From Massalongia carnosa (taxonomy: Eukaryota): a stretch of 64,000 nt of DNA. A program made the position numbers and the translations under genes. Where the stretch lies: positions 1,116,001-1,180,000 of the forward strand of contig OZ287073.1 in the NCBI GenBank assembly GCA_965645245.1, read 5' to 3'. Shown here piece after piece: positions 1 through 64,000 of this stretch. Every line of letters begins with the position of its first letter. The first letter of the stretch is position 1. The notes below the pieces were generated by a model. That model saw only the letters and a list, made by a program, of their open reading frames with translations. It was not told the DNA's origin and did not search any database.

Positions 1-1213
1 GGACGCGAAGTGCGAGGGAGTTGGTCATTAGTCGTCAGTACTCTGTACGGAGTACTTCGTACTCTGGACGGAGTACTCTGGACGGAGTACTCTGGACGGA
101 GTATTCTGTACGCAAGCTACATGTGTACTCTGTACAGAGTACGTCCTTTAGTTTAACGCTAGACGATGGAGTGACCTCCAAGACTCCATGTCGGCAAGGC
201 AGGCAACGCTCCTTCAACTGAAGCACCTGCCTTACCTATTGAGGTTCAATCAGACATGAAGCAAGAAACAAGACACGAGAGTTGAAAACCGAAGTTTTAG
301 CGCGACATCTACGGAACGTGTTGATTGGACACGAGGGGAAGATTACCAAATCAATCTTCCCCTGGAACGGGGCCAAGCACGCAAGATAGCCCTATGGATG
401 AACTCCTACGAGCAAGCATTCAATACATCTAGGCCTAGAATGCAACCTTCACATCAGAATCCGATTAACATTCATCTTATTTAAACGAGAAATTACTCGT
501 ACGATGAGAAGGAATACGAGATCAGAATACCGGTACAGTTAGTTGGTAAGGGTTAGGATACCCAATGGCAACAACGAATTGCAGACCTCCGAGTACGGGA
601 ATAAACGGATGGGAATTGCAGGGAGGAGTTTCAGGATCATCGAGAGTGGGCACTCGGAACAGTACAGAGAACAAAGGAGCTGGATTCTACGGAGTACACC
701 ATGTACTTAACTAGGTAGAAAGTCGAGATAGTACAGAGAACTCTGTATAGAGTAGTTGGTACTCCGTACACAGTAATATATTCGTAACATGAAGCTAGGG
801 ACGGCACGCTGTCAGCCCCAGTTAGGGCATTGGCGGGATTTTCTCCGGCGATAAAATCCTTTATCCCCAGCTCAATAAGCAACACCCTTGCGTTTAGGGC
901 ACAGTATCCACACGCAAGGAAAAAGAGGAAACGAGAGGGAGAACGAAAGAAGAACGGAAAGAAAGGAAGGAAGAGAAGAGAAGAGAAGAGAAGAGAAAAG
1001 AAAGAGAAGAGAAGAAAAGAAAAGAGATGCCCGTTCAAGGAGGTACGGAGTAGGTAAGTCAATTGGGTCGGAAGATATCTGCCTACCTTATGCAAGGCAC
1101 GGAGCAATCATATTGTACCCGGCATACCTAACCCGAGCTTGAACGAATCCGCGAAAAATCATCTCGAAGCTCATCTTCTGCCCTCCCCATTCTCCCGCTT
1201 CTCCCGGCAAACT

Positions 1214-3855
1214 ATGGAGGCCGAGATAAAGGCCCAGATCCCGGGTGTAGATCCCATCGTCTCTGAATATTCCGCTGTATGCTTGCTGAATATGTCACTT
1301 GCTACCCATCGCAACTGGTGCTGATGAATGCATTGAGGGATATTTGACGCATGCCTCGCAACTCTTTATAGCCGACTCGGATGCGGTCGGGCAATCGCCG
1401 CTTGCTGAAGCCGCCGAAACCATCTCGGCGTTGCTGCTGTCGGCCTCAGGAGATTTGTCCGATCAAAATGCAACGACGATCCGGACTCTCGTCGACAAAT
1501 TCATTTCCAGCCTCAGTGCTGCCAATGGAATTGATGGTGAACCAAGGCAGAGGTCCTCGGCTACCCGCAAACTTGACCATGCCATCCAAGTGGGATCGCA
1601 GCGGAACATGTCCTCGACGCTGGGGCTAGCTGGTGGCGTGGTGGACCTGGAGTCGGCCAATACCAGAAAAGTAGAGTCCCGGGTGGACAAGAAGAAACTG
1701 GAGAAAGCCGAACGGAAAATTCAAGCCAAGCAGGACCGAAAGGTGATGAAGAATGTGGAATACGAAGCCTCTCGGTTGCTGGATCAGCCAGACGACGCCC
1801 AATCATATGAGCAGTTCTACATGGCCGTCAACCCGCTTCAGCTGGATGGCGATCAAGCATCCAAGAGCAAGGATATCAAAGTCGATGGTGTCGATGTGTC
1901 CATCGGTGGGAAGCGGATCTTGACGGACACAACATTAACCATGGCATTTGGACGTCGTTACGGTCTAGTCGGCCAGAACGGTATTGGGAAGAGTACTCTT
2001 TTGAGGGCGTTGAGCCGGAGAGAACTGGCCATTCCTACTCATATTTCAATTCTGCATGTTGAGCAAGAGGTATCTCGAACTATAGGTTCCTTCGAACCAG
2101 GGATGATATTGATTCACCGTGGGTAGATTACTGGCGATGATACACCTGCCCTTCAAGCTGTGTTAGATGCCGATGTGTGGCGGAAGCATCTTTTAGCTGA
2201 GCAAGAAGTATGGACTATGTTTTCTTCATATATACCAGCCCGCTAAATTTCGCTAGAAAATCTCAAAACAGCTGGCGGAACTGGAGGCTGAGAGGTCATC
2301 AATGGCGGACACGTCCACTGATGCAGAAAGACTAGATAAGCATCGAGAAGGGCTGGATACCACGCTCAGCGACATTCACTCGAAGCTCTCGGAAATGGAA
2401 TCGGATAAGGCAGAATCTCGAGCAGCTAGCATATTGGCTGGCCTTGGATTCTCCGAGGATCGCCAGCATTTCGCAACTAAGACTTTCTCTGGAGGCTGGA
2501 GGATGAGACTGGCTTTAGCTAGAGCTCTCTTCTGTGAGCCAGATTTGCTGTTGCTAGACGGTATTCTATTCCACTTTCCTGGGAGTAACTCAGCTGACCA
2601 ATTGCAGAACCTTCTAACATGCTGGATGTTCCTTCGATTACTTTCTTATCGAATTACCTTCAATCATATCCCAGCACGCTACTCGTTGTGTCTCACGACC
2701 GAGCATTCCTCAATGAAGTGGCAACAGATATCATTCATCAGCACTCCGAACGATTGGACTATTACAAGGGCGCTGACTTTGGTTTGTTTCCTTTGATCCT
2801 CGCCATGGTGCATCCTAACCATCTCTAGACTCGTTTTATGCTACCAAAGAGGAGCGCCGGAAGACAGCGAAGCGAGAGTACGAAAACCAGATGGCCCAAC
2901 GAGCCCACCTTCAGAGCTTTATTGACAAGTTCCGGTACAACGCTGCCAAATCTTCCGAAGCGCAGTCCCGGATCAAGAAATTAGAAAAAATGCCCATACT
3001 GGAAGCTCCTGAAAGCGAATACGTGGTGCACTTTAAATTCCCCGAGGTGGAAAAATTATCGCCTCCAATCATCCAAATGAGCGGCGTCTCCTTTGGGTAC
3101 ACACCAGAAAAACCCTTACTCCGAGGCATCGACTTGGATGTCCAACTAGACTCTCGAATCGGCATCGTTGGGCCGAACGGTGCTGGCAAGACGACTGTGC
3201 TTAAACTCCTAATTGGTCAGCTCCAGCCATCCCAAGGCCTCATTTCCCAAAATCCCCGATTACGGGTTGGGTTTTTTGCCCAGCACCATGTCGACGCGTT
3301 GGATATGAATGCCAGCGCCGTTGGTTTCATGGCCAAAAATTATCCCGGAAAAGCTGACGAGGAATATCGTCGCCATCTCGGAGCGTAAGTCGTCTTTGCT
3401 TATTCTAAATCTCGTTCATGTTGCCCCTTTATCTTCTAAACCTCACCATCTCTATCATTCATTATCAGCTCATCCAGCCAGAAGCTAATCCACTTTCCAG
3501 ATTCGGCATAACCGGTATGACGGGTCTTCAAAAAATGGAACTGCTCTCCGGTGGCCAAAAGTCCCGTGTGGCATTCGCCTGCCTCTCACTCACGAACCCA
3601 CATATCCTCGTTCTCGACGAGCCCTCCAATCATCTTGACATTGAAGCCATGGACGCGTTATCCCTCGCGCTAAGGAACTTTCAGGGCGGCGTGTTGATGG
3701 TCAGCCACGATGTTACCATGTTACAAACCGTGTGTACCAGTCTTTGGGTTTGCGAAGGGGGGACGGTAGAGAGGTTCCCCGGGGATGTCAAGGCCTACAA
3801 AAAGAGAATCTCGGCGCAGGCCGGGGTAGCGGGGGTGGTGGAAGCGCAGAAATGA
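1214..3855 (+). CDS. GCN20: ABC-F family translational regulator Gcn20 (multi-exon)
   Basis: ATG at 1214 (MEAEIKAQIPG). Two ABC cassettes: GQNGIGKST / FSGGWRMR / LLLLDE and GPNGAGKTT / LSGGQKSR / LVLDEPSNHLD. No TM segments. ORF fragments are joined by GT-AG introns; stop TGA at 3853-3855. Confidence 0.93.
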
Positions 3856-5136
3856 GGAGGCGGGGAAGGAACAGTTTCTTAGGAAGGGTGTAATCCTATC
3901 GATGAACACATTACTAGGTTAATGGAAGCTTTGAGGGAAGACGATAAACGAAAAGGGCGAGAAAAAACCTCATTTCCCTTTCCTTGATAAAATCTATATC
4001 CATCTACGTATGGAAACCTACCTCCACCCAGCGCCCTGCAACAAACCCTTATTTCCCTTCCCCCCCTTCCCCCCCCCCAAAAACCCAGAAAGCGCACCCA
4101 CTCATACCAAGTGTGAAAGTGTGAGCCAACAAGGGAAGGGGAGGGGGTTAATATATAATGATATGTGTAGAATATCTATCATACGGGGAGTGAGGCATTT
4201 AAGGGGGGGGGGGGGTTTTCGCAATGTACTCTCTCGCTTTTTCGTTATCTCTCTCTCTCTCTCTTCTATATATAAACTAAAAAATAGACAAAGAGAAAGA
4301 AGAAGGACCCAAAAAAAAAAGGGGGGGGGGGGGGGAAGGAAATAAATATGAAAAGAAGAGTAAACAAACGAACAAACAGAAATTGACCAAAAAAAGACGA
4401 CGACGACGACGACGACGACGATACTGGGCCTGCTGATCTGCTGATCTGCTGATGATGATGATAGATAGGTATATATATATGTATGTTTTGATTGATCGGT
4501 CGGTCGGGTTCGGATTTAGGGGGAGGGGGGGTATTTAGGAGGTATTCGGTTCGGGATAGGGTGTAGGTAGATAGATAGATGGATAGACAGATTGGATGAA
4601 TGGATTTGAGGGAAAGGGGGGGAGACCAAGAGCTGGGAGACGAGGGCCGAGAAATGAGAAACGAGACGAATAAACAACGCACGATCATTGGTTGGTTGGC
4701 TGGTTGATTTAACTAAACGCATGAATATGGGTGAGTGAAGTGGGTGAAACAAGCTTTTCTCAAAAACCCGATCCACACAAATCACCAAAAAAAAAGAGAA
4801 AAGAGAAGGGCACACGGAACGGGAATGGTTTGGAGAGATTGATGGCAAGCGCCCTTCCTAGCGGGTAAAAAGAGGTAATTCTAGTTACCGGGCCTCCATG
4901 CCCGACTCGCCCGGTGCACTTGTCGTTCATGCTGACCAAGTCAGGCTTCTCGTGGCCAGGCATCTCTATCCCATCCCCATCCCTCAACCGCCCAACCCGG
5001 CAAATAACTCCACATGAGGAACCACCCGATCCTAGAAGCCGTTGGGAGCGATTTAGTCATCCCAATTGCCATCATTCGTCTCAAATTCGTGCCGAATCGG
5101 TCATGACCTTGGTTAAGCACTTTAATATTAAGCAGA

Positions 5137-7886
5137 TCAACTCCCCATCCCATTAACCATCTCCTCCGCTCCCTCGCCCACGATTGCATTCCCCTGTGTC
5201 TGAAGTTCCTGCGGCGCTGTGGATGCAAATCTCGATACTGACGGCATTACAGGCGTCACACCTTCCTGACTCTTGAAAGAGCGTGGTGGACTCTGTTTCG
5301 TAGGTGAGAGCCCTGGCGACGGGGGGGCATTTTGCCGCAAAGGGGGCCGAATGATCGGACTTGAAGACGTAGGATACACCGTCGGCCTTGGGGGCGAGGA
5401 CTGCTGCTTCACCGGAGAAAGGGAGGAAAGTTTTGGAGATTGGCCGACGCCGTTGGCAGTGGGGTTTGTGGAGTACCCTGGGAAAGCGGTGGAGCGGCTA
5501 CTTTGTGGTGGAGAAAGCGACGGGCGGTTTGCAATTGGGGATGGGATTTCATGTGTCGAGGGGGAGGAACTCGGGCGTTGGCGATGGAATGAATTGAGGA
5601 ATGGATTCTGAGGTTGGGTCGAGGTTGGGGCCGGTTGTTGCGTAGCTGCAGCTTTGGAGTCCCAGGAATAGCGCGCTGACCAACCGACATTCGGAGTTTT
5701 ACTGCTGTTCTCCGGAGTGCCCTGAGATGCTCGAGGTGAAAGACTTAATCGAGCTCGAGAACGCCCATTTTGTAACCCCCCGTGATGGGTATAGCCATTG
5801 GTGTATGCCGGGGGAGCTGGAGGTGATCTGAGCCCAGGCGGGGGCGCTGGTGCTGGACTTGCATTGCCGTTCTGGCCAACTGGCGGCGATATCGGTCCCT
5901 GTGGAGATAAAGTTGGACCGTTCATCATGAGATTGAACATAGCGCCTTGCCCGGGGCTAGCCCGGTCAGAGGCAAAGGGATTTGGCGCATGAATGTTGCT
6001 CTCGGCTGGCTTAAATTTCTTGAGGGGAGGCATCCTTGAGACCTCATCGCCCGATTTAGGCTTCTTGGACCCGCCTGCAGAAAGGTTGAGGTCCTTATGT
6101 TTTTGGGACGGCGGTGAGGAGGAAGACCCGAGGTGAAACTTCAAGGACGGGATCTTGGGCTTCTTCGCATCTTCTGCTCGACGCTTGCAGTCGTGGCATA
6201 TGAAGTGGAAGTTCTCCTTCTCTGCCTCGGCCTTCGAGATGCCGTGACAAGCGCTATGTTGCCAAACGTTGCATTTCTCGCAGGCGATGCTATGGGAGCC
6301 GTCATCCTGATCGCTATTAGTACTACGAGGAACTCATTGACGAACGCGCTCACCAGATTCTCTCCGTGCACTCCACATTTCGAGCAGTCAAAGGACCACT
6401 CATTCTCTTGGGTTAACGCAGCTAACTCATTCTTCCTCTTCGCCATTTCCGCTTTGAGGTGTCTCTCCGACATTCTGGCTTCGCCAGCATCCAACTTCTT
6501 GTTATCTTCCGACAAGCTTGCTAGCTCCTCCTCGTGGAGGATTCGCTTATACTCTCGCTCCTTCAGACGCTGCTCTCGGGTCATCATGCGTGACTCTCGT
6601 GCTTCGTCCATTTGCTTTTGCTTCTCCTGGTCCTTCTTGGCTTCAAGGAGGTCTGCCTTTCTCTTCCGCTCCATCTCGAGAGCTTCTTGCTCTTCTCGTT
6701 CCCTTTCCATCTTTCCAGCAAGCCTGCTTGATCTCTTAGCTGTGGCCAGCTTTTGCATATTCATCAACTCTCGTTCTTTCCTAGCCATCCTCTTTTGTTG
6801 TGCTTCCTCGGCTTTCTCGATTACAGGAAGGACCTCGATCATAATACGCTGATGTAGTGCCTTTTCATCGCTGTCCCTGCTCTTCCGGATGGTTTCTAAG
6901 AACTCCCGATATTGTCCAAGAGTGACGGCAATACATTCCCACTTCCGCCCACCAAATCCATCGTCCAAGGGAGGGTCAGTTGGTCCACCATTAATCAAAT
7001 CTTCCCCTTCAGCATTATTTGCCATCTCCTCAGCCTCGGCGATCTTCCTTCGCTTGCTAGCCCGGGCGGCAGCCTTACCCCTTTTCGAGTTGGCTTTGGG
7101 CTTGGGGGCTGGTGGAGGAGGCAGTGGAGGGTCTGTACGACGGTAGAGTCGGTTGTCATCAAGCACAAAGTAAAGGCGTTCCTGTTTATCATATCCAATC
7201 TCCTCGACACGCTGTAAACCCTAAATTTAGCTTTCGCCTGTCCAGGCATAACCCGGATTACTCACCCATTGTGTTTGGTCAGTGTCTTTGGTCTCGGGCA
7301 TCCTCTCTCGCATCCGGTCAGCGTTGATCAATGTCCACTGCGAAAGTTGACATAGCACGCGAAGTTTGGTGAATACATCAAAGTGGACAAATTTATTAGG
7401 TATTTCTTCCGTTCCAAAGGGATTCCGCTGGGGGGCTTTTGCAACATATTGCCGACGCGTGTATTCGTCAAATATTTCTGGGCTAGAGCTACCGTTAGGT
7501 CATTGAAAATCTGTTAAAAGGCACCGCACGTACGTTAATCCTCTATGCGATGAGACTGACTTGAGAAGGGCCAGCCCAATCTCCGCCAATGTCTCTGAGG
7601 GTTCTAATTTGAGACATTCAGTTTCGAGATCCTAGACGTACCTTAAAGTTAGGACTGGCTTAGGAATGAACTAAGGGAGCAAATCGTATGTGAGAATCGA
7701 GGCATTTGTGAAATAACATACCTCGATGGTAAAATCTTCATCGATTTTTACAGCTTTGCCGAAGATGAAGATGTATTGCATAAGATTTGAGAATTCCCAC
7801 ATATTACGAAGTCGATCAAGCATGCTCCTGTCTATTGCTGGCTCAGACAACTCCATTTCTGTCCTATCGCGTTTGCGAGAGACCAT
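5137..7886 (-). CDS. PHD-finger chromatin protein (DDT/WHIM-type N-terminus, coiled coil, PHD, Pro/Ser-rich tail), multi-exon
   Basis: ATG 7886 (MVSRKR...LRNMWEFSNLMQY). Contains LDDNRLYRRT...WECIA and ATAKRSSRLA motifs. A PHD finger is restored across an intron near 6306-6352 (FDCSKCGVHGENL|DDGSHSIACEKCNVWQHSACHG...FICHDC) and runs into ORF 5137-6144. Confidence 0.8.
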
Positions 7887-8814
7887 GTTTGGCGTGGCTG
7901 TGATGTTAGATGGATATAAGGCGAGGCAACTTTGAATCTTTGCCTGGAATCACACGGGAGGGAAGCGAAGAGATTGGAGTTGAGAGGAAAGAATTGTCTT
8001 GTTAGATATCGAACGAGAAGCGAGTCACATTTGACCGTCTAGTGAGTAGAGCGCATAAAGCAAAGTTAAAAGGCTTAGAGTGTTTGGGGGGAAAGAATGT
8101 CGCGTTGCTCTCATCCAATTTGAGCATGGATGTTTTAACCCACAGATCCTCCCGGGGATCTAACCCGATACGAACAAGCTTGGACCAGCCCTATTTCAGG
8201 ATCTAGTAATAGGAGTGGTGAAGAATACCGTTGTAGGGCGTACGTAGCTTGAGAGAAGGTCGTCCAAACGATCGGGTAATTTTTGCCTACTAAGCAAATC
8301 ACTAGCTATTCGGTCACAGAATGGCGAGCTGTGATGAAGAAATGTCTCACACGGCTGTCAGCCGTGCGTGGCGGGCGACACGAATGCTAGAAATGATTCA
8401 TACTGTAAGGTAGTCGTAGACGTATATCGTACACCCAAATAGAAAGAAGATTCAAGCAAACCCCGCCAAATGCAAATGCCATCGAAACAGAGCCCCGAAA
8501 GCCTAGCTATGTGTCACCCAGAAGCAAGCAAGGCAGCGAACGAAGGATAACGTCTCGGCTCCGCTCCACAAACGACTATTCAAGAAACGCCGAGATATAT
8601 CATCCATCTCTTGGCAACCTGAAACATGCATTTTCCAACCCGGAACCAACCCGGGCAACTTCATTCGAATCCGACGCGCTTGAGGATATAAACGATCTAT
8701 GCGTCAGAAAAAAAAAATCAACCTTCCCTTATGCCGCGCCTATGCTACAGTCCATAGATTCTGGGTATATGTGCTCGGCCGTCATCAGAATTCGTTGCGG
8801 GGCTCTCGTACCCG

Positions 8815-10090
8815 CTACATGCCTTGACTGTTGGACGCATCAACAACGTTATCCGAGAGATTGATGAGAAGCTGAGCGAGGCAGCGTTTTGTTGCGGCGT
8901 CATCACGGAGGACGGAGGAAAACGTGGCATCACGCAACGGCTCGGGCAGGCATTGGCGAAGGGCCTCGCGAGCACGGGCGTTGTCGCTTAACCTAAGGTA
9001 CTCTTAGTCTTAATCATCACGTACCTGACGTGCTGTAGGGGAAGCATACCGGAGAAAGCACCTCACCACGTGCTTGAGCAGCCGGACGGTTTGCTGTTCC
9101 ACCAATTGTGTAACCATATTGCTCAGCACGGTCCCAACAGCGTAAAATCTTTCGTAGGTATGGCATATATACCCAAGTCCGGTGTCGTCAAGAAGAATCT
9201 TTTGCACGATGAAAATAGCCACTGTTTTGCTCAACTCCGAGCCAGTCTCCATGATGCGTAGACAAAGGGGAATGATCTCTGTAGTCAAGAGAAAATTGAT
9301 GACCTCGGAAGAATCATTCTTGACCAAGGCCCCAATCACTCCTAAAGATGTGAGGCGTAGGTACTCAAAAGGTCGGGATTTCGACGTTGTGTTGAGAAAG
9401 GGGTAGAGGAATAGGGGAATGTGAGCTACGGTGTTAATCAGCATGCGCATCTCCAAAAAAGGGTTGCATGTTCCTAACCATTTAGAAAGTGGCCTCGGGT
9501 ATCATTGTGGGAAGCTACACATTGGAGCAAAGCGAGGGCATTGCAAACGCGATTTGAGGCCGCCGCCGTAAGCTGAGATGGATTGAGCAACGGGTAAACC
9601 GAGATGATTTCCTGGAGCAGTGAAGTCATAACACCTAGACATAAAAGTCAGTCACCAACGACTCGATTATGCTGCATATACACTGACCGAACGAGTACCA
9701 TATTATCAGCGCTAGTTCAGGTACTTGCTCGCGTTTTTTGCTCAACTCCATCAGAGCAGTTTCCCTCGAGTTTCCGTTCATCAATTCCGCCACCCAACCC
9801 AGAACTCGTCTATTCTCTTCACTCCAATTGTTGTCCATTGAGCCTCCCACCGTACTGTGCTCCGAGTTCATCCTATGCGCATTGTTGTTGGTATTGGTGG
9901 TGTTCGCATTCATCCGGTTAAAGTGCTGGTGCTGCTGAGCCTGGGCCTGGGCCTGTGCTTGAGCTTGTGCATGCTGGTGATTTGCTTGGTGAGTATGCTG
10001 CTGTTGATGGCCTTGCTGGTGATGTACCCAAGAAGGGTCGGCCTGAGGGTATTGATGTTGATGGGAAAAGATATGATTTGAGGGAAGCAT
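8815..10090 (-). CDS. RCD1: CCR4-NOT subunit Rcd1/Caf40/CNOT9 (multi-exon)
   Basis: [36 protein letters not shown] and [17 protein letters not shown] motifs. Last exon [24 protein letters not shown]...GM ends at TAG 8817-8815. Q/H-rich N-terminus from ATG 10090. Confidence 0.93.
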
Positions 10091-11517
10091 CCTCGCTGCA
10101 GGACGGTAGATAACGTGCCTGAGTGACGTGATAGTGACGCCGACTCTAGTTCTATCTGATCATATGTCCGGAATAACGATGCAGCCTCGACATCATCGAA
10201 AGGATTCGGGTAGGTAGTGAGTCGAGGCGTAGAGAGACGAGTAACTTGGTCGGGTACAGGAGAGGCTTTCCGGGTGGACAAAAGGCTCCAATGTATTAAT
10301 CAGGTCCACCGCATTCACGCGAAATGGCTGTATAGTAAGGTTGGATGAGCTAATAGTAATAGCACGGTGAATAGCGCTGAAGCAAGTCGATATTCTTCTT
10401 GTTCCGTTGAGTAGGCGCTTCACATTCTTCTTGGCTTGAAGGGTCGAGGTGCCAACGAGATGAAGCGAAAGCTTTTTAGGGAAAGCGCCGGATAAATGTT
10501 TTCCGTGGGGGTCGTGATTGGTGAATCGTGAACGGCGGGGAGTGAATGAAAGGACAATAGTTTATCCGAAAAAATCCTTGCAAGACCAATAAATCAGATA
10601 CCTCACGTGATATTCACTTTCGAGGAGGTCAGTTGAGAGAGACGCTCAGATGAAAGGAGTTCTGCTGATGGAAATGTCAGTCAAGCAGATGGTGAGAGTA
10701 GGATTCACAGACCTCCCTGTAGACTCATGGTCATTGTCGATTCATCCGAAAGCTCAAAGGACAGTCCAAAGCATCAAAGTACTATCACGAAATCCGCACG
10801 GAATGAGTCGAAGTACAATGAACATAGCTGCATAACACGGTTACTTACCCGTGGTGAGACTGAGATCTCTGGGCACCGACTCAAGCTAGTGGGTGATGAT
10901 GTGGAACCAGCATGGCCGGTTTTATCGGTCAAACTTCTCTCCTTATACGATAAGTATTCGTAAGTGAGATGGTGGAACATGCGGATTACGTGGGCGATAT
11001 CACATGAGTTGGTTTGGTCTGAACCGGTTGAGGGAGAGAGGGCACCAAAGGGGGTTAGGGCATCTATTCGAGGTACTTCTAACCACCTCTTACTGTACCT
11101 CATACCAATATCGACGGCCCCATGCATGAATGGATACAGCCCTGCTGGTCTTCACAAAGTATACATTTAGTGTAATATGAGTTCCCCAGACTTTGCCCTA
11201 ATCGGCAAAATGGCTATACAAAACAAACCCGCTTGCGAGCTGCATTGCCATCTCGCATGCGTGCTTGTCTGCAAGGGAAAAGAAACAACGAAATTCGTGA
11301 AAGTTCCAACGTGCAGCACAACTTGGAAAGATCTGCTGTGGCTAGGCCTCTCGTCTTTAGATAAGAGTCCGTTTTCGGCCTTCGTCATCTGCCCAGTGAT
11401 ACGTAGAAGGCAACGGAAACTCCTGAAATGTGACGATGGAAGAAATCCATGTTTAATGGGGACCACGTACCATCAAACTCTTCGACCCATCGTTGTACCA
11501 TTTTCTCGTGCCAATTA

Positions 11518-14500
11518 TCATAACCTTAGCGCATCCAATATCTTTTGCGCCATGTTCTTGTAGGCCCATGTATCTCCCACAACCTTTTTGAATTGGATGC
11601 CATGAAGCGAGAAGAGCGGGACCTTCACAATGAAAATCTCAAATTTTAGCACCATGTTGCGGCCCAGTTCACTCTGCACACGTGTCGATGTTTCCCCTGC
11701 CTGCCTCTCCCCGCCGTGGGACCGTCTTCCGAGGCTATCTTCCGATTCTTCGGAGTTTGTGAAGCTGGCGTTTGCGGCGCCAGAACGCCTGGATGGTACA
11801 GCCCGATGCTGCGGCTGCGGCTGCGAAGTTCGCTCGTGCTCGCGAAGCTCGTCCCGATCGCGGTCTGCGCTCTTGGAACCCAGAAAGCTGATCCGACGCC
11901 GGTGGGTGGAGAACGCTGAGCTCTGCTGTTCAGGGCTGGGGGGGCTATTATCCGTGACGCGGTTGAGGTCGATGCTTGGGGCATGGCGGCAACCAAAACC
12001 ACCCTTGATTTCAACATACTCAACACCGAGCTGCTTCAATACCCTGATGATGTCTGCCCGGATGAACGGAAGTGGCTTATTGCTGGTGGTTGAGACGCTG
12101 AACAGGCCCTTCAGATATACAGGCTTCATGTTTTCCAGGCTATCGCCCTTACCAGTCTTTTCATATCCAGCCGCAAGTTCCTGGTCTGTTTCCTCGGGAA
12201 CGTTGGCCTCTCGCACATCGTCGCGTCGGGAGCGACGAACATGTATGCTCTCCCGCCTAGCATGCCCAAGAGATTTTGTTCTAGATGTTGGAGCGCGAGT
12301 GCTTGCGCTAGGTCTTGGGTCTGTCGCAGGGGGCTCGCTGGCTTTGGGTTTCTGACCACTTAGGCTGGACCTATCCGAACCGCTCGTCAGGGGTGGATCA
12401 TGGGCTGCAGCTGGCGGCTGCCCTTCTGAAGCACCCCTGCGCGGTTGCCGCCTGCGATTATCTACCGAATTGACGCTCGCTGAGCGATCGATGATCCTCG
12501 TTCCTGCTTCAAGGGTAGTGGGTGGTGTAAGAAGCTCGGGTTGATGATGTGGCGTGCTTCCGCCCGGATGGAGTAATGGGGTGGGGGTTGGGTCTCTATT
12601 CCGAGATCGCCGTACGCTGAAGCTCTTTCGAGGGGTTGCTGGTGAATCTGGAGGAGGCTGCAACTGCACCGACGGAGGGTTCTGGGAGTCGATCCTTTCT
12701 CTAGTGGATTCCTTGGTTCGCCTTGTGCTGAACCTTCGTAACAAGCCAGCGGCTGCGCTTTCTTTCCTAACTGGCGGTTGATCGGCTGACGGGGTCACGA
12801 TAGCTGGAGGACCATGGCTGCTGGGAACGTTCAAATTAACCTTCTTCATTCCTTCTGTAACCTCGTCTTCGCCGTGTGTCCTCGACCTTGGCCGCGATCG
12901 GCCTCCAGTGATCTTTTCACCAGGCATCTCGTACGCAGTCGAGTTGGTGTAGGCGGCTTCGGGTGCTGGTAGATCGGGGATTCTGAGTGGCTTTTCACCG
13001 GGTGATATGGGCAAGCTGAGCGCCCCAGGATTAGTCTCCACGCGTTCCCGCTCTTGCTTTTCTCGAACCAGATAATATATTGAAATTAAAGGGCTGAAAG
13101 CATTGACCGGATCGGAGCCAAGCTGCACGGCTTCGGCGGATAGATTTTCAAGGGTGTCTCTGCTTGTGACGGAACTTCTTCTTTTGTAAAAATCGAACAC
13201 GCCTCTCTTCTTCTCGCTTCCCATGGCCTGAACCGATTGCTCACGGGCGTTCAAACGTACTGCAGTCTGGTATTCCTCAGAACTAATGACCTTGGTTAAT
13301 TCGCGGGCAATGTATTCGGATGAGCCGAAATCAAATCCGGTCATTTTCTCCACAACATCGGGATCTAGCGGCAATAAAACTGGATCCCGATGGGGAAGAA
13401 AATTCTCAGGTGGGGCGTTGAAGCCTTTTGTTATCCAGCTGTGCCTCATGATCTCCCCAAGACTTGCTCTCTGCCTTGGATCTGTAACAAGCATTCGAGA
13501 GATTAGATGCTTGCAATCTGCTCCATTGTCAGTATAATAATTGGGAGCATCAAAAACAAGGGACGAAGCCTTACCAGGCGACAGCCATGAAGGATAATCC
13601 ACCACACCTTTCTTTATCTTCGCATGAAGTTGTGGCATACTCTGATCATCAAAAGGTACTTTGCCACACACGAGGACGTATAGCACAATACCAAAGCTCC
13701 AAATATCGACCTCAGGGCCGGTGTATTGTCGTGCTTGTAAAAGCTCCGGCGCGGCAAAGTATAGGCTGCCACAAAAGGTTTTAAGGTGACTCCGCGGCGA
13801 GAAAAGGTTGCTCAGCCCAAAATCAATGATTTTTATATCACCAGTCTTGCTGATCAGGATGTTCTCTATTTTCAAATCCCGGTGTACAATACTATTTCTG
13901 TGGCAATAGTCCAGCGCGCTCGCAATCTGGCGGCCAAATTTCCTAGCTTGCTTTTCTTTCAATCTGCCGTGAGAGATGATGTAGTCTAGCATCTGGCCTC
14001 CATTCACATACTCAAAGAGCATATACCAATGATAATTCGTCCGGACCACGTCACGCATGGCGCATATATACGGATGGCTTAATAGAGTGACGATGGCAGC
14101 TTCTCTTGCCGTTCTGATCTCCTTCGAATGGTCTGCACGTTCGCGATCTCTGTTTGTATGATGTTCATCTGTTGATTGTCTTGGCACAATCTTGACCGCA
14201 ACCTAGACGAATGCTCACCATCAGCTCGCTGGACTCGGTCACTCAAGGTGTTCAACATACCTGCTCTCCAGTTTCCAGGTTCTTGGCCAACTTGACCTTT
14301 CCCATACTCCCGGCCCCGATCGTTTTACCCAACGTCCATTGCCCAGTCTGCGCGCTAATTGTTGTACGCCTTTTGGTCGACGCGCCACTGCCAGGATGGG
14401 TATCGGACGGTAATTTTGTCCCGCCAGAACTCGGGCCGGTGGAGGAACCTCCATTAGCCACAGCTACTGCCGCAGCTGTTGCGGACATGTGTGAGCTATT

Positions 14501-14863
14501 ACGTGAATGGCCTGGCCTGGTCGAAGAGTGGCGAGCCTCTCGAGTCGACTCAGGACGCTTCGATGGTGGGACGGCGTATGAGCGATCTCGGGACGAGCTG
14601 CGACGGGACGATGAGGGTCGGGCTACGTTGTTGGTCTCGTAGTCTTTGCGAGCGACGTCGGCCAAGGCGGGCTGTTGCGAGGAGGAGGTTGGTCGAGTTT
14701 GAGATTGCGAGTGTGAGCGTAAAGGTGCGCTGGGGGTCGTGGCAGGTTTGCCTGTAGTCGATAGAGCCCGGTGAGGTCGATCACCTGCAGGTATGGCGTA
14801 AGACTGCTGCCTGCGTGATGGGTTCCGCCCTAGAGCAGGCGACACCGTCGAGGCCGTCGACAT
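11518..14863 (-). CDS. KIN1: Kin1/PAR-1/MARK family Ser/Thr kinase
   Basis: ATG 14863 (MSTAST). GAGSMGKVK, HRDLKIEN, DFGLSN, TFCGSLYFAAPE and a C-terminal KA1 domain (LKFEIFIVKVPLFSLHGIQFKKV). Introns near 14203-14260 and 13520-13573. Confidence 0.93.
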
Positions 14864-15750
14864 CGTGCTCGACTGACTGTTTATCCAATTTGCGGAACTA
14901 AGGTCAGAGCGTTCGGCAAGCGGCTGTAATCCACCCAACCACCTAGATTTACAACTGATACAAGGACAATTGTGAAGACGGTATTAACCGTGAAGTTGAA
15001 AGGCGTTGAAGTTTGTATTTGGAGGTTGATGGTGCCAGCTCACGAGCCGTGTTGGCTCGTGGATGGGATAACGTTACTTGTAGGCGAGCGCAGGCGAGTC
15101 AAGGTAAGACATGAACGACAGGGTATCATCGAAGGGGGGGTGGCCTAAAGAGGCTGAACGGTTCTTTGATTCTCGAGTAAGGTAGATGAGGATAATGATG
15201 AGGATAGTATGTCCTAGGATACCATGAGGCTATACAAAGTAGCCGACGGCTGGATGAGTTTGCGTGAAGGTGCCAACCTAGGATGATGCCAACAGATGTC
15301 TCAAGTCTGTGTAACTCAGATACCTAATCGTCACCGGGAGTTTTTTTCAGGTCTCCAAGTTAGGTACGAGTATTCTGTAAGTCAGGTTGCATCTTATTGG
15401 TACTCGATCGGTACTTTGAAGATACCTATGCGCCTTAGGTTTGCGTGGTACATCCAAGTATCTACATTTGGATTCTATTTCTATACGGGAGTGTTCTGTA
15501 TATGGCACGGAGTAGGTAGGTACGCTGTAAATTGAGGTTTTTTGTCAAATACTTTCACTTACGGTTTTTCTGTACAAGGAAGTCGATCAACAGGCATGAC
15601 TACTTCGATAGCTGGTATGTACGTACCTCGTTAGACAAGTATGTAACCGTTACCTCTGGCACACTGTAAGTATGTACGGGGTACAGAGTACTCTGTACAT
15701 AATGCGGGAAATCAATCCATGTCGAGCTTTCAGAAGCTCAAGGGAAGGTA

Positions 15751-17088
15751 CAGTCCCGTGCCAAAAGTCTGCGGCCCAACCCGTAATTTTCGTGATTTCG
15801 CGTTTTCAACTCATCAACCCCCCATCTTCCACCTCATCATTTCACCATGCTTCGTGCTTCTTTGACCCCCATAAGTGGTAATCGGCCTCGTAACACTGAA
15901 TTGACGCCATATCAACGTGGTATGATTGTTGGGGCCCAGGCGTTGGGGCACACACCGACCGAGATTGGGAAGACTCTTAATTTCACTAAATCGACCGTGC
16001 AGAGCACCATTCAGAAGCACTCAATTCGCAACGACGGCGTGTCTAAATCACGTTCTGGACGGCCTGAAGTGCTGTCAGAACGCGATCGACGTTATATCAT
16101 CAAGCATGCACGAATCAATCCACGAATCACTTATGCACAAATCAAACTAGAAGTGGGGCTCGGCTGCAGTCGTACGACTATTTATCGGGCACTCAAACTG
16201 TATGGTTTAACCAACTGGGTGGCTAAAAAACGACCTTTATTGACGCCTGAGGTGGCCAAGAAACGATTGGATTGGTGCTTGCTGCGGCGTGAGTGGACTT
16301 TTGAGCAGTGGTCAAGAGTTATATGGTCAGATGAGTGCTCGGTAGAAAAAGGGTCAGGAAAACAGCGTCAGTGGGTGTTCAGATTGCCGAAAGAAAAATG
16401 GAATAAAGAGATGATACAACCTGTCCCCAAAGGCAAAGGAGTCAGTGTCATGGTCTGGGCAGCTTTTTGGGGAGATGATAGGTCAGATCTTTACAAATTG
16501 GCTCGTGGTTTTGCTGCGAAGAAGATGGGGTACTCGGCGAACTCATATATGGAATTATTGAACGATAATCTGCTTGGAATTTGGCAACCGGGCCTCATTT
16601 TCATGCAGGATAACGCACCTATACATAAGGCTAAAAAGGTGATGGAATGGTTCAATGAGAACGGCATAGAGGTCATCGATTGGCCCCCCTATTCACCTGA
16701 TTTAAATCCCATCGAGCACGCTTGGTATGTGCTCAAAAAGCTCGTCTATCAAGTCAACCCGAACATAGATTTGGTGATCGGCAGTGATGAAACTGTTCGT
16801 GAGGTACTTTGGAAAGCGTTAGAAGAAGCCTGGACGTTGATAGATGTGAAAATGATGAGGAGGTTAATAGAGAGCATGAATAGGAGGATAAAAGCGTGTA
16901 TAGCGTCGGAAGGATGGTATACTAAATATTAAAAATCAATTTTTGGGGGAATTCTTGTTTAGTATGTATGTAATCATTATGTAAAGTTTCAAGACATTTC
17001 AGCAATCGTGACGTGGTTGATTGTTGATTGAATAGAATGATTGAAATGTTGGTGGGGTGCGGGGCCGCAGACTTTTGGCCTAGTACTG
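15751..17088 (+). mobile_element. Tc1/mariner DNA transposon, apparently intact (1338 bp)
   Basis: 27-bp TIRs CAGTCCCGTGCCAAAAGTCTGCGGCCC / CAGTACTAGGCCAAAAGTCTGCGGCCC (23/27 match). TA duplications at 15749-50 and 17089-90. Confidence 0.93.
15847..16932 (+). CDS. Tc1-like DD34E transposase, 361 aa
   Basis: Uninterrupted ORF with N-terminal HTH and GRPE motif, WSDE, FMQDNAPIH, WPPYSPDLNPIE. 34 residues counted between the second D and E. Confidence 0.93.
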   Translation: MLRASLTPISGNRPRNTELTPYQRGMIVGAQALGHTPTEIGKTLNFTKSTVQSTIQKHSIRNDGVSKSRSGRPEVLSERDRRYIIKHARINPRITYAQIKLEVGLGCSRTTIYRALKLYGLTNWVAKKRPLLTPEVAKKRLDWCLLRREWTFEQWSRVIWSDECSVEKGSGKQRQWVFRLPKEKWNKEMIQPVPKGKGVSVMVWAAFWGDDRSDLYKLARGFAAKKMGYSANSYMELLNDNLLGIWQPGLIFMQDNAPIHKAKKVMEWFNENGIEVIDWPPYSPDLNPIEHAWYVLKKLVYQVNPNIDLVIGSDETVREVLWKALEEAWTLIDVKMMRRLIESMNRRIKACIASEGWYTKY

Positions 17089-17285
17089 TATCCTGTACAC
17101 ACTAGGTACCCTACAGGCTAGCTTGGGGGTAACTATCTCAGCTGTTCTGAATTCATTTATCAAAGGTAATCGTGCCATACCACCAGTAGTTAATCGTTTT
17201 CGCTTACTAAGTGCCCAACGGCTCAAAGTCCAAAACGGTTCAAAGACCAAATTATTCACCAAACGCGTGCCTACTCCACACCACC

Positions 17286-19061
17286 ATTTCTGATTCGTTC
17301 TGCGACTCTGAAAATCGTCTAGATGAGGCCATCAGCGCGTATAACAGTGGTGATTATTCTAGTGCCAGCGCTGTCGCTCGAAAATTTCACGTCGATTCGA
17401 GGACACTTTGTCGAAGGCTCAATGGAGGGGCTTCGAAATCAACTCGTTCACCAAGCAACAAAGCACTTACAGATGCACAAGAAAAAGCTATTTGTGCTTA
17501 TATTGAGCGATTGGATCATATGGAACAATCAGCTAAGCTCTCAATGGTTCGTGGAGCTGCTAATTACCTGCTCGGTCGAGCATTAGTTGGACAAATTGAT
17601 CGTGATCAAACCGACACTCCACTTCCTACCGTAAGCGCCATGTGGACCAGACGATTTTTAAAACGTCATCCGGAGTACTTCAAACGTAAACAAAAACCCC
17701 TCGCTGTTGAGCGTAAACATTCACACGATTCGAAGAGTATGATTAAGCATTTTGAGCAGTACAAAGTCCTTCGAGAATTGAGGGGAATCGTGGACGAGGA
17801 CACCTGGAACAAGGATGAAACGGGCTTTCGAATTGGCTATGGAAAAGCTCATTGGGTAATTTCGACGCATTCTCATAAGCCTCTTTTGATGAAGGATCCA
17901 GACAACAGAGACTACATTACCTTGATGGAGAGTAGTAGTGGTGGAGGAAGGGATATTTCCCCCATGATCATACTTCCTGGCGTACAAATCAAAGAGAAAT
18001 GGGCCCTGGAAAATTATTTGGATGATGACATTCTTTTCGCCGTCAGTTCAACTGGTTATTCGAATGATGATCTCGCTATTGATTGGTTGAAACATTTTAA
18101 TAAACATAGTGCAAAAGGGCAAATTGGTGCATGGAGGTTGTTGATTTTGGACGGATCTGGATCTCATATGACGTATGAATTTTTCGAGTATGCACAGAGC
18201 AAGCACATCGAATTGTTCAGATTACCTGCTCATTCCACTCATTTGACCCAACCACTGGACGTTGGATGGTTTCAGCCTTTTAAACACTATCATGCTGAGG
18301 CCATTGATGAGGCTATTCGTGCCGGAGGAGGGGAGTTCAACAATATCGACTTTTTGTCGATTTTTCAGGATATGCGCCTCAAAACATTCACCAAATCGAC
18401 GATTTTAGCTGCATTCAGAAACACAGGACTAGTGCCTTATAATCCGAATGTGGTCATCTCGAAAATCGAGGCGCAAAGTCGTCAAAGGCCGACTGCCCCT
18501 CCACCCCCACCATCGGCCCCATTATTGGCCAGAACACCTCGCACTTCCACTGAGGTCATCATCTTTGGCACTAAACTTCAAAGAAGCATGCAGACAAATG
18601 ATGCTATCGACGGAAATTATAGGTTGCATGTCGATCGCTTTTTCAAAGGTGCTATGGCTAGCGCTCATGCTCAGCAATTGGCTGAAAGAGACTTATTGAC
18701 CTCAGCCAGAGCCTCAATTGCTAAGGCAGCGCGTAAAAAGCTTGCTGGAACTGTTGCTCAGTCAGGTGGGGTCATCACCGTTCGAGATGTACGTGCTAAA
18801 GTCACCAAACGACATGAAGATGAGGTGGAAAAGGCACAGAAGGTCTTGGACCGAGCTAAAGCGGCCGCATTGAAAAAGCAACAGGTCATCGACAACGCCG
18901 AAAAGAAGCTCTGGAAAGGACTGTTTCGTGAGGCCAATATCTTCCTCCGAGCATGTAAAAAATGGGAGGTTAAAAGGACCAAATGGTGGAAGGTTTTTCG
19001 TAGTCAAATTGATGATCACGATCAATTTGTCCAACTAATGCTCGACCGAGCAGGTAATTAG
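17286..19061 (+). CDS. Fot1/pogo DD35D transposase; natural start reads ATT instead of ATG
   Basis: Open frame with N-terminal HTH, NKDETGF, LILDGSGSH and THLTQPLDVG (35 residues D-to-D). CACCACC-ATT at 17286 aligns with CACCACC-ATG in the opposite repeat arm. Confidence 0.8.
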   Translation: MSDSFCDSENRLDEAISAYNSGDYSSASAVARKFHVDSRTLCRRLNGGASKSTRSPSNKALTDAQEKAICAYIERLDHMEQSAKLSMVRGAANYLLGRALVGQIDRDQTDTPLPTVSAMWTRRFLKRHPEYFKRKQKPLAVERKHSHDSKSMIKHFEQYKVLRELRGIVDEDTWNKDETGFRIGYGKAHWVISTHSHKPLLMKDPDNRDYITLMESSSGGGRDISPMIILPGVQIKEKWALENYLDDDILFAVSSTGYSNDDLAIDWLKHFNKHSAKGQIGAWRLLILDGSGSHMTYEFFEYAQSKHIELFRLPAHSTHLTQPLDVGWFQPFKHYHAEAIDEAIRAGGGEFNNIDFLSIFQDMRLKTFTKSTILAAFRNTGLVPYNPNVVISKIEAQSRQRPTAPPPPPSAPLLARTPRTSTEVIIFGTKLQRSMQTNDAIDGNYRLHVDRFFKGAMASAHAQQLAERDLLTSARASIAKAARKKLAGTVAQSGGVITVRDVRAKVTKRHEDEVEKAQKVLDRAKAAALKKQQVIDNAEKKLWKGLFREANIFLRACKKWEVKRTKWWKVFRSQIDDHDQFVQLMLDRAGN

Positions 19062-19335
19062 CAGCTCCACGAACCATCGAGAGCTTAGCTGATTGTTCCA
19101 TATGATCCAATCGCTCAATATAAGCACAAATAGCTTTTTCTTGTGCATCTGTAAGTGCTTTGTTGCTTGGTGAACGAGTTGATTTCGAAGCCCCTCCATT
19201 GAGCCTTCGACAAAGTGTCCTCGAATCGACGTGAAATTTTCGAGCGACAGCGCTGGCACTAGAATAATCACCACTGTTATACGCGCTGATGGCCTCATCT
19301 AGACGATTTTCAGAGTCCCAGAACGAATCAGACAT
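18970..19335 (-). CDS. Antisense 121-aa ORF duplicating the transposase N-terminal DNA-binding region
   Basis: ATG 19335 in CACCACCATG context. About 107 aa are near-identical to the transposase N-terminus, followed by a short unique tail. Expression unknown. Confidence 0.5.
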   Translation of the reverse strand: MSDSFWDSENRLDEAISAYNSGDYSSASAVARKFHVDSRTLCRRLNGGASKSTRSPSNKALTDAQEKAICAYIERLDHMEQSAKLSMVRGAANYLLGRALVGQIDRDHQFDYEKPSTIWSF

Positions 19336-19818
19336 GGTGGTGTGGAGTAGGCACGCGTTTGGTGAAGGATGAAATAAATGGTCTTTGAACCGTTTTGGAC
19401 TTTGAGCCGTTGGGCACTAGTAAGCGAAAACGATTACTGGTGGTGTGGCATGATTACCATACTTAGCTTAGTTCCTCGAACTAGTTACCTTATGTAAGCC
19501 AAAACGCTAGTAAGCTGCGACCCTAACCCGAACGGTATCTGCAGTTGGTTATAGTCTGTAGTTAAGAGTACTCTGTACTCATATAGATCGCGTAGGTATT
19601 TTGCATTGTACATTTTGTATACGATCGAGAAATTTCACCTACTCTACTCGGAGCACATGGATCTCTTACGGTTGGTTAGGTAAAGTTGAACGAAAAATTG
19701 CTATGCTAATCTTTTTGCACTCCGCGGTGCATGATAACTGAGAAAACGTATATGGGCGGGAGGCGGAACATGAAGCCAGGTGGTTGGAAAGCTTCTGGAA
19801 TTTGGTACACTTGGAAGA

Positions 19819-22116
19819 ATGGCCCATAAACGTTCGAGAGCAACGTTCGAGGAAGATCGACAGCTTCACCAATCTCCATATGCCGTATATGGAACCCCCC
19901 TTCCTCCGCTTGATCCCGATACTCGTGATGACGGCTCCTACGTCCCTATGTGGAAACAAGAGGTCGTGGATGAACAGGGCCGGAAAAGATTGCATGGTGC
20001 TTTCACCGGTGGCTTCAGTGCGGGGTAAGCCCAAACGATATGGGTCCTCTGCGCCTGGAACGATTGTTGACCGTGGTCGCCCAGATATTTCAATACGGTG
20101 GGATCCAAGGAAGGTTGGACTCCGTCCCAGTTTATCTCATCGCGGAAGAGCCGCAAGAAGGATGCCCCGACTATGCAGCAGAGGCCGGAGGATTTCATGG
20201 ACGAAGAAGACGTGGCAGATGCTGAAGAGAGCAGGAAACTGCAGACGACAGAGGCGTTTGCAGGTCTAGGCTCTACGGCCGAGGATAGGTTACAAAAAGA
20301 ACCTATGATGGATGTTTTCAAAACCACTGGGGATACAATGGGCGTAAAACTGCTAAGGAAGATGGGTTGGCGAGAAGGCCAAGGAGTTGGCCCGAAGGTG
20401 AGAAGAGAAGCACGGCTTGACGATACGGATGATCCAGGTGGTGGTGAAAGGCAAGAGATGCATCTTTTCGCGCCGGAGAACTCTCCGATGATATCGTTTG
20501 TAAGGAAAAATGATCGCAAAGGCCTGGGATTCGAAGGAGAAGGTCGCTTGGCAGATTTAGAGAACGGAGGAGGGGATTCAAAGTCAACGGCAGCGGTCAA
20601 TGAGACACAAAAAACCGAAAAGCGTTTCGGAGTGGTCACCAAGAATACCAAGTTGAAGGAAAAACCGATGGAATCTCGAGGCGGATTCGGTGTTGGAATA
20701 TTAAACGATAACGGTTCTGACGATGAGGATCCCTATCACATGGGCCCGCAGATTTCATATAATCGAATCATCGGAGGAGACAAAAAAAAGAAAAAGCCCA
20801 TCAATGGCAAAACCGCTGCAAACCCTCTCATTAACACTAAACCGATCTTCATTTCCAAAACGGCTTCTGCGAAAAAAGCCAACTCTGGCTTCCGCCGCTG
20901 CCACGATGGCCGTCTACCGCTGGACGGCTTCGTCCTTTTGCAAAGCGTCGATCCTCGATCCTCCCATTCCCGCCAAGAAACCAGATACCCACCTCCTACC
21001 ATCCCTCCGAACTGGAAATCTTCGAAAACCCCAGCGAACCCCGCTCACCCCCCCGCAACCTACCAATCCTCCGCCGCAATCGCGAAAGCCTCAACCCTCA
21101 ACCCCAAAACCCGTGCATCCCTACTTGGCGAAACCCCGCTGCCAGGAAAATCCATTTTCGACTTCCTTTCCCCCTCCGCCCGCACGCGCATCGCTACCGC
21201 AACCCAGAACTCTAATCTCCCCCCTGCCCTCGATGAAGCCAATTCCCTCCCTCCCTCTCAAAATCCCACGTCTCCCTTCTCTCTTATCCCCCCCCTTTCC
21301 CCCACCACCGCCCACGCAGCCCTCAGCCGCGGCTCAGCAGGCTGGACCCCCTACGCCGACGACCCCGAAAAACTCTCCCGCTACCGCCTCTACCTCCAAA
21401 CCCGCGCCTCCCTCCTCCCACCGGATATCCTCCCCGACCGCGCCCCCGGCGCCAGCACCACCGACTGGATCGCCGAAATGCGTGAGTTCGCCCACGCCGC
21501 GCATATTTTCCGCCCGGTCTCCGGCCTTATGGCCACCCGCTTCACCACCGCCTCCTCATCCGCTTCCCAGCTCCTAACTTCCACCCCCGACCAGCGGGGC
21601 AACACGGACCCTCATCCGTTACTGTCTCGTCCCGTGGAGAGAGCTCTTGATCCCGCCATCCAGGCCGCAGCAATTGGCATGTACGGCCCCCTCACGCGCT
21701 CCGTCAAGGAGTTCTTCCCGTCTCGCCTCCTATGCAAACGCTTCAATGTGCAGCCGCCGGCGCACGTTGCTGCCGATCCTCCTCCCCCGGCTCCTCCTAG
21801 CTCGAACTCTCCAGCGGCGCAGGATCCGTCGTTGGCTCCGACGCACTCGAGCGCGTTGCCGCAGCGCCGGCTGGAGCTGGTAGGAACTAGCGAGATGCAG
21901 GAGATGGTAAGGGAGAGGCGGGCGATGGCGAAGGGGATGGATGGGGAAGTGGAAAGGGGCGAGGAAGAGGGATGTGCGGCTCCGGCTCCGACGCCCGCTG
22001 TGCTAGTGGACCCGGAGCGCAACGAGGCTCTGGAGAGGGAGAGACCCGGGGACGCCATCTTTCGAGCTGTGTTTGGGAGTGATGGCGATAGTGACAGCGA
22101 GGGGGAAGCGGGATGA
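19819..22116 (+). CDS. G-patch domain protein, GPATCH1-like
   Basis: ATG 19819. [36 protein letters not shown] across intron 20025-20084. G-patch [25 protein letters not shown] motif; C-terminal IFRAVFGSD. Confidence 0.88.
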
Positions 22117-22718
22117 GATGGGGATATGTATTTCTTGAGTAAGATGGAAGGGGAGGGGGGGCGGGGGGTTGAATTGTTGCTATGAAGAAGAAAGAAAATA
22201 ATAAAAACCAAAACGCGTATTTATGATCTATTTCCCCCTTCTTTCCCCCCCTTTCAAAGGATATATCTTGCCTAAGTTGGCAGCGCTTCAGGGAGAATTG
22301 AATTAAACTACCGAAGCAGTAGAGTAAGCAAGTAACGTAGATGATAGACAGATGGATAGATTGGATTAGATTTAGATTAGATAGATCCATGGATTACATA
22401 TGAACAAACAAGTCCCAACAGCTGCGCTGCGCCGCGCCGCGCCGCGCTTTTTTCCGGCTCCCCTCCCGCCCTTCGTCTCCCCGCCTGGCTAACGGACCGA
22501 TAGTGATGGATGAATAGAAAGAGGTACGTACTTGGTTAGGTTCCGGGGAAATAATTAGGTGGGTAGGTAGGTAGGTAGTAGAAACAGCACTCCCACCCCG
22601 CCCCCTTCCCCCCCCCCAACCCAAAAAGAAGGCTCAGTCGGCCCTACCTACTTACTAGCATAGCCTATATACCTATCAATCCATCCATCCACCGATATGC
22701 TCCTCGACCATCCATTTT

Positions 22719-24088
22719 TTACCGTAGACCGATCACGCTCTATGGATTTGTGAATAGCCTAGTTAGCGCAAGCTTCATGAAGAGCCGCACATACTGATAT
22801 GAGAAGAGAAGTTCATGGTTTTCAACCAGGGGAGCCAGATGAGGAAAGCAAAATGCCAAGAAAAGAAATTGCAAAAAAAGAGAGGAAGGAAAATAAAAAG
22901 GGAGGGATATTACCATCTCCAACGTCCACACTCTTCGTATCCACACCTTAAGCTTCCCCTCCACCCCCTCCACCTCGTCCAGCTCTACTCCCTCCCACCA
23001 GCACCGTCGCGCCGGTTTTCGCCAGAACAGCAACAGCTTCTGTGCCATACCAACCGCATTGCTGTTGGCGAGGTCGCTCCCACGAATATCGGTCCGCAAA
23101 CGGGCGAGCGCCAGGCTGCAGATAACGGCTTTGTTAGGCTCGCCGGCCCGGTGACCCCAGCGATCGTCATTGTAAAAGCCTCTGGGGAAAATGCCCCGGG
23201 GAAGGGGGTAAGGTTAGATAAGGTGGTTTTAAAATGTTACAATGAATATAACCGGGGAAAATTGTATGGCGAGGAATTGGAGATGCAAAAGAGGTTTCAA
23301 CATACCCTGCCGTCAACATCTCAATCAGATGCTGTTCCGTTGTGCCCGTCTCCTCGCTCCTTCTCAGGCCCGAGAAGATCCCATCCTGGCTTAATAGCGC
23401 CTTTCCTGCCGCGCGCTTCACTTCGATCATTTCCGGCTGCTCGATTTCGGCTTTGGGTGGTATGGCGTAAAAATCCAAGTCTTCCCGTAATACAATGATG
23501 CCGGCACGGTCATGCAGCATATCACGCGCGGAGCCGGGAGCCGCTTCCGTGGAACTGGTAGCATTTTCGGTGGAGGAGGCGACAGGGGAGGAGGACGAGG
23601 ATGGGATGGTTTGGGCAACGTTGCGGAAAAAGTCGAGCATGTATTGGAGGGAGGCGGGGTCATACTGTTTGCACTGTCAGCTAATCTCTTAGAAGGGGAA
23701 TTTAAATGAAGGAAGCGGGCGTACATCTACGGGATATATATCTCCTTCATGGAAAGAGTTCATATGGCCATCAGGGAGGAGGCCATTGGGGAAGAGTGAA
23801 AGTAGCACAAACTCAGGAAGGGTGAGAAGTTCGTCCCGCGAGAGCACAAAGCGTGTTCCACTATGAATTGAATTAGTTGAGACTAGCCAAAAAAAGAATG
23901 CTGTCCGAACCGTAAGTCGAGAGTTATGTGCTCATCCACGCCCACATCTGTATAGTTCCATCAATCACAGTCCAGATTTCTTGTTTCATATGAAGAGCTT
24001 GGAACGTACCTGCCAGAGTGGCTGCTGGCGGTCCACCACCCTGCTGCACCTGAGTGATTATACTCGCGGGCCCACTCGTTGCAGCCAT
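22719..24088 (-). CDS. WHI2: Whi2-like BTB/POZ phosphatase activator (multi-exon; possible non-AUG extension to ~24517)
   Basis: LSRDELLTLPEFVLLSLFPNG, IIVLREDLDFY, EQHLIEMLTAG, KLLLFWRKPARRCWW, VWIRRVWTLEM. Tiny last exon SVIGLR ends at TAA 22721-22719. First in-frame ATG at 24088. Confidence 0.85.
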
Positions 24089-25496
24089 CACGTAGGTGAA
24101 CGAGTCAAGCGGACTCGAGCCTTCTGTATATGGTGGTGGCGGTTCCCCTTCTTCACCAGCCTTTCCAGATGACTCCCCTTTGCTATCTACCGGAAGCGCA
24201 GCCTTAGTCTCCGCCTCAACGCTTGTGGCACCAGTATATACGGGCTCGACAGACGGTCCAGAGCAAAATGCCGGAGGTGGATCAGGCTCAGTTACTGTAG
24301 CTTTGAAATGATCTTGAGAGCCTGACGAGGGGAAGTAAAGGCTTGAGAATGGCGGTGGTGGGGGAGAGGGAAGGGCCGAGGAAGGACCTGGTAACTCTGA
24401 ATCGTAAAGAAGTTCTGTATAGGGAGGTTGGGCGTCACAGGAGATTGCGGACGCGCGTAGAGAAATCTTGTCGGACACGGACGAGCCGTCACTGGAGTCT
24501 CGTGTGGCCGACAACGTGATGGCGGTTGGAGAAGTTGTGGGAGGGAATCATTTGCTGCGAACTGAATCACAAGTTCTGGTGATTAGTTCAATTCTTGCCG
24601 TATTCGCTCCAGTGGTGTGAACTCTTCGATTTTGGGGATTTGGGCCTTAGATGCAGTCCCATTGGGATAGGAATGCCGATCACCAAGTAGTTAGAATATA
24701 TAGCTTCCACTGTTTACTGAGTTTGTTTTCTGCTCTTTCCATGCGCGGGCGGCGCTAAAGAAGCGCTACGCATACAGGGGCTATCCCAAATGTAAATAAG
24801 GGGTTCAACATCCCCTTTCTCTGATTCAAGAGAATCGCTTTACACGTTCAAAGACAGGCAGCACGATACTGCATGCGTAATAACTACAGACATATTCATC
24901 AAGCTTTTCATGTTTATTATTTTCAGCCTTGTCATTCTTTGAAAAACAGGAGAACTTTAACTCTGGAACCATCCGCTTCTTTTATTCTTTTGCGTTGCTG
25001 ATTGCAACTTATGTTCGCCTTTGAATGGGCTCCAACAACACACATCCATTATTGGAAGACTTAGAATGTCCCTTTTGTAAATCAGGGAGGACGGATTGAA
25101 GATAGATACATTGTCAGCATCAAGAGTCTAGCTTGAAGAACTTCCGATCCTTTCATCCAGTTCTACCTTGTGTTGGGAGATTTCAGACAGACTTATAACT
25201 CGTTCATCACAGATTAATCTTCTGTTACACGCGATCTTCCAGCAGGTTCGCTTGATTTGAATCTAGCATAGGAGTTAGACAAGGTGGAGGCATTGAGCCA
25301 ATGCAAACGTTAACCAGGTCATGGGACAGTAATCCAATTACATCCAAGCCTAGCGGAGGTATTCTCGAGGAAATTGCAATCCTTACTGATTCCGACATGC
25401 AGAGGCTATGGAGATTCCTCGAAACCTTTATTTTGTGCCTTAGAAGGTACTGCAAATTCTATTGGCCACTTAAGAACCTTTAAGATGCATCATCTC

Positions 25497-26702
25497 CTAG
25501 GACATGCTCATGGCTCCAGGCCGGTTATTTCTTCCCTCCGGATAGTATTCGCCGCCAGGGTGAAGAGGCTGCGGTTTCTACAGCAAGATTAGCAAACAAG
25601 ACTCTCAGACGTTAATTCATACCTTACATGACGTCTTATACATTTATTTAGCTCTGATCTATTTCACGACAAAGGGATACTGACATCAACTATCTTATTT
25701 CCTTCAACTTGTACTTCCCGATCTCGTAGTTGGCGCATCAACGAGAAGAAAGTGCTATTCTGGAATTTCTGGCTTTGGTCATGCTTTACATTGTTCAGCA
25801 GCTCACCAGCCGTTCTTGCAAGCTCATCGGCATCATTCGTCTGAGATTGTGCGCGTTCTTCCTTCGTGATGCGATTTTTTATTCTGTCTGATCCAACACG
25901 CTCAGTGAGAATTATGCCCTTGGTTCCTGGTATACTTATAAAGTCGTTTAAGGTTATATTAGCCTGAGCGGACACTTTTCCATACTCGGCTCTTTCTGCC
26001 CCCACGTCTAATTCAGATTGCCGCGATTCTTGGGTGACAGTTTCGAAAGCTCGATCTAGAGCTGCGCTCTCAACTAAACTCTCAACCCATTGATCCGGTA
26101 AGCTTTGCTGGGTTTCAAGAGTAGCTGATCTGGTAGATTGGTAAAAGGCGCTGTCGCTGGTAGTCTGAGGTGGAAACTGAAGATTTAGTCCATATTCTTG
26201 AAGTCGTAAGTCTTGGGCAGAAGCTGGTGCCGGTAGATGGTGAAATGAATCTAGCCAATCTCCCTCAAGATCACTAGAGAAAGGCGGTGATTCTTGAAAA
26301 CTCGATTGTAAGTATAACCTTGTAGGATTATCGGCTAGCTGTAGCTTTTGGAAATCATACGCCCAGTTTGTGACTTCAGGCTGAGCGAGCTCTGGTGACA
26401 ATGAATTCAAAGCTCCTTGAAAGTCGAGAGCCTCATGTGGTAAGAGCCCATTGACAACAGGGTCGCCCGACTGAAATGCCTCAAATTCCTCATCTAGAAC
26501 GGCTGTACCAGGGCCAAATGAAGAACGAAAGCCCTGTTTGATTGCGTATCAGCATAAACGTGCCGAACCTGACGAATTCTTGGTTTACCTGTGTAGGAGA
26601 AGCCCGAGAAGTGAGCCGGTCTTGTTGCAGCGTCCTATCGACAGATGTATGCTTCTGAAGGCTTTGAAATGAGCTGGAAGGACCACATAGAAGTTCTGCC
26701 AT
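25497..26702 (-). CDS. PEX20: PTS2 co-receptor peroxin Pex20 (multi-exon)
   Basis: N-terminal MAELLCGPSS...QKHTSVDRTLQQDRL with the conserved Cys. WAYDF (WxxxF). C-terminal DELARTAGELL...KFQNSTFFSLMRQLRDREV. Last exon KPQPLHPGGEYYPE ends at TAG 25499-25497. Confidence 0.85.
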
Positions 26703-26998
26703 GATCTAAGATTTTTTCTCTACAAGATAAATGCAGCAGAATAAACTTGACAAACAAAGGGAAAATGGTTGAGAATGAGACGATAGGTGATCACAAGACA
26801 AAGGGTGATCCAAGCCGAGGTTAACGGGCATTGCATAACATAATTTAGGTAGTCAGTCAGGTGACTAGCTGAGTTATCGGAGACCACATTTATCCAGTCC
26901 GTTTAGCCTTATCAGGCCTATCAAAATGACCCATGTACCTGAATGTGTAACTTTTTGTTCTCCAAACGTACGTAAGTTCCAATTCTCGAGACATTATA

Positions 26999-28375
26999 AT
27001 GGTGAGATTCTTAAACCATTGCTCCAAGCAAACCTCCCAATCTAAACTTCTCTTAGGCGCAAGTCATTACGAATTCCGGTCACGATGACATGATAGTACG
27101 CCAACTCCCGCAAACCCCCAAAAGATTCATGTCCTCTATATACAATGAAACTCCAAATGTACAGATGGATAGCTAACACCAACGTCCTCGCAACTAGCAC
27201 GATGCCGTCCTCGATTACTACGGCCGCCGCTTAGCGACTTGCTCCTCCGATAAAACTATCAAGATCTTCGAAGTCGAGGGCGAAACCCATAAACTAACGG
27301 AAACGCTGCGAGGGTAAGGAGATTGCCTCCCCTCGATAGTTGGCCTGGCGTGCATATCCATAAATACCGCAAACTCACATACATTCCCTCTCAGACACGA
27401 AGGTGCAGTCTGGTGCGTCTCATGGGTCCGCCTTCCCCTATCCTTATCTTACCACGCCCATCTTCCTTCTCTCTATCCACCTCACCCATCCCCCACCCCG
27501 CCTTCCCCCTTATATCCTCTTCAATCAGTATTACTGAAACTTCTCAGGCTCATCCCAAATACGGCAACATCCTCGCCTCTTCCAGCTATGATGGCAAGGT
27601 CCTCATCTGGCGTGAACAAGCCTCGCAATGGCAAAAAGTTGCCGACTTCGCCCTGCACTCGGCTTCCGTGAACCTGGTGTCGTGGGCCCCCCACGAATCC
27701 GGCTGCCTGCTCGCATGCGCCTCCTCCGATGGCAGCGTGAGCGTGCTTGAGTTCCGTGACGGCGGCTGGGAGCAACTGGTCTTCCCCGCACACGGGCTAG
27801 GCGTGAACGCGGTCAGTTGGGCGCCAGCCGCGGCGCCGGGAAGCTTGGTGAGCAGCAAGCCTGAGGCGGGTGCTAGGAGGAGGTTCGTGACGGGCGGGAG
27901 CGACAACTTAATTAAGATTTGGGATTGGAAGTGAGTCCTACCTCATTACTCCCCTTTATTAATTCATCTCCCCTTATTTCCTCGTCCTCAATCCCTCATC
28001 AAAAACCCAAAATCTAATCCCAACCCACCACGTCCTAGCCCCGACCAGAAAACCTACACCGCTACCCAAACCTTAACGGGCCACTCCGACTGGGTGCGTG
28101 ACGTAGCCTGGGCGCCCACCCTCCTTTCGAAATCTTATATCGCCTCCGCGTCCCAGGACAAAACAGTACGAATCTGGACCGCGGACGCCACGAAAACGGA
28201 GGGTGAACAGCAGCAATGGCGCAGTACGGTGCTGAACTTCGACGCCGTGCTCTGGCGCGTCAGCTGGAGCTTGAGTGGGAACGTGCTGGCGGTTTCGGGC
28301 GGGGACAACAAGGTGTCGCTATGGAAAGAGAATTTGAAGGGAGAGTGGGATTGTGTGAAGACTATTGAGGAGTAG
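26999..28375 (+). CDS. SEC13: COPII/nucleoporin WD40 protein Sec13 (multi-exon)
   Basis: ATG-only first exon (26999-27001, then GTGAG). [77 protein letters not shown]. Confidence 0.95.
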
Positions 28376-29091
28376 GAAGAGCTAGTTGGGTCCTTAGTCT
28401 TCGGGGGCCAGCATGGACGTAAAGGTATAGTATGGTTAGGTAGAGCAGCAAGAGGGTGAAAGAGGTCTTGGTGGAAGGGATATATGTGGAGGGGGTGTCC
28501 GGCCAGCTAGAAGCTTCACATTCAAAAAGTACACCGAATAGAAAAAAACTCGCATTCTCTCCGTCTCTTATCCGTTGCTAAAAGTTCGAACGTAGTGTAT
28601 GTAGGTAGCATAAGCGTTAGATCGAAATCCGAGAGCCCCACCACCGTAACGAAAAAAGGAAAGGAAAAAGAAAAAACCTCTCCATCTCGAAAGCGCCAGA
28701 CTTCTTCCAAGACGGCGGTCCTGGCACGCCAGCCGCTACCTTAGTACTTGGAAAGACGGTGCATGGAAACGCTCCCCCCAGCCTCCCTTACTCCAAACCT
28801 CTCGCCTTTGCGAAAAAGAAAAAGGAACAGAGTATCTAAAACACTCTGAGAAAAGCCCGAATTCTTAACAGGAGGGTGTGCAGTTCTGAAAGAACGAGTG
28901 GAAACCGCACATCCTCTCTCCCTCCCCTCTCAGGCACGTATGTAGAACGTCCTGCTTCCCAGCCTCACTTCCTCCAATGTACAAAAACCCCAGTTCACTA
29001 AACCTCCTTGAGGCGATACAGAAAGAAAACGAAAAGACTTCCACTTCTGCACCGGGATTATCGTATTTTAGCACTCCCTTCTAGATAAGTC

Positions 29092-30841
29092 TTACTTCTC
29101 AGCCGGCCCCACAATGCCGTTCTCATCCGGGACGTTCCAGAAAATGAACGGCCCGGTGGAAAGCCTCTCAGGTCCCTCTTCCAGCGGACTCCACCAGCGC
29201 CCGAGCATCATCATGCCGCCCGGCAAAACCACGCCCTCGTATGCCCAGCAGTCGTTAGTGAGGGAGTCGATCGCCATGCCGACCCCAGGGGCGGTAGCAT
29301 CGGAGTCACGCTGCATCATGGTGATGCGCTGCCAGCCGGGAATATCCTCTTGTGGAGGGATCGCATGGAGGATGCCGGCGCAGTGGAAGGGTTCGCGGTC
29401 CACGCCGGTACCAGAGAATTGAAGATAATCGCTAGCAGCTTTTGCTTCGCGGATTGCTGGTTTGAAGGGTTGGGAATTGGCGGGAAGCGAGGGATAAGAA
29501 AGTGGCGTGATGCTTGGGGCAGAAAGTAGTGAAACAGGAGTTATGAGAGATCCTGGAGTATATGGAGGAGATATTAGCAGAGCAGTGGGTGCCTGGCGTT
29601 TCTCAAAAGCGAGGGTTTCGTCCAAGGATATAAGCAGACTGGCTGAAGGCACACCATGGAGGTGTTCTTCAAAGAGGCCGGGCCAAGGCTCACAATTTGT
29701 AACTGTAAAGTCAAGGTCGAGCGTCTTAAAACCGTCTTCGTACTCAACAACATCTGTGAAGACATCCTCGCCTGTTTTTCCCTTGCGAATCGCTCGCATC
29801 TCGCGCGCATCGAGGTACGCTTAAAATGGCCAGACATATGTTAGCAGGATAGTGGCTTGGAAGGTCGTTTGTACTGCTCAAGCGACTTACCGTGGCATCC
29901 CAACCAAGTTTTCCCAATCCTCGTGGTATGCTGCTCCAGTTTATGCTGCCATATTCGAGGTCTCTCATTATTGTCAAGCTCCTGATACTGATTGAAAAGT
30001 GTTACTTCTCCCTCGCTGGTCAAGTGCCACTTGAAGAAGTTCGCAATGTGCAAGAGGAGTTCCAAATTCACCTTAGTCATCTGATTGTAAAATAGAGGAG
30101 CCCTGTTTGGATGGCTATAGACAGCTTTCTGGGATAACGGAAAAGCCCATATAGGATAGTCATTGGGGAACTTGAGAGACCATGGGGTGAAAATTAACTG
30201 AATGACTTGCAATAAGGAGTGCGTATTGACTTCACAGGTAGGCCAGGCGAATACATTTACGAGGATATCTGACTTTTTGATAAAGAATTCTAAGCATGTA
30301 AGGTTGTTCGAAATTAGCTTATCGAAAGAATCTCGACGACCGTTGATGAAGGATTCTAAATATGTAAGCCATACTCTAAAGATAGTAGAGAGCAATGAGA
30401 ATAGCCGCCAGGCCTTGCAACGACTTACCGACCACCAAGTCTCGAATCACCTTCATTACTTGTTTTTCACTAGGCTTCTGCCCCAAGCGAAAGGATGGAT
30501 TTTTGCGTAGCCTCTCACGACGCAGTTGGTATGCCGTCTTGAGGTCTATTGCTTTCATGCCCCGAGGCAAGTCGAAGCACAAGGCGAAGCGCTTACGCCA
30601 TACCCCGGTGCGGAAATGAAGCACGGCTTCATTGAGTTTTCGACAGACAAGGCCAAGTTGACAAAGATCATGATCGTCAGTCAGATTCAACGCGATGTCC
30701 TGGATGAGCTAATTGAAAGCAGGCTGTCAGACCACGAAAGGAATCTCTGAGGGTCTTGTAAAGGTTTGATGGAAAGAGGGATGATAGGAGGATCACATCA
30801 GACAATAGACTCACTTCAACCGGTAGTCTGACAAGCGCCAT
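29092..30841 (-). CDS. F-box domain protein (multi-exon)
   Basis: ATG 30841, MALVRLPVE|LIQDIALNL...DLCQLGLVCRKL (F-box). C-terminal IPGWQRITM...WAYEGVVLPGGMMMLGRWW...GPFIFW motif. Confidence 0.78.
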
Positions 30842-31599
30842 GATATGCTCCTGAGAAAATATAAAAGCACAGAGCCAAGAGAATGTAAAAGATCACCACC
30901 TCGTCGTTTGTGAAAGACAGAAACGTGCCAATGTATCTGCTCTAATCGGAGACGGCTGCGTGTGGGGTAAAGGCTGCGATACAAGCGTTCATACCGGATT
31001 GTGAACGGTCAAGAGCGTTAAGAAGTGAATCAACTGACCAGCTGGACCTTCGAACAGACACTCCAAGCGACAACAACACAGCGAGCACTGAGCGCGAAGT
31101 ATGACACCGTTAGAGCTTATGCCGAGAACTAAGTGATCGAAGAACCGCATTTTCTGAGACGCACATAAAGGAGGTATGAGATCGGAACAGCATCGATGAA
31201 AGATGCCCAGCGTCCGCCTGTCCATTTCTGAATAGGAAGAAATTTCTTGTCAGCAGCTTCGAAGAATAAGAAATTTTATTAGAATTATCTAGAGCAAGAA
31301 ACACTCAGCACGTTACTAAGTACTTCTGTGGGAGACGTTTTTTGTTCAGACCGGTTACACCACAGATAATTTCCCCGAGAGCTGCAACTTAGAAATTATC
31401 CAGCATTATTTCTTCCTTTACCTGGATCTGTAGGCAGAAGTAAGAGTAAGGGATAAGGGTATGGTTATAAAATCTTATTGTTCTCCTTGCAAAAGCAGTC
31501 TTATCACCTGGTCTCTGCTTAAATTATTAAGAGAACTAGATGATTTCTGCGAATGGGCCAGGAAAGAAACACAAAAGAATTACATAATAAGACCGCTAA

Positions 31600-33401
31600 T
31601 TAGCATCCAATGTAGCTAAGAACCGAAGCAATAAGTAGAACATTAAGGCCGTATGAGACCTTCTTTGCAGCGTTTCTTTTCGTTGAACTCGGAGCTGGAA
31701 GCACGCTGCTAGTAGGAGTTGCATTAATGACATTTGATGGTTGGTCTTTCACGACCACATATATTTCTCCGGTTGCATCAGAGCTAACGAATAGGCGGCC
31801 TTCGCTATCAAAGGCTATTCCAACGGGCCGAAGGCAATGTTTAGGGCAGACCGAATTGTCAGCGTTTGCCAAGATCTCGGTCGCTACGGTATTGTTCTGC
31901 GGCGTAGCGATCGGCTCCCCGTTTTCAAATGGTATTACCGACAGCTTATAGCCAACTGGACTAGTACGGTCCCTGGTCACCATTAGCGAATTAGGATATC
32001 AGTAACGTGTCTTGCCATATCAACGCCCTTCTCTTGTGTTTGCTGCAGATAGAAAACTATGACATTTGACTAAATATAAGATCGAGCAAGCCAAAAAAGA
32101 TAGAGACATATGACAGAGGTTATGAGTATTTGAGGAGAGATGCATAGGCATATCCCCCATAAAGCGAGGATGAACCAACGACTAGGTGGGGTTGGTGCGG
32201 TGGTCAATAAAAAAGCAAAGTACAGAAAGCGAGAAAAAGCGAAGAAGAAAGGAGAAGTTTCCTGTGTCTAGTAGGAAGAATCACGTACCAGCTGCCGTGA
32301 AAAGTGACCCATGCCTCTCTTGCACTGTTGTTGAAAGCAATGTCAAGTGGGGCCATGTGGGCTTGAAAGGTTAGCCTTGGTGGTATCAGTGTAGCGCAAA
32401 AGGTGTCGTTGATCTTATTATCCTGATCCCCAATGGCAAATTGGCTCCCAACGCTGAGTTTAGCATTTTCGGGGATATCGCCGGGCAACCAGGCAGCGAA
32501 ACAGTTTGGATATCCATAATTACTTCCTTGCGCAGCGTACTTGGTACCATTTAGGTATCCATGGAAGTTCATCTCTTCGCCAGGATTATTTTGATGAATA
32601 TTCTTGCCATCCCGGGTCAGCTCGTCAACCGAGTTCTCCACAGAATATATGCCACCGGTTTCTGGATGCTCGGCAAGTCCCACGGAATTTCGTAGACCCC
32701 AGCCCAGCCGGAGCCCATCCTTGGTAAAATCATATCCATTACTTGTGATATTGGTCAGATTAAAGGCTTTAATCTGACTATGACCTGTTGATAATTGCTT
32801 CGCCTTATCGTCAATGTTAGACGTGCTTCCTCGACTGATGACCAAAATACCGTCGACCTTCTGGGATAAAAGAAGGGTGCGTGTAGTATGATCATCGTTG
32901 TTCATACCGGCCACAAGCGTCGAGTTCGTCCCGCGTACTGAAGCGCTCTCGGGATCATAAGGCCAAGAAAAGGCCTCTGCTGACGATGAGGCATAAAGGG
33001 TTCTTCCATCTTTTGACAGAGCCAGGCCATGGTTCAGCTATAACCAGGTGAACATAGGGATCCGGCAAAACGAAGTGAATACCTACGTCATCGTTATTGA
33101 TCACATCCTTTTTTGACTTGACTCTTACACATGTGCCACCATTATCCTGAAGCACAAGATTCGTGATGCCAGCTCCCGCTTGAACCACCAAAAGATTCCC
33201 CAAGGTGTCAAAATGTATCGAGCGAGGTTTAGTAAGACCAGTGGCAACCAAAGCCACTCGGTAGCCTGAAGCTACAGACGGTTTCACGTTGTTGGTGGGA
33301 GTTAAGGAAGCAGGACAGCTGGATGTAGCTGAGGCGCTCAAGGCTGGAGATGCCAAAACACTCAGGATTACAGAAAGTAATATAATGCTACTTAGAGACA
33401 T
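31600..33401 (-). CDS. Secreted PQQ-dependent glucose/sorbosone dehydrogenase-like protein (AA12-like), probable GPI anchor
   Basis: Signal peptide MSLSSIILLSVIL. HTTRTLL, GWGLRNSVG, ENSVD, NNPGEEMN, FQAHMAPLDI, FHGSW|DR, RPVGIAFD...SSDATGE motifs. S/T-rich linker and hydrophobic C-terminus. Confidence 0.85.
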
Positions 33402-33660
33402 GAAAATGAAATGTTCTGAAACTTGATTCTAGGTAGAGATAACTAGTATACCTAGAAAAGATTTTTGGGGTGATCAAGGGATTTTCAGTATGCTCTCAAG
33501 GTAAAAGGACGAAATGCTGATGAATGAACATTAAGTTAGTATACTCTTTCACCTTCGTTGCTCAATGATCTGGCCAATGGTTTCAAGTTGGCCAACGAGC
33601 CAGGAGCTATGCCAGCGAATAGGTATGATACCGATTAGGAGGCGTGGAGGCTTCCATGTA

Positions 33661-34969
33661 CAAGGCACGCGGGGTGAAAAATTAATTGTCACAGTGCCGA
33701 GGTAAACCCACCCGAGAACCTCACCAAAAACACATCAAAAATAATCAAATTGCTTCATTTATTTACATTTAATACCCCGTTAATGCTCCATGACTATCAA
33801 TGACGGCTCTCAATCGATCAGGCATTGATCGAACTCGTTCATTAATGAATTCCTGAGAAACACGGTCCCAGCCCTCTCGAAGCAGCTGTTCTATAGTAGC
33901 ATCATCCAATGAGGATATTTACGAACATGCTGTTTAATTGGTAGCCAGCAATTTTCAATGGGAGCCAAATCAGGTGACGAAGAACAGTTGAAATAATGCT
34001 CCAAATGATGGTCCTCTTTCCATTTTTTGACAGCGTTTCTGGTTTTGCCCGTTCCATGCCCCGAATCGCCATCCTCCTCCAGAACGAAATCGTCACCTCT
34101 TTTCAGCCAAGGCTTGACGACTGGTTCCAGAATGGAATCGATATAGACCTGATGGGTCATCTTTCCATTATTATTTCCAGGAACATCATAAAAGACGAGC
34201 TGAGACTTCAAATTGTGTCCGATAGCAGCCCAACAATGCTTTCGTTTTCGGGATTTTTCCGGGGGAGGATCACGATGTTGTATGCAGTCCCATCGATATC
34301 GAGTACCGGGCTGTTGAATGATTCGAATTTGACCTTCAGGACCGTGTCCAAAATGCACTTCGTCACTGAATCGGACACGATTCCAGTCTTCTGGATTGGA
34401 ATATCTCATTAACATAACCTTCGAGTACTCTACTCTGCGGTCCATGGGTGGATCACTGAGCCATCCTTTCACACAGGCCATGCAATTTTCGTAATCGAGG
34501 GCCGACTGAAGAACATTTCGCATAGTTCGACCAACAACGTCAGCTCTTACCTCCATAGCTAACTGATCCCATGTGAGTCTTTTTCCCTCCAATCGTAGCT
34601 CATTATCTTGTAAAATATGGTCAGCTTCTCGTATTTGCACGCCCGTCACTTTGATTTTCGACCCCGAGTCTCATTTAAATCAGAATGATGTCGAGTTTGT
34701 GAAGAAACGCCTCTCTCGATCATTCGATAACCCGATCTCGCCTCCACACCGAATTCTTTGAAAATATCCTTCGGATCAACAGGAATACCTTTGGAAAGAA
34801 GAAACTGATAGGCTCCCTGAAATTTGGCCTTCTGAGGTGTGTCGTAGTGAGCATTATACGATTTGGGAGGCATGGTGTGAAATATTAAATGAATCGTTGA
34901 TGTAAATTTGTTGATATTTTGTAAACCTTGGCATTGTGACAGTTATTTTTTCACCCCCGCGTGCAAGTG
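33661..34969 (-). mobile_element. Tc1-like (IS630-Tc1-mariner) DNA transposon
   Basis: Imperfect ~45-bp TIRs (core GCACGCGGGG(G)TGAAAAA..TGTCACA.TGCC.AGGT). TA at 33659-60 and 34970-71. Confidence 0.85.
33769..34873 (-). pseudogene. Frameshifted Tc1-like transposase (DD38E spacing)
   Basis: RFSDE, LEEDGDSGHG, SPDLAPIE. Single-base frameshifts near 34649 and 33908; restoring them gives a C-terminus ...SMPDRLRAVIDSHGALTGY with TAA at 33771-33769. Confidence 0.8.
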
Positions 34970-35357
34970 TACCAGGACAAAAGTTTCCGCGTACTTTTAT
35001 CCATAAACTTAATTAATATAATTTCTTAGATCTATTACTACAGTTTATTAATCGTTCAAAAATATTGGACTTTCGCTTAAATTTTGCGGAGAAAATCATT
35101 ATTTCTAATTTGAAGGACTTTTTAAAATTATTTTAATTTTTAATTATTTGATGATTAATTGATCGATTAGTTTTACAGTGCACCCTGGCTATAACGATCT
35201 TGGTTATAACAATAATCTGGTTATAGCGATTTGACTTTGTGGAATCGGTTATTTTGTTAGACAAATAACGATAACTTCTTTGTTCCGATATCGTTAGCAC
35301 TTCTCGGATTTTTTTGGTGTGCATCGTTATAACCAGAATTATTTTTATCCAATCAAA

Positions 35358-37558
35358 ATGTCCTCGTCCACCTCAACATCAGCCAGTAATGGCCTCAGGG
35401 CCTCCATTTCACCTCCTCCACTTCGTAAAAGACGTCGCGCTATCACCGATGCGGAGCGAAAAGCTCTTCGTGATTACTATTTTGATGAATCAAATTGTCA
35501 TGAAATCGAACCAACCCGATCCAGAATCAATCCCGCAGATGAATCTGACTAAGCTCCCGTTCCTCTATTCAGCTTAGTCAGAATCTCATTAACTAAATCG
35601 AGTTTAGACCCCTCTCAACGGCTTCAGGTCAAAGCTGTACCATCACCATCAAAGCGTACCAACGACAGGAGAACCTCATCTCCACCTTTTATCGTCAAAC
35701 ACCTCGTCATACCTTCGTGCCGTACGTCTCCTAATAGGGGGAGATGAACACTGATCGAATCTTCATGCAAAGGGGTTCGAGACAAATATAAAAGGAAGGA
35801 CAAGTTAATTAGATAGTTGACTCCTTGTCCGACGTCTTGTATAGCAATCCATCACCTAGCTATAGCCTTATTAATAAAGACATCTTGATCACCCAATCCA
35901 ATTCCTAGGAACATTAGTTCAATCCCCTGCCCAGTCCTTGACACAAATGGTAGACCTCCCCATAAGCAACTTCGTCAGTTGTTCGAGCGGCAGTTTCATC
36001 ATTTTCCCTCTCAATCGACCATATCCGAGTCACTTTCTTCCACTTCGCTCACTTGGACAATAAGGTGCAGCGTTTAGAGGTCAGAAAAAACCGTGCAGCA
36101 CAATGGCCAGATCTCGAAGACGCTTTATTCGAGTGGCAGCAACGAATGATGCGAAAAGAAGCTACAATAACAGGAGAAATTCTTAAAGAGATAGCCGCTA
36201 TCTTTTGGAGTAAGCTTCCTCAATATGCTGACGAAGAACAGCCCAAATTCTCTACTGGCTGGCTGGATGGCTTCAAAAATCGACATCAGATCAGAAAATA
36301 TAGAAGACATGGCGAGGTCGGTGCTGTTGATAATGTAGTCGTAGAGACTGAGCTGAAGAATATACGTGAGCATCTCAAAGAATATGATAATCGCGATATT
36401 TTCAATATGGATGAGACAGGTCTTTTTTGGAAGATGAGCCCGGATGGTACGCTTGCCACTCAGCAAACACCTGGAGGTAAACACGAAAAAGCCAGAATAT
36501 CTGTCAATTTCGCTACAAATGTGACCGGCACGGACAAACTTCCTCCATGGTTCATTGGAAAGCCGCAAATCCTCGCTGTTTTGGACGATCTGGCATCAAC
36601 ATCCACAATTTCCGAATGGGCTGGCGTTTCAATCAAAAGGCCTAGATGACTGGACGAATTTTCAAAGAATATTTGCTTTGGTTTGATAATCGAATGACTG
36701 GACGCAAGGTAATTCTTTTGATAGATGGATTTTCAGCTCATAAAGCAGGTGATTCAGCTATAACACAATTTGATGAATTCATTCACTCACTGAGTTAACA
36801 GGCATCGATTTATTGTATGAAGAATTTCCCGCTGGCCTTACAAACACGAAAATCCTTTTCCTTCCTGCGAATGCAACCTCTCTGTGTCAACCTCTAGATC
36901 AAGGCATTATTCATGCCTGGAAAGCTCATTATCGAAGAAGATGGCTGCGTTACATTTGTTCTGAATACGAAAAAGACATTGATCCCACTAAAACAATGAA
37001 CGTTTTACAAGCTATTCGTTGAGGGATTGACGCATGGGAGCAGGACGCTACTGAGACAACAATCAATAATTGCTGGGTGAAATCTCGGGTGTTGAGTGCT
37101 AAATATGGTCCAATGAACAGAGAGGAGGTGGAGAATATGGGCTGGCATCAAGAGGTGAAGGAGGATAATTCTTCATATGACGCTGTCATTTCGAGTATGG
37201 CTCAACAAATGCATCATCTGGTTCATCAGGATAGAATCGCAAAGGCGATGTCTATTACTCAGTTTTTAAATCCACAAGAGGAGGATGTTTATGACACCGA
37301 GGAAGTCTTGATCGACGACATCGTCAATTCGTACAGCAGGGAGGAAAGAGCTTATGAGACCAATGAGGGGGATGTAATCATGCCTCGAATTCGTCATAAT
37401 GAGGCTATTTTGGCTCTACAAACTCTTCGTGTGTATGAGAACAGCAGGATGAAGGTGATAGTGAGCTCATTTCACGTATAAATCGACATGAAAGGGTTAT
37501 CAGGCAAAGGACCAAGCAGGGGCATAAACAAACCACAATTGATAGCTATTTTACATAG
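35358..37558 (+). pseudogene. Disrupted pogo-like transposase
   Basis: ATG 35358. CENP-B HTH (WPDLEDALFEW...FSTGWLDGFK), NMDETG, LIDGFSAH, QPLDQG. Probable intron 36749-36801. Interrupted by a solo LTR, frameshifts and a premature TGA at ~37020. Confidence 0.85.
35496..35943. mobile_element. Solo LTR (448 bp)
   Basis: TGTCA...TGACA termini. 5-bp TSD CAAAT at 35491-95 and 35944-48. TATAAAA and AATAAA inside. Its removal restores the pogo reading frame (DESN|GRPPH). Confidence 0.88.
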
Positions 37559-37687
37559 TAAATGGGGGGAATTCAAGCTTTCTTTGGGTATAACGATATT
37601 CTCCTTATACGATTTGACCTCATGGAAAATCAAAATCGTTATAGCCAGGGTGCACTGTAATATATTTAAATTATAAAAAAATCGCAC

Positions 37688-38508
37688 CACGCCGGGAGAG
37701 CTGAAACACATCTGGGCCAAAAGCCTACTGATCGACTCAAATATAGTTCAACCACCAAAGGCACACCCACCATGGTTCGAAGTCTACCCGGCGTGGCACC
37801 GCGAAGCTACCGTTGCGGCAACGGCCCGACACAAGCAGATGCAAACAATTAAAGCACGACAAATGAAGGTCTGGAACGACTCGTGGTGCGCATATTAAAA
37901 TCGCGTCATCGAACCCTCCATAGCACAATCAGTCCCACTGAGCAAAAAACGGCTGAAAATCCACACGCAGCTAAAAAAGGCAGCCGCACTGGCAAAATCG
38001 GGTTAGCTGACTTCCTCTACAAGCGACGGGTGCCCTTCCGTCACCTCACCGGCCTGCTCATGTGGCTGGCACAGACAAACTCCAGAACATGTAATCATGT
38101 TCTGCAGACTTGTTGGCAATAGAGAACAGATGTTTCGCGCCGCCGGCACGAGCGACTATCAGCAGCTGACCGAATCATCAAAAACTCTGAAGATACTAAC
38201 TGCTTGGCTAATGAAAACAGGCTTATTGAATCAGTTTTCATTAGCATCAACATTATTGTACAATCAACAGTGGTTGAACCTTCTTTCTTTCTTCTCTTTT
38301 CACAAGGCATTACAGTTCCCACACGTCTTTTGCACTGCGTCTCCCGCCCGACGTCGACCCGTAGTCACATCGGACGGGTATCATGGGATATGGTTTTTAC
38401 ACCTGTGAAAGGTTTTCCATGTAACATAACTTAGATAGCTTTGCCCGCATGGGCCGGCCTACGGCCGGTGTCATATCGGAGTATGAATACATCATCATCA
38501 TCATCAGC
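37688..38508 (+). mobile_element. 5'-truncated LINE (Tad1-like non-LTR retrotransposon 3' end)
   Basis: RTGKIGLADFL...CSCGWHRQTPEHVIMFC...WLMKTGLLNQFSLA (ORF2 C-terminal zinc knuckle). (CAT)n tail. 15-bp TSD ATAAAAAAATCGCAC at 37673-87 and 38509-23. Confidence 0.88.
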
Positions 38509-38765
38509 ATAAAAAAATCGCACGCTGTGAAGATAGATTACTCATGTATGAACAAAATAAGTTTTGATGTAAAACCCGCTCATCGCGGAAACTTTTGTCC
38601 TGGTACTGTATCACAAAAAATAAATACCTAGGTAGATAGTAGAATCACACTCTGTATAGATAACGAAGTTAACCATGAATCTACGTGCCTAGAAGTAGCT
38701 CGCCGGAGATACCTCCTGAAATAGGGGTCTAAAAACGGGTTGGAGAAGCACAAGCTTGCTCTATT

Positions 38766-40314
38766 TCACTCCTCAAAGCTATATCTTAACCATTCTCCAA
38801 CAGCCCTTAAGCTCTCCCATCGCACACTTTCGTCCGCGTCAGTCATCAACGCCATGACAGTCCCTTTAATGCCAAGTTTTTCTAGTTGCGCCCGCTTCTC
38901 CGGCGCTTCTTTTACCAGCCAAGCCACATCATTACACGCGATCGCGAGCACTTGTTTATCATCGTCCCAGGTCTTGCTCAATATCTCTGCTAGTTTCTTC
39001 GGCAATTCGCCTTGGCTCTCGTCAAGAATCTTCCGCGAGTTCTCCCGCCAGAATGCGCCGTCGCGGTGAGGAGGACTCCAACACAGTCGACCATTAAGCA
39101 CTTCCGAGGCATATTCATCAAAAGTAGTCTGCGAGTCGGTATACTCCCCCAGTATATCAATGAGCGATTGGAGATCTTCCAGAAGGTCGGGATCGGTAAG
39201 GTGGCGGCCTTTGAGGTTAGAAAGGAGCGCAGGAAGTCGGACTCTTGTTGCAATAGGGAGAAGGGCGGCACGATTTTCAGAAGGTGAAAGAAGATTAAGT
39301 AGGGTGGAGAGGAGAAGGCGAGTGGTTTTTTCCTTTGGGGAAAGCCGAAGTAGCTGGGCGTAGAGAGGGATGATTTCTTGCTCCCTGACGTAGCCTTAGC
39401 GGACAGTTAAGATAGCAACTATAGAGCGAAGATACTTTTCAAGTCCTTTCCCTACCAATACGCCTTCGAAGCTGAGCTGCCAGATGGTGAGTAGTACATG
39501 ATACAGTAATTGTAAACCCACGCCACCATTAAGGCCAGCCTCTGTAGCGCTACGTATGCTAGCTCCACCACTCCACATGGCTGAGTCCGAATCTTTACCT
39601 GCGCCTGCTGCCGCCCGTAGGATGTCTATGAGAGGGCTCACCGTCTCTGCACGTTTGCTCCAGAAGAGCTCCCGCGCCTTTTGCGTTCTAAGTATTGCAG
39701 AGTATTCTTGAACCGCAATGTCTTGTAGCCCACTATCGTGGCTTCGCGTAAGATTCGCAAGGTATCTGTAAATTTTTGTTAATGCTTCTTTGGTTTTCGG
39801 GGAGAGTGTTGCGGATTGAAGTTGAGCAGATGAAAGTAAAGTCGTGAGTACAGATGAGGTAAGAAGAGGTATAGTATCCTCTGGATTTGTGGGATGGCTC
39901 AGTAATGGGAGAAAGGGCTTATATGGATCAGGATGTTGGAGAAGGACAGAAGGAAGACTGAGGACGTCTATCTCAAGAGTTAGCATCACGCGTTGACAAC
40001 CTATGAAGACACTGCATACCGTTTAGCAAGTCCCCGGTTAGAACAAGCATGTATTGAATTACATCCGTTCGTTTGGCTGCAGACTCTAGTACACTCTTGT
40101 CATTCACTCCTCCCAGTATCAATGACTTATAAGCCTCTAAATCGGCCTCCACAGTTTGCCGTCTCTGTTCTTTTCTGACTTTATCTACCGCCTTGATTTT
40201 CTTCAAGTCATTTTCTGTAATGATACCCGTACGGACAGCGCCGTCCCATGGAATTGGCCGGGCCCGGATGTTATTCAGCAGAGAATTGAGGTAGGTTGGT
40301 GGATCTAGAGACAT
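38766..40314 (-). CDS. VMA13: V-ATPase V1 subunit H (multi-exon)
   Basis: MSLDPPTYLNSL...RARPIPWDGAVR, GLQLLYHVLLTIWQLSFE, KEKTTRL, LCWSPPHRDGAFWREN, VLAIACNDV motifs. Confidence 0.93.
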
Positions 40315-40639
40315 TATGGCTTTGACACTTGTGTCTGGAGGGTCAACTTTCCAGCACCACCTAAATTTCAGAGAAAAGAGGGGAAAGACTTGAGAAGTGT
40401 AGGACGTTCGAGACGATAAGTAGATAGATCGGTAGAAAGGCACATAGTAGATAGATATCCCTGCAGAACATTAGCTTGGCGTCATAATTACCTTTTTGGC
40501 TCTCGGCAAAAATCAACCCCGACAATCCGTTAGGATTTCCTATATCGACAATCATCAATATATAATTTTCCTTCAGGATTAACTATCAATAGCGTAGTAG
40601 ATCAAACAGAATCTACGCCATATTGCATCATCCTTCAAT

Positions 40640-43600
40640 ATGACGAGCTTAAAAAGAGGTATAAATAGTGATCGCCATGCATCCAGCATCTCAAGTAAGG
40701 TCTTCGTCAGATCAACAAAAAATGGAAAAGTCCAGAAGATGGTTACGGAGTTGTATTTACGACAAGATATTCCATGTTCATCAAAACTGTGTTTAGCATG
40801 TTTAGCGAATGCTCCAGCGAATGCCAACGGAATTAGTAGGTCAAAATCAGCGATCGCTGTGATTGTTCTATTCACAGTCTAACGTGGCTTCAGCATCTCC
40901 TTTTGTTTTATCTGAAGCTCCCGCTGGTACAAAATCTTTCCCTGTTGGTCATTACCTTGTGCCAGATACTAATGCCCTACTGAATGGTATGGATATTTTT
41001 GAGCAAACCACCGGCTTCTACGATGTCATTATACTTCAAACAGTTTTGGAAGAGCTTAGAAACCGGTCTTTGCCGCTTTATAACAGACTGATAGGATTGA
41101 CGAGGAGTGAAGATAAGCGCTTTTATGTATTTTTCAACGAGTTCAGACTTGAGACGTATATTACGAGGGAGCATGGGGAGACCATTAACGATCGGAATGA
41201 CAGAGCTGTACGGCAGGCAGTGAAGTGGTATGTGGATCATCTTCAGAAAGCTGTGAAACAAGGAATCCAATCGAGAACTTGCCCTTCTGTTGTAATGCTC
41301 AGCGATGACAAGGACAACCTGAAAAAAGCAAAAGCTTTGAAGCTTGACGCGTGCTCGCTGTCAGACTATGTTTCCGATCTTGAGGATGCCGACCGTCTGC
41401 TTGATATGATTAATACTACTCGACAGGAACATGAGACTCGGAGCGCTAAAGCAGAACTGCTTTACCCTAATTACCTTCCTTTATCAAAGATGATGACGGG
41501 TATTAGAGCTGGCACTCTTCATCAAGGCATATTCAATGTCTCCCCCTACAATTATCTTGAGGGTTCTGTTCATGTGGCTGCATTTGATAAATCTCTTCTT
41601 ATTTTAGGGCGCGAAAACAGTAATCGAGCTGTACAAGGGGATGTTGTCGTGGTTGAGATATTACCAATGTCCCAATGGAAGGCACCTTCAACAAAGATCA
41701 TCGAAGAGGACACTCTGAATAAAAACGAGAACGCCGACGCTGATGACGGAGAAGCAGTGGTGACCGAACAGGAACGACGAGCGCTGCAGGAAGAAGTTAA
41801 AAGGACTCAGGGGAAGAGTATTGAAGGACATCCGCAACCTACAGCTCGAGTTGTTGGCGTTATCCGGAGGAACTGGCGTCAATACGTTGGTCATGTAGAT
41901 AGCAGCTCAAGCTCAATATCAAAGCAAAGTCGAAAAAAGCAAATGGTATTCTTGATACCTATGGACAAACGCATACCTAAGATACGAATACGTACTCGGC
42001 AAGCCGATGAGCTTTTAGGGAAAAGGGTTTTGGTGACTATCGATTCATGGGACCAAGAGTCGCGCTATCCAATTGGTCACTTTGTGAGATCGCTTGGTGA
42101 TTTAGAAACAAAAGGCGCCGAGACCGAGGCGCTGCTGCTCGAATATGATGTGCAGTATCGACCGTTTCCTCGAGGAGTTCTTGATTGTCTACCCCCGGAA
42201 GGCCATGAATGGAGAGTACCCGCAAATAAGACTGATCCAGGCTGGAGAGGACGACAAGACTTGAGGGATCTATTGGTGTGCAGTATTGATCCTGTTGGGT
42301 GCCAGGATATTGATGATGCACTTCATGCAAGACCTCTGCCTAATGGAAATTTCGAAGTTGGGGTTCACATTGCAGATGTATCACATTTCGTGAAGCCAAA
42401 CAATGCCATGGATACCGAAGCTAGCATAAGAGGTACCACAGTCTACCTTGTTGACAAGCGGATTGACATGTTGCCACCGCTACTAGGGACGGACTTATGC
42501 TCATTGAAACCCTATGTTGAGCGTTATGCATTCTCGACCATCTGGGAAATAACCAAGAATGCCGAGATTGTTAGTTCCTCGTTCACCAAATCAGTTATCA
42601 GGTCGCGGGAGGCGTTCAGCTACGAAGCTGCTCAGCAGCGAATCGATGACAAGTCTCAGAAGGATGACCTTACCCAAGGCATGCGAACGCTCCTCAAGCT
42701 CTCCAAAAATCTAAGGCAAAAGCGAATGTACGCTGGCGCCTTAAATCTTGCCAGTCCTGAAGTGCGCATCCAGACTGAGTCCGAGACCTCGGATCCCGCT
42801 GACGTGAAGACGAAAGAACTTCTTGACACCAACTCACTCGTCGAGGAGTTCATGCTTCTTGCCAATATTAGCGTCGCCGGCAAAATATACAAGGCATTCC
42901 CCTCAACAGCGTTACTTCGCCGCCATGCCGCCCCCCCCAAGAGTAACTTTGAGGAATTAACCAACCAATTGAAAGTCAAACGCGGCCTTGAACTCCGCAC
43001 CGAAACGTCCAAAGCCCTCGCCGACTCTCTGGACACCTGCACCGATAATAAGGAGACTTTCTTCAACACCCTTGTCCGCATCATGGCGACCCGCTGCATG
43101 ATGTCGGCCGAATACTTCTGCGCAGGCACTCAATCATACGCCGATTTCCGGCACTATGGACTTGCCAGCGAAATTTATACCCACTTCACTAGCCCCATTC
43201 GGCGCTACGCTGACCTGATCGCCCACCGGCAACTCGCCGCTGCGATCGAGTACGAAGTCGCCGACGCTAGCCTCCGTAGCAAGCACAAGCTGGAGGAGAT
43301 AACTAAAAACATCAATGTGCGGCACCGCAACGCGCAGATGGCCGCTCGCGCCAGCATCGAATACTACGTAGGGCAAGCGCTCAAGGGCCGTGTGCAGCAG
43401 GAAGAAGGGTTCGTGATGAAGGTCTTTTCTAATGGTTTCGTCGTATTTGTCGCCCGTTTCGGCATCGAAGGCTTGATCCGCTTGAAGGATTTAGGCAACC
43501 CAGAACCAGAGGCCGTGTTCGATGCCGAGGAGTATGTTTTGAGGGTTCGAGGGGGCTTGGAGGTAAACCTGTTTCAGAAGGTGCAGGTGCGCATCAGTGA

Positions 43601-43652
43601 TGTGTTAGAGCAGTCGACAGGGAAGAGGAGGATCAAGATGGAGTTGGTCTAA
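40640..43652 (+). CDS. DIS3: Exosome catalytic subunit Dis3/Rrp44
   Basis: CR3 (YLRQDIPCSSKLC), PIN (PDTN...NDRNDRA), RNB catalytic SIDPVGCQDIDDALH, HYGLA...YTHFTSPIRRYAD and S1 domain. One intron at ~40837-40893. Confidence 0.96.
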
Positions 43653-44408
43653 AGGCGTGATGGGATTCGAAGTGTCAAGGGGATAAATTTCTTCTGGGAA
43701 GGTTGAAGGATTAAGCATGAGGTTTTTGGACTTAAAAGTCACCCGCCTCTTTAATATATCTTATTGCCCCCACCTCCAATCATCAACCCTCTCGCTCCCC
43801 ATGTCTTCATCTCCCAACCCATTACCCTCCATCTCCCCCCTAAATTCCCCCAGGAACCTCTCCAAATCCAACTCCCTACCCCTTGGGAACTCTAAAAAAC
43901 AAAATCTATTTTACTGGGGAAGAAGAAGGCCACAGAATACGCTAAAATGCCTACCGTAGATGAGTTAGGTGCAAGACAGCGCGCTAGTGTTAACCTGGGT
44001 TGATGAACAGGGTTCTAAGTTTGGCAAGCAAGCGTAAGCGTAGATGAATGACGAGAGGGGAAAAGGACGATGAATGCGATTGCACAGGAACGGTGGACCC
44101 CTGAGTAGCAACTAGGACGACGACGAAAAAAACGAACTACCTCGACACCTAGAATGTCGGTGAAAAACTCCCCACGAGTAATCTAGCTACCTATCCAAGC
44201 TGTGAAAGTCTCATCATAGTTACAGTATCCTTGGGCGTTAATTCGTCGCTTTGCGCCAGAGGAGGCTCATACTCGGGGAGAGTCGGAGTTGGAGAAAGGA
44301 TGAAATAATTAACGTGAAGAGGTACAGTAGAGGGATGGATGAAATGCATACCTTTTTTGGATGTAGCTCAAAGGTGTTATGGCCCAGATACATAGTACAT
44401 ACTCCGTA

Positions 44409-46555
44409 TCCCTTCGTCTGGCAATTTGGCAGCCACCTTAAATAGGCTTAGTGAGATACCGTAGGGCTGAGTCGCGAACTTCAAAACATTCTCCCCTTTT
44501 TTTGTAAATAAGAAGGTAAACATCAGTTGAAAATCATTAAAACATCTACAATTTCTTTAGAATAATCATGAGAGGCATTGAGATAGAAGTTCCTGACCAA
44601 TCAGACGCTTTGCCCCCCTCAATTCTGAAAGAACAGGCCAAAAAGAATAAACCCAGCGTACAAAGCATAATTGACTCCATGCCCCCTCCGTCATCAAATT
44701 ATTGTCCAATTTCGATCCCATTTCGAAAACCACAGCCGGACGAGACGTTGCGCTTGATAAATCAGACTCCTTTCAGTTATTCTGCCTCTTCTTTAGCTTT
44801 GAAATGCTTGAAATCATAGCTAAAAACACCAATCTTAAAGCGAAAAAGAAGTATGCCCTAAACGACATCAAGAGACGTCAATGGCATGACACCTCTTCTT
44901 CTGAAGTAGGAGCTTTTCTGGGAATTCTGTTATATATGGGGTATACACTGATGCCACGTCTTACTGACTATTGGAACACGTCTCCTAAATTTGCCATACA
45001 TGACATGGTGATTCAAGCCATGAGTCTTCGAAGATGGGAGCAACTCAAGCGATTTTTGAAGATATCCAACCCCGACGAAGATGAGATCATTGATACTCGA
45101 GGCCCTGACTGGTGGAAAAAGCTGGAACCATTGGCCACAGACTTTCGAAAAGCATCAAAGAAATACTGGATTCCTGGAAGTCATGTGTCAGTTGACAAGC
45201 AATTGATTTTATTCAGGGGTAGGAGCTGCCATACTATGCAAATAGCCACCAAGGCGGCTGGTGTAGGCTTCAAAATCTATAGTTTATGTCAGGAAAATTA
45301 TCTTTTTGACTTCTTATTTACCTCCAAGGTGAGTAGAAAAGGCCTCAATTTGCATCGTACTAATTAATTGCAAGACAGGTGTCCAAAATTAGTGAGTTAA
45401 AAACGCCTGGACAATTGAAATTTCCGACAACCAAATGGGATTTGTCTCCTTCCTCCCTAGTCGTCATTCAACTGGCTCGAAGTTTACCGTCTGATGAAGG
45501 CTTGAAATACGTCATCTTTCTGGACAACTTCTTCACAAATACGAAGCTATTCAAAGCTCTGAAAACCATTGGAATTGGTGCCTGTGGGACGGCTAAATCA
45601 GGATGCGGTTTTCCTGTTGATCTTCTACGTCTGAGGGTTGCAGCCACCAAGAATAAGGACTGGGGAAAGAAGGCATTGATGACGGTACCTGCAAATAAAA
45701 GTAAAAAATCAAACATTGATGACGGGGACATTCTGTGTATGGCATGGGTGGATTTAAACACCGTGCAATTCATGACCACGGTTCATACAATTGAGGATTT
45801 GAAGACTTCTTTCTACAAGAATTCCCGTCGACGTCATGGAATTCCTGCAAATTCCAGAGTCATCGTTGATGATGAAGAAGAAAAGCTTCCATTTCCCATG
45901 CCCATCGTGGAATATAACCAGCACATGGGCGGGTCAGATGGGAATGCTCAGCAAAGAGCATATTATTCACCTCAAAGATCTGATCGTCGCTACTGGTGGT
46001 CAATTTTCATCTTTCTTCTGGATGCAGCCGTTCTAAATGCCTTCAAATTGTGGAGAATTCTGTATCCGAATTCAACACTCAGCCATTTGGACTTTCAAAA
46101 AGAAATAGTAAATGCCCTACTATCCAATCAAGCCGGTGCCCTACGGAAACGTCCGACAGATGTCATAGTTACTACTAATCAAGACGTTAATAAAGACGTC
46201 GAGTCAACTTGCAAATGGGAGCATTTGAATAAGAAGGACTATTGTTTGGCCTGCAAAAGGCAAGTGCCAAGACTCAAACGACGCCGACCACTTGCGGAAA
46301 TTGATGAAAATTGCACCAAAAGACGACGTGCAAGTCAGACCAGATGGCAATGTAAGAGCTGTGGACCATGTTGCAAAAAGGAGGCATGTTGGGAAATTTT
46401 ACATAGATCATGAGGGGTGATTGAGGTGTTGTACCCATTATCGTTGAAAAGGGAAAATCTGATTGGCCAGATTAAAGTTATTAGTCATTACCCGGAGACG
46501 GCGCGTGTAAAATTGAATATTACCTAAATGGCTGCCAAATTGCCAGACGAAGGGA
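44409..46555 (+). mobile_element. piggyBac-like DNA transposon, copy 1
   Basis: 27-bp perfect TIR TCCCTTCGTCTGGCAATTTGGCAGCCA, flanked by TA on both sides. Contains a piggyBac transposase. Confidence 0.9.
44568..46413 (+). pseudogene. piggyBac transposase with a 50-nt intron and one frame discontinuity
   Basis: SVDKQLILFRGR, FLDNFFT, YNQHMGGSD, RYWWSIF, C-terminal Cys-rich domain. Intron 45329-45378 (GTGAGT...ACTAAT...CAG). Frame change near 44740. Confidence 0.8.
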
Positions 46556-47549
46556 TAGGTGGTAGGAGAAGTAGTGCCCTCCTGTATGCTCCCTGGCCCT
46601 GCTCGTTCCAACAAGCCGAAAATGCCATATATCATAATATGTATCAGCGACTTTGTTGAGACTATAACCGCAACAGGAGAAATATGGGGGCTAGTTGATA
46701 TAACTATTAGTGGTCTAACCAAACGAGCTGCGAATGCAAATATACTCAGGAAAAAACATTGACTAGCAACTACTATGAAAGGAGAAAGTGGCTGCTCCTA
46801 TTTATGCCTGTGTACCACCCGTTCCAGAAGCCCCTAACTTCCAGCCACCTCTATTATGCAGTCGTAATGCTTCGTGCAAAGGTTTTACCGGCTTTTTGTA
46901 GACTTTTATAGTTGAAGGAGAGGCAGAGTGAACGACTGGTTTGCCAGTGGTTTTGGCACCTAGTTCAACATCGTGTGCCGTTATGACAGATGCCCACAAT
47001 GATGATAGCCGTTACGATCTGACGAGTGAAAGCAAGAATGATATGAAGAATTCTCCGTGCTATGTAGAGTAATAAGTCAGCCTGCAGGACTAAACTAGGA
47101 CCAATGGGGCTACGCGAGTAGAGTGCACGGCCCCCTTCTCGCTTCGGACTTGAAGCTATTCGGCTCTTTTCAGACCACATGAAGACAACAACAAGAAGAA
47201 CGACATGAAGACAAAGACAGGAAGAAAGATTTAATCATGGGAGTTCGGTGGGCTAAAGTCTTTGAGGTCGAAAATATGGCATCAAAGTCTAGTATCTACC
47301 GTCGCCAAACCCTGTGCGCCCCCCCAAAAAAGATCCCCATCATGCCAGACGCGCCAGAATATCACATGATGGAGTTCGGAGTCTAGATATGTCAGCGCTG
47401 TTGAATTTTCAGTCTAATCATGTCGGCACCCATGAGCGCTCTTCTCTCGTTCACTACTTGATCAACAAGAACACACCAGATTATTGCACAAGACCCAACG
47501 TCTTCCTGACCCATGTTCTGAGCAGAGTCACTAAAGAAGTCTCCCAAAG

Positions 47550-48466
47550 ATGAGTGCCCGGTGCGACAGATGCAAACGGATTTTCTCCCATAATGATGCG
47601 TTGATGCAACACTATCTCAACGCCTCCATCCACAATTACTGCAAGCGATGTAAACGAGACTTCGGCACACCGGTAGCTTTGGAGGAGCATCAAAAAAAAA
47701 GCTCCAGTCATAATTTTTGTGACCAGTGTGGGAATGATTATTTTCAGACAAGTGACCTGATGGAGCACATTGAAGAATGCCATTGGTATTGTGCAAAGTG
47801 CAAGCTGTTCGTAGAGACCGGCTCTTTGCTACAAAAACACTATGAAAAAAGCTCCGCCCATCACTACTGTGGTCCCTGCAAGATGGAATTCAATAGTGCA
47901 GGTCATCTAAATACTGTCAGTATAATCTGTCTTTCCTCTATCAGAAACCTAATAAGCTTATCAATCATCAGCACCTTCGTTCAGCCAGCTATGTCAACCC
48001 CGACGTCGAATGCCCAAGATGCACCGCACAGTTTCCCTCCATCTCATCTATGGTGATTCACATGGAATCTGGAACCTGCGCCTCGGGTGCCACGCGGCGA
48101 ATGGTCAACGACAACGTCCGCAGGTGGGACCCGTACCACCTCGTCACAGAGTACTTTTCCACCCACGCGAATGTCGACACCGAAAAAGAAGAAGTAGCCG
48201 CAACCTGGCAGCCAGCCATGCGGAATGACTATGTCCACCAATGCTGTTTCTGCCACCGGAAGTTCCGCAATCTCCTGGCCCTTACTCAGCATCTGAATAG
48301 CCCCGTGCACCAGCCGAAGATTTACAACTGCCCCGCGTGCACCACTAGGTTCACAGTGTTCAGCGGCCTAGTGCAGCACGTGGAGAGCGACTCCTGCGGG
48401 ATCTCTAGGCTTCCGGAGGTTAAGCGAGCCTTCGATTACATCACTTACAAACTAAGCCACATATGA
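47550..48466 (+). CDS. Multi-C2H2 zinc-finger protein
   Basis: Tandem CxxC-x12-H fingers. Intron 47916-47971 joins to HLRS...CPRC...HMESGTC. C-terminal LTQHLNSPVH...CPAC...LVQHVESDSCG. Confidence 0.85.
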
Positions 48467-51400
48467 ACTCTTTTGATAGGATCGTTTAGGATCGTTTCTG
48501 CCATCACAGAACCGAGAAAATCGATTTCTCCATGAAAGGGATTCGGTCGCTGGATCCAAGGCCGCGAATTGGAGAGGTTGGTGGAGCAAACAAGTATCAC
48601 CCTAAGGGTGACCTTGTTCGATAAATAGCATACCTACCGTACAGTAACGATTCATTTACATTTGCATCTTGCATGTCCATCCCCAGCAATCCCAACACAC
48701 CAATATAACTAAATTCCAGAACCCAGATCTCGGCGCTCTACCGTTCAGCCTCCAACTACCTACCTAGTGCAAAGTCCAGCTTTCAGATACCTACATACCT
48801 ACCTATGTACTTATCCTTATCATACCCCCTCCCCACCCCCTTTTTATTTTATATTTTTGTGCTCTCTCTCCTCCAATCTACCCTGTAACTAGGGTCAACT
48901 ACTCACCTACTCCACTCCCTTTACTTAGCCTTTCCCTCCGGTTGCAGAATCGGTACTCTATTGTAACTACCTACCCTACAGTAACTACGCAAAATGACCC
49001 AGAGGTGAAATCGAAGGACCCTCTCTCTCTCTCTCTCTATATATCGAGGCTGGGGGTGAGTAAGCAAGTGAAATGAGCAGAAACGAGACGACAAGCCAGC
49101 TCGTTGTAGCGGAATCGGGGAGGTTCACATACACGCACACAGAGAGACAGAGAGGGGGGGGTATTAGAGGCAAGGGCTACCTATGTAGCTATGTACTAAG
49201 TAAGGCAGCTTCGTCCAATCAAGTGTTGGGCATAACTAGATATTGATTCCGAAGAGAAATAAAACTTTAAAAAAAAACATGGTTGGAAATAAATATGTAG
49301 ATAACCGCGGCCGCGTGGCCGGCGCGTCTGGAACTGGCTTCGAGCGAGGGTTGAAAGATGTGAGGGTTTGGATAGGTGTATGTATACATACATACATACA
49401 CACTTCGTATATCTATCTACCTACCTACCTACCTACCTACAAGGTACATAAGTTCATCGGCATATGCGGACAACCGGACTCGGGTAAAAGTCGACTGCTT
49501 AACGATGTGGCCCTCGGTGGAGCCCTAGTCGGAAACGTGTACCGATACATATGATCGACGTACACATCATTCATCCTCCTCGTCCATCAGCGCATCTTCT
49601 AATATCCCCCCGATGGCTGGATACAACGCGCCAATGGCAGGTGTTCGTCGCCGGCCTCGTGAATGGCCCTTGCTAATAGACAGCGATCTCAATCCCTGGA
49701 GGGAAAGACATTGCTGCTAGGTCCTCTTTTTAATACGTCCCAAATCCCCACTTTAGCTTTTTGGAAAAAAAAACTCCCCGATAAAAGAGGTCTTGCCAAA
49801 CAGAGTAACAAAGAATCTCCCCTCTTTTGAATTTTCCATGAATTAAGGTGCTGACGACTTTCCCTCCCATTCACGGCGCCAAGGGTGTTTCGAGGCATTC
49901 CTCCAGCAGGGCATCGGTGGGGCTGCGGAGGATGTCCAACGAGATGGATACAAATTATGTGAAGCCGATGGCGATGGCATTGTTGCCTAGGAAAGAGAAT
50001 GAAGGTTATACGTTTTCTAGACTCTTGATTTGGGGGGGATTACAACAGCTCACCGCTCGTTCGGGTCATTGGAGGGTCCTGACCTGGGGTGAACTGCACT
50101 ATGCTAGTTTCGGGGAACTGGAACTGACGAGCAGCGTTAAGGCAACCTGCTTGTTTTGGAGTTCCAAAAGTGGGCTCGCAGCTCGGGCTGGAGTAGGATA
50201 TATTGACAGCCGCGCCCGACAGGCAAGATCGAAAGGGTGGTCTTGGCACTCTCTGTGTTTGCTTTGACCAGTCGCCGCCACATATTCCATCAGCACGGTG
50301 ACGCAATCAGAGATGAATCGATCACGATTGTCTACGCCCGGTTGGTTTAGTATTTCCCGAAACCCGTCGGTGAGTCGTGATAGAAGCTCGGGACTGTACT
50401 GTGGCTGAGACCTACTTCTCCGGTTTTTGACGACGATTACCATGAAACCGCGCATTTCTATTGAAAGCAGTTAACAATACGGGCTGATCAAAACTAGTTG
50501 GTGCTATGGTCAACCTATTTTTATATAGACTACAAGAAGAATGATAAGAACCCACGAATTGTATGGTCCGGGATTGTGGCCACATCAATAAAATTTCCCA
50601 TTCCAATCGTCCTATAGCCTCCCACACTCCAAATAGGGTCGAGGTAACTGGCGCGAGCACATCACCTAACCACATCAGCCGCCACCTGTCGCACTTAGCT
50701 TTGTGTATAATCCGATTGCGAAATCTGTTGCTTCCCAGGAGGTGCTCAAATGATCGAAACTCTGCAAGATCCTTGCACCAAATCCCAATAGACTATCGGG
50801 GTTCTTATTTTGGGCTCTGAATCGCCTTGAGTTCTTCTGGGAATGCCTCTCCATATGCGTTGTTGTAATATGTTGTGATTTCGTCGCCTTCAGGCATCGA
50901 GATTACAGCAGCCAGAAAAGCACTAAGGTAACCATATCCACATCGAACATTACACTCAACAAAACCAAGGGGCTGAAATTATGGTAGAGATGTCGAGCCT
51001 GGCTGACCATGAATTGTTCGTAACCCCAATGCCAAAAAAAAAAATTTGAAAATGAACAGGATAGTTCTTCGATTACCTAGGAAGTATATACCCATGGAAT
51101 ATTTAGTGAACATCTTGCACTTGAGAATCATGCAGTTTTGACATATCTCTTAAATGAAATCAAGGGTGCTTGTGACTTGCCCTTTTAACCTAAATCTGGA
51201 AACACTAGGATTTCTCTCCCGATGGGTTGGCATGAGATAAGCGCTCGAGTCGAACTTGAGCTTGGAATTAATGAGAGATTAAACCTTTTCTTCAGCTTGG
51301 ATATAGGGCAGATCAGATCAAACACACAAGCTTCCCCATCTCCCTACGGATAGGCATTTTCTAAGGGGCTCAATCTTCAACTTAGCACTCTGTATAGAGA

Positions 51401-52747
51401 GTGAGTACTCTATAGTTCGAAAGAATACGATGTTTCGCTAGAGTTAATGAGGCTGGACAGCGCTCCCTATCGAGGGCTTCAGGCATTGACTCGAGCGGTA
51501 AGAAAGATAAGCTTCGAAAGAGGCATAAAGGAGTATGCATCTAGATCGTGAAGCCTACTAGCGCAAGTTTTAAGTCGGGTCAGAAAGATCTATGTTCACC
51601 ACAGCCGCATAAATGCATACTCACTTCAGCCAACAGTTACTTCCGCAAGCATAGATGTGCATACGCAGGCGAATCAACAGCGAATTCTTGTCTTTTGCCC
51701 TCCGACTTCAATGTCATTTTCATGGTAATCTTGGAAATGGTTCGAGCGCTCGAAAGGCTATTAGCATCCGTGAAGTCCCAGTCAGCTGCAAGAGCTTGGC
51801 GATAGCCTTCGTTTCATGGTCCGTCATAGGTAGTATAGAGACTCTTTTCATACGTAGATACAGATACCCATTTTCATAACCAAGAAAAAGGCTAAGCGGT
51901 CAAGACGGCGTTGAAGTCTATTGCTGGCCATTTGCTCAAGGAAAGTTTGCAGGTACATGGTTCAATTTAGGCGCTGCGTCATATTTGGCAAGTCAACGCT
52001 TCTCACACCTGGTGGCTCATTCTCAGATCTCCACTCGTATCAGGATAAAAAGTACGGACTCAAAGGCCACTTGAGGTGAGACTGAATGCTTCACCGCTTC
52101 GATATGTGAAAGCTATGCCACTAACTTAGGTATTAGATTTCCTCTCGTTTCTTTTTGGCAGGCAGGCAAATTTCTTCCGGATCCTATTGTCTGCTGATCC
52201 GTGAGCCGCCGAGTAGATGGACCATCTCCCACCTTGCGCTTTGCATCAGATCTGGGGGATCTATTAAAAATTCAACTGCATTTGACAAGCGAATGATACG
52301 GACCAAACAAATAAAATCAGGTAACATGTATGCAGATGTTAGCCCAGTAGAAATTAGGAACAGAGTCGGTACAGCCTTGATCCACAAATAACTCCTCATC
52401 CTTCAGCTACAATGCATTTTAGAATGTAGTGGTTTCATCCTTACCGGTCGACTTGCAGAGATCCATAAGGACAGGAGCCTAGGTATTTTAGTTCTTACCT
52501 GTCGCAACACCTGACAGCATGAGGATATCCTCATGTTATTCATCAAGCTGATGCCAATGGTTCGATTCAATATCGGTGTTTGTTGCGCGTAAAAAACAAA
52601 AATTAAATATTTATATTTTAAATTTAAAACTTTAGAATTGTGATTGACTTCAGGACCAACCATAGAAAGACCGAGCACGATTCAATGTCGTAAAAGTTCA
52701 TCCTTGCAGCGATCATCGAGGGTGGTTAGTGTAACTAACTAACCCTA

Positions 52748-54891
52748 TCCCTTCGTCTGGCAATTTGGCAGCCATTTAGGTCAATTTTACACGCGCCGTC
52801 TCCGGGTAATGACTAATAACTTTAATCTGGCCAATCAGATTTTCCCTTTTCAACGATAATGGGTACAACACCTCAATCACCCCTCATGATCTATGTAAAA
52901 TTTCCCAACATGCCTCCTTTTTGCAACATGGTCCACAGCTCTTACATTGCCATCTGGTCTGACTTGCACGTCGTCTTTTGGTGCAATTTTCATCAATTTC
53001 CGCAAGTGGTCGGCGTCGTTTGAGTCTTGGCACTTGCCTTTTGCAGGCCAAACAATAGTCCTTCTTATTCAAATGCTCCCATTTGCAAGTTGACTCGACG
53101 TCTTTACTAACGTCTTGATTAGTAGTAACTATGACATCTGTCGGACGTTTCTGTAGGGCACCGGCTTGATTGGATAGTAGGGCATTTACTATTTCTTTTT
53201 GAAAGTCCAAATGGCTGAGTGTTGAATTCGGATACAGAATTCTCCATAATTTGAAGGCATTTAGAACGGCTGCATCCAGAAGAAAGATGAAAATTGACCA
53301 CCAGTAGCGACGATCAGATCTTTGAGGTGAATAATATGCTCTTTGCTGAGCATTCCCATCTGACCCGCCCATGTGCTGGTTATATTCCACGATGGGCATG
53401 GGAAATGGAAGCTTTTCTTCTTCTTCATCATCAACGATGACTCTGGAATTTGCAGGAATTCCATGACGTCGACGGGAATTCTTGTAGAAAGAAGTCTTCA
53501 AATCCTCAATTGTATGAACCGTGGTCATGAATTGCACGGTGTTTAAATCCACCCATGCCATACACAGAATGTCCCCGTCATCAATGTTTGATTTTTTACT
53601 TTTATTTGCAGGTACCGTCATCAATGCCTTCTTTCCCCAGTCCTTATTCTTGGTGGCTGCAACCCTCAGACGTAGAAGATCAACAGGAAAACCGCATCCT
53701 GATTTAGCCGTCCCACAGGCACCAATTCCAATGGTTTTCAGAGCTTTGAATAGCTTCGTATTTGTGAAGAAGTTGTCCAGAAAGATGACGTATTTCAAGC
53801 CTTCATCAGACGGTAAACTTCGAGCCAGTTGAATGACGACTAGGGAGGAAGGAGACAAATCCCATTTGGTTGTCGGAAATTTCAATTGTCCAGGCGTTTT
53901 TAACTCACTAATTTTGGACACCTGTCTTGCAATTAATTAGTACGATGCAAATTGAGGCCTTTTCTACTCACCTTGGAGGTAAATAAGAAGTCAAAAAGAT
54001 AATTATCCTGACATAAACTATAGATTTTGAAGCCTACACCAGCCGCCTTGGTGGCTATTTGCATAGTATGGCAGCTCCTACCCCTGAATAAAATCAATTG
54101 CTTGTCAACTGACACATGACTTCCAGGAATCCAGTATTTCTTTGATGCTTTTCGAAAGTCTGTGGCCAATGGTTCCAGCTTTTTCCACCAGTCAGGGCCT
54201 CGAGTATCAATGATCTCATCTTCGTCGGGGTTGGATATCTTCAAAAATCGCTTGAGTTGCTCCCATCTTCGAAGACTCATGGCTTGAATCACCATGTCAT
54301 GTATGGCAAATTTAGGAGACGTGTTCCAATAGTCAGTAAGACGTGGCATCAGTGTATACCCCATATATAACAGAATTCCCAGAAAAGCTCCTACTTCAGA
54401 AGAAGAGGTGTCATGCCATTGACGTCTCTTGATGTCGTTTAGGGCATACTTCTTTTTCGCTTTAAGATTGGTGTTTTTAGCTATGATTTCAAGCATTTCA
54501 AAGCTAAAGAAGAGGCAGAATAACTGAAAGGAGTCTGATTTATCAAGCGCAACGTCTCGTCCGGCTGTGGTTTTCGAAATGGGATCGAAATTGGACAATA
54601 ATTTGATGACGGAGGGGGCATGGAGTCAATTATGCTTTGTACGCTGGGTTTATTCTTTTTGGCCTGTTCTTTCAGAATTGAGGGGGGCAAAGCGTCTGAT
54701 TGGTCAGGAACTTCTATCTCAATGCCTCTCATGATTATTCTAAAGAAATTGTAGATGTTTTAATGATTTTCAACTGATGTTTACCTTCTTATTTACAAAA
54801 AAGGGGAAGAATTTTTTGAAGTTCGCGACTCAGCCCTACGGTATCTCACTAAGCCTATTTAAGGTGGCTGCCAAATTGCCAGACGAAGGGA
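52748..54891 (-). mobile_element. piggyBac-like DNA transposon, copy 2 (inverted, near-identical to copy 1)
   Basis: Same 27-bp TIRs; TA at 52746-47 and 54892-93. Reverse complement of 44409-46555 with a handful of differences. Confidence 0.9.
52884..54732 (-). pseudogene. piggyBac transposase, copy 2 (same intron and frame discontinuity)
   Basis: ORFs 54481-54732, 53933-54598 and 52884-53921 match copy 1 except E/D, +E, R/Q and N/S. Confidence 0.8.
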
Positions 54892-55977
54892 TACTGTATT
54901 TTAAGAAATTTTTTCGCTTGAGGCTTGGCTTCCGTAGATTGGAGGCGTTCTTGCACAAGGATTTTCGTTGGAGATTTTCATAGCCTCATTCTGTCTACTG
55001 CCAAAAGGTACCATAAGGTATTATACGCTGTGTACGAGTATCGAGCAGGTACTCTGTAGATAGTAGTGCTTCGCCTACAGACTTGATATGTGGGATTTTT
55101 AGACTCCCATGAAGCCATGAAGCATGAACATAAAGGGAATCAAGGTACAATGGCGATGATGCCAATGGCGATGATCGGTTGAAAAAACCTTGCAGAGATG
55201 CTGGAGGATAGAGATCATGTGATGGCGATTGTCGGTTGGATGCCCCTTTCCCAATTAGGCTTAACCACCTCGACACCTCGAACTGGACACAGCGTTTGGT
55301 AAGGTAAGGTAAGGATGGGATGATACGGTATGTACTAGTACGAGTACGGAGTACTGTAAGTATAGTACCTGCAGCGGAAGGTTCCATCTCTCGCATTCCA
55401 CAAATCGCTAGTCCGAGTCGAGTCAAGTGGACATTCTGATGGAATAACGCAGCCAATCAAAGCGTGCATATTTGGCGGCTTTTAGTGTTTCGAAATTGGG
55501 AGTGATTTGGCGTTCCTCTCTCCAGAGTACCCTGTCACCTGTACATCAGTACGGAGTTGTTGGCGCTTGGTCATCGTCCGGCGTTAGCCATCCATCCCTC
55601 CACTAACTGCTCACTCGGACGGTTCTCCTTGGGGTGCGAAGCCTAGAAGGACAATCTCTCGAAAGACGATCTCTCGCTGGCTTCGATGAACGAGAGGCTT
55701 GACTCGTGACTGTTGGCTCTTTACAGAGTAGTTATCAATCTCTCCATTGCCAATTAATTCGCCTAACCTGGCGTAGTCAACCACCACAACCACCCTTCGC
55801 TCAAATCTCGAACGAAGCACAAGCCTCCTTTCCTTCTCCGTCCTTCTCAAGCATTAGCCACTTGGCACTGATCACTTGCGTACGCGCGCGTGCGAGATGG
55901 ATCGCCGCATCGGATGAAGCACCCTATCTACCTCTACCTTACCCCATAACTACCCGAGTCATGACGGCTCCTTAACC

Positions 55978-58900
55978 ATGGACTATGGACGCCAGACCAA
56001 GCCTGAAGGGGCGTCTATGCTCCCTGTTCACCCTCACTTCACCTTCTCCTCATCCGCACGCACGAAGCCATTCGCTACCCCATCCATTGACGTGCCATCT
56101 TTCTCCGCTTTCCAGGCCCAAACATCACGGGTCAACGCGCCGTCCCCCGTGCGAAGGAAACCTTTACCCTTATCCGCATCGCCCATCATCCACAGAATAC
56201 CGTTGTCCTCGGGAGGACGTATCATTGCTGTAGGGGAGGAGGACTCGACACCTTACCATCGGACATCCGGTGAGCAAGGGTCGTCGTCGTCGACGGATCC
56301 AATACCATCTGCACTGCCGCCTTCAAGCATTTCCCCACCCCTAGTAGTCCGTGATCTTGACCAGTAGGCCTTTCCTTCTCCAAGACGGATGTCCAATGCG
56401 TTGCGTGTGCGGTGTTTTCACTTCGCTAAAGTTCACTGCTGTACAGATTTCCCCGTGGTCATTCACCCCTTATCACCCCGAATCCTCAAACCGGAGCATT
56501 TCCCGCGGGTGAAACCAAGACTCAACCTATATCCCGGCAGGATTTGGATAACAGCAATTCCACACCCACACGCCTTCATCATGCCCGACTGGCGAGTGAT
56601 CCGTTAGCCCATGAATCCCCCAAGACTCATAGAGCCACGACCGGTGACGGCTTGCAAAGAGCGGCGACGATGACCACCCACCTGGGAGTACGGCCGAATG
56701 CCTTGCATATTCATGGAGACCAGCGATTGGTCTTCAATCCTGAAACTCAAGACCCGTCAGTGATCACGAAAACACCAAGGTCACCAGGGCCCAACAAACT
56801 CAGTTCATTCTTTGGGTGGAAAACGTCCTCCCCAATCGCCGAGGTTTCGCCCTCAACTTATTCCGGTCGCAGCAACTCACCAAACCCCTCGCCTGCCCCT
56901 TCGCTACCGCCCCACTCACCTCACAGCCTCCCGCCGTCTCACAAGCCTCTTCCTCGGGCAATTGACGTTCCGAAAGCCAATGCCGACATCAATGCAGCCT
57001 ACTTTGCAGACACGGGGTTTCCGCTCCCACCGCAAACCGGGTCGGCATCGGCACAAATTGCGGAGATGGATGAGGAATTACGGGAGGTCAGCTCAGAACT
57101 GGCCGGCTCCATTCGAAGAGAATTGGAGCTAGAAGACTTGGTGGACAAACTGCAACTGGAGGCCCAGCAGGGTCCAGAGTTGAGTCGCCGTACGAGTGAC
57201 TATTTCTCGGATTCAGGCACGAGCTCAATCCGATATCCTCTCAGCGAAGTGGGTGGCGCCAAGACAGACGATGTGGCAAAGTTGAAACGAATATTGGAGC
57301 AGGAAAAGGCACAGTTCAAACTCAAGATGTCACAAAAACTGCAGGATGAACGCACACGACGAAAGATGCTAGAGCAGCACATTCAGCAACTGGGTGATCA
57401 GCTTCAACATGTGGGTTCACGGATTGGGAAGGAGAAGGCAAAATCTAACCGTGTGCAGGTTGACGACGAACGAGCCAGATCATCTAACGTGGCTGGCCGT
57501 GTTCGAGATCTGGAAAACGCCCTGGACGACGTTCGCCGGCGGCTGCTGGAGGAACGACGAGGTAAGGAAAACTTGGAGGACTTACTCACTGCACTTCGGG
57601 ACGAAACCCAACAACATCGGGACGAGCGGGACAATCTTCGGGATGAAGTTGTGCCGCAGCTACAGGCTCGTGTGGATGGGCTTGAAGGGGAATCTTTGGA
57701 ATACCAGCAGCTTGCGTACGAGAACGCACGGATGCAGCAAGAACTGCAGTCCCTCAGAAATGTAAACCCTAATCAACAGCTGACGGACGAGAACGCGCGG
57801 ATGCAGCAAGAACTCCAGTCCCTCCGAAATGTAAACCCCAACCAACAGCTCATGGACGAGAATACACGGATGCAGCAAGAACTACAATCTCTCAGAAACG
57901 AAAACACCACGTTGATGAACGCGAGGAGGCTTCAGCTAGAAATGCAGCAAAACCCCCGGTTCACGTCGATTCCTGAGGAAGACAATCTCTCGCCGCTTTC
58001 ACCCGGGCTCAAGACGGACTTGACGAGATCCGACTCTGGTGCCCGACGAAACATTATGGATGGTTTGATTAAAGGAGGCGCGTTGGCAAGATCCACCTCA
58101 GTCTCGGTGAAGGAACGTGAGTCGAGGGAGTCGCTTGCGGATCGTGTGAAAGATATCGAGGTGCAACGTGACGCTCTACATACTGCCTTGAAAAGGCTTC
58201 TTGACAGGCAGAACTATCACGCGAACGAACACGACAAGAAAATCCGAGCGCTGGAGTTGGAGAGAGATCGTGCACTTCAAAACCACTCCCCTCGCAGAAT
58301 GGGGTATGAGAGAGAAGTCCTAAGAGGTGAGATCAGCCAGCTGCGACGGCGAGCCGATGACGCGTTGATGCAGAAATGGCAGTGTGAGAAAGGACTTAGC
58401 GGGTTGAAGATGGATCTCGATCGGGCAGAGCAAGAAACAAGTTCGTTAAGGAGCTTGTTGCAAGAACATGACATCCTCATTCCGGAGCCCCCGAATCGTC
58501 ATTCCCAAGAAATCGAAAATGGCTCGCACGCGACGTCGGCATCGCTCGAAAGGGCATACAAAGAACTACGGGCTACGCAGGCCTTGTCAATCTCGAAACT
58601 TCGCGAACTCTGGGGCGAAGCCCCATCCAGCGCCGACGACGCCGATACAGCCAAGACGATGGACTTGTTACTTAGGAGTATGTCGGATGCTGAGGCTGAG
58701 AGAGATTATGCCCAAAAGCAGGCCGAGCTGTACAGAGCTCAGGCCGAGTCGTTACAAGAAGCCGAGTCGTTCCATACCGGCGAGAATGCAGGTTTGGCCG
58801 ACCAGCTACGTGCCTCTGCCAGCCGAGTGGAACGTCTTGCTTCGCAGGTGCGGGTGCAACTAGAGGCGAATCGGGAACTCCGAGTCCGTCTTGCGGAAGC

Positions 58901-59467
58901 CATCGGAAGAGGCGAGAGGGAACAAAAGACCTCGGCCAGCAGAATCAACAGCATGCAAGGGAAGCTCAAAACTCTGGAGGACAAGCTTATGGTTGCGCAG
59001 CAACATTCGGAAGAAGCGTTCGCACAGCACGAGGAAGAAGTGCGGGAGCTTCACGAAAATCATAACATGCAGCTACAACGGCTCAAAGGTGGCTTGAGGG
59101 CCCCAACCATCTTCTCGCCTAAATCGCCCATATCACCGATGTTTTCGCCAAGGCTGGATAAAACAACGAGCGGAGCTGGCATGTCGATGACGGAGGCGCT
59201 GAGGACGCAGATTTTGGAGAGAAAGGTGGTGGAGTTGGAAGGCGCGTTGGGAGACGCCGATAAGGAGATGGAGGAGGTGGTCAGCAGGATGAACATGGCC
59301 CAAATTGAGGTTATGGAACTGCAATCCGCACGGTACGTATTAACATACCTTTAGGGGTGGATGTTACTGATTTGTGATGATGTAGGGATGAGGCCATGCG
59401 GCAAACGAGGAAGCTGCAGGCTGCCATCAACGCCGAGCGCGAGAAGGTCGATTCTCTCATGAAGTAA
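55978..59467 (+). CDS. Large coiled-coil protein of unknown function (multi-exon)
   Basis: ATG 55978, intron from ~56364. Long heptad-rich ORF (SELAGSIRRELELEDLV; RVKDIEVQRDALH; MEEVVSRMNMAQIEVMELQSAR). Last exon DEAMRQTRKLQ ends at TAA 59465-67. Confidence 0.8.
57720..57899 (+). repeat. In-frame 69-bp tandem repeat, ~2.6 copies
   Basis: Units start at 57720, 57789 and 57858 and encode ENARMQQELQSLRNVNPNQQLxD. Confidence 0.9.
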
Positions 59468-60980
59468 AAGGCTTCGGAGACGATATATGTGCTTACGAAT
59501 CTCGCCTATCTACATTCACGATTCACGTCAGCCTATGGATCTAACCCTCGTACATTTCCTGAGTGCAAGTTTGAGGAAGATGTTGCATTTCTGCCTACCA
59601 AAAGCGAACACGTTCCGCATCTCACAATTTTTAGAGCCAGATTTCAATCACCGCATCGCATCTGCAGAACCATTTGCGTTGGCGTCTATCGAGGCCTCTC
59701 GGCCCTCATTTGTTGGGCTTAGACTATGGATTTGGGGAAATTTGCTGCTACGCATCCGATTTGAGCCCTCTGATTCTTGTTTATGTTTTGTGTCTTTATT
59801 AATGAGCGAAACCACAAACGCCAGGGTCGACGGGGGAATGGAGAAGGGGAGTCTTAGGAATAAGCAAAACAGGAGATATAAAATCGGGCGTTTTATGGGA
59901 TTTGATTGAAGAGGGGGTGGAGCAAATGTTTCGTTTACAACCTACCTATCTACCTATCTACCTATCTTGATTTATGAGCAGGGGGGCCTTTTTTTTTACA
60001 TGTATGCATATTAGTTAGCATGACCATAGAATCCACAGAAAATGAGAGGACTTTGTCGAAGTCCTCCCCAAGTTACCTTATGCTCAGCTCCGCCCGACTA
60101 TCGTTGACATTGACATAGACACCTACACCTATTTCGTGACGTGGAAGGGGATTCAGATGAATCCATTGCTAACTTTTTTTTTTTTTTCTCCCACTCTTTC
60201 TTTCCCTCTCTTCATCCCTCCCATCCCTCCAGTCTCGAAACCCCACCCCACCCAACCAAAACCCGAGGACAGCTCATCCGTCCATTCCTCCTAGCGTTTA
60301 TCCCGGGACGGAATACGGAGACAAGACACCTTTTTTTTAAAAAAATATATATATATATTTGGTATATTTGTGGGATTTTTTGAAAGAAATAAAACTCGAC
60401 GGGGGGGGGGGGGCGTTTCCTCTTCTCGGGAACACTTTTTCTTGTTTATGACCCGGAGGTGGGGGGAAGGGGGAGAGATTTGAAGAGTTTGGGGATGGGG
60501 GGGCGGTTCTACTTTTTTTTCCGGCACAAGGTTTCGGCTCGGATTGGGGGTTGAGATGTGTTGATGGATGAGGGGATGGATGGGTGAATGCGTTAGGACG
60601 AGGAGGAGAGAGAGAGAGAGAGAGAGAGAGATTGGAACCCCCACTCCTTAAAAAGGTAGTTAAGAAGAAAGAAAAGAAAAGAACTCATGTTGCGGATAAA
60701 GCCCAAAGTGGATGTGAGGGGATTGGAAATTTTCCCAGAGCACGATAGCAAATAGCCCAACGGGACGGAATTGCAGATGCATCCTCCCTCCCCTTCTTTA
60801 CCCGATCCTTTCGCAAGCCTTCTGCCTCCTTCCAAAATCCCGAAATGTCATCCCCCTTGCCTTCAGCAGCCGGGACGAGGCACTTAGGACGAAACAATAA
60901 CAACCATGTATCCCCCCCATATTCCTACAGATCATATTCTGCCGTTGCCGCCACCACCACAAGCACCCTCATCATAACGC

Positions 60981-63900
60981 TGTAGGGGGGTGGAGCGGTG
61001 ATACTCTAAATTCAAATTGCTAGCGGTTCGGGAGTTGGTTCTTTTCGGTTGATACTCGGTAAAGGTAGCGGGGAAGTCAGGTGACAGTCTTTCTTTTAGT
61101 TTAGTTATAGATAGTTCTTTTCCTTATAGAGCAAGCATGCTCGTAGCAATAGCTACAACACATAGCATCAACACATACAGTTCACAGGCACGAGGCACGA
61201 GGCACGAGGCATACAGAGACCAATCTAGCTATTGTCCTTATTCTATTGTTCTGTTCTTCTCTTGTTTGTTTGTTCTCTTGCACTCCTAGCAGTAGTGGAC
61301 CACGCACACCACCCAGTTCATCCTTCCACATTTGGCGACCACGGTGCGATCTCTATTTGACCGGGAGCAGGAATCAAACGACGAGTCTAGACAGACATGT
61401 GAGACAGACAGTAGACTTACAGCGACAGCGACAGCGACAGGAAATAGCGACAGGAAACAGCGACAGGAAGCAGCGACAGCGTACAGATATCTAGAGATAG
61501 TGGAAAAACGACATACAGTGACCGGAGAATGACAGAAAGAACGGGGGCATCCATTTGACCCTGACAACGAGGCACGAACAGACCTCTCAAGAACGCGCGG
61601 ACTCGGACATAGCGACGGGACGACCCCATACAGCTTGCGACACGGTGGAGACGGTCTAGGTACTAAAAGAATTGACATCGAGACGAAGAAAGACGGAAAA
61701 GTGACGGCATTACGGACCGGACCAATCAGGAGCCTCGGAATTGCGACTCGGCAGTTGAAGTCGACAGACTAATCCCGTTTGAGAACATCGCCACATTTAG
61801 CGAATGCCTCAATGATTTAGCGACGGCGTGAGTGCGACAGTGGCAAAAATATAGTGTACCCACAGACATGGGGCCTGAGCGGTATCGCATTCCTGCTAGG
61901 AGATTAGCCAGCGTCGGGAACCGAGAGACAAAACGACACGGAGTAGACATAAAAGTAGCCTCATTTCCCTCCGATGGCAGAATAGCGCAGCCATTCCATT
62001 CTACCCATTCGTACAATTCATATCAAACTTCCTATTCACCAGTTGACAATACCGAGAGAGAAAGCAGAGCGCATTGCTATAACAGACAACGTCTGCATAC
62101 GGAGGCGGCACCAGCACCTCTGCACCACAGACATTTCGACCTACCTCCACCGTACCAGACACATACTTGTCCTTGTTTGTCATATCATTGTTTCGAGCCG
62201 ACTAAGCAAGCTCCTATTGGTCATTCGTCTGCAGGAGAGACGTATACTCATCATCCTGTTTCGCATTGTCATCAATACTATTGTCAGCCGAGTAGTCATA
62301 TCCCAACCTCTGACGACAAAGAAACAACTACCTCACAGCTGACAAAAATCGTTACAAACCTCATTCCTCTTCTTGAGCAACTTGTCATTAGCGTCCGAAA
62401 CACTAACGAGGCACGTACGCGAACTGATAGTCCTGCTCCACCTGCGAGCCGAGATAGTCCATCGACTATCATACCTACAACCGAAGGTCAACCTAGTCAC
62501 GAGGCAGAGAGCACCATGACCACACCATCGTCGACAAGCCCCGAGTCTTTTGGAAATAGACCAGCCATGTCCGCTGGACCCTTTGGATTTGTGATGACCA
62601 TGCCTCAACCAGGCACTCCTGGCACTCCATTCTTTCAAGGTAAAAATGTGTCGGAGTTCCTGAGTCGGTACGAGGATATGTGTGAGGACTATCATGTCGG
62701 AAACATTGAGAGGATTCGTAGGTTGCCCCGTTATTGCGACATGCTAATTGGCCAGACCATTGAGTCGCTTCCGGACTTTGTGGAGAGAAGATGGACACAG
62801 CTGAGCAAGGTGATGAAGAAAGAGTACAAGGCTGGCGATAGCATTCAGCAGGTGAATTCTCGACCGTTTCTGGAGTCATACAAGGACAAAGTACGCACTA
62901 GCGACGATGATGTGCGGAACTTCTGTCGGAAGTTCGGTGCCATATCCAAAGCCCTAATTAGTCAAGAGAAGCTAGACATTTACACACGAAATCAGTGGTT
63001 CATGCAAGGTCTTCCTGCTGACATACGCGAAGAGTTGTTCTTTCGCCGAGGTGTTGATTTCGACGATAATGTGATGAAGGACTTTGATGGACTGGTGAAA
63101 AAGACTCTGACACTAGTAGAGGCGAGAATGAAATATAAGGAGGTGATGCGGACCGAGAAGAGTGTAACCGATAAATATAGTGCTCTAGCCGACCAGTTCG
63201 ACAAAAAGATAGTGCTAGACGGTCATGAAAATATCATGAACTCGCTTAGTCCACCAGTAGCAGACTCGACTACTGTTAGCCTATCGAAGTCCACGGAGAA
63301 AACTATCATGGACCTGACCAATAAGTTCGATGCATTAGTCCTTGCCACCGGAGCTCAAATGCGACCGGCCAATCAGAATAGTCAGCAGAGTCAGCAGAGT
63401 CGGAACCGTTCCCAATCACCACATAGACAGTCATCCTATGACGGACAGAGACAACAGCATGACCATCAATATGGTAGCGACGAAAGCTGCAACTATTGTG
63501 GAGAGAAGGTACTGCATGACAGGCGAAGAGACTGTCCAGACTTCGACGCTGACCAAAGGAATGGTGTTATCCATCTGAATGAGAAAGGCCTGCTCTGTCT
63601 GGGACCGATGGGTACATATTCCAACCCAATTCGGCATTTACCGGGTGTGACACAAAAAGAGTCCATTAGACGTGCGAAGATGTTGGCCAATCAATTTAGT
63701 CAAGCTGGACAAAATGCCGAAGTGCACACGGTTCGAATAGGCGAGGATAGTGCAGATGACTTTTCTTCTGACGAAGAATGGGACCCGGAGGTGACGATCA
63801 TCGAACATACTACCTCTATCAACTCGGCTAGGACCGAAAACAATAAACCTGCTGAGGAGAACTGGAAAGAGCCGGCTAAACGAATTCTGAAACGCAGGGC

Positions 63901-64000
63901 TGAGCGCGAGGACCATTTCGCAGTACCGAAAGCACCTAGATATGGCAATTGGAGTCCGCTTCCTACGTCGGTAGAACGTCGGAATGATAGTCTTGACCAA
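60981..64000 (+). mobile_element. 5' part of a Ty3/gypsy-like LTR retrotransposon (runs off the window)
   Basis: Candidate 5' LTR TGT...ACA at 60981-61330 (start uncertain). PBS-like TGGCGACCACG at 61333, followed by a gag-like ORF. Confidence 0.75.
61868..64000 (+). CDS. Gag-like polyprotein, 3'-incomplete (absent from the ORF track because it has no stop)
   Basis: Hand-translated open frame from ATG 61868 to the window end. MPQPGTPGTPFFQGKNVSEFLSRYE from ~62600, WFMQGLP, zinc knuckle CNYCGEKVLHDRRRDC at ~63488-63535. Confidence 0.8.
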   Translation, partial: MGPERYRIPARRLASVGNRETKRHGVDIKVASFPSDGRIAQPFHSTHSYNSYQTSYSPVDNTERESRAHCYNRQRLHTEAAPAPLHHRHFDLPPPYQTHTCPCLSYHCFEPTKQAPIGHSSAGETYTHHPVSHCHQYYCQPSSHIPTSDDKETTTSQLTKIVTNLIPLLEQLVISVRNTNEARTRTDSPAPPASRDSPSTIIPTTEGQPSHEAESTMTTPSSTSPESFGNRPAMSAGPFGFVMTMPQPGTPGTPFFQGKNVSEFLSRYEDMCEDYHVGNIERIRRLPRYCDMLIGQTIESLPDFVERRWTQLSKVMKKEYKAGDSIQQVNSRPFLESYKDKVRTSDDDVRNFCRKFGAISKALISQEKLDIYTRNQWFMQGLPADIREELFFRRGVDFDDNVMKDFDGLVKKTLTLVEARMKYKEVMRTEKSVTDKYSALADQFDKKIVLDGHENIMNSLSPPVADSTTVSLSKSTEKTIMDLTNKFDALVLATGAQMRPANQNSQQSQQSRNRSQSPHRQSSYDGQRQQHDHQYGSDESCNYCGEKVLHDRRRDCPDFDADQRNGVIHLNEKGLLCLGPMGTYSNPIRHLPGVTQKESIRRAKMLANQFSQAGQNAEVHTVRIGEDSADDFSSDEEWDPEVTIIEHTTSINSARTENNKPAEENWKEPAKRILKRRAEREDHFAVPKAPRYGNWSPLPTSVERRNDSLDQ

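What the first reader, a model, noticed from the sequence alone, without database searches (positions are those of the whole stretch)
17165..19458. Fot1/pogo transposon whose ~445-bp TIRs contain the start of its own transposase: possible built-in repressor and hairpin
Seen: both ends carry the terminal region plus the first ~107 codons of the transposase, facing inward. The right arm keeps ATG in a strong CACCACC context and encodes a 121-aa protein with the HTH region but no DDD core. Known: Fot1-type TIRs are normally tens of bp, and truncated DNA-binding-only transposases act as repressors in other systems (e.g. P-element KP). Inference: convergent promoters, a foldback dsRNA and a dominant-negative protein could make this a self-limiting element. 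The arms have diverged by several substitutions and indels, so this is unlikely to be a simple read artefact.
Basis: partly seen in the sequence, partly recalled or inferred. Interest (0 to 1): 0.75.

Follow-up and report, generated by a model that had tools for sequence, protein, structure and literature searches.

The report
One-off two-headed fungal pogo transposon
One copy of an ordinary fungal jumping gene has had a mirror image of its own front end pasted into its back end, a known kind of rearrangement whose RNA could fold into a long silencing hairpin, though nothing yet shows that it does.

Summary
The inverted arms are real (17169-17608 and 19013-19454; 5 substitutions in 428 aligned bases, 4 indels), but they are not this family's TIRs. 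The 12 other copies with a 5' end in this genome have no second arm, intact copies are 1.95 kb with 86-90-bp TIRs, and the junction occurs once in 52 Mb. The window copy is a normal FotC-like pogo element in which 15 bases just inside the right TIR were replaced by a 366-base inverted copy of the 5' end. One variant found only in the two arms points to copying from its own left end. Replacement of the 3' end by the 5' end is described for mariner and Galileo. The long ORF has lost its ATG (ATT). The 121-aa product keeps the first helix-turn-helix but lacks the last helix of the second, so a KP-like repressor is doubtful. A read-through RNA would fold into a ~346-bp stem, Dicer and Argonaute genes are present, and the layout resembles maize Mu killer. 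No RNA run was available, and a sister subfamily sharing many 21-mers looks at least as young. Most likely a repair scar; a natural silencer remains possible at about 12%.

The parts
17167..17168 (.). left TA target-site duplication
   Evidence: all 11 other aligned 5' ends begin with TA after different flanks
17169..17254 (+). left TIR of the family type (86-90 bp in intact copies); here with a 4-base and a 1-base insertion, followed by a 16-base deletion at its inner edge
17255..17608 (+). 5' leader and codons 1-107 of the transposase: the template of the duplicated segment
   Evidence: 99% complementary to 19013-19366
17286..19061 (+). Fot-type pogo transposase frame, 591 codons, open, DD35D (D177, D289, D325), start codon ATT; the last few normal codons are replaced by sequence read from the inverted arm
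19003..19029 (.). rearrangement junction (between 19012 and 19013) inside a local 9-bp-stem, 7-base-loop hairpin; unique in the genome
19013..19378 (-). 366-base inverted copy of the 5' end standing where normal copies have 15-16 bases
   Evidence: joint 19012->19379 with 15-16 letters between in runs X1, X2, X4
18970..19335 (-). 121-aa ORF: transposase residues 1-107 plus 14 residues read from the antisense core; first HTH complete, second HTH lacking its last helix
19379..19454 (-). outer part of the right TIR, with one private change at 19451; a 9-base gap between two TGG triplets marks its inner edge
19455..19456 (.). right TA target-site duplication
15749..17090 (+). neighbouring, unrelated Tc1-type element with an open 361-aa transposase, 76 bases to the left (context)
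19819..22116 (+). host G-patch/DUF1604 gene whose probable start lies about 360 bases from the right end (context; possible source of leftward transcription, untested)
   Evidence: exon 1 inferred from the ORF at 19819 and a GTAAG donor near 20026

Best explanation
A single, accidentally rearranged copy of an ordinary FotC-like pogo family, now probably a passive relic. Shown: relative to normal copies, 15 bases just inside the right TIR were replaced by a 366-base inverted copy of the 5' end, which stretches the apparent TIR from about 88 to about 445 bases and leaves almost the whole transposase frame in place. Inferred: this arose by break repair or template switching at the right end, using the element's own left end as template (TIR homology or a TGG match at the outer joint; a TTGA match with a 3-base duplication, or a blunt join, at the inner joint), while the subfamily was active. 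Shown: the left arm now differs by loss of the ATG and a 16-base deletion upstream of it; inferred: these came after the duplication, since the right arm keeps the ancestral state. The copy has not spread. Inferred: it has no selected regulatory role; any hairpin RNA would be a by-product.
For: Junction found once in 52 Mb against 13 matches to the normal 3' junction. 12 other 5' ends in the genome, none with a second long arm in the fetched loci; 12 of 12 3' ends examined are of the normal type. Contigs of 3 of 4 runs show the normal 15-16-base joint. The T at 17409 occurs in the two arms only, 2 of 13 pattern matches; the right arm shares a pair-private variant with the left arm and with none of 11 other copies, and CpG sites are not enriched for such changes. 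Flanks are single-copy. No sign of protection of the short ORF: 0 private changes against 3 on the left, p = 0.25. The same rearrangement class is described for mariner (PMC4161770) and Galileo (PMC3573991). Three sister-subfamily copies keep intact 578-aa ORFs, differ by 0.6-1.2% and share 93-97 of 334 arm 21-mers.
Against: By raw distance the right arm is closer to copy L012 (2 of 444) than to its own left arm (5 of 428); origin in cis rests on one shared variant, which later gene conversion could also give. The age comparison with the sister subfamily is not significant (Fisher p 0.20-0.36). The youngest pair of its own subfamily (L002/L012, 1.13%) is as old as the arms (1.17%), which is also what a silencer would leave. 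At the copy-wide private rate, 0 changes in the 321 coding bases of the right arm has p = 0.037. No empty-site allele was seen, so a single TA target is assumed.
Confidence: 0.7

Rival explanations
1. Natural 'killer' allele: born by accident as above, but transcribed from a transposon promoter or from the G-patch gene's promoter region into a fold-back RNA that Dicer cuts into siRNAs, silencing the family in trans.
For: Predicted fold of 17260-19456 has 346 long-range pairs against 26 for a normal copy; perfect runs of 239 and 65 bp; 2 Dicer-dimer loci and 2 Piwi-domain loci in the genome; 203-313 of 334 arm 21-mers are present in the 5 closest copies; layout matches Mu killer, two TIRs from one end plus an inverted partial transposase (PMC3440606); a second individual appears to carry it; none of the 5 closest copies with a start codon has a full 578-aa ORF.
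Against: No transcript evidence. The left arm lacks 16 bases and the right arm 9 bases just upstream of the ORF. A sister subfamily with 92-97 shared 21-mers has pairs at 0.59-0.70%, as young as or younger than the arms, though not significantly so. No excess of C>T changes in this copy (10 of 19 private changes, against 7 of 14 and 9 of 17 in two others).
Confidence: 0.12
2. Different origin: two separate copies inserted close together facing each other (a local hop), followed by a deletion that removed the 3' TIR of one and most of the other.
For: The right arm is 2 of 444 from L012 on the same contig; this route is proposed for rearranged mariner lineages (PMC4678618). A local hop of this same copy would also explain the shared T.
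Against: Needs a deletion ending within 15 bases of the first copy's TIR; the 9-base gap at the inner edge of the right TIR fits a second template-switch joint; both ends have GG outside the TA, which 0 of 20 other full-element ends show, fitting one palindromic target, though GG does occur at 2 mini-element or displaced ends.
Confidence: 0.12
3. The 121-aa product is made and acts as a DNA-binding repressor, like the P-element KP protein.
For: ATG in good context and an open 121-aa frame; first HTH complete (HTH_psq 9-52, E 0.025, below cut-off; helices 3-21, 27-34, 38-45); truncated repressors exist in P elements (PMC7776569). Recalled, not seen: the N-terminal HTH of Drosophila pogo binds TIR DNA on its own.
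Against: The second HTH loses helix 118-127 with its conserved W120 (42 of 49 homologues), R123 (37 of 44) and F124 (36 of 40); HTH_Tnp_Tc5 falls from 38 to 16 bits, below the 22-bit cut-off; single copy; its RNA would run into the complementary left arm; no significant sign of selection.
Confidence: 0.04
4. Assembly or read artefact (fold-back chimera).
For: Runs X1, X2 and X5 show no laid contig across 19013, and no listed piece bridges the junction in the printed part of the table.
Against: The arms differ by 5 substitutions and 4 indels, with changes private to each. In X2 and X4 the unique right-flank contig starts at 19421, exactly 30 bases before the arm's private base at 19451; X4, from another study and differing in the flank, has a single-copy-depth contig over 19013 with one other letter. 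Contigs also drop other single-copy alleles of this element, so the blank in X1 and X2 is uninformative.
Confidence: 0.03
5. A self-limiting family whose normal form has 445-bp TIRs.
For: Very long TIRs (392-856 bp) exist in some insect pogo elements (PMC7386202).
Against: 1 junction in the genome; every other copy examined has short TIRs.
Confidence: 0.01

Closest known systems
Fot family of pogo transposons, FotC-like (PMC7386202, passages read)
   Same: DD35D triad, DDE_1 plus HTH_Tnp_Tc5 and a weak HTH_psq, TA target duplication, TIR near 90 bp (TA occurs only in FotC and FotD; about 100-bp TIRs mainly in FotC), fungal host.
   Different: This copy's 445-base arms are a private rearrangement; clade placement by tree was not done.
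Mariner derivatives with the 3' end replaced by the 5' end (Dromar7, 11, 28, 36; PMC4161770, passages read; reverse case Rpmar17/49, PMC4678618)
   Same: Inverted copy of one end, including transposase sequence, gives unusually long TIRs.
   Different: Those are shortened, amplified MITE lineages; here only 15 bases were lost, the element grew to 2.29 kb, and it did not amplify.
Galileo TIR extension by recruiting the sequence next to TIR1 (PMC3573991, passages read)
   Same: Break at one end repaired from the other end, so that the region inside TIR1 appears inverted inside TIR2.
   Different: P superfamily with natively long TIRs; the recruited DNA described there is upstream of the coding region, here it includes 107 codons.
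Maize Mu killer (PMC3440606, abstract and passages) and Ac-silencing composite insertions (10.1101/2020.01.07.897926, abstract and one results section)
   Same: Single locus, both ends from the transposase-proximal end, inverted partial transposase, fold-back RNA possible.
   Different: Silencing was shown genetically there, and dsRNA and siRNA for the Ac cases; nothing of the kind is shown here. Mu killer lacks the central element, whereas here a 1.4-kb core forms the loop.
P-element KP and 66-kDa repressors (PMC7776569, passages read)
   Same: Truncated transposase without catalytic core.
   Different: The 66-kDa repressor keeps the THAP DNA-binding domain; KP keeps it too and is widespread in many copies (recalled); this ORF is single-copy and cuts its second HTH.

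Membership tests
Fot/pogo transposon | DD35D catalytic triad | tested here: met
   D177, D289, D325 with 35 residues between the last two; DDE_1 E 3e-19
Fot/pogo transposon | HTH_psq and/or HTH_Tnp_Tc5 DNA-binding domain | tested here: met
   HTH_Tnp_Tc5 63-134, E 1.5e-9; HTH_psq 9-52 below cut-off; top structural match CENP-B 1HLV, probability 0.95 but E 0.09
Fot/pogo transposon | TA or TAA target duplication and TIR of 40-100 bp | tested here: met
   TA at both ends; TIR 86-90 bp in 3 intact copies
Fot/pogo transposon | Phylogenetic placement in FotC | not tested
   no tree against reference Fot transposases was built; 'FotC-like' rests on TSD and TIR length
Long-TIR derivative by 5'-for-3' replacement | Inverted copy of 5' internal sequence inside the 3' TIR, relative to a normal parent | tested here: met
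Long-TIR MITE lineage | Amplified to two or more independent sites | tested here: not met
   1 junction match in the genome
Killer locus (Mu killer type) | Inverted duplication of the transposase 5' region at one locus | tested here: met
Killer locus (Mu killer type) | Transcribed into dsRNA and processed to siRNA | not testable with these tools
   no RNA run listed; Dicer and Argonaute domains present
Killer locus (Mu killer type) | Silences related copies in trans | tested here: inconclusive
   only an indirect age comparison, not significant
KP-type truncated repressor | Complete DNA-binding domain without catalytic core | tested here: not met
   second HTH lacks its last helix; binding by the first HTH alone not tested
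KP-type truncated repressor | Protein is expressed and represses transposition | not testable with these tools
   needs ribosome profiling and a transposition assay

The most novel reading that the evidence does not exclude
A transposon copy that turned itself into a silencer of its own family in a fungus: a near-intact autonomous element gained a second head, its read-through RNA became a 346-bp hairpin, and the resulting siRNAs ended the activity of its closest subfamily while a 5%-diverged sister subfamily partly escaped. A second copy (C9) breaking at the same base would then point to a repeatable weak spot 100 bases inside the right end.
Probability: 0.12. Interest if true: 0.65.

Novelty: new member of a known kind. 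Interest (0 to 1): 0.27.

Why it matters
As a scar it is a tidy, nucleotide-resolved example of how short TIRs become long ones, in a fungal Fot element and with almost no loss of sequence. If it makes siRNA it would be a natural Mu-killer-type locus in a fungus; none of the 6 papers listed for 'Mu killer' + 'fung' + 'transposon' or the 15 of 22 listed has such a case in its title or abstract start, but these searches cover open-access papers only and I did not read those papers. The arm-specific T allele and the unique junction make the test cheap.

Tried and rejected
No RNA holder listed among 9 runs, so expression was not examined. Reads were laid on 17620-22200 only, so the left flank and an empty-site joint were not examined. 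A scan of metagenome contigs with the 121-aa protein found 279 pattern matches and no confirmed relative. Sequence search of solved structures with the full protein gave only chance matches. Foldseek gave no match at E <= 0.001. A paper search for long-TIR mariner MITEs with six terms found 0 papers; a looser one found them. The paper on pogo HTH binding (PMC148200) is not held, so that point is recalled. The promoter scan is for bacterial promoters and says nothing here. RIP as the cause of arm divergence: rejected, private C>T changes across copies fall on CA 25/274, CG 14/184, CC 13/167, CT 13/213. R42C, shared by both arms, lies at a variable HTH position (R in 18 of 65), so it is not evidence of a dead domain. 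GG outside both TAs: considered as a sign of copying past the end, left as inconclusive. The junction hairpin folds only modestly better than shuffles (z -1.7, 11 of 200). Earlier-findings look-ups by full word list and by sequence returned nothing. No complex prediction was run. No supplements were consulted.

Full report
Observation. The repeat finder reports inverted arms at 17255-17608 / 19013-19366 (354 bases, 99%) and 17210-17258 / 19370-19418; alignment extends them to the termini. The element lies between TA dinucleotides at 17167-68 and 19455-56. The arms differ by 5 substitutions in 428 aligned bases and four indels: 4 and 1 bases inserted and 16 deleted on the left, 9 deleted on the right. 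The plus-strand frame 17286-19061 is open for 591 codons but begins with ATT; the right arm keeps ATG and gives a 121-aa ORF.

Family. The protein has DDE_1 and HTH_Tnp_Tc5 and a DD35D triad. With TA duplications and TIRs of 86-90 bp in three intact 1,947-base copies, it fits the Fot family of pogo, FotC-like by the features given in PMC7386202 (passages). No tree was built. The run listing points to a lichen fungus.

Other copies. A search of the 52-Mb genome with the whole element gave one full-length match, itself; the other close copies match positions 3-1848 and then only a short TIR (40 of 165 candidates scored). The arm alone finds 14 long matches, two of them the window's arms (40 of 48 scored). 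In the 15 other loci compared (two of them overlap one copy), none has a second long arm. All 12 other 3' ends printed continue with the normal 8 bases and TIR. An exact pattern for the junction has 1 match; a pattern for the normal junction has 13.

What changed. Contigs from three of four runs join 19012 to 19379 with 15-16 letters between: normal copies have 15 bases where this one has 366. The event was therefore close to a pure insertion of an inverted 5' segment just inside the right TIR. The inner joint can be read as a TTGA microhomology with a 3-base duplication or as a blunt join, and sits in a 9-bp hairpin. The 9-base gap on the right lies between two TGG triplets at the TIR's inner edge and may be the outer joint (inference).

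Source of the arm. One C>T change (17409, R42C) is shared by both arms and by no other copy: 2 of 13 genome-wide matches. The right arm shares no pair-private variant with any of 11 other copies, and among 21 pairs of close copies 17 share none, 3 share one and 1 sister pair shares eight over 1.85 kb. That favours copying from its own left end, or later conversion between the arms. Against it, the right arm is nearer by raw count to L012 (2 of 444), which is close to the ancestral state. On the cis reading the copy was still intact when it gained the second head, and the ATG loss, W6C and the 16-base deletion came later (one search lists the codon differences).

Is it real? Evidence is from contigs only. 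In X2 and X4 the unique right-flank contig starts at 19421, 30 bases before the arm's private base 19451, which is where a 31-mer assembly would branch; X2 has 0 differences over 2.78 kb, X4 has 11 plus 27 gap bases and comes from another study. X4 has one contig at single-copy depth (35.6) over 19013 with T>C, 31 letters from its end, which most simply is the junction with one change. With the divergence between the arms, an artefact is unlikely.

Precedent. Seven mariner MITE sublineages arose by replacement of the 3' portion by the 5' sequence and have unusually long TIRs (PMC4161770, passages); the reverse occurs in Rhodnius (PMC4678618, passages). Galileo extends its TIRs by repairing one end from the other (PMC3573991, passages). 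The unusual points here are that almost nothing was deleted and that the product did not spread. Unchecked notes from this scan describe fold-back transposon remnants in several other genomes, which suggests such structures are not rare.

Repressor protein. AlphaFold models give six helices for residues 1-145 (pLDDT 90) and five for the 121-aa product; the missing one is 118-127, whose W, R and F are conserved in 42 of 49, 37 of 44 and 36 of 40 homologues with a residue there (65 of 150 hits were aligned, chosen for short length and a match from the N terminus). The best structural match is the two-HTH CENP-B domain, weakly (E 0.09). The first HTH is whole, so some binding is not excluded; I recall that Drosophila pogo's N-terminal HTH binds TIR DNA alone but could not read the paper. 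The short ORF has 0 private changes against 3 on the left (p = 0.25); against the copy-wide rate p = 0.037, against half the arm divergence p = 0.16. This is at most a faint hint.

Hairpin. A transcript of 17260-19456 folds with 346 long-range pairs, against 26 for a normal copy; perfect runs are 33, 14, 239 and 65 bp. The genome has two loci with a Dicer dimerisation domain and two with a Piwi domain. The five closest copies hold 203-313 of the arm's 334 21-mers, the sister subfamily 92-97, L014 114, and three distant families 0. Mu killer has the same plan (PMC3440606), and Ac composite insertions make dsRNA from their own or a flanking promoter (bioRxiv 2020.01.07.897926, section 17). Here the right end lies about 360 bases upstream of a G-patch gene, in what was a divergent region with a KIN1-like kinase gene (name from my reading of the ORF; for G-patch). 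No promoter was located, and no RNA could be examined. The only indirect test is age: arms 1.17% (95% range 0.4-2.7%), youngest own-subfamily pair 1.13%, sister pairs 0.59-0.70% with three intact ORFs; the differences are not significant. It fits a silencer with limited reach and equally fits a scar made during the burst. There is no RIP pattern.

Unexplained. A scar on C9 has TA, 9 bases of TIR and 229 bases of the 3' core, and stops at the same base as the window's junction before running into single-copy DNA. It is closest to the window copy (4 of 229; next 7) but lacks one of its private changes. A break hotspot, copying from the two-headed element that stalled at the hairpin, or a collapsed daughter copy are all possible.

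Verdict. Real structure, ordinary family, known class of rearrangement, single copy. Most likely a repair product without function (0.7). A Mu-killer-like role is open (0.12) and directly testable; a protein repressor is unlikely (0.04). Interest 0.27.

Noticed in passing
G000:C9:1355434-1355662 (L041:535-763, minus strand): Second rearranged copy of the family that stops at exactly the same base as the window's junction; closest to the window copy (4 of 229 differences); both flanks single-copy.
   Followed up: partly
L031-L036 (C14, C8, C7, C1): Six 64-68-base palindromic mini-elements made only of the outer parts of the two TIRs, between TA dinucleotides; one side always ends at the internal TA about 36 bases in. 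Two share flanks. Possibly tiny MITEs or footprints of excision at an internal site.
   Followed up: partly
L003, L006 with L040, L037, L038: The internal CTAG of the TIR is a repeated site of interruption: about 380 bases inserted in L003 and about 13 kb in L006, the latter apparently with its own inverted ends. Two sister families keep the CTAGTG motif at the same distance in their 100-105-bp TIRs.
   Followed up: partly
window 44406-46560 and 52741-54894: Two piggyBac-like copies (PF13843), 2142 of 2149 aligned bases identical, in inverted orientation around 6.2 kb that holds C2H2 zinc-finger ORFs at 47550-48466: a composite-like layout.
   Followed up: partly
window 15749-17090: Tc1-type element with an open 361-aa transposase and 29-bp inverted ends, 76 bases from the pogo copy; together they separate the KIN1-like and G-patch genes by 3.7 kb.
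   Followed up: no
L012 / L042 (C7 near 930 kb): The copy closest to the right arm stops near family position 1630 at a sequence starting TGTTG, possibly an LTR insertion; its 3' part was not found, and the C9 fragment begins within 4 bases of that point.
   Followed up: partly
L045 (C8:2113879) and L046 (C11:1322620): Further normal 3' junctions without a long internal match; L045 holds about 100 bases of 3' end and half a TIR, L046 gave no alignment to the reference copy.
   Followed up: partly
window 35173-37660 and 33671-34957: Two more pairs of 33-bp inverted ends, 2.4 and 1.2 kb apart, probably further DNA transposons.
   Followed up: no
window 57705-57911: Three tandem 69-base units in a probable coding region.
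   Followed up: no
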